Virus record (IMG/VR): IMGVR_UViG_3300028557_000015
Coordinates: 62,001-116,205 of that record
Source: an uncultured virus (IMG/VR IMGVR_UViG_3300028557_000015)
Taxonomy: Duplodnaviria > Heunggongvirae > Uroviricota > Caudoviricetes
Length of the DNA stretch: 54,205 nucleotides
Direction: 5' to 3' (one strand)
The notes under the pieces are model-generated. The model made no database searches, had not been told where the DNA came from, and saw only the letters and a list, made by a program, of their open reading frames with translations. The position numbers and the translations under genes are program-made. This document shows positions 1 to 54,205 of this stretch, one piece after another. Within the stretch, counting starts at the first letter, position 1. Each line of letters opens with the position of its first letter.

Positions 1-619
1 CTATACGTGTGACACCGCTATATGGTGTTCCAGCAATAGTTACTGTACCTGATGTAGGAGCAGACAATACAACTGTACCAACATTAGAACACAAGTTATT
101 TAATAATAAATTGATACCGGCAGTATTATTAGCATGTGATACAGTCATTGCTAATTGACCACCTGAATTAAAGAAGTAACGTGCCGCATCTCCGTTTGCA
201 AAAGTAACTGTTTGCGTAAAGGTTGCAATACTTGTCCAAGTGGCACCGGCTACTACAGTATTTGATGTAGTAGAGCTTTGCGTTGCCGCATTCAATCTAC
301 TTGTATAAATGGTTGTTAGATTAGTAGGAATAGCAGAAAGATATGTAATTGTTCCACCTGTTGCTGGGGCAGTTACGCTGGTGATAGAAGTACCCTGATG
401 TGTGGCTGCATTTGCAGTTCTATTTACTAAATTAGCCCAACTTGATGCTAAAATAGTATCACCGGTTGCAACGTTTGCTAATGCAGGTTGACCATAACCA
501 GCTGTGGTACCACCGGTAGCCCAAACAGTATTCAATGTTCCTGATGCTGTAGCCGGGTTTCCTCCAACTAAAGCATTGTAATCTGCGGCTGCAATTGTTT
601 GATATTGTGCGTAACTCAT
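1..619 (-). CDS. Virion structural protein, Thr/Ala/Gly-rich; 3' end lies beyond the window start
   Basis: ATG at 619 preceded by AAGGA. Frame is open to the window edge (MSYAQYQTIAAADYNALVGGNP...ARYFFNSGG...). Not in the ORF track because it has no stop. Confidence 0.75.
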   Translation of the reverse strand, partial: MSYAQYQTIAAADYNALVGGNPATASGTLNTVWATGGTTAGYGQPALANVATGDTILASSWANLVNRTANAATHQGTSITSVTAPATGGTITYLSAIPTNLTTIYTSRLNAATQSSTTSNTVVAGATWTSIATFTQTVTFANGDAARYFFNSGGQLAMTVSHANNTAGINLLLNNLCSNVGTVVLSAPTSGTVTIAGTPYSGVTRI

Positions 620-628
620 TGTTTATCC

Positions 629-1861
629 TTAATTTATTTTAACGAAGGCTTCTACGGCCCCTATTTCATCTGTCAGTTTATCTTCCAATGAACGACCGAT
701 AGTGTTGAATGCAGTTGCCTCACCCTTTTGTGCGGCACGTGCCATACCATTGCCTGCGCTTACTAAACGCTGGCCTTTTTTAACTTTACCTATAACCTTA
801 ACTTGAACTCGTCCACCAACTGCAATTGCAGGATGGGTGTCATCATTACCTGCCATAGCGTTCATCAAGTAACCCGCAGTTGACGATACAACACCAAATA
901 CATCTTCTGATAATTCGTATTGCACCGCAGTAATTTCTTTGTCTCCGCCCATCTCAACAACAGTACCTGCATCATAGAAAGCATCAGCTTCAAAGCGTTC
1001 TGCCAAGTCAGCATAAGTTGACTGTAGTCGTGATCCTGCACTTAGTGTGAAATTACCTGTCATTGTACCGGCTGTTGTATTTGATCCAGTTGTTAATGTT
1101 GTTAATGTAACAGTTGTTGCAAGAATTGCGCCGTTGTATACTGGTAGAAGTGCTTGTACATTACTATTTGAGTAAGTGCCTCCAAAATTGATATTGGCGC
1201 CATTGGCATAATAATAACCATCTGTTCTAATACCTAAGGGACTACCTACTCCGCCTACCACTAAGTTACCACCAGTAACCCACATACTTGTACCAGCAAT
1301 GCTATTAGCAGTACCTGCACCGTTCTGAGTTAATACACCTGTTAATGTTACTGCGGTTGACTGTGATCCTGCATTGATAGATTGAGTAAACAATGAACCA
1401 ATATTACCAGTACCAATGTTTGCTGTACCTGAACTAATATTTGCTGTAGAACTTACAGAAATATTTGTAAAAATTCCATTTGCGCCTTGAACATTATTAA
1501 CAGCAGTAACATTATTTGCTGATAAATTACCGGTAACTTGAACTGAACCAAAAGTAGTTGTGGAGTTTGCTGAACTTACAGCTAATGACACCCACGCATT
1601 TGCGTTTGATAATCCATCTGTAGGGCAAACATACAATGTGTTTGCATTAGTGTTATACCATAATTGACCAGTTAACGGATTAGCTGGTGGTGTTGTATCT
1701 GCAAAATTTTCTAGTTGGTGAACAAAGTTTGTGTCTAGTGTTTGACCATAACCAGCAAAGTTTCTTCCAGGAAGTCCTACGGAAGTGCTAGTGGTATTTA
1801 TGGTACCGTCAGCGATGGTCGTTAGAACAGTTCCATCACTTTTTACAATTGTATATGCCAT
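629..1861 (-). CDS. Tail fibre/virion protein with C-terminal intramolecular-chaperone-like domain
   Basis: 410 aa. N-terminal 'LENFA...P.NPL.GQLWY' virion motif, beta-rich middle, and C-terminal 'YADLAERFEAD..GTVV..GG.KEIT..G.V.VKV.G.V.KG..LV' typical of phage fibre C-termini. GGAG RBS. Confidence 0.65.
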   Translation of the reverse strand: MAYTIVKSDGTVLTTIADGTINTTSTSVGLPGRNFAGYGQTLDTNFVHQLENFADTTPPANPLTGQLWYNTNANTLYVCPTDGLSNANAWVSLAVSSANSTTTFGSVQVTGNLSANNVTAVNNVQGANGIFTNISVSSTANISSGTANIGTGNIGSLFTQSINAGSQSTAVTLTGVLTQNGAGTANSIAGTSMWVTGGNLVVGGVGSPLGIRTDGYYYANGANINFGGTYSNSNVQALLPVYNGAILATTVTLTTLTTGSNTTAGTMTGNFTLSAGSRLQSTYADLAERFEADAFYDAGTVVEMGGDKEITAVQYELSEDVFGVVSSTAGYLMNAMAGNDDTHPAIAVGGRVQVKVIGKVKKGQRLVSAGNGMARAAQKGEATAFNTIGRSLEDKLTDEIGAVEAFVKIN

Positions 1862-1893
1862 TTATATTACTCCGGTGTTCTCTTTTATTTATC

Positions 1894-2514
1894 TTATATC
1901 GTCACTAAGTTCGTTAGTGCTTGGATTCTGACAGTATAATCTATCTGAATTTGTCTATTTAAACTCTTTTGGACTGGGTGAAAAATAACGTGCGTCAATA
2001 ATCGTGTAATAACGTTTCCGTTACTATCAGTTCCATAGTTTGCTAATAAACCTAATTCGTCAAAAATATAGCTTGAATCAGTTTGTGTGCTATTATCAAA
2101 TGCTGCCTGTCCTGACGGCTCGCCGTAGTCTAGTAAACATTGTACCAAAATGTCTGTATATACACGGCCTGTTGTGTGAGATACAGTCATTTTATTTCTT
2201 GTAGGGTCAAGATTAAAAACACTTGTATCATCTACGATTTTAGCGTAGGTTTGATTGTATAGTGCCGCATTCTGACCTGTTGTATTTGGGGGCAAATAAG
2301 TGATAACTCCGGTTTCGTCAACTGACGCACCACCATTACCAAATGCCATTTGATAGATTTCTCCGTAGCCACGACTACTTAATGTGTCAGCAATTGCTTC
2401 TGACATATTTTCATAATTAATGGCATTATGTTTATCCACGAACACTTCCCCGTTATTGGGATCGTAGACTTTCAAAAAGCCTTCAATTTTATATGTTAAT
2501 TGTATTCCTGACAT
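1894..2514 (-). CDS. Conserved baseplate/tail-associated structural protein
   Basis: 206 aa with 'FDELGL...LLTHVIFHPVQKSLNR.IQIDYTVRIQ' motif; lies in the tail module. Confidence 0.6.
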   Translation of the reverse strand: MSGIQLTYKIEGFLKVYDPNNGEVFVDKHNAINYENMSEAIADTLSSRGYGEIYQMAFGNGGASVDETGVITYLPPNTTGQNAALYNQTYAKIVDDTSVFNLDPTRNKMTVSHTTGRVYTDILVQCLLDYGEPSGQAAFDNSTQTDSSYIFDELGLLANYGTDSNGNVITRLLTHVIFHPVQKSLNRQIQIDYTVRIQALTNLVTI

Positions 2515-2663
2515 TAGTTATCGCCCCGTGTTTGAACCAAAACTTCTTTAGTGTTTGGATCTGTTATTTTTAGAAATGATGAAAAATAGAAACCGCCGGA
2601 CTCATCGGGCTTTGGTCCAACTTCCGGTTTGTCTTCTATTCTATTTTCTTGATTATTATTCAT
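2514..2663 (-). CDS. Small hypothetical protein (49 aa)
   Basis: MNNNQENRIEDKPEVGPKPDESGGFYFSSFLKITDPNTKEVLVQTRGDN*. Its stop overlaps the next ATG (TAATG); TAAATA lies 5 nt upstream of its own ATG. Confidence 0.7.
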   Translation of the reverse strand: MNNNQENRIEDKPEVGPKPDESGGFYFSSFLKITDPNTKEVLVQTRGDN

Positions 2664-2678
2664 TTACTTATTTATCTC

Positions 2679-5600
2679 TTATGGAACATCAGCATTTAAG
2701 AAATTAGCACTAAATGTCGTACTAATTTGTAATGGATCACCGTCTACTAGATTATAGTTGTACGAATTCCAAGTAAGTGCGTTATAAACAGTAGGTAGTT
2801 TATTAGATGACAATATACCATAAACTTCAGAATATTTAGGAATAAATGTCTGTTCTCCTGTTCCGTTAGCACCACGTTGCAATCCTGTCACTGTGTTTGT
2901 GTCAAAGTTTACTGTGGTAAATCCAATCTGCTCACCGTTAACATATATCAAATTACCCAATATGACTGTAATTGTTAACAACTCACCTCCAGAAACCCCA
3001 CCAGTTATTTTAAGTATCGGAGCTGTTGCCTCAACTGCAATATAATAATCTGCAGGGTCAACAGTCTGAGTAGTGTCATTGTTGTATACAATTACCTGAC
3101 AAATTGCCTGTTTGTCACCCTCAAGACCAATGCTTATAATTCCGTCAATCTCAGCAGGAGCAGTTTCATTTTGAATGATAGTTTCTGTAATCATAGTCAC
3201 ATCTTCTACATAGATAGTATCGTCAGTATCTTGTAGGGTTTCAGTCAACCAAGTTCTTGTTAATGAGTTTGCTCTGTATACAGACGGTACTCCGGTCTTG
3301 TTAACATTTTGTAGATATACTGCTTGATTAGGTGTTGCTGTTGGTATCATACTTGTAATAATTACAACATCACCTGGCTCAACTGTTGATAGTATACTTA
3401 AATTATTATCAGGATTTAATCTCAATGCACTTGATGGAATACGATAACCATTTATAGTTACCCATAGTCTATCAACATTGCCTTGTTCCCACTGTGATAC
3501 GTTCATTGAACCAGTGTCATTAGTCAATGCAAATACATCACCATCACGAACCGCAGTGACTCTAAAGGTTGTTGCAGAAGGTTTATCATATACATAATAA
3601 ATTGCAGTAGCAGTTCCTGTACCTGTACCAACTCCTGTTGCAACAAAGTTAGTTCCTACATTATTATTCAATGCACCTATTAGTGTGAAGTCAGTAGTAC
3701 CTTGACTATTGATTTGATATGTATTGCCTTCTGTAAAACTGCCAGCAGTAACTTCAGATTCCAATCCTCCCAATAAGTCAGAACCAGTAAAGATAATTGG
3801 TGTTCCTAATATTAATTCAAGTGAACTAGATACTGTTATTCTGTCATTAGATGCAGTTGTGGCAGTAGCAAGAGTAGTTGTAATTGTGAATGTCTTATCT
3901 AACCAAACATATCCACCACCAGTCCAAGTTGATACTATTGTTACTGGATCGTTAATTGCATTTGCTGTAGGATCATATGCACTATTGTATAACGCAATTT
4001 GAGTTGCACTTATAATTTTAGCATAATATGTATTATTGTTTAGTTGTACAGATCCTAACGTTCCGTCAATTCTAACAATATCATTTTCTGCTAAATTATG
4101 CGGTACACCAGTTGTAATAGACACAGCAGGATTTCCACTAACTTCAGCTAGAATTGCGCCTGAAGTAGTAACTTGAACCATTACAGGTCCGCTAGGTGTT
4201 TCTGATATAGTAAAATCAAATCCATTAACTACTGTTTTAATAAAATACACTGTTCCGTCACACAATATATTACCATATGGTGTTGCAGGATTAGAACGCT
4301 TAAACATAATTGGTTGTCCAGGAGAGAATCCTATAGTGGAAGAACAAGTAACCACATTAGTAGTAATCGTTGTGCTGGTTATACCAACTGTAATTGGAGC
4401 GGTAATAAGATTGTCTACTCCTGATATTGGCGCTACTGTTGGTGGATTAGTAATGCCAATCATTGAGCCAAAATCAGTAGTCAATTGTATCGCCGAGCCG
4501 CCCGGTGTTTCTGATACTGCAAATTCAGTCGAGCTAATAATATTTACTACATAATAAGTTTGGTTAGCAACGATGCCACCAAATGTTGTACCAGTAAATG
4601 TGATAGCGTCATTAATATTCAATGAATTTGTGTTACCTGAACTTAAAGTTAAGTAGTCAGGTCCTGGACTATACAATCCGGTGCCGGCTGTTCCAGTTCC
4701 GGTGCCTACACCAGTTGCTGTAAACATAGTTCCTACATTGTTGTCAACTGATCCTATCAATGTAAAGTTTGTTGTACCAACTGTCAATATTTCATAGGTA
4801 GCACCTATAGTAAACGATCCAGCAGTAGTTATTACTCCGCCATCAAAACCAATTGCCGCAGTGCCTGTTCCAGTACCCGCACCACTAGCAGTAAACAAAC
4901 TTTCAAGTGAAGTACCTGTTCCTGATCCTATTCCTGTAGCTACAAAAATGTTGTTTAAAGCAGTGCCTGTACCTGTACCAACGCCTGTTGCAACAAATTC
5001 CAGACCAATTGTATTTGACGATGCACCTATTAATGTAAAATCAGTAGTACCGATTGAATTTATAATATATACATTTCCAATAACAAACGAGCCAGCAGCC
5101 ACTTGAGTGGCGCCGATCAATGTAAAGTCAGTAGTACCTAATCCATCAATAGTATATGAAGTGCCTATAACGAACGAGCCGGCATTTATTTGAGTTGAAC
5201 CAATTAGGGTGAAGTCCGTCGTTCCAACTTTAGTAATAACATACTCACTACCTACTAAGAATTGTCCGGCGGTTATATTTGCATCATATCCCGGTGTATG
5301 AGTTGTACTACCTATGAAGAATGAATTAGTAGTTGATCCAGAGAAAGTTCCACCATACGTAGTATGTAGATATTGTCTATCAGTTAAGTTATAGCTTGTA
5401 ACTGCAACAGTATCGCCTGCACTTGTTCCAAAGTTTAAGCTTAATGTTTCAGTATTGAAATCAATAGTATAGTCAGATGTTTCTACTAAACGTCTACCAT
5501 TGTGTTCAACAATAGCATTTTTGGCATTATCGCCACCTACATAATTAGATAACGTAAACTCAGTAACAGCAGTTGTAAGTTCGAATAACTCTACTTCTGG

Positions 5601-8600
5601 GACTGTGTATCCATACTGAACTGGCGCGGTCTCACCAAAAACAGATAATACAACAAAGTCATTTGCTTGAGTATATTGATTAGCGAAAACAATCTTTGCT
5701 GTTATACCCTCATCTGCAATAGCTATTGCATAGTCATTTGTAACGCATAATGCTATACCAGTTGCATTAGCTAATGTTACATTTGTTCCACTTGATGTTA
5801 ATGATACAGTAAACTCATTACCAACAATAGAAGTAATATAATATTGTTGCTGTGCTATTAGTCCAGACGAAACGAATGATCCAGTATCTATCGCATCACT
5901 GAACACAATTGTGTCACCTACCTCATAATGATCGGTACTATTAACAACAATAGTATTTGTTCCACTATTTGTTTCTGAAACAATACCCTGTTCGCCTAAT
6001 ACTAAATTAGTGCCGTTGTGAATAAGTATAGGATCCGTCCAAACTAATCCATTTGTTGATTGGATGTTTACAAGCATTATTCCAGTAGCAGATGTAACAT
6101 CAAATGTAGGGCCTGCTATACCACCTGACACAGATGCAGATATAGTTATTTTGTTAGTTATGTAACTTATTGTCTTTATCCAATATGTAGTACCGGATAC
6201 TATTCCACCAAACACTGCACCTTGGAATGTTATAGGTGCATTTACCGCAAAATAATCTACTGACTCGCATACGATGCCATTATCAATCGCATCCGTTTCG
6301 ATTGCGTTAACTGATTTTGGATCAGTATTTGGTCGTATTACTCCGGAGCCATTAAATCTATCAGCAGAATAATTACAGTTCAATGGCATCTCAACAAAAC
6401 CAGTCGAGATATTATCAACGAACGGTATAGTTTGCGAATTGGCTTTAACTAGTTGATTACCATTGCCTACTTCGTATACATCTAGTCGTAGTGTATGGTC
6501 TACTGCTAATGCTGTTCCGATAGTAACTACTTTATTCACCCAGTCAACAGTAAAATCATAAATTCTTATACTAGTATTTGTTGCAGTTGTAATATCAAAC
6601 AATGATATATTTGCCGGGTTCTCTACAACACCTTCAAATGAGAACTCTGTTTGACCAGAGTCTGGTACTATTTCAGTAGAGACAACATTGTAACCAGCAT
6701 GTCCGTATATTGACGTATCCCAATCAGTGCCAGGTCTTGTTGTGACAATCATTGTTAAATTATCAGATACTACCCCAGGAACTAATTCTTCTGGACCATA
6801 ACCTGCAGTGAATGCATCTCCTTGTACATCGTATACAGTAGGTGCAGTTTCAAACACAGATGAACTAATCCAAGTATTTCCATTATTTGTACTTGTAATG
6901 ATAGCGTTATCATCACCTACTACTATCCATTCACCATCAATACTGTTATATGTTATACCATTTAAATCTTTTGTTGTACCTGACGTTTTAATCGTCCAAG
7001 TATATCCATCAGATGATGTTTTAATAGTACCTGTATTACCCACAGCCATAAACAATGAGTTAGCATACAACACATCATTTAATGTAGGACCTGTTGGGTA
7101 GATGTACATAAATGTAGTTGAAGGTGGATTAGTTGCATTCAATGTAATTGGAGATCCACCTGATGTAGTGCTTACTTTAAGTTGTGTAGAAGAAGTAACA
7201 TCAACTACATAGTAAGTTGTACCGGATGAAATCACATTAAATGACTGAGTAAATCTTACTGTATTACCTACTTGGAATCCAGTAGTACTGCCAACGTTAA
7301 TAACGTTAGTGCTTGCGTTTACACTAATAATGTTAGATTCATTTAGTCCAAACCAATTAGTGCCGTTCAATGATGTATATATTACACCATCCTCACCAAC
7401 AGCAACAATCATTGAACTGCTTGATGTAACACCGTTAAATCCTTTGTATGATACAATAGGAAGTGTAGTCCAAACGTATCCATCAGAACTGATTTTAATA
7501 ACACTTGTTCCTTGTGTAGATCCGGATATTATCTCTTGACCATTACCAACAGATATAAAACCTACATAGCTAGGTATGTTTACATACGTTACACTGTTTA
7601 AATTATTTACTAATCCATTAGTAAATGTGTCTACTTGTGCCCATGAGAACGTATCAGTTGATAATACAATGTTTTCTCCTACTGCAATCCAAATAGCATT
7701 TCCATAAGCAACACTTGATAGTGAAGTAGATTCTACAGATAATAAAGTAGAATCGTAATTATTTATAGAATAGGGTGTAGCATCATAGGGTGTGAAGGCT
7801 CCGCCGGCAGTAGTAAACACTATACCATCAGTACTTGTGTAAATAGGTGTAGTTGCACTTTCACAAACTATTACGAACAATCCATTAGCATAGATTATGT
7901 CAGAAGCATTAACTGGAATATTTACTAATTTGTTTATTGCCCAACTTGATGCATCTACGCTTAACAGTGATGCAGAATATTCAGGTGTATTTGCGGCTGC
8001 AACATATGTTGTACCGTTCCAAGAAATAGCAACAGTATCTACACTTGTTGGGTAGAATGGTTGGTCTTGCAATATAGTATCTAATGTATATTGATCTTCC
8101 GGAGCAAATGCATTATCTAAATATGTACTATTTGGATAAGTAATGCCTTCAATCAATTGTGTTAAATCTACACCAGGCATATTAACTGTAGGGTCATAGT
8201 AACCAATGATACGATCCAACTCGTTGAGTTTTCTACTACCACTATTTAATAATTCCCATTTACCTATAATGAATTCATTATCATTGTTACTGATAATACA
8301 TTGCCATACTTGGTTGTTATACTTAACAATACTTTGATTGAAGTAGAATGGCTCTGGTAAAAAAACATAATCACCCAATGTGTATTCTGTTTCTAATACT
8401 AGACCATTTACCGGGACATTTAATAAAGGATTAGCATATACTTCACATTGTGTTGCAGAAATTACTTTTAAGTAATATTGACGTACTATACCTGCAGGAG
8501 TACCAGAACCAATTACACTTGTAACGTTTCCGTCTGATTCTACTGGTAATAAGAAATCATAATTTGGATTAGTGTTAGCGACTATTACATCAATTCCACT

Positions 8601-11600
8601 AACAGTTAATACCAAATCATTTAATGGACTTGTTCCACCTAAATCAGTTCCAGAAATAGTGATAGTGTTATCAAACGTGTATCCTGAACCCGGATTTACT
8701 ATATCAATGGTATATCCACCTAATTTCTTACCAACATTGAATGTTGGCGAAGATATTGGATCTTGCGTAAAGACTGTTTCTAGTATTTCATCCGTTAATC
8801 CGATTGCAGGATCACCTAATGTGTCTGTCAATGTGATATAAGGGTTATCCGCTGTTAATGTCATCTGACCATTGTCAGTAGTTAATACAAGGTCACTGCC
8901 TCCTATTGTATCAGTAATAGTAAACGTGTCGCCACCTAAATCATAGCTATTGATAAAATATGTTACTAATGCAACTACATTACCAAATACCGCACCAGAG
9001 AATGATATTGGCATGCCAATATAGAATCCGGTTGTTAGTGTGCCTGAGGCTAATGTATATTCATTAGTAGATGAAGATGAGCTTGCCACTTCAACAGCTA
9101 ATGCACCGTTAGATACTACATAGTATGTGTCACCTGCAGTTAATCCGCCGATGCTTTCAGACAATACAAACGGTAAGTTGTTGTATATGTTTGTTAATCC
9201 ACCGCTTAGATATCTCAAATATAAATAATCACCGTTGCTTGTAGCGGCTACTGTATCTCTTGTTACTAAATTACCATTAGTTCCTGATACACCAGTACCT
9301 ACACTAGCTACAGTTGGGTAGAACGTAAACAATTGACCAGTAACTTGTCCTGGGCTTACTGGTAGTCCAACGTTCATTGTCATTGAACCTGTTGCAGTTG
9401 TTAGTTGTACCGCAGTAGTTTGGCTAGTTAATGTGCAACTACCTGTTGCAGTACTCAATGTTGTGACCGGTCCGTTGATAGTAGATGACAATGTAATTTG
9501 TGTACCATTGTAAATGCTTGCAACATAATAAATTTGACCTGCAACAAGACCACCAAACATAGTTCCAGTAAAGATTATCGGGTCATTCACACTTAATTCT
9601 AACGTAGAACCAACTGTTACTAAGTTAGTTGTTACAGTAGTGTTAGTTGCTGTTAATATTAAAGGATCATTTGTTGTTGATATAGTAAATGTTTCACTAT
9701 CTATAACAGTTATGATATAGTAAGTTTCATTTTCAATGATACCACCAAATACATTTCCAACAAAGTATACAGGTAGACCAACATAGAAGCCACTAGTTCC
9801 CGCAGTACCTGTTGGTAGTGTTGGAGTTGTAATGAAGTTGGTTGTTAATTCTGTTGCTGTTACATCTAATATACCAGGATATGCAATTGTAACAATAGCT
9901 GTGTTAGTTACTTCACCGGCGTAGCAAGACAAGCCGGCTGCGGTAACGGTGTAGTCAGTTAATGGCAGTACTGAACCACTAACTGTAGTTGATATTGAGA
10001 AGTCACTCTCATTTATAACTTCAGCTACATAGTAGGTAGTATTATTTGTAATTACTGGACCTACTGCGCCAACAAATTTAACTGGCATTCCAACATAGAA
10101 ACCAATTGTTGATCCGGAAGCATTTGGTTGGGTACTGTCGTAAGTTAATCTCACTGCATCATTTGCGGCTACTGTTTCACCTACTTGACGGATAAATGAT
10201 GACCATGTAAGCACTTGGTCATTTGTAATATCTTGTATTTCAAATGTTGCACCTTGTGCGCTTGCCAAAATATCATTAACCGGTGGCTGAGTTTGTTCTA
10301 ATGTAATAGCAGAACTTGCAATTCTTGTGCTGTTATTAAATAAACCAGCATAAAAGCTACCATAAAAATTGTCAGGTGCCCACTCAGTTACTTGAGAATC
10401 ATATGTAGTTCTATCAAATCGTAATGTAATGATATTTTCTCTAGTTGGTAAAGAAGTTGAAACACAACTTGCTCTGGCACTTACTGCAATATTATTATTA
10501 CTTCCGGTTCCAGTATTAGTTAGTACGACTCTATCATGGTCTTGTAATGCATTTGCGTAACTAGTATACAATGCAACAACATAGAAAGGAGTATTTTCTA
10601 ATACTGCTAGATAATAATATTGACCATCATCTAATCCACCCACCGCAGTGGTATCAGTACCTACATAGTATTGTATTAAATCACCTGTTTGTACAAATTG
10701 AGTTTGTAATGTAATTGTGTTTGTTAGTACATCAACATCGGTACTAGCAAATGTTACAATCTCACTCGGATCAATTCGAATTTCTGGCAATACTTGATAA
10801 CCTTCACCTGGATCGATTACATCAATTCGTAGAATCGTATCTAAGTTCATCACAGGTTGTAATATAGCCGCACGTCTTGGTGCTGGATATATAGTTGTAT
10901 CAATATATGCAGTGACCTTTGGTGGTTCAGCATAACCTCTACCGCCATTTAATAACAACACAGGAGGTAAGTCAATGATAATTTGTTCACCGGGGAGATG
11001 ATTTGTTATGGTAGTACCGTTAACTCCACGAGTCAATCCACTCAATGTGCTATATGCTCTATCAACACTACTGTATGCAATTTCCTCTTCACCTATTAAT
11101 ATAACACCTGTAGTTGGGAAGCCGTATACATTATCAACAACCATTGATATGCTATTCAATGTCAAATATGATAATAATAAAGTGATTGGATAATCATTTA
11201 CCCCGGTGATGCTTAAGCCTTGATTATTGAACCAATTGATATATGGTTGAGTTTGCCAGATAGGGTCAGTTGGCAAGTATTGATTGATACTACTTGGATT
11301 AGCGTATACTAATTCAGGAGTGATATACTGTTGAAACTGTGTGTTATATTGTGCAGGTAAATCAAAATCAGTTATCTCACCTTCGTACACATTAGTGCCA
11401 GTGTATTTAAATAAGAAGTCTTTGATTACCACATGATAAGGTTTAGCTTCATTTAAATAACCTGCTAAGAATTCTTGGTTATCACTTTGGAATACTTCTA
11501 ATGGTAATAATTCACGTATGGTATGTGCAACATCTATGAATGACGTTTTGTTTAACCATGGTAAATAATTTTGACTCTCAATTGTTTCACTAACAATATA

Positions 11601-14600
11601 ATTGAACATCAAAATTAATGATTTATTTCTAAACAATAATAAATTGCTAGGTAATTCTTCATTTACTGCACGAATAATACTACGTGTTTCTTCACTTGGG
11701 AAGGTATCAAAAGGTGTCGTGTCAAAAAAGTTATCACCAAATCCTATTCGTGCTTCTGCATAATCCCATAATGAACTACTAAACTGTATTGTACCATTTT
11801 GCAATCCAATACGGACCCACTCAATGCCATCATACACATATGTTTCTTGTAATCCGTCACCATTCTTATTAACAGTAACAATTAGTCCAAGTTGAGCATT
11901 GATTGGAGCTAAATCATAATATGATTCCACTAACATAGCAGACTTAGTATTATCATTATATCCAGGTGCCCACCAGTTAATTAATTCCCAGTAATCTTGT
12001 GTGTTGTAGAATAATTCTGGTGCACCAGGCCAATTTGGGTTATCAACTGTAGAAGGATTGATTGCACCTTCTGTGAATAAGAATTTCAAACTGCTTGTTT
12101 CAGCTAATGGATATTGTGCTAATACTGTGTTATAGAATTGCAAATAGTTTTCTAATGCTTTAAATCTATTGTAGAAGAAACTTTGACGAGGACGTACTAA
12201 TATACCACTCTGTACTGGTTTTGGTAAGAACGGATCAGGAACAACAGCGCCGGTTTGATTGACACCACTGAAACTCTCAAGCATTCTGTTATACAATGAT
12301 TCCGGTACTACTGTATCTCCTATGCCAGGTAGTCCTGGTAAGAAATCATCAGCATAATTAGAACGTATTAAACTGTACACACTATGCGAAACATCGTCAT
12401 TTGTTCCTGTAGCAAAGCCAATATGCAATGCAGTATCAGTCGCATTGATATTACTACCGCAATTATATAAACCAAATACATTTGGTTGTATTGCTGCCAT
12501 ATATGAAATACCTGTAGACAATGGGGTAGCTATATATGATTCACATATAGTATCTGATAATGTTTTTCCTATTTGGTTAAACACAATGTTTGTATTTCTT
12601 ACCCAATAGTAATATACAGGTACAAGAGCTCCTGTGCTATTCAATCTATATTCAATTGCATAGTCATCAATACTACGAGGTGTGCCTGGTCCTTGATATA
12701 CGATTGGTTCAACGTCACTGGTAACCCAACTATATACTTTAACGTCACTGCCTGGGAATACTCTACCCCACCATTTACTATTATAAACAACATCATCACT
12801 TTGATGATAGTTTACAAATCGTGTAGTGCTTGTATCGAACCATAACTTACCTAATTGTCCCGGACCCCATACGGTAGAACCTTTATTCGTTGCATCAGGA
12901 CTATTGTAATTTGCAGGATCAGTGTTAGATACTATGTCTAAATTCTCACGTACTGCGCCCAATAATTTACCTTGCAACGGATCAATATAATCTAAATTGT
13001 CTAATGTATTGTTAGTTGATACACTATATAACTGAACGTTTTGTATAGCATCAGTATCAACGATTGGTGCAGAATTACGATACACTATCCAATCAGATTC
13101 ACCTGAACTATTGTTATAAATCACTACTTGACCATTATCATATCCAGGTCTAAAGTTAGGTGTACCAATGATAACGCTGTTATTATTAAAATCTAACGCT
13201 GTACCATAATATGGTTGGCTACCATAATCTTCATTCAGTGCATTAACGCTTTGAGCATATACATATGCACCAGAATTATTTACATTTTCATTGTAAACAG
13301 GCAAGTAATCGTACATATACACTGCGCCTGCATTAACAAAACTATCTATGAACTGTGTTGTATTGTTATCAAACAATGTATCATTGTCATAGTTTTCATC
13401 ATCACTTGCATCAAACGTTGTTTCTGCATATCGTGCTGATGCCGGAGCACTTACTACAAATGAACCACTAGAGTTAAATTTAATAGTAGAACCAAATTGT
13501 GTTCTACCTTGACTATGCGGGTCATTGATTAATTGTGTTTGTGTATATAACTGTATACCCAATTGGTCTAATACATCAGCATCTAAAACAGACACAGTTA
13601 ACTTAGCATTGATAAACGCTAAATCTACACTGATAACTTGAATAGTTAAAATGTTATTTGAAGCAGATGCAGTAACGTTTGTGATGTTTGCAGAAGTAAT
13701 AGCATTGGCAGCTGCCGTTGCATTTCCTGCAGGAATATTTACAGCATAACCATTTACTAATATTGTAGTAGCCGCAGTTACGTTGCACTCAGTAGTGCCG
13801 GTAACTATACCATAACTGCTACCTCCATATGTATAACGATAAACAGCACCTTCAGCATTTTGACTGTTAATTTCAAACGGTGCGCCAATCAATAATTCAT
13901 TTGCATAAGTGTCTACATCTAAGCTATAACCAAAGTTTGTTCCAACTTCAGGATTAGCATCTACTGATGTGAATTCTTGTGTTAATACAAATTCAGAACC
14001 GCTTACAGTAATGATATCACCTGCAGTTAATGATTGGTAAACATTAATATTTGTTCCAACAACACCGTATTCATTATCATCAATCAATGTCCCATTAACG
14101 CTTACAAAGATTGGTTCAGTTTGTTGAACAGCGGACATTGAACCAGTGTCGGTAATTAATTGTAATGTTGAACCACCTCGTTCAGTAGATACAGTGAAAG
14201 TAGTTCCTGATGGTTTAGCCAATACATAATAAACTGTGTTTAATGATACTCCACCAAATACAGTTCCAGTAAACACGATAGGATAACCAACTGTTAGAAC
14301 AGAACTGTCAGTACACGTAAAACGGTCAGTACCTGCGTTAGTATCAGTGACCGTCACTGGTGTTGTGATTGGTGTAAATATCAAACTAAACGTTTGTGGG
14401 GCAAACGGTGAGCTTGTAAATGGTGCCTCAAACGTTTGTACTAACCTTTCAAAAGAGTAAGCAGTACCTAAATCAGCAACAACGGTATCATTTTCTGGCG
14501 CACTAACAGCTACAATATTACCATAATAGTTTGTGGCAATAGAATAACCAAAACTATCACCTGCACTTAATCCGGCAACTGTAATCGTGTCAGATAATTC

Positions 14601-17600
14601 ATATAAAGTAGTTAAATCAGATTTACGATAGACATAAACTAAATTCTGTTCATATGCAGAGATGTATAGCCAATTTTGGTCACCAGATAATGCGATTGAA
14701 GAACCCCAGTTGGTTACAGAATCGTCATCAGGTGATTCAATTACTTGTACTTCTTGCAATTCGTTAAGTAAATTGTTAATTACTAAATCGTAAATATAAA
14801 CTTTTCTGTCAGTATAGGCTGCACCAGTTGGTTGTGATATTACAAATAAATTATCTGAATATGCAATCGTAGAACCAAAAGATATACCCTCAGTAATTGT
14901 TTGAACAATACTATAAGAATCAAAAACCGAGCTATAAGAATAACGATATGCAACACCGGTCTCTGCGTCACTAATCAAATAACCTAAATTACTTGTTTGT
15001 GCAACTGCACTACCATATGTTAATGAATTAGTTTTTAATAATTCATCTTCATATACATAGTTTAAACTCTTACGATATACAGCCCAAGAGCCATCATCAT
15101 TTTCATCAACCCAAACTTTGTTCTTTACAAATTCACTGTCAAGTAAAGGCAAGTTATTAATATCACTTGGTGTAGCTACACGTTGAGATGAGAATTTCAT
15201 CGCAACACCTTCACCGGTGATTGTTGTCAATGCCGATGATAAACTTAATAGAATAGTTACTCTAAATGGATCTACTACTGTTGCAACAATTCTGTAACCA
15301 TCAATATTACTATTAAAATTAATAATAGCAAATGGTTGATATTTTGTTAAATTGTGCGGTGTTGCAAACTGTAGTGTGACAGTTCCATTTAAGTTATTGA
15401 TTGCACCCACTACTTGTCCGGCACTTGTTGGAGTATATACTTGCCAAGTGCTATTATAATCAGCTAACCATACGTATTCATTTACATATAAATGTGATAG
15501 AGGAGTTGTTGCAGTATTCAATCCATTATAATAGTACGATGAGATTTTAACATCATTAAAGTTAGTATAACCTGCATCCGGGAACACTCTATTTGGTGTA
15601 TCTGACGGTAATGTGGGTAATACATTTGGATTATTTATAGGTCTTCCATAATTAAAAACTGAATATAACGGTACTTCTTGTTCTACACCATCAGTATACA
15701 CACCGGTAGTAAGTCCAACAATAGATGGATTACCTGTTAATTGATTTTGATTTAATCTAAAATCAACAAAGTTATTGTTTAATACACCACCAAACTCGCC
15801 GGTCTTAATAGCCCAGTTTTCATACACATCATAATCAATACCACCTTGTGGTAAGTTTAATCCTTTAAAACTATTTGCCGCAATTCGTGTACCTTTTTCT
15901 TTGATAAGATTTTTATAAACATTAACCTGTGTTATGTCTGTCAAATCAGCTAATGCTAAGTAATCACGTGGTCTATATCCAATCAATGACCAACTTAGTA
16001 GGTCACTATCTTGGTCTAAATTAGTTTTGTTTGTATCATAAAACAATGTTGCTTCATATGAACGTGTTGAACTGTTAGGCAGTAACCCTTTCTGAATCTC
16101 ATTATAATCAGTTTCTTTCCAATACTGTTCTTCAAATATTTCCTTTGCATTTAATACTTTTAATGCAAACCAATATTTGTTTTTATACTTAACAATACTG
16201 CCTCTTGTATACTTTTGATTAGTACTCCATTCTTCAATATTATTTTGGTTAAGAATAAAGCCTTGTGCATCAATAGTACCATTCCAATCAGCAGACTTTG
16301 TGCCTCTGGTTAAGATACGATTTTGTCTTAAGCCAGTTACTAAATTATACAATACGTCATTGAACACAGTAACATTATCAAACACAATACCGTGTTCAAA
16401 GTTACTAATGTTAAACTGACCATACGCAACAGTATCACCTTCATTTAATGGTGTTGCACTAAAGAACGTACTATCACGTGTTACTGATAATTCATTACTT
16501 TGTATTGGGTAGAAGTTTTGATTTAAAATAAAGTTTTGTCTTTGTAGTGTTAGAGGTTGAACTATATGACTATCTTTATTAATAGTAATCAAATTAGCGG
16601 CTGGATTTAAGTTAATTAAACTTCCTGTTTCCCAACCACTCTGTGCCCAGTATAATAATTCCGTAACCATTTGACGCCAGTTAACATCTATACCAGATTC
16701 TATTTGGTCAAATAATACACCTTGTGTTAATAAATATCTTCCATAGTTAGCTATAAATTGACTTAGTGATTGTAAGTCAAGAAACTCAGTTCCGTATGGT
16801 ACAATATTAGTTTTGTTTTCAGTATAGTCATTTGCTAGTTGAACTGATATATTACCCACTGTAACTTTATTGTAGTTTCCATTAATCTTAGGAGTTACCG
16901 TAGTGAAGTATGCGGTATCTTGTGAGTTACCAAATACTTTCCAACCAGCGTTTGTGCTTTGCACAACAACGCCGCTATAAATTACAGTGGTTATAGGTAC
17001 ATTATCATACAATACTACACTATAACTTTCGTCTGGAATTAGTAATGATGCATTTCTACTGTTTGGTGTTCCCTTTTCAACATAGAAACCAAGCAAACTC
17101 TTATCACTAAATCCTGCCAATCTATAAATCAATCTTACATCTAAATTATCAAATAAGTCTGTAATATTTTGTGTGGCATTAATACCAACTTGCTTTTCAT
17201 AATCAACTATCCAGTTTATATAACTTGTTTTTGCCGTTCCATTACCATATATGGCAACATCACTAATCACTAAGTGACTGCGATTATTAACTAGATATTG
17301 ATTAAACTCCGTACTAAATTTGTAGTTGTCTACATCAAAACCCAAGTTAAAGAATTTTGCAGGTTTAGTAAGAGCAAGAATCTTCATTAAGTCGAAAGGC
17401 CAACTACTGCTTCTGCGGTATGAGAATTCAACTGGGCCTACATCTCCTACAGCCCATTCATTTCTAAATGTTCTGAAATTATAGTTACCCATCACTGCAT
17501 CAAACGGGGATAATAAATTACCTGCACCATCTACTGGTATTACACTTAATAATTCTTCTCTAATAAATTCAGGCAAGACAATTGGATCACCGTTATTCCA

Positions 17601-20600
17601 GTTGATGCCCGCAGCCATATCTCCCCATAATACCAAGTTATCACTTGTGTATGGTGCGGCGCCGTATCTATCAGTCCACCAAGTTGGTTGATTTGTAAAG
17701 CCAATCATTTCCCAAGGTGTGGTGTTTGGAGTACTTGTATCATAGAAGTACTCATATATACCTCTCCAGAATCCTTGTGGAATTGGTTGTCCATTAATTC
17801 TATTACCGGACTGGGTGTAATTATAACTAAACTGGTCATTGGGTTGATAAAATTGTTTCTTATATTCAATGCGATTCTGCCCAACCCAATTTAAGAAATA
17901 CTGACTGTATATTTGTAAGACTTCATCATATGAGTAGTTGGTTGTTCTAAAGAATCCCGGAATAACATCATATTCAGTAATAGGAACTATGTCTGTTAAT
18001 TTAAGATTATTATAAACACGTGATTCAAATTCCAATAGTGCTTGGTCTCTAAAGTCAACTAAATTTCCATCAATATATTCTCCATATAATTTAGTATATG
18101 AACCATCATGTCCTTGAATAAAATATGTAGGTTGAGAATAATTACTATCTAATACAACTCCGGGAATAAATGAGGGGTATAATCCTAATTTAGTAGGAGT
18201 GTTTGGTACATAACTTCCAAAAGTCTGATTGTATTCTTTAATTGTTACAATGTCTCCAGCAGATAAGTCTTTTGTAATAGTCAATGATGGAGTATCTGTA
18301 CTTACTGTATAATCCTGATTAACAATCAATTGTTGTGTTGATGTAAAGTTATCTACTGTTGTAGTCAAATAAACTAATACGCCATAATAATTTGCGGTAT
18401 CAAAATTATAAATTCTTGTTAAAGGGTAGATACTTGTATCTAATGAGTTAGCAAAAGTATATGTATTAGTAGCATATGCCGCTTTACTTGGCAACATATC
18501 ACTCCAGAAAAAAGGTTCTGATTCTGTTTTGTTTTGGGTAATTTGATCCAATGCATCATCTAAAATAGTTGCAGGAGTCTGATATATGTTATATTCAGTT
18601 CTATCTATAGTATAAACCAATAACGACCTAAAAGTAATATACTGCTGACTGTTATACTGCAAAGAATTAATAAGATTATTATTTTGTGACCTTAACAACG
18701 ATCCAGGTAATGCTAAACTTGCACTATTTTGAATAATCTTATTTCCCCAAGGCACAAGATTACCTAAGTCACGATAATTGTTTGAGCCAAAAACGTCGCC
18801 GGTTGTGTTTGGGTTGTTATAGAAAATACTTTGATATTGACCGCGAATGTCACCTACGTTAACAACAGATACATCATCATTGAACGGATTGTTTTGTAAG
18901 TTGATAGGTATTTGATAGTATGCAGTTGGACTTACCTGATCGCTTAATAATGTGATTTCAACTACTGTATCAATCAGTGGATTAGGTACAGTGAAATTTA
19001 CAACTGTAGTATTATCTGTAATGGTAAAAGTATAAGTTGATGTATCTTGTAATACGTTATTAACGTAAACTTGAATATTAGGCCATACTGTATTTGTTGA
19101 GGCAGCTATATCACAAGTATAGGTTGTAGTTGCTTCAGATGCAACATAGTTAAAAGAAAATATTTGATACTGACGACTTTCTGCAACAGCGGTTTGCCAT
19201 CCTAATTGTCTAACAACAGTTGTTCCAGATGTGTAATTATATACATAACCTGTATTAACTTTTTGTGTAATTGGATTAGTACCACTTACATAATTAAATG
19301 TTTCACTGTTTAATGGTACGTCAAAACTGATATCACCTACGTTATTAACTGCACTATAACGTAGTGGGAATCCTAGTACAATATCTTTAATTCCAGAACC
19401 AATTCCATAACTGAATAATTTATTGCCAGCAAATGATGTACCTACATATACATCGGTGTTGCCAAAACTAATGCCATCATTATCAAATATATCAAAGTAT
19501 GGTGCTTGATTAACTGTTGTTTTTTGTTGTGCTATTAACCATTCAATACCATCAAAGTAAAAATCTTTACCTTCATTATTATATCCCTTAAATGCAAAGG
19601 TGCATTCCAACGGTAATACTAATCCGTCACTTGCTTCAGTAAGAGTAATTACCGGCGTGCCTGTACCTTGTATATCAGAAAATCTTACAACATATATTTT
19701 GTTTCTAACATTTTCATTTGTATCGGCAGAAAAAACAATTCTTGCACCATCATATAATGAATAATTATCATTTGATAAATCATTTGCTACCAATGATGAA
19801 CCTGTAGTGGCAGGAATCGTTGTAGAAGTATCCCAAGTCACAGTAAGTGTTAAGGTTGACGTACCTGTAATAGTAGTAATTTGAGTATTTCTAGGTAAGA
19901 CATTTGTAGTATCACTTATGTATTGCCCAACCTGAAATGTGCCGGTAACATCTGATGCGGCAATAGTAATTGTCGTACTTGTTCCAGTAACACCTGCAAT
20001 AGTTGCAGTATAAGCAGTATATGTTTCAACGTCTGGCCAATAATTTTCTTGACCGGCTACAAGTGTAAATGCATCAGTTGTTCTATCATCAAAGAAATCA
20101 ATTGGATCTTTGCCAACGACACCATTATTAAATAACCTTAAATTAGGATAAAACTCAATGATTGGGCGTTTAGCTTTATTGTCCTGTGTTGCATATATTG
20201 TTGCAATCGCAGGATTATTATTATAGGTAGCAGTTGCATTGATAACATCAATGTGGAACCAACGGTTGCTTCTTGACCAAGCATTTTTATCTATACTGTT
20301 TCGTGCAATCGTAATATAATCTTGATACACAGGGATGTATAGTGTGCTATCATAGTTACCTATATCATATGGCAATGAATCAAATGGGGTGTATGCACCT
20401 TCAGTAAAAGGTTCCGGTGTAATAAGGTCTGCTACGTTTAATAATTCAATTGCTGTACCAACACCTTCTACATAATATTCACCATCTTTATAGCTTGTAG
20501 GAAAAATATCACCACTGAAACTTACTTTAAGACCATTAGTAAACACTACACCATTTGGACTTGTATATTGTTGTTGACCTAATATTTCAGTAATATCTAT

Positions 20601-21893
20601 TTGATTAGTTGAATTGCTTTCAATCAATCTAATGATACCAACCTTGTTAGCACTTGTGCCGTCTTGGTAATACAATGTATCTAATATAGCACTTAGATAT
20701 GGTACAAGATTAATAGATCCACTAGTGTTGCGGAAAAAGTTTCGTGCTTTCCATTCTGTGCCATAGTTTGCAGTAATCTTTTCATTTGTTGGAATGTTAC
20801 TTGCAGGAACTAATCTTAATACAGGATCAGATGGGTCACCTACATAAGTTATTGTGTAGAATGTAGCAGATACATCCGTATAAAAGCCACCTTCAAAATT
20901 ATTGAAATCAGCACTAGTGCCAGGTGGTGTGTAGCTCGCACCACCATCTTCATCAAATAATGTAGTATCATAAAACTTAGAAGTAAATCCTTGTTCATCA
21001 ACAACTCCGGTATTGTAAAACATAACAGTAAGACCTTCAAGTCCTGTCACGCCATCAATGTTGCCTACATCACTTAACAACTGACCATTGATTTGGTCGA
21101 ACGGTGTAGTAGACACAACGTCTACTAAATTATTACCCGGGAAGTTATATTCATCTTGTGCATTTTTATATGGTACTGTAAATATAACGACACCGGTAGT
21201 CGTGCCATTATTTTCAACACCCAATACATCACGTGTTTGTAAATTAAGTTGTTGTGGATCATATCCAGTAATACCCGGTTTACCTTGAATCCAAAATTCA
21301 GTAGGCTGATTTACAGTAAACGTATATGTGCCACCACGAATCAATGTTAATGTGGGATTGGTTGTGCCGGCTGGATTAACGTCACTCGATATATTATAAC
21401 CATTAGGTAGACTTCTAACTGTGTAGTCTGTGGCAGTATAAACAATATCTGTGGAAATATTAACAGATGGTGCACCTGTTGGCAACCAATAATATTGATT
21501 AAAGTTAATTATTTTATCTAAGTTAGTAAAGCTATCCCAAGAATAAAATTCACTGTTGAATAATCTATCATTGTTATCTGTTAATGCACCTTCTAATTTT
21601 AATGCATCTATGATACCGGGATAACTGATAAAATCTTTAGCAGTATTTGTATTTGTTTTGGTAAAAACAACTCCAGGATCTAATTGATAATCTCTGCGAA
21701 CTTTTGTAGGTTCTACTACGTAATTATCTTTAGCGTTAATACCATAACCAAATTTACTACCAATATAACCCTCAATCCTCATCGTATTGGGTTGGTCAAC
21801 GATTTGATCCAGTGTTGCCCCCAAGAATTGACTATTAGTAGGTGTTTGGAATATCTCTGGTAAAAAATTTAGTGTTCTAATTCGTGCTGCCAT
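2679..21893 (-). CDS. Giant (6404 aa) baseplate wedge/adhesin-like structural protein with FG-GAP-like and BNR-like propeller repeats and many beta-repeat modules
   Basis: Uninterrupted 19.2 kb ORF directly downstream of the gp6-like gene. Contains 'YLNEAKPYHVVIKDF', FG-GAP-like 'FGYS...IGAP...GAVY', BNR-like 'AVG..G.I.TS.DG.TW' and about 13 'GxPIxFxG..FGG...YYV' modules. Confidence 0.75.
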   Translation of the reverse strand: MAARIRTLNFLPEIFQTPTNSQFLGATLDQIVDQPNTMRIEGYIGSKFGYGINAKDNYVVEPTKVRRDYQLDPGVVFTKTNTNTAKDFISYPGIIDALKLEGALTDNNDRLFNSEFYSWDSFTNLDKIINFNQYYWLPTGAPSVNISTDIVYTATDYTVRSLPNGYNISSDVNPAGTTNPTLTLIRGGTYTFTVNQPTEFWIQGKPGITGYDPQQLNLQTRDVLGVENNGTTTGVVIFTVPYKNAQDEYNFPGNNLVDVVSTTPFDQINGQLLSDVGNIDGVTGLEGLTVMFYNTGVVDEQGFTSKFYDTTLFDEDGGASYTPPGTSADFNNFEGGFYTDVSATFYTITYVGDPSDPVLRLVPASNIPTNEKITANYGTEWKARNFFRNTSGSINLVPYLSAILDTLYYQDGTSANKVGIIRLIESNSTNQIDITEILGQQQYTSPNGVVFTNGLKVSFSGDIFPTSYKDGEYYVEGVGTAIELLNVADLITPEPFTEGAYTPFDSLPYDIGNYDSTLYIPVYQDYITIARNSIDKNAWSRSNRWFHIDVINATATYNNNPAIATIYATQDNKAKRPIIEFYPNLRLFNNGVVGKDPIDFFDDRTTDAFTLVAGQENYWPDVETYTAYTATIAGVTGTSTTITIAASDVTGTFQVGQYISDTTNVLPRNTQITTITGTSTLTLTVTWDTSTTIPATTGSSLVANDLSNDNYSLYDGARIVFSADTNENVRNKIYVVRFSDIQGTGTPVITLTEASDGLVLPLECTFAFKGYNNEGKDFYFDGIEWLIAQQKTTVNQAPYFDIFDNDGISFGNTDVYVGTSFAGNKLFSYGIGSGIKDIVLGFPLRYSAVNNVGDISFDVPLNSETFNYVSGTNPITQKVNTGYVYNYTSGTTVVRQLGWQTAVAESRQYQIFSFNYVASEATTTYTCDIAASTNTVWPNIQVYVNNVLQDTSTYTFTITDNTTVVNFTVPNPLIDTVVEITLLSDQVSPTAYYQIPINLQNNPFNDDVSVVNVGDIRGQYQSIFYNNPNTTGDVFGSNNYRDLGNLVPWGNKIIQNSASLALPGSLLRSQNNNLINSLQYNSQQYITFRSLLVYTIDRTEYNIYQTPATILDDALDQITQNKTESEPFFWSDMLPSKAAYATNTYTFANSLDTSIYPLTRIYNFDTANYYGVLVYLTTTVDNFTSTQQLIVNQDYTVSTDTPSLTITKDLSAGDIVTIKEYNQTFGSYVPNTPTKLGLYPSFIPGVVLDSNYSQPTYFIQGHDGSYTKLYGEYIDGNLVDFRDQALLEFESRVYNNLKLTDIVPITEYDVIPGFFRTTNYSYDEVLQIYSQYFLNWVGQNRIEYKKQFYQPNDQFSYNYTQSGNRINGQPIPQGFWRGIYEYFYDTSTPNTTPWEMIGFTNQPTWWTDRYGAAPYTSDNLVLWGDMAAGINWNNGDPIVLPEFIREELLSVIPVDGAGNLLSPFDAVMGNYNFRTFRNEWAVGDVGPVEFSYRRSSSWPFDLMKILALTKPAKFFNLGFDVDNYKFSTEFNQYLVNNRSHLVISDVAIYGNGTAKTSYINWIVDYEKQVGINATQNITDLFDNLDVRLIYRLAGFSDKSLLGFYVEKGTPNSRNASLLIPDESYSVVLYDNVPITTVIYSGVVVQSTNAGWKVFGNSQDTAYFTTVTPKINGNYNKVTVGNISVQLANDYTENKTNIVPYGTEFLDLQSLSQFIANYGRYLLTQGVLFDQIESGIDVNWRQMVTELLYWAQSGWETGSLINLNPAANLITINKDSHIVQPLTLQRQNFILNQNFYPIQSNELSVTRDSTFFSATPLNEGDTVAYGQFNISNFEHGIVFDNVTVFNDVLYNLVTGLRQNRILTRGTKSADWNGTIDAQGFILNQNNIEEWSTNQKYTRGSIVKYKNKYWFALKVLNAKEIFEEQYWKETDYNEIQKGLLPNSSTRSYEATLFYDTNKTNLDQDSDLLSWSLIGYRPRDYLALADLTDITQVNVYKNLIKEKGTRIAANSFKGLNLPQGGIDYDVYENWAIKTGEFGGVLNNNFVDFRLNQNQLTGNPSIVGLTTGVYTDGVEQEVPLYSVFNYGRPINNPNVLPTLPSDTPNRVFPDAGYTNFNDVKISSYYYNGLNTATTPLSHLYVNEYVWLADYNSTWQVYTPTSAGQVVGAINNLNGTVTLQFATPHNLTKYQPFAIINFNSNIDGYRIVATVVDPFRVTILLSLSSALTTITGEGVAMKFSSQRVATPSDINNLPLLDSEFVKNKVWVDENDDGSWAVYRKSLNYVYEDELLKTNSLTYGSAVAQTSNLGYLISDAETGVAYRYSYSSVFDSYSIVQTITEGISFGSTIAYSDNLFVISQPTGAAYTDRKVYIYDLVINNLLNELQEVQVIESPDDDSVTNWGSSIALSGDQNWLYISAYEQNLVYVYRKSDLTTLYELSDTITVAGLSAGDSFGYSIATNYYGNIVAVSAPENDTVVADLGTAYSFERLVQTFEAPFTSSPFAPQTFSLIFTPITTPVTVTDTNAGTDRFTCTDSSVLTVGYPIVFTGTVFGGVSLNTVYYVLAKPSGTTFTVSTERGGSTLQLITDTGSMSAVQQTEPIFVSVNGTLIDDNEYGVVGTNINVYQSLTAGDIITVSGSEFVLTQEFTSVDANPEVGTNFGYSLDVDTYANELLIGAPFEINSQNAEGAVYRYTYGGSSYGIVTGTTECNVTAATTILVNGYAVNIPAGNATAAANAITSANITNVTASASNNILTIQVISVDLAFINAKLTVSVLDADVLDQLGIQLYTQTQLINDPHSQGRTQFGSTIKFNSSGSFVVSAPASARYAETTFDASDDENYDNDTLFDNNTTQFIDSFVNAGAVYMYDYLPVYNENVNNSGAYVYAQSVNALNEDYGSQPYYGTALDFNNNSVIIGTPNFRPGYDNGQVVIYNNSSGESDWIVYRNSAPIVDTDAIQNVQLYSVSTNNTLDNLDYIDPLQGKLLGAVRENLDIVSNTDPANYNSPDATNKGSTVWGPGQLGKLWFDTSTTRFVNYHQSDDVVYNSKWWGRVFPGSDVKVYSWVTSDVEPIVYQGPGTPRSIDDYAIEYRLNSTGALVPVYYYWVRNTNIVFNQIGKTLSDTICESYIATPLSTGISYMAAIQPNVFGLYNCGSNINATDTALHIGFATGTNDDVSHSVYSLIRSNYADDFLPGLPGIGDTVVPESLYNRMLESFSGVNQTGAVVPDPFLPKPVQSGILVRPRQSFFYNRFKALENYLQFYNTVLAQYPLAETSSLKFLFTEGAINPSTVDNPNWPGAPELFYNTQDYWELINWWAPGYNDNTKSAMLVESYYDLAPINAQLGLIVTVNKNGDGLQETYVYDGIEWVRIGLQNGTIQFSSSLWDYAEARIGFGDNFFDTTPFDTFPSEETRSIIRAVNEELPSNLLLFRNKSLILMFNYIVSETIESQNYLPWLNKTSFIDVAHTIRELLPLEVFQSDNQEFLAGYLNEAKPYHVVIKDFLFKYTGTNVYEGEITDFDLPAQYNTQFQQYITPELVYANPSSINQYLPTDPIWQTQPYINWFNNQGLSITGVNDYPITLLLSYLTLNSISMVVDNVYGFPTTGVILIGEEEIAYSSVDRAYSTLSGLTRGVNGTTITNHLPGEQIIIDLPPVLLLNGGRGYAEPPKVTAYIDTTIYPAPRRAAILQPVMNLDTILRIDVIDPGEGYQVLPEIRIDPSEIVTFASTDVDVLTNTITLQTQFVQTGDLIQYYVGTDTTAVGGLDDGQYYYLAVLENTPFYVVALYTSYANALQDHDRVVLTNTGTGSNNNIAVSARASCVSTSLPTRENIITLRFDRTTYDSQVTEWAPDNFYGSFYAGLFNNSTRIASSAITLEQTQPPVNDILASAQGATFEIQDITNDQVLTWSSFIRQVGETVAANDAVRLTYDSTQPNASGSTIGFYVGMPVKFVGAVGPVITNNTTYYVAEVINESDFSISTTVSGSVLPLTDYTVTAAGLSCYAGEVTNTAIVTIAYPGILDVTATELTTNFITTPTLPTGTAGTSGFYVGLPVYFVGNVFGGIIENETYYIITVIDSETFTISTTNDPLILTATNTTVTTNLVTVGSTLELSVNDPIIFTGTMFGGLVAGQIYYVASIYNGTQITLSSTINGPVTTLSTATGSCTLTSQTTAVQLTTATGSMTMNVGLPVSPGQVTGQLFTFYPTVASVGTGVSGTNGNLVTRDTVAATSNGDYLYLRYLSGGLTNIYNNLPFVLSESIGGLTAGDTYYVVSNGALAVEVASSSSSTNEYTLASGTLTTGFYIGMPISFSGAVFGNVVALVTYFINSYDLGGDTFTITDTIGGSDLVLTTDNGQMTLTADNPYITLTDTLGDPAIGLTDEILETVFTQDPISSPTFNVGKKLGGYTIDIVNPGSGYTFDNTITISGTDLGGTSPLNDLVLTVSGIDVIVANTNPNYDFLLPVESDGNVTSVIGSGTPAGIVRQYYLKVISATQCEVYANPLLNVPVNGLVLETEYTLGDYVFLPEPFYFNQSIVKYNNQVWQCIISNNDNEFIIGKWELLNSGSRKLNELDRIIGYYDPTVNMPGVDLTQLIEGITYPNSTYLDNAFAPEDQYTLDTILQDQPFYPTSVDTVAISWNGTTYVAAANTPEYSASLLSVDASSWAINKLVNIPVNASDIIYANGLFVIVCESATTPIYTSTDGIVFTTAGGAFTPYDATPYSINNYDSTLLSVESTSLSSVAYGNAIWIAVGENIVLSTDTFSWAQVDTFTNGLVNNLNSVTYVNIPSYVGFISVGNGQEIISGSTQGTSVIKISSDGYVWTTLPIVSYKGFNGVTSSSSMIVAVGEDGVIYTSLNGTNWFGLNESNIISVNASTNVINVGSTTGFQVGNTVRFTQSFNVISSGTTYYVVDVTSSTQLKVSTTSGGSPITLNATNPPSTTFMYIYPTGPTLNDVLYANSLFMAVGNTGTIKTSSDGYTWTIKTSGTTKDLNGITYNSIDGEWIVVGDDNAIITSTNNGNTWISSSVFETAPTVYDVQGDAFTAGYGPEELVPGVVSDNLTMIVTTRPGTDWDTSIYGHAGYNVVSTEIVPDSGQTEFSFEGVVENPANISLFDITTATNTSIRIYDFTVDWVNKVVTIGTALAVDHTLRLDVYEVGNGNQLVKANSQTIPFVDNISTGFVEMPLNCNYSADRFNGSGVIRPNTDPKSVNAIETDAIDNGIVCESVDYFAVNAPITFQGAVFGGIVSGTTYWIKTISYITNKITISASVSGGIAGPTFDVTSATGIMLVNIQSTNGLVWTDPILIHNGTNLVLGEQGIVSETNSGTNTIVVNSTDHYEVGDTIVFSDAIDTGSFVSSGLIAQQQYYITSIVGNEFTVSLTSSGTNVTLANATGIALCVTNDYAIAIADEGITAKIVFANQYTQANDFVVLSVFGETAPVQYGYTVPEVELFELTTAVTEFTLSNYVGGDNAKNAIVEHNGRRLVETSDYTIDFNTETLSLNFGTSAGDTVAVTSYNLTDRQYLHTTYGGTFSGSTTNSFFIGSTTHTPGYDANITAGQFLVGSEYVITKVGTTDFTLIGSTQINAGSFVIGTSYTIDGLGTTDFTLIGATQVAAGSFVIGNVYIINSIGTTDFTLIGASSNTIGLEFVATGVGTGTGTALNNIFVATGIGSGTGTSLESLFTASGAGTGTGTAAIGFDGGVITTAGSFTIGATYEILTVGTTNFTLIGSVDNNVGTMFTATGVGTGTGTAGTGLYSPGPDYLTLSSGNTNSLNINDAITFTGTTFGGIVANQTYYVVNIISSTEFAVSETPGGSAIQLTTDFGSMIGITNPPTVAPISGVDNLITAPITVGITSTTITTNVVTCSSTIGFSPGQPIMFKRSNPATPYGNILCDGTVYFIKTVVNGFDFTISETPSGPVMVQVTTSGAILAEVSGNPAVSITTGVPHNLAENDIVRIDGTLGSVQLNNNTYYAKIISATQIALYNSAYDPTANAINDPVTIVSTWTGGGYVWLDKTFTITTTLATATTASNDRITVSSSLELILGTPIIFTGSDLLGGLESEVTAGSFTEGNTYQINSQGTTDFTLIGALNNNVGTNFVATGVGTGTGTATAIYYVYDKPSATTFRVTAVRDGDVFALTNDTGSMNVSQWEQGNVDRLWVTINGYRIPSSALRLNPDNNLSILSTVEPGDVVIITSMIPTATPNQAVYLQNVNKTGVPSVYRANSLTRTWLTETLQDTDDTIYVEDVTMITETIIQNETAPAEIDGIISIGLEGDKQAICQVIVYNNDTTQTVDPADYYIAVEATAPILKITGGVSGGELLTITVILGNLIYVNGEQIGFTTVNFDTNTVTGLQRGANGTGEQTFIPKYSEVYGILSSNKLPTVYNALTWNSYNYNLVDGDPLQISTTFSANFLNADVP

Positions 21894-21917
21894 TATAACT
21901 CTCTAGTTGTTATATAC

Positions 21918-24900
21918 TTATCTTATTTGTAATTGCACTGGTGTTAAAGCCGCAATCACAACTACATCACTTGCAGTTGCACCATTCACAAAAATTTCAT
22001 AAGGTGCTGATTTGATTTCATACAAATCTCCAAAGCTCATAGTTGGATCGTTTGGTACAAGTACAACTGAACTTACAAGGTCTCCCAGTTGTGCGTGTAA
22101 ATATGCTCCTAATTCACTAAAATAAAATGTGTCTCCAAAGCTCCAGTTATTAATATTAAAATAACTATTCATTGCAGATAATACTGCGCTACGTATTTCA
22201 CTATCACTTGCGTTAGTTGATGGTGACTTGATTACCTTAACTGTTCCTTGCAATTGTGCAGGGGCTTTTGTTCCAAACAAAGGAAGGAAGCGAACACTAT
22301 TTGGTATGACACTATCGGTTAACATTTTATAATCATCTAAATTACCATATGCTTGCTGTAATTCATTAATGGTAGGGACATCTGGTTTAGGTACTGTACC
22401 GGTAGTATCTTGTATCCAATTTGTGTAGGCTGTATAGTATGCCTGTGTTACCAAATATAAATCAATAATGTTTGTAGTAGCAGGATCAATACGTGTTGTA
22501 TTGTTACTGTTATGCCTATACTGATATAATATTGCTTGTCTTCCAGGCTGCATACTATATTGCGGTTGTTCAACTACTAGATAATAAGGAGTTGTTACAC
22601 TTGTATCTTGTACAGTAGTATAAAATACATTTTCGCTGAATGCATAGAATACTTGGCCTAATGGATATTCATATTTAATTACTTCAATATTTGTTAATGT
22701 TGGGTACTGGTATATTATATCACTCGTAGCAATTAATTGGTAACGTGATAAATTAACAGCATCTTCAATTAATTCAAAGAATGTGTAGATACCTGTATTA
22801 CTAGAACCAGTTACATAACCAGTTACTGTTTGGAAGAAGTCAGGGTCAACAACAATTTCATTGTTGTTTATATCTATACTTGCTACTTCAACTTCAAAAT
22901 CATTTACATAGCCATCACTCTCAACAGTTTGTCCAATTACATTCATTTGTACTGGTCTTGCTAATGGTGCATTACTATTTGGTTGTGTATTTGAAGGTAG
23001 TACTTTAACAAAATCAGCTAATATTTTACCAGTAAATGGGTCATATACTAATTTACCACTCTCATACCAGAAGCGTGTATCTGCGACACTACCAAAATAA
23101 TATCTTAATGACTTATACTCAATTTGATATCTGTTATTACCAACACTGTTAAAGTTTACAAACCAACCAGTAGCGTTATATGCATCAATACTCCAACGGT
23201 CTTGTGTAATCAATAATGCGTTGTTAAATAACAAACTGAAACTTTGATTTAATTCCATTCTGATAACACATTCATTAATAACTGCTGTAGGAAGAGTGTT
23301 ACCAAATGATGGTATAACCTGTGTGATAATTGCTCCAGTTGGAATATATCCGTTTAGTGTAACTGGACCTGAGCCGTTGCTGAAATTACCTTCACCATTA
23401 TTATAACCATCACCAATAACATTTAATACAGTAGTCCAAAAGTATGTGGTATCGCTTGCACTTGCAATACCATAAACTAATCGATTGTTATCATCAAAGT
23501 ATGCACCGTTTGGTGCAGTAACTTTAATTAATGCGCTTTTAGTTACATACTTCATATTATGTGTGTTGTATGTTCCAGTAGCAATAGGAGTATTTGCTGA
23601 ACCATCAATGTTATAAAAATAACCAGTGATGCTATTTGCGTCAGTTGTGCTTGTGTTCCAATATACAGTGCCATCACCTGAAGCATTGTTAATATTATAG
23701 CGTGGATAATTTTGTAGATAATATTGTCTTGCTCTATTGTCAGCTAACGCTAATGCTAAGTTATCAGTTAAGAACTTAATAATATCGCCAGTGTTAGTTA
23801 TAGTCAATAACAAATTACCGTTATCGCTATTTTGATATAATCCACCATCACTTGCAAATGAATTCGTGCTGGAGTATTTTCCTGTAGGATCAAGTAGGTC
23901 TAAGTTTTTAGACACGCCAATAGAACTGCGATTAATAGCGGCACTTTTAATAATTGAACTGTATAATGTATATGGGAAATTTGTATAATCTTCACCATTA
24001 ACCATTCTGTTCTGTGTATAATATCGAGCAGGAGCACGTAGTTTAATGTTTGCTAATGATTCTCTGGCTTGCGCTGTTGAAGCTGGTGTTTGTAATGCTA
24101 ATCCTATAGTGAGTGCTTCTGTTCGTCCTGCTCTGCTAATATACTGTATTGTTACTTGAATTCCTTGCATTTCAGTTTGGTCAATAGTATATGTCAATGC
24201 ATTACCTGCACGTACATATGCTCTAAATGTTCCAACTGGTGCTTCGGAAAATACTCCATCACCGAAAGTATAACTAACTTGGTCATTGAATCTGGAAACA
24301 ACTGAGAATACTTTCTTATAACTAGTTTCCGTTTGTAAATTAGCATTAGCGTAAACACTATCTACTAATCTCCATAATGTTCTACCACCATTGCTAGCAT
24401 TTATTTGATATAACCATGTATCTGTGTTATTAATACCCTGAATATCAATATCAACTACCTGATTACTAATCTGTTGAGCTAAATTGAAATCGTAAGTCTG
24501 TAATGTTCCTTGTTTAAAATAAAAGAAGAAACCTGTATTTGGACTACCGTAACCTAATCTATCGTTACGATACATCATATTCATCTTGCCGCTTGGTGCC
24601 GGCGGTATCTCATAAACATAATCTTCATCTAAACTAGTGGCACTAACTAATTCAAAATTCATATTGATAGTATCTACTGTACTTGTAAATGGTACAATAG
24701 GTAAACTAGCAGGTGGAATATTAATACTATATTCATCAGTCTTAACTCCTAACAAATCAGCACTATTTCCAGGACGACCTACTCGTTGACTATTAATTAA
24801 TGTGGCATTTACAACTGTATTGAACTGCTCTAACCAGTTAGCATTTGCAGGATCATTCCAAAGAATTGTTTGATTACTTAGATTAACACCATTAATGTCG

Positions 24901-25289
24901 GTGATATTCTCAGTTGTACTAATATTAGTTACTTTTAAATAACCCTGTCCTGCATTATTACGCTTTGGGTTATAGCTTACTAAGTTGGCTAGTTTAACAA
25001 CACTGTCTCTACGTTCGGCAGTATCAATGAAGTTTTCACGTGTATTTAAATCGTTGCGGAAAGCAAGACCTTGACCCATAAACGCAATAACGTCAAGTAA
25101 AGCAATAAATTCGCTAGACTCAATGTAATCGTTAAACGTTTCAGGATAATACACTCGCAGATAATCTATAAAACTCTTACGCAGAGTTTCATAATCATAG
25201 CTTTTAAAATCTGCTTCTCGGAAGGTTTGGTAAATGGCCTGCCAATTTTGCACACCAAATATTGCTGATTGTCTTGAACTTGTAGCCAT
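21918..25289 (-). CDS. Baseplate wedge subunit, T4 gp6-like
   Basis: 1123 aa with 'DFKSYDYETLR..FNDYIESSEF', 'ENFIDTAERRDSV.KLA.L.SY.P', 'FGDG.F' and 'ESL..IK..AP..Y.TQNRMV..EDY', characteristic of gp6/baseplate J proteins. Confidence 0.85.
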   Translation of the reverse strand: MATSSRQSAIFGVQNWQAIYQTFREADFKSYDYETLRKSFIDYLRVYYPETFNDYIESSEFIALLDVIAFMGQGLAFRNDLNTRENFIDTAERRDSVVKLANLVSYNPKRNNAGQGYLKVTNISTTENITDINGVNLSNQTILWNDPANANWLEQFNTVVNATLINSQRVGRPGNSADLLGVKTDEYSINIPPASLPIVPFTSTVDTINMNFELVSATSLDEDYVYEIPPAPSGKMNMMYRNDRLGYGSPNTGFFFYFKQGTLQTYDFNLAQQISNQVVDIDIQGINNTDTWLYQINASNGGRTLWRLVDSVYANANLQTETSYKKVFSVVSRFNDQVSYTFGDGVFSEAPVGTFRAYVRAGNALTYTIDQTEMQGIQVTIQYISRAGRTEALTIGLALQTPASTAQARESLANIKLRAPARYYTQNRMVNGEDYTNFPYTLYSSIIKSAAINRSSIGVSKNLDLLDPTGKYSSTNSFASDGGLYQNSDNGNLLLTITNTGDIIKFLTDNLALALADNRARQYYLQNYPRYNINNASGDGTVYWNTSTTDANSITGYFYNIDGSANTPIATGTYNTHNMKYVTKSALIKVTAPNGAYFDDNNRLVYGIASASDTTYFWTTVLNVIGDGYNNGEGNFSNGSGPVTLNGYIPTGAIITQVIPSFGNTLPTAVINECVIRMELNQSFSLLFNNALLITQDRWSIDAYNATGWFVNFNSVGNNRYQIEYKSLRYYFGSVADTRFWYESGKLVYDPFTGKILADFVKVLPSNTQPNSNAPLARPVQMNVIGQTVESDGYVNDFEVEVASIDINNNEIVVDPDFFQTVTGYVTGSSNTGIYTFFELIEDAVNLSRYQLIATSDIIYQYPTLTNIEVIKYEYPLGQVFYAFSENVFYTTVQDTSVTTPYYLVVEQPQYSMQPGRQAILYQYRHNSNNTTRIDPATTNIIDLYLVTQAYYTAYTNWIQDTTGTVPKPDVPTINELQQAYGNLDDYKMLTDSVIPNSVRFLPLFGTKAPAQLQGTVKVIKSPSTNASDSEIRSAVLSAMNSYFNINNWSFGDTFYFSELGAYLHAQLGDLVSSVVLVPNDPTMSFGDLYEIKSAPYEIFVNGATASDVVVIAALTPVQLQIR

Positions 25290-25335
25290 AGTTATTCTCT
25301 TTTAAGTATTTATCTTAAAGGAAACCACTGTTTTG

Positions 25336-25785
25336 TTATTGAATCGTTGCTGTATTAGTTAAATTATTGAAGAATACATTCAATATTTCAGCATTGTTAA
25401 AGGGTGCGATAGCTAATTCTACTTCAAGTAATATGCCATTTTCCTGAGAATAACTTTTTACAGTATTAATTATCAATCTAGGATCACCATTGGCAATTCT
25501 ACGAATTTCATTTTCAAGTCTAAATTGAGTCTGTGGATCATTGGGCTCAAAAACAAAGCTCCAAATAGTAGAACCATATCCAGGATTACCAACTTTTTGT
25601 CCTTGTTGAATATTCAATGCATTTATAAAGTCTCTTACCACTAAAGCTTCATCTACTAAACGATACTTTTTACCCGGGATAGTTGGTTGTAATACACCAC
25701 CTGTACCACCATCTATACCGGTACTAGCATTAGTTGTCTTTGGTTCATTCGCCCCGATTGTTGAAAATCCTATATATGTTGGCAT
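25336..25785 (-). CDS. Baseplate wedge subunit, gp25-like
   Basis: 149 aa with 'G.K..NP.YGS.IW.F.FEP...I...DPR' gp25 signature; adjacent to gp6. Confidence 0.85.
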   Translation of the reverse strand: MPTYIGFSTIGANEPKTTNASTGIDGGTGGVLQPTIPGKKYRLVDEALVVRDFINALNIQQGQKVGNPGYGSTIWSFVFEPNDPQTQFRLENEIRRIANGDPRLIINTVKSYSQENGILLEVELAIAPFNNAEILNVFFNNLTNTATIQ

Positions 25786-25805
25786 ATTTTTATCCTATAA
25801 TGTAT

Positions 25806-28800
25806 TTAGATAAGTTTATTAGCATCGGAAGCTAATTCAGTCGATTTCTTTAATAACGCTAACATTTTTACTTGTTGTGCAATATATTCTTGTTTTGCAG
25901 TTTCAATTCCCGGATCTCCTGCAGGCAAATCTTCTGTCGCTTTGCGTAGAGCCAATGTTGCCGTAGATACTACCTCCTTTTGTACATCAATTTCAGCCGT
26001 TATATCATTAAGTTGTTTTAATTTTTCTTGTAATTTATTTACTGCCACAGTACCTGAAGTTTCCCCTGTCGTTGCAGGATTGCCGGCGTAGTTTGGTGTA
26101 GGTATTTTACTGCTACCAAATAAATTCTCTAGTTGACTTGCTAAAGCAGGGCGAGTATTATCAGTTCTAGTACCTATATTTGGTAATGTTATTGGCACTG
26201 ACCCACCCGAACTTAATGATGCTATTGAACTATTCAATTTAGCAGCCAATGCAGGACTTAGTCCAATACTCGCTAATGCTTGTAATGATGCGCCGGGTAA
26301 TTTTAGTTGATTGATTAAACTACTTGCACCACCTGGTAATGAGCCTATATTTACAGCCGCATTAACTTGTCCCAAAGCGGCTGTTATTCCAGCAGTTCCA
26401 GGTATTAGATTTACCGCACCTTTAGCATTATCTATAATATTTGATACAGCACTTTGTGCTCCCGGTAATCCACTTAGTCCAGTCGATGCACTTGCTGGTA
26501 ATGTTGCTTTAGCCGCATTTACTGCATTTTCTGCGGCTGATGCTAAATTAGTAGAAGCTCCTAAACCAGTAGTAACTGCTGTTGTAACACTTGCTAGTCC
26601 ATTAGTAGCTGATGAGGCTGCTCCTGAGGCAATACTTGCGGCATCTATTCCTGAGTTTGCAGCCGCAGATTTTAGTACTCCTGCAACATCGCTAGCTTCT
26701 GTACCAGACGCTTGTACATCTGCTGTAGCCTTATCAGCAATTTGTTTTAAGTTTTGCGGAACGCCTGCCTTGAGAGTTGGAAATCCTTTAGTAATTGCGG
26801 CAAACGCACTACCAGCAACACCTTTAGCACTATCTAATAACCCACTTAGTCCGCCACCTAGTTTTGTTAAACCACCTAATGATGTTGCAATAGAACCTAA
26901 TCCACCTGTTACAACTGAAGTTAAGTTGGCTGCAAAATTACCAGAAGATATTGCACCAGTTACACTACCTAACATTGTGTTGACTGCTCCACCTGCCTTA
27001 CCCACTATTCCAGAAACTCCGCCGACACCTAATGCACCTGATGCTGTTTTTAAATAATTAACAGTACTAGCTAAACCAACACTGGCAGTAGCAGTAACTA
27101 GTCCGGCAATTTGACCAGATGCTTCTTTGCCTGTTATAACGCCTGCTTGTGTAAGTTGTGTTTGTGCTTGTTGGAAGTTACTAACTTGTGTTTGAACCTG
27201 TGCTGTAGGATTATTAATATAAGTTGCGATGTTTTCTGCTCCCGGCTTTCCTGTAAAAATAGCCGAAGGCATCGCCTGTTCAATTGTTTTACCTGAACTA
27301 ATTAATGCATTTACTAATGTGGCTGATCCAGGTTTAATTACACCAGCCGCTTCAAGTTGTTGCGTAGATTGTGCCATTTTACCTATTACAGCAGTACCGT
27401 CTACCACTCCTGCTCCTAGTTTAACTGCGGCAGCGGCTTTTCCAGTCTGTGCCGCTGTTGCAACAGCACCAACCATACCGGTTGTAGTATTTGTATCTAG
27501 TGCTTTACTGATTGCCCCAGTCACTGGAACAGTTGATGCTACACTAGGTGCAACCGGTGCACTAGGTGTACTTGGTACAGAAGCATTAGTGGCTGCAACA
27601 GCCGCTGAGGGTGCGCTTGGGAAGTTTGCACTAGCATTGTTATCTACTTTTACATCAACACCTTGATTTGCACTAGCCCAAGGACTATGTGCAGGTGCTC
27701 TACTTACAATGCTTACTAATGCTCCCGGTGCTGCCGCCCAACCTTTTGTAGCATCGTATAGTGTATCAGTGTGTGCCACTCTAGTTAGTGGTTTGACTAC
27801 CTGAGGAACTGTACCTGATGAACCTGTGTTCAAGTTAATCTTACTACCATTGATATATGTTGTATTCTGACTTGCAAAACTTGCTTCACCACCTGATTTA
27901 AAACTCATTTGGTAATCAGTTTTTAATGTGTATTTACCTAATGTATAAGTTGAGAAATCTGTGCCCGCTTTGATTTCCATCTTTTTGTCAGTCTCAATAT
28001 TAATATTCTCTGCTGAGATTTTTAAATCTTTTTTAGCATTTATATTAATATTGTTATCAGCGTGTAGATTTAAATCACCCTGTGTTCGTATGTTAACTGA
28101 GTTAGTAGCGTACATATCAATTGTACCTTCTTTACCTAACTCTATCCAACTTTGTCCGTTAGCGTGAATAATGAACAAACATTGTCCGTCATCACTCATT
28201 AATATCTGATGACCTAAGCTACTACGTAATCTTACTAATTGGTCTCTACCTAATAGATCACCATCATCCATTACAATACTGTGACCAACTCTACGTGAAG
28301 TTATTTTTAAACTACTTTGTTGTCCTGTTCCAGTTGCGGCATCTGCAATCGTTTCATCTGTAAATCCACCTTCATATATAGGTCTACCTGGTGTATTAAC
28401 TCCCCAACCAACACGACTAGGACTTTCACGTTGACTACTGGTTCCTATAGTACCACGTATTGTATCTCTTATTAGACCTTGTTGATTTAATACGCCTGCA
28501 AGATAACTGTTAACTGGTTTAGGTTCATTATAAAAAGCAGGACTATTATTGATTGCATCGTTATTAGTATTGATATTAGTTACTGGAAGTTTCTTTGCAC
28601 CACCGTAACTATTTGCTTCACTAGGATTTAATACAGCAGTTTCAGTTGATCCGTTAGCTGGCACCATGTATAATGCTTCTGGCTCAGGTACACAACCAAT
28701 CCAATAACCATAGTTAGGATCACCATTAATAAAAATACATATAACAGTTGTGCCTATATCCGGTGGACTATTCCACACACCATAACTAATTGGATTTTGC

Positions 28801-29066
28801 AAATATGTGCCATACCCTGTCTTGTCACCTGTACCCTCAGTCAAGCCATAGAATGAAGTCATATAGTTGACGGTTACCCAACTATTGGCATCATCTGGAT
28901 CTGTACCGCCCATATCACTTAGGTATACACGTAATCTACCCGAACGTATAGGGTCGATGTTATCTTTTACTATTCCAAATACAGGTACAGGACTAACTAC
29001 TGCACCACCTGCACCTAGTTTATTTGCGCTTGTTGCGCCTTTGGGTTTAAAGATATTATTTGCCAT
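25806..29066 (-). CDS. Baseplate central spike, gp5/VgrG-like, with long Ala/Gly-rich C-terminal extension
   Basis: N-terminal OB-fold motif 'GIVKDNIDP.RSGRLRV..W...PPDIGT.V', then 'GH..MDD...RLRS..GHQILM.D' beta-helix repeats. Confidence 0.75.
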   Translation of the reverse strand: MANNIFKPKGATSANKLGAGGAVVSPVPVFGIVKDNIDPIRSGRLRVYLSDMGGTDPDDANSWVTVNYMTSFYGLTEGTGDKTGYGTYLQNPISYGVWNSPPDIGTTVICIFINGDPNYGYWIGCVPEPEALYMVPANGSTETAVLNPSEANSYGGAKKLPVTNINTNNDAINNSPAFYNEPKPVNSYLAGVLNQQGLIRDTIRGTIGTSSQRESPSRVGWGVNTPGRPIYEGGFTDETIADAATGTGQQSSLKITSRRVGHSIVMDDGDLLGRDQLVRLRSSLGHQILMSDDGQCLFIIHANGQSWIELGKEGTIDMYATNSVNIRTQGDLNLHADNNININAKKDLKISAENINIETDKKMEIKAGTDFSTYTLGKYTLKTDYQMSFKSGGEASFASQNTTYINGSKINLNTGSSGTVPQVVKPLTRVAHTDTLYDATKGWAAAPGALVSIVSRAPAHSPWASANQGVDVKVDNNASANFPSAPSAAVAATNASVPSTPSAPVAPSVASTVPVTGAISKALDTNTTTGMVGAVATAAQTGKAAAAVKLGAGVVDGTAVIGKMAQSTQQLEAAGVIKPGSATLVNALISSGKTIEQAMPSAIFTGKPGAENIATYINNPTAQVQTQVSNFQQAQTQLTQAGVITGKEASGQIAGLVTATASVGLASTVNYLKTASGALGVGGVSGIVGKAGGAVNTMLGSVTGAISSGNFAANLTSVVTGGLGSIATSLGGLTKLGGGLSGLLDSAKGVAGSAFAAITKGFPTLKAGVPQNLKQIADKATADVQASGTEASDVAGVLKSAAANSGIDAASIASGAASSATNGLASVTTAVTTGLGASTNLASAAENAVNAAKATLPASASTGLSGLPGAQSAVSNIIDNAKGAVNLIPGTAGITAALGQVNAAVNIGSLPGGASSLINQLKLPGASLQALASIGLSPALAAKLNSSIASLSSGGSVPITLPNIGTRTDNTRPALASQLENLFGSSKIPTPNYAGNPATTGETSGTVAVNKLQEKLKQLNDITAEIDVQKEVVSTATLALRKATEDLPAGDPGIETAKQEYIAQQVKMLALLKKSTELASDANKLI

Positions 29067-31681
29067 TATGCGCCTTCACCCGGTCTTGCACCAGTAAGTA
29101 ATGTTGTGTTTTCTGTTTCTCTACCTGCATCCGGACTTTGAGAATTAGCAATACCGGATTGTGTTTGACCTGCATTTTGAACGCTATCGTCATTTGCTAC
29201 ACCTTGATTTGTGCTTTCTGTTGTAGTTGTAGTTGGAGTATCGGCATAGTCATATGATAAATTTTCTGGCTGTTGAATTGCCGCTTGAACAGCGACTGCC
29301 TCAGCTACACCAGTTGCGTCATCTTGCGTAAACCCAGTTGATGCCGATGTGCTACTTCCACTACTTGGTGTTGATCCATTTCCTCCTTCGCTTGTGCTAG
29401 TGCGTACATCTGAACTTGATAAATCAATTCTTCTAGGATCATTTGCCGCAAATGTTGCCCTTGCATTGGCAGCAGTTTCAGTAGTTAATGCTACGCCCGT
29501 TCTTGCGGCTGTAGCATCTGTTACATTTGCTCTTCCACCAAGTGCCGCCGCCGGTGTTCCTACTACGCCCGGGAAATCATTGATGGTACAATTTAATACT
29601 TGCTCAAACTTGCCACCTCTAAAATTATGTTCTATATCAAGAACCATAAAGCTAACACCCTTAACCTTATTAGCTACTGCGGCAGGATAGTTCCAAAAGT
29701 ATATAGATTCGTTGATGTTTAATAAACCGTCACTATTTGTGTAATCCACTGCTTCTTTAAAATCTATCTCAATAAAAACTTGTCCACCGTTAGGATTAAT
29801 AGTAAACCCATCACTACCGTAAAACTGATTATAAACTTGATTAACACTTGCCGGTGTTTCTTGCACCAGATAATCAGGATCACCTAATATAGTAACTTTG
29901 GCTTTAGTATATGAACCTGGATCAAACAGACTAGTCATATATGCGTTTTGTGCTTCCATACCCACATCTTGTCTTCCCTGTGTATCTTGGTTTTGTTTTT
30001 TATTAGGAAATGTAGGTATGTTTGCCCCTCCGCCTTGACTTGCTGGATCGCCATTAGGTGTTAGTGCCACATTCATAAATGTATTATCCATAGTCTGTTC
30101 ATATGATATAACTTCACTGTTCTTGCCAGTAAACCAATATTCATATCGTTTGTGCGGACCATAATACTTACTAGATTTTGTGTATGGTGAGGATGCAGCC
30201 GGAGTTTCATATGGTTGTATTACATATGTAATTTCATATGCAAAATCACCTACTTTAGTATCAAAACCTAATGCTTTAACTTCAGTGCTTAAATTATACC
30301 ATTTAACAGGAGGTATATCTTTTTTTGTAACAACTTCTGGACTGTTCGTGTCAGGGTCAGGTTCTTCACTAGCAACAAATATAACTTTAAGCGCATCTTC
30401 CATATATGAACTTTGCTTAATAATATTATTAATAGCTTGAGGAATAGGTGTACCTTTATCAATTTGAATTAATCTTTTAGTAGTGTCAGGTACCGATTTA
30501 ACGCTTGTCCCTTCAGTTACTTCATTTGAGTTATCTGCCCTACTCATTGGTTGTTTTTTTCTATCAGGATCTGCTTTGCTAACAAGACTTGCATTTTGTA
30601 TAAGACTAGTATCACCTATAAATCTAACTTTATACACATTTGGTATTTCAACTGAACCTTGTGTTTTTAGTGTTTGTTGATTTTCATTTAATGTTTTTAG
30701 TAAACTAGTAATACCATCACCTTCACCATCTAATGCTTCTTTAACCGTTCCAGCAACAATTGGTACTTTATTATCTGCTGTTCCTCTAGCAATACCCATT
30801 CCTACGTTAGTAGCTATAACGTTAGCTGTTATATTATAAGTTGTAGCACCACCATTAATTTTAAACTTCATTGCAGTTATAACAATGTCATAAAATCTTT
30901 CATATACACCACTAGCATCAGGACTAGTATTAAGTGTATCACTAGCAAATACTTCACTTGCATTTGCAATGTTTCCATTTTTGTCATAACCTTGAAAACG
31001 TATACCTAAAACAAAAAACTGTCTGCTTGCGTTAGCCGATTTATCGTAGTTTTTTAATTTACTATTTTTTCTTAATGCATCACTTGCTCTTTTTAGTTTA
31101 GTGATAAACGAAAAGCCATACGGTTCATAAATGTTAAATGTAAGTCCAGTAACATTAGATGCAGTTTGAGTATTTTTTCCATTGATAGCTGATTTAATTT
31201 TTAAATCGTCTATATAATAATCCAATTCAAATCCAGGTGCTCGTTTACTTGTTTTGTTATTGATGCCACCAGATTGTGCAATTAAGAATGCACCACCGTT
31301 CGTTGATTGACCACTAGCATCAGTCTGACTTAGTGCATTAATATTTTTTCTACCTGATAATTGAAAAGCATCATATGCATCGGGGGTAATCATATACAAA
31401 CTTAATTGATATGTGTAACTACTAAAATTTCCTAAGGGGTTTTGTAATCTGCTACCAGGTTTAGGTGACTTGCCTACCCCTTTATCTACTACACTATTTC
31501 CTGCAGGCTTTTGAGCTTGGCCGGCTTGAGTTTGACCTGCAAAACTTTCATTAAGAGTTTCCATCTCATTACTACCAGTTGCAGTAGCATTGCTTTCCAT
31601 TGCGGCAACTCTAGCGGCATAATCAATATCATAAGTTATATCACCGTCTGACGGAGTACCACCTAAATTATTAGTTGCCAT
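29066..31681 (-). CDS. Baseplate hub protein (gp27-like)
   Basis: 871 aa with 'NPL..FSSYTY..SLY', 'F.I.EPYG.SF', 'I.GDP.Y' and 'H.F..GKF.Q.L' motifs; sits between the gp53-like and gp5-like genes. Confidence 0.55.
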   Translation of the reverse strand: MATNNLGGTPSDGDITYDIDYAARVAAMESNATATGSNEMETLNESFAGQTQAGQAQKPAGNSVVDKGVGKSPKPGSRLQNPLGNFSSYTYQLSLYMITPDAYDAFQLSGRKNINALSQTDASGQSTNGGAFLIAQSGGINNKTSKRAPGFELDYYIDDLKIKSAINGKNTQTASNVTGLTFNIYEPYGFSFITKLKRASDALRKNSKLKNYDKSANASRQFFVLGIRFQGYDKNGNIANASEVFASDTLNTSPDASGVYERFYDIVITAMKFKINGGATTYNITANVIATNVGMGIARGTADNKVPIVAGTVKEALDGEGDGITSLLKTLNENQQTLKTQGSVEIPNVYKVRFIGDTSLIQNASLVSKADPDRKKQPMSRADNSNEVTEGTSVKSVPDTTKRLIQIDKGTPIPQAINNIIKQSSYMEDALKVIFVASEEPDPDTNSPEVVTKKDIPPVKWYNLSTEVKALGFDTKVGDFAYEITYVIQPYETPAASSPYTKSSKYYGPHKRYEYWFTGKNSEVISYEQTMDNTFMNVALTPNGDPASQGGGANIPTFPNKKQNQDTQGRQDVGMEAQNAYMTSLFDPGSYTKAKVTILGDPDYLVQETPASVNQVYNQFYGSDGFTINPNGGQVFIEIDFKEAVDYTNSDGLLNINESIYFWNYPAAVANKVKGVSFMVLDIEHNFRGGKFEQVLNCTINDFPGVVGTPAAALGGRANVTDATAARTGVALTTETAANARATFAANDPRRIDLSSSDVRTSTSEGGNGSTPSSGSSTSASTGFTQDDATGVAEAVAVQAAIQQPENLSYDYADTPTTTTTESTNQGVANDDSVQNAGQTQSGIANSQSPDAGRETENTTLLTGARPGEGA

Positions 31682-31682
31682 A

Positions 31683-31994
31683 TTATATACCTAATACTTG
31701 TTTTAGTGTTGACGCTTCTGGTAAATAGATGCTAGTGCCGGTAGTAAAATCAAAAAACGGATCTGATAATGCATTAGGGTTTCTGCTAGCAAAGACCCAC
31801 CATAACTTAGGATTAGCATATAAGTCATATGCTAACATATCCGGACGTAAATTATAGGTTGTTGTTATTTCCCAATATCTATCACTACCTAATTTAGGTA
31901 TAGGTCTATCAACTAGTGTATCTAAAAATCTACCATTCACTACACCGGTAGCGTAATACGGACTTGATGCAGGATATAAACTATTACTAGGCAT
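31683..31994 (-). CDS. gp53-like/LysM-like baseplate protein
   Basis: 103 aa with 'Y..RPDMLAYDLY..P.LWWVFA.RNP' motif. Confidence 0.75.
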   Translation of the reverse strand: MPSNSLYPASSPYYATGVVNGRFLDTLVDRPIPKLGSDRYWEITTTYNLRPDMLAYDLYANPKLWWVFASRNPNALSDPFFDFTTGTSIYLPEASTLKQVLGI

Positions 31995-33274
31995 TACCAG
32001 ATACCTCCACCTGATCGTTTGCTTCCGCGTAACAATTGACCGGTAGCGTATTCTTTGAGACTGAACTTGTTACTGATATCATTTCTAGTAACGATCGGAA
32101 TACAAGTGATTTGTAATTGTAATTTTGTAGGTACATAGGTTGCTTCAGAGTTAATTAGTGAATTTTGTGTTGAAAAGTTTGGTGGCCTTGGATTCAATCC
32201 ATTATTTGCCCTTCTAAATACACTTGCAACAAAAGTATTTACTATTGTATTTTGTTGTGCTACATTTACTCCGGGTTGATTTGTCTGACTACCTGCACGT
32301 ATATAATCTACTTCAGTTGGAGTATTATATGTAAAATTAGTAACAACTAATGGATGAGCATCAAACGTGTAAGCACCAAAGCCACTCAAATAACATAACG
32401 GGGGAGGTACACCATTATTGGGGTTCTGATCCTGACCATAGAACATCTTAGTTACACTACGGAAAAAATGTATTACAGCTAATAAGTAGTTTGCTTCTGT
32501 TGTATCTTGTGCTGTAAAATCAGCCGTGATTGAAACGGTATCTACACTACTACCCTTATACTGATAAACTTTATAGTTGCTATGAACTAAATCACTTGGA
32601 TCATAACCTGCACTATATGTTACTGATATGCCAGGTGTATATGGAAAGATTACCCCGTCTGTTGCTTGTAGTGGTGCTAATATTCCCGCTTGTCCTTTTG
32701 GCACATTATACAAATAATTTGAATTTGGTGCTAGACTTAATCTTGCTCGCCAATCTGGTTTCTGTTGAAAATTAGCTGTATCTTGTTTTGTAGCAGTACT
32801 ACGTGTATTGTTTACTGCTGTTGATATACCTTGTCCACTGCCACCGGCTGTTGGATCAAATACACTTTCAGTAACCTCTTGTCTAGGATCAAATACACTT
32901 TCAGTAACCTCTTGTCTAGGATCAAATACGTTTTCTGTTATAGAGTTGGGTGATGTTACTGTTTGTCCTTCTTCACCAATATTTGTGTTGGGGTCACTGG
33001 CAAGACTTATTGTTTGTTGGGCTTGAGGTATTTCTTGATTTTGTGCTTCTTCACCAATATTTGTATTAGGATCTGATGCGACTAATAGGTTGTTCAACTC
33101 ATTCTGAAGCTGAATTAGTGTATTTCTTGCTGTTGCTAACTGTCTTTCTATATCAGCAATTACAGCAGGATCAGGTTGTGGAGAACCGGAAGCCGCATCT
33201 AATTGAAGTTCTAATGATGCTATTTCAGCTTGGGTTGATGCAATATCAGCGTCTAGTTGAGCTTGTGATGCCAT
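31994..33274 (-). CDS. Tail tube initiator/baseplate-tube junction protein (gp48/gp54-like) with repetitive N-terminus
   Basis: C-terminal 'G..FPYTP.I...Y.A.Y......HSNY...Y..S', 'FFRSVTKMFYG' and 'G.PPP...L.G.G' motifs; coiled-coil, repetitive N-terminus. Confidence 0.6.
   Translation of the reverse strand: MASQAQLDADIASTQAEIASLELQLDAASGSPQPDPAVIADIERQLATARNTLIQLQNELNNLLVASDPNTNIGEEAQNQEIPQAQQTISLASDPNTNIGEEGQTVTSPNSITENVFDPRQEVTESVFDPRQEVTESVFDPTAGGSGQGISTAVNNTRSTATKQDTANFQQKPDWRARLSLAPNSNYLYNVPKGQAGILAPLQATDGVIFPYTPGISVTYSAGYDPSDLVHSNYKVYQYKGSSVDTVSITADFTAQDTTEANYLLAVIHFFRSVTKMFYGQDQNPNNGVPPPLCYLSGFGAYTFDAHPLVVTNFTYNTPTEVDYIRAGSQTNQPGVNVAQQNTIVNTFVASVFRRANNGLNPRPPNFSTQNSLINSEATYVPTKLQLQITCIPIVTRNDISNKFSLKEYATGQLLRGSKRSGGGIW
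32853..32929. repeat. 33-bp tandem repeat (2.3 copies) encoding VFDPRQEVTES
   Basis: GGATCAAATACACTTTCAGTAACCTCTTGTCTA at 32853 and 32886, with a partial copy at 32919. Confidence 0.95.
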
Positions 33275-33347
33275 AATATGTTGTTATCCTTACACATATT
33301 TATCGCTAAATAAAAGTGCTGTTTTTACCCTTTCCCTCACAAAATCG

Positions 33348-33376
33348 TTGCTTTTCAGCAACAATAATGCTATAAT
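33348..33376 (+). promoter_or_regulatory. Sigma70-type (early/middle) promoter for the late sigma gene
   Basis: TTGCTT (33348-53), 17-nt spacer, TGc-TATAAT (33371-76); GGAG RBS downstream. Confidence 0.75.
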
Positions 33377-33401
33377 CATTACAACATAATAACGGAGAAA
33401 T

Positions 33402-34310
33402 ATGTCCTTACCATCAAGAAAACCTGTCAACTATTTAAATAATAAAGACATTCTAAAAGAAATACACGAAAGCAAAAACGCATACTGCTACTTTACAGAT
33501 CCAAGTTATCATCGCTATGATTTTATTGTAGATATGCCACAATCAAGTATTGAGGATAGTTTAGAATATGCTTTCAAGCCAGAAACTATACAGCAAGCAA
33601 AAGAAACTCGGGCACTACGATTAAGTTTAGAACAGGGTAGTAAGGATGCAGTTAGCCCAGATTCTATCCCCGTTACAGATTTAGTATTTCGTGTAATGAA
33701 TTGGGATCACGTTCCGGTCGCACCAAAACAACCCCGCAAAACAGTTAAAAAGAAAACAGCAAAAGATATCTTTGAGTTTGAGGAACCAAATCCAGATGAG
33801 ATTTTTGCCGACTTAGAAGATAATACAACCAAAGCTGAAGTGGATGACATGGTTCACGTTAAAGTTAACTTCCCACCATTCCAACATTATAAAATTGATG
33901 AAAATAATACATTCTATTGTGTGGGTAAAAGTCATTGGGAAGGTGATTTGGAAACAGGCAATTTCAATAAAGACCACGGCAAAATCACAAACAAGCTTGC
34001 CCGTATGTACATTATGATGTGTGAAAAATATGCAATGAAATACAATTGGCGTGGATACACATACAATGACGAAATGCGTAATAGTGCTATCTTACAATTA
34101 ACTTATGTTGGTCTACGTTTCAATGAAGCTAAAAGTGCAAACCCATTCGCTTACTACACAGCCGCTATCACTAATAGTTTCTGCAGGGTATTGAATACAG
34201 AAAAACGTAATCAAAACATACGTGATGATATTTTAGAAATCAATGGTCTAAACCCAAGTTGGAGTAGACAGGGTTCGGGTGGAACTGTATCCACTGTGTA
34301 CGAAGAATAA
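33402..34310 (+). CDS. Late-transcription sigma factor, T4 gp55-like
   Basis: 'NYLNNKDILKEI', 'NWRGYTYNDEM' and 'F...KSANPFAYYT' motifs; gp55-gp47-gp46 gene order as in T4-like phages. Confidence 0.8.
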   Translation: MSLPSRKPVNYLNNKDILKEIHESKNAYCYFTDPSYHRYDFIVDMPQSSIEDSLEYAFKPETIQQAKETRALRLSLEQGSKDAVSPDSIPVTDLVFRVMNWDHVPVAPKQPRKTVKKKTAKDIFEFEEPNPDEIFADLEDNTTKAEVDDMVHVKVNFPPFQHYKIDENNTFYCVGKSHWEGDLETGNFNKDHGKITNKLARMYIMMCEKYAMKYNWRGYTYNDEMRNSAILQLTYVGLRFNEAKSANPFAYYTAAITNSFCRVLNTEKRNQNIRDDILEINGLNPSWSRQGSGGTVSTVYEE

Positions 34311-34317
34311 TTTAACC

Positions 34318-34354
34318 AAAGCCGTTGCTATATGTGACGGCTTTATTATATAAT
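34318..34354 (+). promoter_or_regulatory. Hairpin overlapping a sigma70-like promoter for gp47
   Basis: Hairpin AAAGCCGTTGC-TATAT-GTGACGGCTTT. TTGCTA (34325), 18 nt, TATAAT (34349-54), ending 6 nt before ATG 34361. Confidence 0.5.
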
Positions 34355-34360
34355 AGACAA

Positions 34361-35377
34361 ATGAGTAACCTTTTTAAAAAAGCCGCTGTGTTCACTGATA
34401 TTCATTTTGGATTGAAGTCAAACAGCCTACAACACAACCAAGACTGTTCCGATTTCGTAGATTGGTTCATTAAAAAAGCAAAGAGTGAAGGGTGTGAAAC
34501 TTGTTTCTTCTTGGGCGATTATAATCATCATCGTGCAAGTATTAACATTCACACATTACAATTTGGATTACAAGCATTGGAGAAACTAAGTGCTAACTTT
34601 GATACTGTATATTTTATACCAGGCAATCACGATCTTTATTATCGTGACCGTAGGGACATTCATAGTGTTGAGTGGGCTAAACATTTACCAAATGTTAAAA
34701 TCATCAACAACTTCTTCCAAGAAGGAGATGTAGTTATTGCACCTTGGCTAGTACAAGATGATTACAAGAAATTACAAAAGATGAGTGGCAAATATATGTT
34801 TGGTCATTTTGAGTTGCCCAGATTCTATATGAACGCAATGGTTGAGATGCCCGATCACGGTGAAATTAATGAAAATCATATGACTGGCTTTGAAAAAGTA
34901 TTCAGTGGTCACTTTCATAAACGTCAAGCACGTAAGAACATTTGGTATATTGGTAATGCTTTCCCACATAACTATGCTGATGCAGGTGATGATGCACGTG
35001 GTATGATGATATTAGAATGGGGCAATGAACCAGAGTTTTATACTTGGCCTAGACAACCTGTATTTCGTGTTCATAAATTAAGTAATATTTTAGAAAACCC
35101 TGAGGGATTGCTATTGATTGATAGTTATGTTAGAGTACATCTTGACATTGAAATCTCATATGAAGAAGCAAACTTCTTACGTGAGACATGGATACCAGAA
35201 CATAAACTAAGAGAGATGGCACTAATTCCTATGAAGGTAGAAACAAATGAGAATGGTCAAACGGCGGACGGACTTAAGTTTGAATCCGTAGACCAAATTA
35301 TTATTGACCAAATTAACAGTATTGAATCAAATAATTTTGATAAGAAGATTCTTTTGGACATTTACAACAATCTATGA
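34361..35377 (+). CDS. Recombination endonuclease subunit gp47 (Mre11/SbcD-like)
   Basis: Metallophosphoesterase motifs DIHFG, GD, GNHD, GHFE, SGHFH. ATG 34361 preferred over TTG 34325. Confidence 0.9.
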   Translation: MSNLFKKAAVFTDIHFGLKSNSLQHNQDCSDFVDWFIKKAKSEGCETCFFLGDYNHHRASINIHTLQFGLQALEKLSANFDTVYFIPGNHDLYYRDRRDIHSVEWAKHLPNVKIINNFFQEGDVVIAPWLVQDDYKKLQKMSGKYMFGHFELPRFYMNAMVEMPDHGEINENHMTGFEKVFSGHFHKRQARKNIWYIGNAFPHNYADAGDDARGMMILEWGNEPEFYTWPRQPVFRVHKLSNILENPEGLLLIDSYVRVHLDIEISYEEANFLRETWIPEHKLREMALIPMKVETNENGQTADGLKFESVDQIIIDQINSIESNNFDKKILLDIYNNL

Positions 35378-37449
35378 TTACATTACAAGACATTACATTA
35401 CGAAATTTTTTATCTATCGGTGCAGTAACACAAGCAGTAGACTTTGACAAGAAAGACTTAACACTTATTCTAGGTGAGAATTTAGACTTAGGTGGTGACG
35501 GTGCTCGTAATGGCACAGGTAAAACTACATTGATTCAAGGATTATCCTATGCATTGTTTGGTACACCCATTAATAACATTCGTAAAGATAATTTAGTTAA
35601 TCGTACAAATGGTAAGGGTATGCTAGTCACTCTTACTTTTAATGTTAATGGAACAAACTATAAAATAGAGCGTGGTCGTAAGCCAAACATTCTGAAATTT
35701 TACGTGAATGATATCCAAGATAAAGCTACTGAGGATCAACAAGGTGAGAACAAAGAAACGCAGGCATCAATTGAAAAAGTTATCAATATGTCAGCCGACA
35801 TGTTCCGCCACATTGTTGTATTGAATACATACAGCGAACCGTTCTTAGCATTAAAGAATAATGAGCAGAAAGATATCATTGAACAACTAATGGGTATCAC
35901 GTTGCTATCTGAGAAGGCTGAAGTCATTAAAGAAATGATTCGTAAAAGCAAAGATGATATTCAACAGGAAGAATTTCGTGTTAAAGCCATTGAAGAAGCT
36001 AACAAACGTGTCAAGGAACAAATTGACGCATTGAAGCGCAGACAAACATTGTGGTTGAAGAAACATGATGAAGATTTAACCAGTCTTGCACTACAGTACG
36101 ATGAACTAAGCAAGATTAACATTGAAGCAGAGTTACAAGCACATAAAGATTTGAACGTTTGGACTAAGCAAAAAGAGGCACAAGACACATACAATGCGTT
36201 AGTTGCTCGTTCAACTGCTTGGCAACAAAAACATGACACAGATGTTTCAATAGCACATAAGGCTTACTCACTTAAAAATGAGTATGACATTGAAGCTGAA
36301 CTTAAAACGTGGGGTGATTTAAAAGATTGGCTACGTGATGAGGCTGAACAAAAATCAATAGCAACAATAATTGATACCCTAACCAAAAGTATCACAAAAG
36401 AAAAAAAATTAATAGATAAACTGGTTCGGGAAGTTAAAGAACTTGAGGATCATAAGTGTTATGCTTGTGGGCAAGACTTCCATGATAATAAGCATTTAGA
36501 AGTTACATTAGAAAAGACTACAGTACTTGAGAATGCCCGTGCAGAGTTGGCTGAACTTGAAAGTCAAATGTCAATCAATCAGTCATTGGTTACTGATTTA
36601 GGGACAAAGCCTACTCCATCATACAAAACAGAAGCAGAAGCTATTCGTCACAGTGGTGATGTGTCTAATCTGAAGAAAGTATGGGAAGATAAGAAACAAG
36701 AATCTAATCCTTTTAGTGAACAATTAAATGAGTTAACTCCTAAGGATTCCTTAGGACTTCAACCTGTCACTCACTACGATACAGAAGCAGAAGCAATCAA
36801 ACATTCAAGTGAGGTTGCTAACATTCTTAATCAAATTGATAACAAGTCACAAGAAACTGATCCATACAGTGAACAAGTAGTTGAGATGGAAACACAAGCA
36901 CTACAAGCTATTGACTTTGAAGCTATCAATAGATTAACAAGAACAATGGAACATCAAAAGTTCTTGTTAGATTTGTTAACTAGCAAAGATAGTTTTGTTC
37001 GTAAGAAGATTATTGATCAGAACTTGAGTTATCTAAACGCACGATTGACACATTACTTAGATAAGATTGGTCTACCACATCAGGTTATCTTTAAGAATGA
37101 CTTGCAGGTTGAGATTACAGAGTTAGGTCGTGAACTTGACTTTGATAACTTAAGTCGTGGTGAACGCAATAGATTGATTCTTGGTTTATCGTTTGCTTTC
37201 CGTGATGTATGGGAATCATTGTATAGCCCTATCAATACATTGTTCATTGACGAATTGATTGATTCAGGTCTTGACACGATGGGTGTTGAGAACAGTCTAG
37301 CAATTCTCAAAGATATGAGTCGTAGACGACAGAAAAGTATTTGGCTTGTTTCACATAGAGAAGAACTAGCAGGTCGTGTACCTAATGTATTGAAAGTTGT
37401 TAAAGAGAATGGCTTCACCAGTTATAACACAGCAGTAGATATAGAATAA
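35374..37449 (+). CDS. Recombination ATPase gp46 (Rad50/SbcC-like)
   Basis: Walker A 'NGTGKTT', zinc hook CYAC, signature 'LSRGE', Walker B 'LFIDE' and H-loop 'VSH'. Confidence 0.92.
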   Translation: MITLQDITLRNFLSIGAVTQAVDFDKKDLTLILGENLDLGGDGARNGTGKTTLIQGLSYALFGTPINNIRKDNLVNRTNGKGMLVTLTFNVNGTNYKIERGRKPNILKFYVNDIQDKATEDQQGENKETQASIEKVINMSADMFRHIVVLNTYSEPFLALKNNEQKDIIEQLMGITLLSEKAEVIKEMIRKSKDDIQQEEFRVKAIEEANKRVKEQIDALKRRQTLWLKKHDEDLTSLALQYDELSKINIEAELQAHKDLNVWTKQKEAQDTYNALVARSTAWQQKHDTDVSIAHKAYSLKNEYDIEAELKTWGDLKDWLRDEAEQKSIATIIDTLTKSITKEKKLIDKLVREVKELEDHKCYACGQDFHDNKHLEVTLEKTTVLENARAELAELESQMSINQSLVTDLGTKPTPSYKTEAEAIRHSGDVSNLKKVWEDKKQESNPFSEQLNELTPKDSLGLQPVTHYDTEAEAIKHSSEVANILNQIDNKSQETDPYSEQVVEMETQALQAIDFEAINRLTRTMEHQKFLLDLLTSKDSFVRKKIIDQNLSYLNARLTHYLDKIGLPHQVIFKNDLQVEITELGRELDFDNLSRGERNRLILGLSFAFRDVWESLYSPINTLFIDELIDSGLDTMGVENSLAILKDMSRRRQKSIWLVSHREELAGRVPNVLKVVKENGFTSYNTAVDIE

Positions 37450-38330
37450 TGCCAGATATTTTTCGTTTTCAGAATGTAAAGATTGTACATTTAGAGCCTA
37501 CTACTAATTGTAATGCGGCTTGTCCTCAATGCCTGCGTACTAGAACTGAATTTGAACCCAATGAATTAAGTTTAGAAGATGTAAAGTTATTGTTTACTCC
37601 AGATGTATTAATGCAATTAGAAAAAATATATATGTGCGGTAATTATGGTGACCCTGCAAGTGCCAGACAGACATTAGAGATGTATGAATATTTTAGGTCT
37701 GTTAATACTAATTTAACTTTAGGAATGAATACCAATGGTGGGATAAGATTTCCTGATTGGTGGACTAGACTAGCAAAGGTAATGAATAAACCAAATGATT
37801 ATGTTGTGTTCAGTATAGATGGTTTAGAAGATACTAACCATTTATATCGTAGAAATGTTCGTTGGTCTAAAGTAATGGATAATGCAAAAGCATTTATTGA
37901 TGCTGGTGGTAAAGCACACTGGGACATGTTAGTGTTTGAACATAACAAACATCAGGTAGATGAAGCACATAAACTAGCAAAAGATATGGGATTCAATTGG
38001 TTCCGTGCTAAAGTTAGCAGACGATTTAATCGTTTCCCCGTAGATGGAATTTCACAACCAATTGAGTTTAATGATACAAAAGTACTTGAAGGACATATAG
38101 AATGTTCTGCTATGAAAGAGAATAGTATTTTCGTAGACGCTTCAGGAAAAGTATTTCCTTGTTGCTGGCAAGTTGAAGGTAATTATCAACCAAATATTGT
38201 ACAATGGTTTTATGACTTATCAGAAAATTGGAATAATAATCCTGATACAGTGTGTAAGAAATCTTGTTTAAAGAATAATACAGGTACTACATTTAGTAAT
38301 CAATGGTATCGAGAAGTAGAAATAAAATAA
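37449..38330 (+). CDS. Radical SAM enzyme with Cys-containing C-terminal (SPASM/twitch-like) domain
   Basis: CNAACPQC (CxxxCxxC), 'GNYGDP', 'TNG', 'FSIDG'; C-terminal C...G.V.PCC...C...C. Confidence 0.85.
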   Translation: MPDIFRFQNVKIVHLEPTTNCNAACPQCLRTRTEFEPNELSLEDVKLLFTPDVLMQLEKIYMCGNYGDPASARQTLEMYEYFRSVNTNLTLGMNTNGGIRFPDWWTRLAKVMNKPNDYVVFSIDGLEDTNHLYRRNVRWSKVMDNAKAFIDAGGKAHWDMLVFEHNKHQVDEAHKLAKDMGFNWFRAKVSRRFNRFPVDGISQPIEFNDTKVLEGHIECSAMKENSIFVDASGKVFPCCWQVEGNYQPNIVQWFYDLSENWNNNPDTVCKKSCLKNNTGTTFSNQWYREVEIK

Positions 38331-38361
38331 TTTATACAGTAATGTTATGATAAGTAATAGT

Positions 38362-38925
38362 ATGCCAAGTCCACAAAAAGCAAAAGGTTCAGGTTTTGAA
38401 CGAGAAATTGCTAAATATCTTTCAGAGAAGTACAGTGAATCATTCATTCGTGCTCCCGGCTCAGGTGCTTATATTGGTGGAAAGAATCAATCAAGAACTC
38501 AAATACTACATGAAGGTCAGATTAGAAGTTTTAAAGGGGATATAGTTCCTGGACAGACTTTTACTAAGATGAACGTAGAGTGTAAGTTCTATGCTGATTT
38601 TCCGTTTCATCTATTACTTTCAGGGGAATGCAAAGTAATAGATGGTTGGCTAGAACAACTCATGGATGTAGCTGATCCGGACGATTGTAACATTCTTTTT
38701 ATGAAGTTCAATCGTAAAGGTCGTTATATTGCTGTACAAAGCAAACTAACATGGGTTACTGACAATTTCTTGTATTATACAAGTCCTAAATTAGGAGATT
38801 GGATAATTATGGAATTTGACAGCTTCTTCTTAAACAACAGTACATTATTAAAAGCATATTCAGGCTCAACAGACACCACGTCAAATCAAACTGTTACAAA
38901 AAACATCCTCACAATAGAAAATTAA
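38362..38925 (+). CDS. Holliday junction resolvase-like PD-(D/E)xK nuclease
   Basis: 'KGSGFEREIA...GDI...VECKFY'. ATG 38362 is 5 nt after a TAAGTA box. Confidence 0.7.
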   Translation: MPSPQKAKGSGFEREIAKYLSEKYSESFIRAPGSGAYIGGKNQSRTQILHEGQIRSFKGDIVPGQTFTKMNVECKFYADFPFHLLLSGECKVIDGWLEQLMDVADPDDCNILFMKFNRKGRYIAVQSKLTWVTDNFLYYTSPKLGDWIIMEFDSFFLNNSTLLKAYSGSTDTTSNQTVTKNILTIEN

Positions 38926-38940
38926 TTAAAATAAAAATGT

Positions 38941-39300
38941 GTCGTCCTGGTTGCAGGACCTCCTTGAGTTTGTACAGATTGTGCTGTGCTGACGGATCTG
39001 GAGTAAGCGTGTATAGCGATATATACGGAATACCGAGAAGGCAATCGACAAAGCGAACCTTCAACAAGTCTATGACAACTTTATTTCTGCGTCATAGAAT
39101 GTGCGTTGCTGGATGAAACACAGAGTGTGCGTAAATTCAACTACAGTCCCATAAACTTTACAGAGCAACCGGTAGCATTTAATAGCATCAAATAGCTAAT
39201 TAAGTGGGGAAGAAATAACAACGGATGACGGGCGTGCAAACAACCTTTACTATTGGTAGTGCTGAATAGCACTACCATGGCTTCAAAGCGGCAATATAGT
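38941..39300 (+). ncRNA. Candidate large structured non-coding RNA (family not recognised)
   Basis: ORF-free and GC-richer than its flanks, with at least 8 stems including a GCGA GNRA tetraloop, G-U pairs on the + strand and long-range pairings (see findings). Confidence 0.55.
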
Positions 39301-39344
39301 CCTTATTAGATTAACAGTAAAATAGAATAGATAACCGTAAAATA

Positions 39345-39387
39345 TAAGAACGAACGAAGTGAGTTCTTAGATGAACGAAGTTCATCT
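39345..39387 (+). other. Pair of C-GAA-G triloop hairpins (candidate ssDNA signal)
   Basis: TAAGAAC-GA-AC-GAA-GT-GA-GTTCTTA and AGATGAAC-GAA-GTTCATCT. Confidence 0.6.
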
Positions 39388-39433
39388 TTACAAGAGATGA
39401 CCCGATGTGATAAATGAACAGTTACGGGTTTGA

Positions 39434-39670
39434 TTAGAAGAATGGCATCTGTGATTTCTTAGTGACTTCCAGATTACTATCAATAATTTTCTTAATTTCA
39501 TCTCTTTCATCAGAGGACATGTTTAATATATCTTCATATGTTACACCACCTCTCATGTACCAACTCATACTAAGAGCATTTTTCTTAATAGCGGCACACT
39601 CAAGTTCCATATCATCTATCAGCTTCTTTACACCCTCGTGGTCAAGGTGTAGAAGCTTTATCCGAAAAAA
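39434..39670 (-). CDS. gp51-like frame, probably expressed as a -1 frameshift extension of the gp26-like gene (or from ATG 39610, 58 aa)
   Basis: FFRIKLLHLDHEGVKKLIDDMELECAAIKKNALSMSWYMRGGVTYEDILNMSSDERDEIKKIIDSNLEVTKKSQMPFF*. Missing from the ORF track. Confidence 0.7.
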   Translation of the reverse strand, partial: FFRIKLLHLDHEGVKKLIDDMELECAAIKKNALSMSWYMRGGVTYEDILNMSSDERDEIKKIIDSNLEVTKKSQMPFF

Positions 39671-40488
39671 TCAGATGTGTTCAGTGTAAATTGTTGACTA
39701 TATTCATTTTGGCAATGTATACATTTAATTTTTAATGGTTTAATTTCAGTCTGTGCCTTTAATTCAGCATTATAGTCTCTGATAGAAACATATGTATCTC
39801 TATCACAATTCTTTAAAAAATCTAAAATATATTCACGTTCTTCTACATATGCGCTAGGAGTTCTTATATGAGTAATAGTCTGTGATAGTATTCTCATAGT
39901 TACATCAGTAATAAATTTTAGTGCCTCTTGAGTTCTACTTGCACGTATTGCCTCATTTTCTTCTTTTTCTAATGTTAGAAAAATACGTTGTGCTTCAAGT
40001 TGAGTAGTTCCAGCTTCATTCATTTCTTTGTAAGTCAATGGTCTAAACTTAATAGATAAGTCATTTATAGTTAATTCTTTTTCATAATCGGCTGCTTTAA
40101 GCTGACTTAGTATACCTACTAGATTTACAGCGTAGTCAGCTATTTCTTTACAACTTGGGCATTCAGATGAAATAGACATATCGTTTCCACCTGCCGCTGA
40201 ACGAATAGCAATCAACACAGCATCTAAGTCAATACTATTAATAGCCCAAGGATCTTTAATATCCGGTATACAACTTTTAATAATATCAGCCATAGCAGTA
40301 CCGTTATACAACGCATCCGGTGTTTTTGCACTAATCTCGTCAATTGCTGTCATGGGATATACAGGTAATTCACCAGACTCTGGAATAGTTACTACACCTG
40401 GTGGATACAACTTACCACCGCTAGGTAGTTTCAAATAAATTGAAGGTCTACGGAAATATTGCTTTAATGGGTTGTTTTGGATAGTCAT
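39658..40488 (-). CDS. Baseplate hub assembly protein/tail chaperone, T4 gp26-like
   Basis: 'NPLKQYFRRP.IYLKLPS.G', 'PMTA.DE', 'D.DA.LIAIR.A' and two CxxC pairs (CPSC, CIHC); ends ...DFFG. AAGGA RBS. Confidence 0.8.
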   Translation of the reverse strand: MTIQNNPLKQYFRRPSIYLKLPSGGKLYPPGVVTIPESGELPVYPMTAIDEISAKTPDALYNGTAMADIIKSCIPDIKDPWAINSIDLDAVLIAIRSAAGGNDMSISSECPSCKEIADYAVNLVGILSQLKAADYEKELTINDLSIKFRPLTYKEMNEAGTTQLEAQRIFLTLEKEENEAIRASRTQEALKFITDVTMRILSQTITHIRTPSAYVEEREYILDFLKNCDRDTYVSIRDYNAELKAQTEIKPLKIKCIHCQNEYSQQFTLNTSDFFG

Positions 40489-40525
40489 TGTTGTCCTTGA
40501 TATAAAATGGGTGTTTGCCTGATAC

Positions 40526-40545
40526 TAAATACTACATAATATTTA
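40526..40545. promoter_or_regulatory. Face-to-face pair of TAAATA late-promoter boxes
   Basis: TAAATA on + at 40526-31 and on - at 40545-40, serving the divergent gp26-like and tape-measure genes. Confidence 0.6.
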
Positions 40546-40558
40546 GTGGGTAAAAAAC

Positions 40559-43288
40559 ATGGCAGAAAATTTAGATCCGGAATCGATTAGACAATTCAAT
40601 GAATCAATGCGTGAGTTGAATAATGTCATGCCGGCACTTATTACCGGTTTAGGACAATTAACAGGAGTTGCATCAGGTTCTACTAAAGTTCAAGACGCAC
40701 TAAACAAACACGCTAATGCTGTTAAAGGCATGACTGAGTTAGAACAATCTTATATTAACGCACAGAAGAAAAAAGCCGCCGCCGACGCTAACAGGGCTAC
40801 CGCTGATGCCTCGGCTGTATCAGCACTAAAAGATTTTACTAGTGCGATGATGAATACATCCACTGAGTTTGGTAAGTTCAACGGGGCATTAGGTAATGCA
40901 GGTGATGCCGCATTAGCTTTAGGTAAAAACTTTGGCGCAGTTGGATTAATCATTGGTGGATTAATTAAAGGTGCAACCAAAGTAGCACAATTAGCTACAG
41001 TTCAAGCAGATAACGCCCTTAAGGTAACTGATGAATTTAACAAGATGGGTTCTGCTGGAGCCTTCACTGCTAAACAAATAGCAGAGATGAGCATCAGTAT
41101 TGGCTTGAGTAATGAACAGTGGAATTTACTACCAAAAGCATTACGTAAAGCCGGCGATGGAATTGTTGGTTTGGGAACTACAACTGCTAAAGGACAAGAA
41201 TCTTTTGCTAAGTTATTAGCTGTAACAAACAGCGAACGTGAAGCATTTCAGAGATTAGGTATAAGTCAAGAAGAATTAATGGGTAAGCAAGCTGAATACA
41301 TTGCCTTGCAAGGTATGTCAGGTAAGTCACTAGTTACTCAAGCAAAAGATGCAGATAAATTACGTAAATCATCATTAGAATATACTGAAAACTTATTACG
41401 ATTAAGTGCATTAACGGGCAAAGATGCTGATAAAATTGCAAAGGATCAGCAACTTGCTAAGATGCAATATGAAGAAGTTGTCAGAACTAGAGTTGAAGAT
41501 GACAAGATTCGTCAATTAACACAAGAAGGTAGACTAGCAGAGGCTCAGGCATTAAAAGATGAGCAAAAAGCTAGGGAACAGTTTATCACAGATGCAACAG
41601 CACGATTTGGTGAAGAGACAGGTTTACAATTAGCAAAAGTAGCACGAACCGGTGCATACGATGAATCTACTAAAGGAATTGCACAATTAGGTATAGATGC
41701 AACTGAACTTGCGGCTAAACTTAAGAAAGCAAAACCAGGAGAAGAGGTTGCTGATTTATTCAATAACACTGCGGAAACTGTAAAAACAAAAGTAACTGAA
41801 AAATTAGGTAACTTTGAAACTAGTTTACAGTTTGGTGGAGAAGAATTAGGAAAAACATTAGGTCTAAACAAAGAACTAATATTAAATACAGGTCGTGTTG
41901 TTGAGAGAAACGAAAAAGAAGCTGAAGCTGCCGCTAAAAGAGGGATAGCTAAACCAAGTGAAGGTAAGACAGGTGAAACCACTGCAGAAGATCCTGCACA
42001 AAAAGCTAGAAACGCAGTAACAACTACAACTATTGAGTTTAACAAAGCATTAGAGAGAGGATTAGTTGCAGTCAATCCTTTATTGTCTGGATTTAATAGT
42101 TTAACAACAGCGGTAACTGCATTAACCGTAGCCGCATTAGCTGCCGCAGCCGCATTAGCAGCCATTGGCGCTAAAGGTGCAATAGGAAAAGTATTAGGTA
42201 CATCTACTATGCCTGATAGTGACGGTGGTAAAGGTAAAGGTAAACCGAGTGTTCTTAAAAGACTTGGTGGAGGTGTAGCAGGTGCGGTAGCTGGATACAC
42301 ACTTGGTAAAGGTGCAGAATATGCTAATGAAAAAGGTTACGAGAAAACAGGTACGGCACTAGACGTAGCAAGTTCGGCAGCAACTGGTGCGGGTATGGGA
42401 GCCATGCTAGGACCTGTTGGAGCCGCAGTAGGCGGATTAGTAGGCACCGGTGTGGGTATATATCAAAATAGAGAAAAAATATTTAGTAGTAGTTCTGCGC
42501 CAGCGGCAACTCCAGTAGCAATGGGTAATGAAGGTAATAGAGGAGCAAAACCAACGCCACAACCACCGGAAGGTTCTGAAGATAAAACTGCGTCAGCAAA
42601 AGCAGTCGATCTAGGTAAAATACTAAAGTTTGGAACTGGCTCCGGAAGTAAAGAGAATTTTGAAGGATTAGATTCTACTTTTAAAGATGCAGTAATTGCA
42701 GCCGCTACTGAATATAATGCGGTTACTGGCAATATGATAATGATTAATAGTGCAAAAAGAGCATCAGAGGATCAGCAAAGACTATATGACGAAACAGTAG
42801 CAGCCGGCAGACCTGGACGAGGCCCTACTGGAATGGCTGTAGGTAAACCCGGCCGTAGTCTTCACGAAAAAGGTCAAGCAGTTGATATTCAAAACTATAA
42901 AGATCCAATTGCTGTTGCCGCATTTAATAAACAAGGGTTATCACAAAAAGTTCCAGGTGACCCGGTTCACTTTCAAGCTAGAAACGGAGCTATGGTTAGT
43001 GGGCCGTCTTCTGGATACCCAGTAGAAGCGACATTTCATGGACCTGAAATAGTAGCACCGTTGGATCCTGACTCTATCCTTACTAAGTTATCTAAAACTT
43101 CAGTGTCAGATATGGCAAAAGAATTTAATACATCTACTAATAATTCAACTACAGAAAATATAATTTCTTCAAATGCTGAAATGATTGAGTTGATGAAAAT
43201 GTTCGTAGAAAAAATGGATAACTTCATTGATGCCCAATCCGATAGCAATAGCATACAAAGTGAATTATTACAGTATTCAAAAGCTTAA
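40559..43288 (+). CDS. Tape-measure-like protein with glycine-zipper segments and C-terminal M15-family peptidoglycan peptidase
   Basis: Long helical Ala/Lys/Glu-rich region and GxxxG stretches, then the Zn-peptidase motif 'NSAKR...Q..LY...S.HEKGQAVDI...DPVHF' (SxHxxGxAxD...H). Confidence 0.65.
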   Translation: MAENLDPESIRQFNESMRELNNVMPALITGLGQLTGVASGSTKVQDALNKHANAVKGMTELEQSYINAQKKKAAADANRATADASAVSALKDFTSAMMNTSTEFGKFNGALGNAGDAALALGKNFGAVGLIIGGLIKGATKVAQLATVQADNALKVTDEFNKMGSAGAFTAKQIAEMSISIGLSNEQWNLLPKALRKAGDGIVGLGTTTAKGQESFAKLLAVTNSEREAFQRLGISQEELMGKQAEYIALQGMSGKSLVTQAKDADKLRKSSLEYTENLLRLSALTGKDADKIAKDQQLAKMQYEEVVRTRVEDDKIRQLTQEGRLAEAQALKDEQKAREQFITDATARFGEETGLQLAKVARTGAYDESTKGIAQLGIDATELAAKLKKAKPGEEVADLFNNTAETVKTKVTEKLGNFETSLQFGGEELGKTLGLNKELILNTGRVVERNEKEAEAAAKRGIAKPSEGKTGETTAEDPAQKARNAVTTTTIEFNKALERGLVAVNPLLSGFNSLTTAVTALTVAALAAAAALAAIGAKGAIGKVLGTSTMPDSDGGKGKGKPSVLKRLGGGVAGAVAGYTLGKGAEYANEKGYEKTGTALDVASSAATGAGMGAMLGPVGAAVGGLVGTGVGIYQNREKIFSSSSAPAATPVAMGNEGNRGAKPTPQPPEGSEDKTASAKAVDLGKILKFGTGSGSKENFEGLDSTFKDAVIAAATEYNAVTGNMIMINSAKRASEDQQRLYDETVAAGRPGRGPTGMAVGKPGRSLHEKGQAVDIQNYKDPIAVAAFNKQGLSQKVPGDPVHFQARNGAMVSGPSSGYPVEATFHGPEIVAPLDPDSILTKLSKTSVSDMAKEFNTSTNNSTTENIISSNAEMIELMKMFVEKMDNFIDAQSDSNSIQSELLQYSKA

Positions 43289-43312
43289 CTAAATACTGAA
43301 TAGACCTATATT

Positions 43313-45106
43313 ATGACATACAAAAAACACTTTACTAGAGTTAATCAATCGGGACAGATGAGCCCATTAGGTGGCGGTAGTGTCACTGGCGCTTGGAATG
43401 GTCCTGGACAAAATTCAGCTACCAACTATAGCAATCAAGACTTTGGTTACAAAAACTATGGTAGTCGTTTACCAGAAGTATATACGGGTCACCCAAATCG
43501 TATTGAACGTTATAATCAATATGAAATGATGGATGTAGACGCTGAAATTAATGCTTGTTTAGATATTATTTCAGAATTCAGTACACAAAAGAATGAACAT
43601 AATAAGACACCATTCAGTTTAGAATGGCGTGAAGAACCCACTCCACACGAAGTAGATTTATTAAAAACTCAACTACAACAATGGTGTAAGTTGAATGAAA
43701 TGGAAACACGTATCTTTAAAATCTTTAGGAACTGTTTAAAGTACGGGGATCAGGTTTTTGTTCGTGACCCAGAAAACTTTAAATTATACTGGGTTGATAT
43801 GACCAAAGTTATTAAAGTTATTGTTAACGAAAGTGAAGGTAAAAAGCCTGAACAATATGTTATCAAAGACTTAAACATTAACTTAGAAAACTTAGTTGTA
43901 GCACAGAAAACAAATACAGACTTTGCCGCTAATCCAGCAACTGGATTAGGTGGTACAGGTGGTGGCGGAACTGGCGGAGGTGGTGGATATACTGTTCCAA
44001 GTATGCCTTATAATACAACTGGTAGTCGTTTCAGTTTAGGATTTAATGAAGCCGCTATTGATTCTAAACACGTTGTTCATTTAAGTTTAACAGAAGGTTT
44101 GGATCGTTTTTGGCCTTTTGGACAAAGTATTTTAGAGAACATTTTTAAAGTTTATAAGCAAAAAGAACTATTAGAAGACGCGGTTCTTATCTATCGTGTA
44201 CAACGAGCACCTGAACGTAGAGTGTTTAAGATTGACGTTGGTAATATGCCAAGTCATATGGCTATGGCATTCGTTGAACGTATTAAGAATGAAATTCATC
44301 AAAGACGTATCCCAAGCACACACGGTGGTGGCAGTATGGTTGATGCAACATACAATCCATTAAGTATGAACGAAGATTACTTCTTCCCAGTTACTGCTGA
44401 TGGTCGTGGTTCAAGTGTTGATTTACTACCCGGTGGACAGAATTTGGGTGAGATTGATGACTTGCGTTATTTCAATAATAGATTAGCACGTGGACTACGT
44501 GTTCCAAGTAGTTATTTACCTACTGGTCCTGATGACAATGTTACTCCTATGAGTGATGGTCGTGTTGGTACCGCTATGATTCAAGAGTTCCGTTTCAATC
44601 AATATTGCGAACGATTACAGAATTATATGGTTAGAAAACTTGATGAAGAATTCAAGTTATTCTTACGCTGGAGAGGATTGAATATTGACAGTGGATTGTT
44701 TAACTTAACATTTAATCCACCACAAAACTTTGCAGCCTATCGTCAAAGTGAACTAGATACAGCACGTATGGGTTCATTTACAGCAGTTGAAGCTTATCCA
44801 TATATCAGTAAACGTTTTGCTATGGAACGCTTCTTGGGACTAACTGAAGAAGAAATCGCTAAAAACGAAAAAATGTGGCGTGAAGAAAATGACAAAGAGA
44901 TTAACATTGAACCACAAGGTAGTGATTTACGTGGAATTGGTGTATCGGTTGGGGATATTGAAACTGATATGCAAACAGGTGAAGATGCTACTGCCGCAGA
45001 AGAAATGCCAATGGATCCATCACTAGCGGCAGCCGGTCAAGTACCAGTACCAGGACAAGCTCAACCAGGACAGAATATGCCAGCGCCAGGTGGCACGGGC
45101 ATGTAA
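43313..45106 (+). CDS. Portal protein, T4 gp20-like
   Basis: 'LLEDAVLIYRVQRAPERRVFKIDVGNMP', 'EDYFFP...GRGS.V..LPGGQNLGEIDDL.YF..L..GL.VP.S'. Confidence 0.95.
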   Translation: MTYKKHFTRVNQSGQMSPLGGGSVTGAWNGPGQNSATNYSNQDFGYKNYGSRLPEVYTGHPNRIERYNQYEMMDVDAEINACLDIISEFSTQKNEHNKTPFSLEWREEPTPHEVDLLKTQLQQWCKLNEMETRIFKIFRNCLKYGDQVFVRDPENFKLYWVDMTKVIKVIVNESEGKKPEQYVIKDLNINLENLVVAQKTNTDFAANPATGLGGTGGGGTGGGGGYTVPSMPYNTTGSRFSLGFNEAAIDSKHVVHLSLTEGLDRFWPFGQSILENIFKVYKQKELLEDAVLIYRVQRAPERRVFKIDVGNMPSHMAMAFVERIKNEIHQRRIPSTHGGGSMVDATYNPLSMNEDYFFPVTADGRGSSVDLLPGGQNLGEIDDLRYFNNRLARGLRVPSSYLPTGPDDNVTPMSDGRVGTAMIQEFRFNQYCERLQNYMVRKLDEEFKLFLRWRGLNIDSGLFNLTFNPPQNFAAYRQSELDTARMGSFTAVEAYPYISKRFAMERFLGLTEEEIAKNEKMWREENDKEINIEPQGSDLRGIGVSVGDIETDMQTGEDATAAEEMPMDPSLAAAGQVPVPGQAQPGQNMPAPGGTGM

Positions 45107-45676
45107 TTAGATAAGTTTCCAACCACCGCAGTGTTTATATTTACCGCTGAATACTTTACTTAGATTACCTAAATTTAAATTATATTTTTTTGCTAAATTA
45201 TATCTAGTAGAGAATTCAAGTTGATTAGTTTGTATATTTTCAAATTTATATATAGTTGGATCATATCTAGAATTTTTTGGTCCTCTTTTGTCACATTCTT
45301 TGTTATGATGATTAGTTAAATCATAACCATTCTTTTTAGTATAATGATTTTGTCCACTAACCTTTTCCTTCATATTACTTGATTGTGTTGTCCCGGTTCT
45401 AGTAGCCCCGCCGCTACCCTCTTCAGGTCTCATGTTAGCCCAATTTGGGTCATCAACTACATTCCATAAATTACTGTAATACAAACCCCAATATTTTACT
45501 TCATCATTAGTTTGACATTCTTTAATGATTTCAGTAGTGACATCATACCCATGTTTTTTGATATGTGAAACCCAATAGTCACCTGATCCTTTATATTTGA
45601 ATGGATCTTTTGTTGTTTTGCCTAAATACTGTAACTCGGTTATGTTGTGAGTTTTCTTATATAGATAAATATTCAT
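45107..45676 (-). CDS. Free-standing GIY-YIG (Seg-like) homing endonuclease
   Basis: 'IYLYKKTH...YLGKT...Y.GSG' N-terminus and C-terminal HTH-like 'LAKKYNLNLGNLSKV..GKYKHCGGW'. Inserted antisense within the head operon; ATG 45676 preferred. Confidence 0.75.
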   Translation of the reverse strand: MNIYLYKKTHNITELQYLGKTTKDPFKYKGSGDYWVSHIKKHGYDVTTEIIKECQTNDEVKYWGLYYSNLWNVVDDPNWANMRPEEGSGGATRTGTTQSSNMKEKVSGQNHYTKKNGYDLTNHHNKECDKRGPKNSRYDPTIYKFENIQTNQLEFSTRYNLAKKYNLNLGNLSKVFSGKYKHCGGWKLI

Positions 45677-45777
45677 ACTGATTGCTCTTTTAAGCATTAG
45701 AGTAGTTGGGCCTGCCAGCCGCGAACTACACTTTTATTTATTCATTTCGGTGATAAATACATTATAGGAAATACCAA

Positions 45778-46002
45778 ATGAAACTGTTTGAAATGTTCGA
45801 TCCAGCTACAGCAGGTTATCAAGACGTAAGTGCTGATAACAGTCAACCAAAGTGGAGAGAAAGCCGTAAAACAAAGTTAACATTAAAACAGATTCGCAAA
45901 TTACGTAAGATGAATGATGTACGTAATTATGAAAAAGTCAATTATCTTAAAAAGATACATCAACAATATGCACCCAAAGCAGAAGGTGCACCAACAGTTT
46001 AA
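45778..46002 (+). CDS. Small basic head-module protein (74 aa)
   Basis: TAAATA at 45754, AGGA RBS, 'RKTKLTLKQIRKLRKM'. Confidence 0.7.
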   Translation: MKLFEMFDPATAGYQDVSADNSQPKWRESRKTKLTLKQIRKLRKMNDVRNYEKVNYLKKIHQQYAPKAEGAPTV

Positions 46003-46024
46003 CGAGTAGTTTAAACAAAAACGT

Positions 46025-46056
46025 AAAAAAATAGCACTTATTGTGCTATTTTTTTT
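46025..46056 (+). terminator. Intrinsic (bidirectional-type) terminator
   Basis: A-tract, TAGCAC-TTATT-GTGCTA, T-tract. Confidence 0.8.
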
Positions 46057-46106
46057 GATACCCACTAAATAACTCTACAAAGCCATTTACATTCAGGAGA
46101 CAAACA

Positions 46107-46925
46107 ATGGACAATAAAAAATTTGAACAACTTATTGATTTAATTATCAATGAGAATGAAGAACAAGCACGTGCATTATTTCACGATATCGTAGTTGAGA
46201 AAAGCCGCGAAATCTATGAGGGAATGATGGATGATGAAATGGGTGAAGGCATGGGCGGTCAAGTAGGTGATCTACTTGACGAGATCGATGTTGAAGAACA
46301 AGGTATGGCTGAAGGTGAAGATGACGACTTAGAGTTTGATTCTGATGAAGATGAAGTAATCGACATTGAAGCCGGTGAAGATGATATGGATGGTGAAGAA
46401 GATTTAGAAGACCGTGTTGTTGACCTAGAAGATAAATTAGACCAATTAATGGCTGAATTTGAAGATATCATGGCTGGTGATGACGATGAAGTTGAAGCTG
46501 ACGATGACATGGCTGACGCTGAAGATGATATGTCTGATGCTGACGCTGACTTTGGTGCAGCCGATGATGAAGAAGATGCAATGATGGAAGCTATCACATT
46601 GAAGAAAGTTTCTGTTACTCACGGTGACAATGGTGTTCAAAATAAGAGCACAGTAGACGCTAACAGCGGTCAAGCTGGAATGGATTCTAGACCAGTTAAG
46701 TTCAGTGGTTCTAGTGAATCAGTTCCAACAGGACCAAAAGGCCCTAGTAATGCATACACTAAAGGTGAATCATCTGTAAAAGATGCTAACAAGTGGAAAA
46801 ATGCACCAGCACAAAACAATGCAGACTTAACAGCCGCACCTAAGCCAGTCACTAAAGACGAAGCAGGTAAAGTTCGTAGTCCAGTAGCAGAGTCACGTAG
46901 AACTACTACTAAAAGACGCATTTAA
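46107..46925 (+). CDS. Highly acidic prohead core/scaffold-like protein
   Basis: 272 aa, Asp/Glu-rich, between portal and protease; AGGAG RBS and TAAATA at 46066. Confidence 0.6.
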   Translation: MDNKKFEQLIDLIINENEEQARALFHDIVVEKSREIYEGMMDDEMGEGMGGQVGDLLDEIDVEEQGMAEGEDDDLEFDSDEDEVIDIEAGEDDMDGEEDLEDRVVDLEDKLDQLMAEFEDIMAGDDDEVEADDDMADAEDDMSDADADFGAADDEEDAMMEAITLKKVSVTHGDNGVQNKSTVDANSGQAGMDSRPVKFSGSSESVPTGPKGPSNAYTKGESSVKDANKWKNAPAQNNADLTAAPKPVTKDEAGKVRSPVAESRRTTTKRRI

Positions 46926-46940
46926 GGAATCTGAGAGAAA

Positions 46941-47582
46941 ATGGCTTATCTTAAAGAGCACTTGACATTTGACCGCGCAGGTATGGTGGTTGAGTCTGTC
47001 AGTGAAGGCGACAAGAAGAACCTTTATATGAAGGGAATCTTCATTCAGGGTGGGGTAAAGAACGCTAATGAGCGTGTTTACCCCGTATCTGAAATTGAAA
47101 CTGCCGTCGGTACTCTTAACGAACAAATTACAAGTGGCTACTCAGTATTAGGTGAAGTAGATCACCCAGACGATTTAAAGATTAACTTAGACCGTGTATC
47201 ACATATGATTACATCTATGTGGATGGACGGAGCTAATGGCTTCGGCAAATTAAAGATTTTACCAACTCCAATGGGTGAATTAGTTAAAACTATGTTGGAG
47301 AGTGGTGTGAAACTCGGCGTATCAAGTCGTGGAAGCGGAAACGTTGACGACATGAACGGCAAAGTAAGTGACTTTGAAATAGTCACCGTGGATATTGTTG
47401 CACAACCTAGCGCACCAAATGCGTATCCTAAAGCAATCTATGAAGGTATGATGAATATGCGTCATGGTCATAAATTGTTGGATATTGCAAAGGACGCAAG
47501 AGGCGACAAGAAAGTAGAGAAGTACTTGAAAGAGGAAGTAATGCGCCTTATCAAGGATCTCAAAATTAACAAAGGGGAATAA
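46941..47582 (+). CDS. Prohead protease, T4 gp21-like
   Basis: 'GIFIQG.VKNAN.RVYP', 'GEVDHP', 'LGVSSRGSG', 'D.VA.PSAP.AY'. Confidence 0.95.
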   Translation: MAYLKEHLTFDRAGMVVESVSEGDKKNLYMKGIFIQGGVKNANERVYPVSEIETAVGTLNEQITSGYSVLGEVDHPDDLKINLDRVSHMITSMWMDGANGFGKLKILPTPMGELVKTMLESGVKLGVSSRGSGNVDDMNGKVSDFEIVTVDIVAQPSAPNAYPKAIYEGMMNMRHGHKLLDIAKDARGDKKVEKYLKEEVMRLIKDLKINKGE

Positions 47583-47584
47583 GC

Positions 47585-48688
47585 ATGTTTGATGCTATCA
47601 AGCCATTACTTGACAGTGGACTAATCAATGAAGATATTGGGCAACAGTTAAATGAAGCCTGGGAATCTAAATTGAATGAAGCCCGCCAGCAAGTCCGTGC
47701 AGAATTACACGAAGAATTCGCACAACGTTATGAACATGACAGAAGCGTAATGGTAGAAGCCCTTGACAAGATGGTTACAGAAAGCCTATCAGAAGAAATT
47801 GAAGAATTTCACTCTGAGAAGCAAGCAATGAACGAAGACCGTGTGAAAGCACAAATGAAACTACGTGAATCTGCTACAAAATTCAATGATTTTATGGTTA
47901 CTAAACTAGCCGAAGAAATCCGTGAACTACGTTCAGACCGTATGATCGCTAAAGAAAGTCAACAGAAGCTAGAACAATTTATTGTTCACGCACTAGCCCG
48001 TGAAATCAAAGAGTTCGCTCAAGATAAACAGGCAGTTGTTGAAGCTAAGGTTAAGTTAGTTGCTGAAGGTCGTAAACAATTAGAAGCATTGAAAGCACGT
48101 TTTGTTGCTGAATCTGCTAAGAAATTGTCTATCGCTGTAGCAGGACAGTTAAAGGGTGAATTAAGCCAGTTGAAAGAAGATATTAAAGTTGCTAAAGAAA
48201 ATAACTTTGGTCGCAGAATTTTTGAAAGCTTTGCAGGTGAATTTTCAGTTACTCATTTAAATGATAAAGCTGAGACAAGAAAACTAATGCAAAAACTAGA
48301 AGATAAAGAACGTCAACTAGCTGAATCTATTACACAAATCAACAACACTAAAAAGTTAGTTGAATCAAAAGAACGTGAAGTTCGTATTATTAAAGAGTCT
48401 AATATTCGTGAGAAAACTATGACTGAGTTACTTTCTACTCTAAATGAGGAAAAAGCAACAGTAATGCAGGACTTACTAGAAAGTGTGCAAACAGGTAAAC
48501 TGCAAGCTACTTTCGATAAGTATCTACCAGCCGTACTAAACACTGGCTCTACTAAGAAGGCTGTAAAGTCTAGCTTAACTGAGTCAAAGATGATTAGTGA
48601 AGTTACAGGGGATAAAGCTGCCAAACAAGAAGTTGATATGGAACAACGTGATAACGTTATAGATATCAAGCGTCTGGCAGGGCTTTAA
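47585..48688 (+). CDS. Prohead scaffolding protein, gp22-like
   Basis: 367-aa coiled-coil protein between protease and major capsid genes; ends 'IKRLAGL'. Confidence 0.75.
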   Translation: MFDAIKPLLDSGLINEDIGQQLNEAWESKLNEARQQVRAELHEEFAQRYEHDRSVMVEALDKMVTESLSEEIEEFHSEKQAMNEDRVKAQMKLRESATKFNDFMVTKLAEEIRELRSDRMIAKESQQKLEQFIVHALAREIKEFAQDKQAVVEAKVKLVAEGRKQLEALKARFVAESAKKLSIAVAGQLKGELSQLKEDIKVAKENNFGRRIFESFAGEFSVTHLNDKAETRKLMQKLEDKERQLAESITQINNTKKLVESKEREVRIIKESNIREKTMTELLSTLNEEKATVMQDLLESVQTGKLQATFDKYLPAVLNTGSTKKAVKSSLTESKMISEVTGDKAAKQEVDMEQRDNVIDIKRLAGL

Positions 48689-48718
48689 TTAAAAAGACAT
48701 AGATTAGGAGAAATATAA

Positions 48719-49915
48719 ATGTCAAAAGTTCTATTAGAAAGCCGTTGGGACGAGACCAAGGAAGCTCTGTTAGAAGGCTTAAAGGGCACTCGCCGCTCAA
48801 CTATGGGTGTTATCTTAGAAAATACTAAGAAACAACTACTTGCTGAATCTTCAGCAGGAACAACTACTGCTGGTAACATCGCTACATTAAACCGTGTGAT
48901 TCTTCCAGTTATCCGTCGTGTTATGCCAACTGTTATTGCTAACGAGTTGGTTGGCGTTCAGCCAATGACTGGCCCAGTAGGTCAGATCCATACACTACGT
49001 GTACGTTATGCACAAAACTTAGTGGACAACTCTGCCGCTCAGACTAGCGTTACTGCTGGTCAAGAAGCATTGAGCCCATTCACTATTGCTCAAGCATATT
49101 CACGTCAGCCATCTAATGATGCAACTGCAACAGGTTACACAGGTAACAACACTGCGGCTCTTGAAGGTAACGGAGGTCGTCAGATTTCTGTTCAAATCTT
49201 GCGTCAAGCCGTTGAAGCTAAGTCACGTAAGTTGCAAGCACGTTGGACATTTGAGGCAGCACAAGATGCACAGTCTCAACATGGTATTGACGTAGAAGCA
49301 GAAATCATGGCAGCTCTTGCACAAGAGATTACTGCTGAGATTGACCAAGAGATTCTATTGTCATTGCGTACATTAGCATCTACAGAGTATACATACAACC
49401 AAGCTACTGTATCAGGTACAGCTACTTACGTTGGTGACGAACACGCTGCCTTAGCTGTTCTTATCAACCGTGTTGCTAACTTGATTGCCCAACGTACACG
49501 TCGTGGCGCAGGTAACTGGGCTGTTGTTTCTAGCGCCGCATTGACAGTATTGCAATCTGCAACTACTTCAGCGTTTGCTCGTACAACAGAAGGTACTTTC
49601 GAAGCTCCAACTAACACTAAGTTCGTTGGTACATTGAACGGCGCTATGCGTGTGTTCGTTGACTCTTATGCTCCTGATACTACACCAGTATTAGTTGGCT
49701 ATAAAGGTTCAAGCGAAACTGACGCGGCAGCATTCTATTGCCCATACATTCCATTGATGAGCAGTGGTGTTGTTCTAGATCCATCAACATTCGAACCAGT
49801 CGTATCATTTATGACACGTTATGGTTATATCGAATTAACTAACACTGCATCATCTTTCGGTAATGCGGCTGATTACGTTGGGGAAATAGCAGTACAAAAT
49901 CTTACTTTTCAGTGA
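48719..49915 (+). CDS. Major capsid protein, T4 gp23-like
   Basis: 'GVQPMTGPVGQI', 'AKSRKL.ARWT.E.AQD....HG.D.EAE', 'FYCPYIPL', 'TRYG'; AGGAG RBS. Confidence 0.97.
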   Translation: MSKVLLESRWDETKEALLEGLKGTRRSTMGVILENTKKQLLAESSAGTTTAGNIATLNRVILPVIRRVMPTVIANELVGVQPMTGPVGQIHTLRVRYAQNLVDNSAAQTSVTAGQEALSPFTIAQAYSRQPSNDATATGYTGNNTAALEGNGGRQISVQILRQAVEAKSRKLQARWTFEAAQDAQSQHGIDVEAEIMAALAQEITAEIDQEILLSLRTLASTEYTYNQATVSGTATYVGDEHAALAVLINRVANLIAQRTRRGAGNWAVVSSAALTVLQSATTSAFARTTEGTFEAPTNTKFVGTLNGAMRVFVDSYAPDTTPVLVGYKGSSETDAAAFYCPYIPLMSSGVVLDPSTFEPVVSFMTRYGYIELTNTASSFGNAADYVGEIAVQNLTFQ

Positions 49916-49956
49916 AATTGGGTACATCCGATTGTCTTTAGGGACAATCACCAATC

Positions 49957-49982
49957 AAAAGAGTGCTTCGGCACTCTTTTTT
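49957..49982 (+). terminator. Intrinsic terminator after the major capsid gene
   Basis: AAAAGAGTGC-TTCG-GCACTCTTTTTT (cUUCGg loop). Confidence 0.9.
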
Positions 49983-49998
49983 ATGATATAATAGTGGA

Positions 49999-50787
49999 AT
50001 GTCAAGTATTGGCATAAATACTATTATGTTCACAAATAAATTCTATTCCAAAGTATACTTCTCAACTATTGAGAAAGCAGTTCAACGAGGCTGGAAAAAA
50101 GCCCGAGGTAGAGAACGGCATCATATTATTCCTCAATCATTAGGAGGAAGTAATGATAAAAGTAATCTAGTATATTTGTCTTGTAGAGAACATTTTCTTT
50201 GTCATTGGCTATTAGTAAAAATGACTGAGGGTGAATACTATCATAAGATGGTGTATGCTCTAATGGGGATGAGGGCAGAAAATGAACACCAAGAAAGATA
50301 TCAAACTATTTTTACTGCAAGAGTTTATGAAAAATATAGAATAGAACACGCGGAGTATCATTCTAAACTAATGAAGTCTAAGAACCTTGTTCCTTGGAAT
50401 AAAGGTGGAGTAGAGATAACAGATGAACATAGAGAAAATCTAAGAAATGCCGCATTACAAAGAGCACCTAAGTCAGAAGAAACAATTACAAAATGGAAAG
50501 AAAGTAGAGCAGGTTATACACATAGTGAAGAAACTAGACAAAAACAAAGTTTAGCTTCAACGGGAAAACCTAAAGGTCCTATGAGTGAAGAAGAAAAGAT
50601 TAAACGGTCAGTAAAACAAAAAGGTGTAGCAAAAGTTAAAACACACGGAGCTAATGTAGCCAACGCAGTATTAGGCAACATAAGTATCAACAAAGACAAT
50701 ACCGAGAAGAAAGTAAAGAAAGACACACTACACAGTTACTTAGATGATGGTTGGCAACTTGGTGGCAAAAAGCGTAAGATAGCATAA
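49999..50787 (+). CDS. Free-standing HNH homing endonuclease with NUMOD3-like repeats (start 49999 or 50026)
   Basis: 'ERHHIIPQSLGGSNDKSNLVYLSCREHFLCHWLL' and 'HSEETRQKQS'-type motifs. Confidence 0.85.
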   Translation: MSSIGINTIMFTNKFYSKVYFSTIEKAVQRGWKKARGRERHHIIPQSLGGSNDKSNLVYLSCREHFLCHWLLVKMTEGEYYHKMVYALMGMRAENEHQERYQTIFTARVYEKYRIEHAEYHSKLMKSKNLVPWNKGGVEITDEHRENLRNAALQRAPKSEETITKWKESRAGYTHSEETRQKQSLASTGKPKGPMSEEEKIKRSVKQKGVAKVKTHGANVANAVLGNISINKDNTEKKVKKDTLHSYLDDGWQLGGKKRKIA

Positions 50788-50821
50788 ATACAATATCTCA
50801 ACGGGATGGGAAGTTACAATC

Positions 50822-50845
50822 AAGCACTCTTCGGGGTGCTTTTTT
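50822..50845 (+). terminator. Intrinsic terminator
   Basis: AAGCACTC-TTCG-GGGTGCTTTTTT. Confidence 0.85.
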
Positions 50846-50863
50846 GTTGGTGATAAATATCTA

Positions 50864-51571
50864 ATGAACGAATTATTATATACCTTAATAGTTACACACA
50901 TCACTATAGTATGTGTTACTCTATTCTTACATAGAGGTCAAGCACATAAAGCAATACAATTTAATCCTATACTCAGTCACTTTATGCGATTCTGGTTGTG
51001 GTTGACAACCGGTATGGTTACTAAACAATGGGTAGCAATACATCGCAAACATCATAGATATAGTGATGTTGAGGGAGATCCACATACACCTCACGTTTTT
51101 GGAATATACAATGTATTGTTCAAAGGAGCATTGTTATACCATACTGCTAGTAAAGATAAAACAATGGTAAATTCATATGGTGTAGGAACACCTGATGATT
51201 GGGTGGAACAAAATGTATACAGTAAGCATAGTCGTTTAGGAATTGTTTTGTTATTGCTTGTAAATTTACTTTGTTTTTCATGGTGGGGAATACTAATTTG
51301 GGCTATACAAATGATATGGATTCCATTCTGGGCAGCCGGCGTAATCAATGGCATAGGACATTGGATAGGGTATCGTAATGGAGAGACTAAAGACCATAGT
51401 CGTAATATCAGTCCTTGGGGAATAATAATAGGTGGAGAAGAACTACATAACAATCATCATTTAGAACCAGCAAATCCTAAGCTAAGTAGAAAATGGTTTG
51501 AGTTTGATATGGGTTATATGTGGTTATCAATCTTTAAATTTTTTAGGCTAGCTAAAATACGTACTATATAA
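50864..51571 (+). CDS. Membrane fatty-acid desaturase (delta-9-type), auxiliary metabolic gene
   Basis: Three His boxes (HRGQAH, HRKHH, HNNHH), hydrophobic segments, 'GEELHNNHH' and 'WFEFD.G'. Confidence 0.88.
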   Translation: MNELLYTLIVTHITIVCVTLFLHRGQAHKAIQFNPILSHFMRFWLWLTTGMVTKQWVAIHRKHHRYSDVEGDPHTPHVFGIYNVLFKGALLYHTASKDKTMVNSYGVGTPDDWVEQNVYSKHSRLGIVLLLLVNLLCFSWWGILIWAIQMIWIPFWAAGVINGIGHWIGYRNGETKDHSRNISPWGIIIGGEELHNNHHLEPANPKLSRKWFEFDMGYMWLSIFKFFRLAKIRTI

Positions 51572-51575
51572 ACGT

Positions 51576-51953
51576 ATGATTGTACTTGCTCCAATATCAG
51601 TAGGTGAACTGATTGACAAAATTACCATACTAAAAATTAAATCAAAGCTTATCAAAGATAAAGATAAGTTGGTTAACATTGAAAAAGAACTTCAATCATT
51701 AGAAGAACTTAAAGATGAGTTAAACTTAGATTTGAATAATGTAGATCCACTGCAACAACAACTATACAAAGTCAATGTAGAGCTTTGGCATATTGAAAAC
51801 TACAAACGCCAATCTGAAAAAGAACAATTATTTGATGATGCGTTTATTAATGCCGCAAGACAAGTCTATCTTAAAAACGATTTGCGTTCCAGTCTTAAAA
51901 AACAAATCAACAAACTTGTAGGTAGCACGATTGTTGAGGAAAAAAGCTATTAA
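51576..51953 (+). CDS. Conserved hypothetical protein (DUF6165-like)
   Basis: 'PISVGELIDKITIL.IK...N.ELW.IE...AR.VY..ND.R..LK..IN...GS...EEKSY'. Confidence 0.65.
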   Translation: MIVLAPISVGELIDKITILKIKSKLIKDKDKLVNIEKELQSLEELKDELNLDLNNVDPLQQQLYKVNVELWHIENYKRQSEKEQLFDDAFINAARQVYLKNDLRSSLKKQINKLVGSTIVEEKSY

Positions 51954-52315
51954 ATAGTATAATCAGTGTCGCTTGTAATATCCAAAATACTTTTACGTTT
52001 TTCTTTTAGTTTTTTCTGATGTAATCTATTACAGTTGGCACACAATGTTTTTAGATTGCGTTTATCTTTATTCTTCTTGTTATCATCTTTATAGATAACA
52101 TCAAGTTGGCATTTGTCTTCTGGTACAAAGCCACACTTCTCACACTTATCTTTCTTGTGTAGTAAGTAACCAAACTTACTGTTATATGCACCCTTAGCAC
52201 AATCAACACAGTACTTGTGCCACTTGGTAAAGCCGTGTTTACTCACACCATTGGGTTTTGCCAATGATACATTGCAATTTATACATAGGGGTCTGTTTGG
52301 CTGTCTTATAAGCAT
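51950..52315 (-). CDS. Zn-finger/HNH-like protein with degenerate active site
   Basis: Four CxxC pairs; 'LDVIYKDDNKKN...NLKTLCANCNRLH'; TAAATA 4 nt upstream of ATG 52315. Confidence 0.6.
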   Translation of the reverse strand: MLIRQPNRPLCINCNVSLAKPNGVSKHGFTKWHKYCVDCAKGAYNSKFGYLLHKKDKCEKCGFVPEDKCQLDVIYKDDNKKNKDKRNLKTLCANCNRLHQKKLKEKRKSILDITSDTDYTI

Positions 52316-52411
52316 CAACTATTTAATAAAAAGCACACCTGGGTGTTTTTTTCTATGGTATTCATTCAGATTTATTGATAAATAATATATCACATAAATT
52401 TAGGATGAACA

Positions 52412-54205
52412 ATGGCATTTGAACCTTTTGGTTTAGTTGGTGGATTATCAGTAGGCATACCACCAATAGTAGTTATAGATGATAACGGCATAGCCACCCT
52501 AAACGGTTTAACAGTCACCGGTATAACAAATTTAGGCCCAACTGGTAATATTATTATTACCGGTGGCGAGAACGGATACTTCTTACAAACAGATGGTGAA
52601 GGCAGATTAACTTGGGCACCCGGTGGCAATGGCGGTGGTGGTAACGGTAGTCCAGGTGGCTCTAATACACAGGTTCAATATAACAACGCTGGCAACTTTG
52701 GCGGTGATGCTGGATTTACCTATGACAGTATAAACAATATTTTATCTGTATCAGGTAACATTGTATCTAATAATTTCATTGGCACCGGTAACATAACTAT
52801 TGCTAGAATTACCGCATCCGGTAATATTACAGCAAATTATTTAATAGGTAACGGTAGTCAGTTAACTGGTATCTCAGCTACAACTGCTAATTTTGCCAAC
52901 TATGCCGGTAATGTAACTGTAAGTAGTCAACCAAATATTACCAGTGTTGGTACATTAACTAGTTTAAGTGTTGCAGGAAATGTTACAGCAGGTAATGCTA
53001 ATTTAGGAAACAGTGCTGTTGCAAACTTCTTTACAGGTAGATTTTACGGAAATGCAAATACAGCAGGGACAGTTACAACAAATGCTCAACCAAACATTAC
53101 ATCAGTTGGTACATTAGCCAATTTAAGTGTTACTGGAAATATAACAGCAGGTAATACTAATTTAGGAAACAGTGCAACAGCTAATTTCTATTTTGGTAAT
53201 GGTGCATTCTTAACTGGTGTAGGTAATGCAAATTACAGTCCATTAGCAAACTTTGCAAACTATGCCGGTAATGTAACTGTAAGCAGTCAACCAAATATTA
53301 CAAGTGTTGGTACACTACTTAACGTAGATACTTCGGGTAATGTTACAGCAACAGCCAATATTATTGGTGCTAATGTTACTGCAAATCAATTCTTCAATGC
53401 ACTAAATGCTAATATAACAGGGTCTACTAATTTATCAGGTATAGTTACTGTAACTAATACAGGTACTATTACTTCTCTTGGTAACGTAAACTTTACGGCT
53501 GCACCAAATGTTACATTAGGTACTGTAGCTAATTTACATATCAGTGGCGGTGTTGCCGGATATTTCTTACGCACGGACGGTGCAGGAAATTTAAGTTGGA
53601 GTGCAGGTGGAGGTGGCGGGAATGGTACACCAGGTGGTAATACAACTGAGATTCAATTTAATGATAATGGTGTATTTGGCGCAAGCGCAAACCTCACGTT
53701 TAATCCATTCAGTTATGTATTAGCGGTACCTACTATTAACACAACCACTGTTTCTATTTCAAACGTATTAACAGTCAACACTACTGCAAATTTATACACA
53801 ACTAATATCACTGGAGTACTAACAGCATCAAGTAATATTAATGCAACAATGTCTCCAAATATAAATTTAGGTTCAGTATCTAATTTACATATTCAGGGTG
53901 GAACAAATGGTTATGTATTAGCAACTGATGGTGCAGGTAATTTAAGTTGGACAGCAGGTGGAGGTGGCGGTGGAAATGGAACACCTGGTGGTTCTAATAC
54001 ACAAGTACAATACAATGACCAGGGCGTGTTTAATGGTAGTTCTTTCTTTACATTTAATGAAAACACCAACAATGTTCAGGTCGCTGGTAATTTAATTGCG
54101 AATGCATTAACGTTGGGATCAGGTGTTTACGCTTTTTCTCGGTCTAATGTATTCTTTGCGATAACAAGTAGCAACGCAACACAAGAGTTGTATTCTATTG
54201 AAGCG
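52412..54205 (+). CDS. Repetitive Gly/Asn/Thr-rich fibre-like virion protein, truncated by the window end
   Basis: ATG 52412 after AGGA and TAAATA (52379); frame open to the end. Three 'QPNITSVGTL' repeats and three 'GY.L.TDG.G.L.W..GG..G.GNG.PGG.....Q.N' modules. Confidence 0.8.
   Translation, partial: MAFEPFGLVGGLSVGIPPIVVIDDNGIATLNGLTVTGITNLGPTGNIIITGGENGYFLQTDGEGRLTWAPGGNGGGGNGSPGGSNTQVQYNNAGNFGGDAGFTYDSINNILSVSGNIVSNNFIGTGNITIARITASGNITANYLIGNGSQLTGISATTANFANYAGNVTVSSQPNITSVGTLTSLSVAGNVTAGNANLGNSAVANFFTGRFYGNANTAGTVTTNAQPNITSVGTLANLSVTGNITAGNTNLGNSATANFYFGNGAFLTGVGNANYSPLANFANYAGNVTVSSQPNITSVGTLLNVDTSGNVTATANIIGANVTANQFFNALNANITGSTNLSGIVTVTNTGTITSLGNVNFTAAPNVTLGTVANLHISGGVAGYFLRTDGAGNLSWSAGGGGGNGTPGGNTTEIQFNDNGVFGASANLTFNPFSYVLAVPTINTTTVSISNVLTVNTTANLYTTNITGVLTASSNINATMSPNINLGSVSNLHIQGGTNGYVLATDGAGNLSWTAGGGGGGNGTPGGSNTQVQYNDQGVFNGSSFFTFNENTNNVQVAGNLIANALTLGSGVYAFSRSNVFFAITSSNATQELYSIEA

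What the first reader, a model, noticed from the sequence alone, without database searches (positions are those of the whole stretch)
38941..39300. Unannotated ~360-nt densely structured element: candidate large phage ncRNA
Seen: this is the only long ORF-free stretch in the window, at the convergence of two operons, and it is packed with stems. Local stems: GTCCTG/CAGGAC (38944-59); CAGAT/ATCTG (38975-39000); CGTGTATA-GCGA-TATATACG (39008-27, GNRA loop, G-U pair); GAAGG/CCTTC (39037-62); TCTATGAC/GTCATAGA (39069-98); GTTGCT/AGCAAC (39105-169); CATTTAATAGC/GCTAATTAAGTG (39176-206); TGGTAGTGCT-GAAT-AGCACTACCA (39254-77). Long-range pairs: TACCG (39031-35) with CGGTA (39170-74) closes a multibranch domain; GTCGTCC-tg-GTTG (38941-53) with CAAC-GGATGAC (39219-29) competes with the first hairpin, like a switch; GAGTTTGT (38966-73) with ATAAACTT (39151-58) would form a pseudoknot. 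The G-U pairs and the GNRA loop work on the + strand. Inference: a folded RNA (replication primer RNA, ribozyme or RNP scaffold) of no family I recognise.
Basis: partly seen in the sequence, partly recalled or inferred. Interest (0 to 1): 0.82.

Follow-up and report, generated by a model that had tools for sequence, protein, structure and literature searches.

The report
Knotted jumbo-phage RNA, possible replication primer
The gene-free gap holds a real, roughly 360-base knotted non-coding RNA of uncultured giant phages, related to the uncatalogued core of the orphan Polynucleobacter-1 RNA, and because it is almost always followed by DNA-type hairpins it may help start DNA replication, which is untested.

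Summary
Real structured RNA, + strand, about 38935-39296. Rfam has no match. This copy's folding energy is unremarkable (z -1.5), but in 45 homologues 92% of helix cells pair and 71 of 112 pairs change on both sides. Its switch and pseudoknot do not. Two other pseudoknots do: 39081-88/39211-18 and 39147-50/39207-10. A model of the central domain finds the core of sister-lineage RNAs (best E 4e-7), some carrying Rfam's Polynucleobacter-1 motif upstream. A similar core with the same knots occurs 4-5 times per genome in cultured Rak2-like phages and beside integrases in bacterial islands; that link is not statistically shown. Strand-specific GNA-loop hairpins follow the core in 77/77, 58/64 and 14/14 phage copies and 1/4 islands, against about 1% background. 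Best guess (0.4, inferred): a folded primer RNA plus single-stranded-DNA signal, like ColE1 or T4 origins. No partner, ends or activity are shown. The scan noted this RNA, its hairpins and the origin idea before, on other DNA.

The parts
38347..38925 (+). RusA-like / PD-(D/E)XK Holliday junction resolvase; last gene of the gp55-gp47-gp46-radical SAM operon; neighbour, not a proven partner
   Evidence: phrog_244 E 2.5e-19; PF24608; the invariant CCTCCTTGA lies 24-53 nt after its stop in 76 of 76 complete gaps
38935..39296 (+). Structured non-coding RNA, about 360 nt; ends inferred from conservation and from the 5'/3' pairing 38937-43/39290-95
   Evidence: the closing helix has one-sided changes only (0 of 6 pairs change on both sides)
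38944..39027 (+). 5' domain: three hairpins (38944-59; 38960-39003 with an invariant CUCC-UU-GA/UC-U-GGAG helix; 39008-27 with a GNRA loop)
   Evidence: loop exactly GNRA in 29 of 45
39031..39219 (+). Central domain: 39031-35/39170-74 closes 39037-62, 39064-39102 and 39105-10/39164-69; hairpin 39176-206; contains the shared core CGUUNN...A(C/U)(A/C)GNNNAACC
   Evidence: model R1 hits sister-lineage cores
39081..39218 (+). Pseudoknot PK2: loop 39081-88 pairs with 39211-18
   Evidence: three pairs covary at E 0.03-0.17 against a tree-based null; 7 of 8 pairs change on both sides, the outer two pair poorly
39147..39210 (+). Pseudoknot PK1: 39147-50 pairs with 39207-10, directly before the PK2 3' strand
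   Evidence: 4 of 4 pairs change on both sides, 94.5% of cells paired; weak in the global test (E 2.5)
39223..39295 (+). 3' domain: 39223-29/39279-84 helix, near-invariant hairpin 39254-77, unexplained G/G-U/U covariation of 39232 with 39288
   Evidence: GG 29, UU 11, GC 5 of 45
39297..39347 (.). A+T-rich spacer of poorly conserved sequence (78% A+T; window 64%); candidate unwinding element
39346..39368 (+). Hairpin with tandem G.A mismatches and a C-GAA-G triloop
39369..39387 (+). 8-bp hairpin with a C-GAA-G triloop; the only such hairpin with a stem of 6 or more pairs in the 116-kb contig
39434..39610 (-). 58-aa gp51-like ORF, convergent end of the gap
   Evidence: no PHROG match
39658..40488 (-). 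gp26-like baseplate hub gene; syntenic anchor to cultured Rak2-like phages
   Evidence: phrog_150

Best explanation
The gap is one module: a folded RNA, an A+T-rich spacer and single-strand DNA-type hairpins on the RNA-like strand. Shown: the RNA's fold with two pseudoknots, its conservation, and the tight coupling to the hairpins. Inferred: the RNA is made as the 3' end of the gp55-gp47-gp46-resolvase transcript (other lineages give it its own sigma70-like promoter). It folds while being made, so that its 3' part stays paired to the template across the A+T-rich spacer (an R-loop). An RNase H-type cut or the natural 3' end primes the leading strand, and the displaced + strand folds into the GNA hairpins where helicase or primase loads. 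It would work like ColE1 RNA II and the T4 oriF/oriG transcripts without being a member of either.
For: (1) Hairpins follow the core on the same strand in 77 of 77 window-lineage, 58 of 64 sister-lineage and 14 of 14 enterobacterial-phage copies; background 0.6-1.1% of 270-nt windows in three genomes. (2) Their loops are GNA triloops in 150 of 170 window-lineage cases and GNRA in 3, while the loop inside the RNA is GNRA. That C-GNA-G triloops are unusually stable in DNA is recalled, not tested. (3) Serratia phage BF has five copies (30, 93, 175, 259, 335 kb), Munch five and SP27 four, all on one strand and 52-111 kb apart; T4 has at least five early origins, and oriF/oriG are a promoter plus an A+T-rich unwinding element whose transcript forms an R-loop (PMC3016281, passages). 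(4) A complete copy sits in a 10.7-kb E. coli island bounded by a 20-bp repeat at ffs and similar cores sit beside tyrosine recombinases in four other islands; no Rep or primase family was found among the island ORFs scanned. (5) The neighbouring nuclease changes (RusA-like, GIY-YIG, endonuclease VII) and is not adjacent to the extra copies inspected, while the hairpins stay. (6) Rep-free origins that encode a 465-nt RNA exist in MRB plasmids (PMC3035462, parts 2-4 of 6).
Against: No direct test of replication. Skew follows the coding strand and cannot locate an origin. No plasmid match in four searches of 72,556 plasmids. Only 1 of 4 usable island copies passed the hairpin detector. T4 R-loop origins need no special sequence, so an ornate RNA is not required for that job. 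In the sister lineage 29 of 96 hairpin loops are GNRA and 35 of 64 also score on the opposite strand, so the hairpins could be an RNA tail or terminator. The link to the enterobacterial copies and islands rests on motif, topology and synteny; model searches did not confirm it. The window lineage has one copy per genome (5 of 5). Several island ORFs have no family, and the Colwellia island has a UvrD helicase beside an OLD-type nuclease, so a hidden replication gene is not excluded. No antisense control RNA or G-tract was identified in the window lineage.
Confidence: 0.4

Rival explanations
1. A stable trans-acting RNA (protein scaffold, decoy or RNA-only assembly, as proposed for GOLLD/ROOL/OLE); the downstream hairpins end or protect the transcript.
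For: Closed 5'/3' ends, invariant unpaired motifs, two or three pseudoknots and a non-canonical covariation. Own promoter-like sites in enterobacterial copies. Islands carry defence-like cargo.
Against: Evenly spread, same-strand copies each with their own hairpins fit a cis role better. In four metatranscriptomes only one had contigs across the RNA, and nothing pointed to unusual abundance (contigs cannot rank expression). None of the four published PA5oct ncRNA regions matched the core pattern or model R1.
Confidence: 0.27
2. A ribozyme: the invariant multi-pseudoknot core cuts or joins RNA, for example releasing itself from the operon transcript.
For: A small invariant core held by nested knots across lineages; short duplicated motifs near the 3' end suggest strand exchange.
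Against: No match to any Rfam ribozyme, RNase P or intron model; by eye the helix order fits neither group I introns nor RNase P (comparison from memory); no joints seen across the element (shallow and cut).
Confidence: 0.12
3. A cis element of the mRNA: a 3' stabiliser or terminator between convergent operons.
For: It begins within about 30 nt of the resolvase stop, and one RNA-library contig bridges that stop (38692-39005).
Against: Other lineages place it behind its own promoter-like site with unrelated upstream genes; no terminator-like site was found.
Confidence: 0.1
4. A guide or scaffold RNA for the adjacent resolvase-like nuclease.
For: In the window lineage 43 of 44 strong pattern hits have the resolvase in the same locus (the other locus is 438 nt long).
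Against: The neighbour is GIY-YIG or endonuclease VII in other lineages and not adjacent to extra copies; no variable spacer-like segment was seen.
Confidence: 0.04

Closest known systems
Polynucleobacter-1 RNA motif (Rfam RF01718; Weinberg et al. 2010, PMC2864571: table row and supplement hits seen)
   Same: Same slot, before the convergent gp51/gp26 genes. RF01718 lies about 100-250 nt upstream of a core that the window-lineage model recognises; L533 has both.
   Different: RF01718 covers only 141 nt of 5' domain; the window's 5' domain does not match it. The pseudoknotted core is outside the Rfam model. No function is known.
ColE1 RNA II (recalled) and MRB plasmid RNA II (PMC3035462)
   Same: A several-hundred-nt RNA in a locus with no recognised Rep gene; analogy of function only.
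   Different: No sequence match in plasmids; no antisense RNA I identified; pB1067 was not in the collection, so no direct comparison was made.
T4 origins oriF/oriG (PMC3016281, passages)
   Same: Transcript followed by an A+T-rich stretch; several per genome; T4-like gene context.
   Different: T4's minimal origins are about 100 bp and sequence-independent; no conserved folded RNA is described in the passages read.
GOLLD, ROOL, OLE large ornate RNAs (PMC12286853, search listing only)
   Same: Large, knotted, partly phage-borne orphan RNAs.
   Different: No Rfam match; smaller; no tRNA in the window; no sign of extreme abundance (weak).

Membership tests
RF01718 Polynucleobacter-1 | Score at or above gathering (37 bits) to the model | tested here: not met
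   No hit at gathering or at E up to 10
RF01718-bearing full-length RNA (uncatalogued) | Homologous central domain downstream of the motif | tested here: met
   R1 over 36 loci: 5 hits at E 3.6e-7 to 3.5e-4 and 3 more at E 0.04-0.06, all on the core. The loci were picked by a core pattern that overlaps part of R1. The reverse, sequence-only model missed the window.
Rak2-like multi-copy RNA (uncatalogued) | Shared core motif, adjacent PK1/PK2 strands, same slot, downstream hairpins | tested here: inconclusive
   One pattern drawn from both lineages finds 1 site each in G000, G001, G002 and the 5 BF copies; PK1 76 of 76, PK2 97 of 98, PK3 80 of 80 cells paired in 16 copies; no significant model hit
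ColE1/MRB RNA-primed replicons | Sequence or structure homology to RNA II / RNA I | tested here: not met
   No Rfam RNAI hit; no plasmid match for four relatives; the window RNA itself was not searched against plasmids
ColE1/MRB RNA-primed replicons | Locus supports replication; RNA forms a persistent hybrid and primes DNA | not testable with these tools
   Needs bench work; skew uninformative
T4-type origin | Transcript followed by an A+T-rich unwinding element | tested here: inconclusive
   Spacer 78% A+T over 51 nt; no promoter above chance (4 found, 5.4 expected)
GOLLD / ROOL / OLE | Match to the Rfam models | tested here: not met
tmRNA / tRNA | ARAGORN or Rfam match | tested here: not met
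RNase P RNA, group I/II introns, small ribozymes | Rfam match to the catalytic core | tested here: not met
Any ribozyme | Catalysis in vitro | not testable with these tools
   bench assay needed

The most novel reading that the evidence does not exclude
One widespread RNA superfamily (window lineage, Polynucleobacter-1 lineage, Rak2-like phages, integrase islands) is the replication-origin primer of this group of jumbo phages: a multi-pseudoknot RNA coupled to single-stranded-DNA hairpins, which small bacterial islands carry so as to be copied by the phage's machinery. That would be a third, unrelated kind of RNA-based replicon and the first in tailed phages that I know of.
Probability: 0.25. 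Interest if true: 0.88.

Novelty: new variant of a known kind. Interest (0 to 1): 0.66.

Why it matters
How Rak2-like jumbo phages start replication was not found in the searches made. A conserved RNA-plus-hairpin module gives named coordinates to test, and probable relatives lie in cultured phages that grow on E. coli K-12. It would also give the orphan Polynucleobacter-1 motif of 2010 a full length and a context. If the origin idea fails, it remains a large, knotted, uncatalogued RNA with a well-supported fold, suited to structure work.

Tried and rejected
Rfam on the window: nothing at gathering; four chance hits at E 2.3-8.7. blastn of the gap against cultured phages: no match. Window HMM and model R1 on loci of SCTP-2, PA5oct, Phosso, Atu_ph07, RsoM2USA, BF, Munch, SP27: no significant hit (R1 did not cover SCTP-2 or RaK2). 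R1 on 15 enterobacterial copies, 7 islands and 8 other loci: none below E 1. Sequence-only model R2 missed the window and hit BF at E 0.54. One pattern search in five genomes found nothing because its gap was too short. The adjacency test for PK1/PK2 did not separate from its null in the window lineage (83% against 72%), but did in the sister (85% against 33%) and enterobacterial (100% against 41%) lineages. Skew followed coding strand. RNA runs were contigs only: parts without cover and relative depth prove nothing, and DNA in the libraries is not excluded; runs with a small share were not used. The 59-aa ORF 38937-39116 was rejected: its start codon is missing and the frame is broken by indels in homologues. 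A third pseudoknot like the one in other lineages is at most 2 pairs in the window lineage (39156-57/39174-75) and competes with 39031/39174. Of 34 genome-collection hits, 4 were phage contigs, 7 were judged real by eye and 23 chance. Fremin et al. 2023 (PMC10690425) list candidates of at most 151 nt; their alignment files could not be searched, so a fragment of this RNA may be among them.

Full report
Setting. The window is part of a 116-kb contig of a T4-like jumbo phage: late sigma factor, resolvase, baseplate hub, portal, protease and major capsid genes were identified with PHROGs. Close relatives have near-complete genomes of 333-367 kb. The nearest cultured phages are the Rak2-like group (PA5oct, Atu_ph07, BF, PBECO4, RaK2), at about 25-31% identity for the hub protein in the 60 of 94 records listed. 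The finding lies in the 508-nt gap between the resolvase (+) and a 58-aa ORF (-), the longest gap in the window.

Is it real? This copy's folding energy is not remarkable (z -1.52), so the case rests on comparison. The resolvase fetched 80 of 193 confirmed IMG/VR loci; 76 held the whole gap, and all 80 matched a profile built from 61 distinct gaps of this set, two of them cut short. A DNA pattern gave 120 more loci, 44 of them strong matches, 43 with the resolvase in the locus. In 70 sequences, 16 column pairs exceeded the highest score of 40 tree-based simulations; 14 are helix pairs and 2 are neighbours of such pairs. On 45 sequences the full structure has 91.9% of cells paired (79.0% shuffled, 34-42% slid) and 71 of 112 pairs with changes on both sides. 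The structure was drawn from this set, so the slid control flatters it.

What the fold is. Three 5' hairpins; a central junction closed by 39031-35/39170-74; a hairpin 39176-206; and a 3' domain with a near-invariant hairpin. Two pseudoknots end side by side: 39147-50 with 39207-10, and the loop 39081-88 with 39211-18. The pairing of the two ends shows only one-sided changes, so the ends are inferred. Positions 39232 and 39288 change together as G/G or U/U, which I cannot explain by standard pairing.

Expression. Of 19 runs listed, four RNA runs from four studies were laid, all as contigs. One holds near-identical contigs 38692-39005 and 38976-39278, the first bridging the resolvase stop; the pieces listed for the others lie in the resolvase or elsewhere (the table is cut). 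This shows presence in an RNA library, not strand, ends or level.

Relatives. Rfam has nothing for the window. In a sister lineage the same slot carries RF01718 Polynucleobacter-1 (2 of 9, 6 of 20 and 3 of 20 loci), followed by a core that Rfam does not cover. A pattern for that core gave 120 loci, 108 with the paired core. The window-lineage covariance model found it in 8 of 36 loci at E 0.06 or better, best 3.6e-7, aligning two hairpins that were not in the pattern; L533 has both this hit and RF01718. The reverse, sequence-only model failed. In BF, Munch and SP27 the same slot holds an element of about 500 nt with the words CGTTGC and ACAGAGCAACC as in the window; 73 phage records match it, most at 4-5 places, on one strand and 52-111 kb apart. 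In 16 such copies the knots are strongly kept, with a third one. No model search linked these to the window, so that homology is likely, not shown. RaK2's slot is empty but it has copies elsewhere. PA5oct, Phosso and RsoM2USA have long gaps and similar hairpins there by eye, with no model hit. Seven loci of bacterial genome assemblies, not next to phage hub genes, carry a similar core; four of the five inspected have a tyrosine recombinase beside it. Two of 5,426 E. coli genomes hold a copy, one in a 10.7-kb island at ffs.

The module. Behind the RNA lie 51 nt at 78% A+T, a hairpin with tandem G.A mismatches and an 8-bp hairpin with a GAA loop, unique in the contig. Such hairpins follow the core in 77 of 77, 58 of 64 and 14 of 14 phage copies and 1 of 4 island copies, against about 1% background; loci with under 330 nt of flank and duplicates were dropped. 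Their loops are mostly GNA triloops, unlike the GNRA loop inside the RNA. The neighbouring nuclease is exchangeable.

How it may work. The arrangement resembles T4 oriF/oriG, where a transcript forms an R-loop in an A+T-rich stretch and the displaced strand receives the primosome (PMC3016281, passages), and Rep-free plasmid origins that encode a long RNA (PMC3035462, parts 2-4 of 6; ColE1 details recalled). Dispersed same-strand copies, and islands with no recognised Rep or primase family, fit. Against it: no replication data, uninformative skew, no plasmid matches, weak hairpin evidence in islands, and T4 needing no folded RNA. I put it at 0.4, a trans-acting RNA at 0.27, a ribozyme at 0.12, an mRNA element at 0.10 and a nuclease guide at 0.04.

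Novelty. Ten literature searches found no description of the full RNA; 'Polynucleobacter-1' occurs in one paper of the library. The library lacks most subscription journals, and the alignment supplements of Fremin et al. 2023 could not be read. The four ncRNA regions reported for PA5oct (PMC7318152, passages) do not match the core pattern. The scan has noted this RNA, the Rak2-like copies and the origin idea on other DNA; those notes are not independent support. Verdict: a real, uncatalogued variant of an orphan large RNA, with a testable origin hypothesis; interest 0.66.

Noticed in passing
window 39404-39428: A conserved ATAAATGA...TTACGG motif lies between the hairpins and the end of the 58-aa ORF in most homologues; it resembles the ATAAATA words before late genes but its role is unknown.
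   Followed up: no
window 39434-40488 (-): gp26-like gene followed by a 58-aa ORF; earlier scan notes propose a -1 frameshift joining them. Not checked here.
   Followed up: no
window 2679-21893 (-): A 6,404-aa ORF in the structural region.
   Followed up: no
window 45107-45697 (-) and 49999-50787 (+): Two free-standing homing-endonuclease-like genes, one after the portal and one after the major capsid gene.
   Followed up: no
window 40559-43288 (+): 909-aa tape-measure-like protein with a C-terminal endolysin-like domain.
   Followed up: no
L030, L067, L078: About 550-600 nt of extra sequence lies between the hairpins and the 58-aa ORF; in L078 it looks like an endonuclease gene.
   Followed up: no
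L127, L160 (hairpin equivalent to 39008-27): Insertions of 40-50 nt in this hairpin are tolerated.
   Followed up: no
L652:9839-20517 (E. coli EEC_W5): Island at ffs with an IS3-interrupted integrase, the RNA module and a DuOB-DUF488-DUF4326/mSLOG operon, possibly defence.
   Followed up: partly
L656:5738-9762 (Colwellia assembly): OLD-type nuclease plus UvrD helicase (Gabija-like, label recalled) beside the recombinase and the RNA core.
   Followed up: partly
L203:1103-2504 (Sinorhizobium phage Phosso): A 1-kb gene-free, hairpin-rich gap lies between an RNase HI gene and the resolvase; no model hit.
   Followed up: partly
L207:3495-4500; L209:3485-4100: An unrelated ORF (L207) or a run of AGGCTAA-type repeats (L209) separates the resolvase from the RNA.
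   Followed up: no
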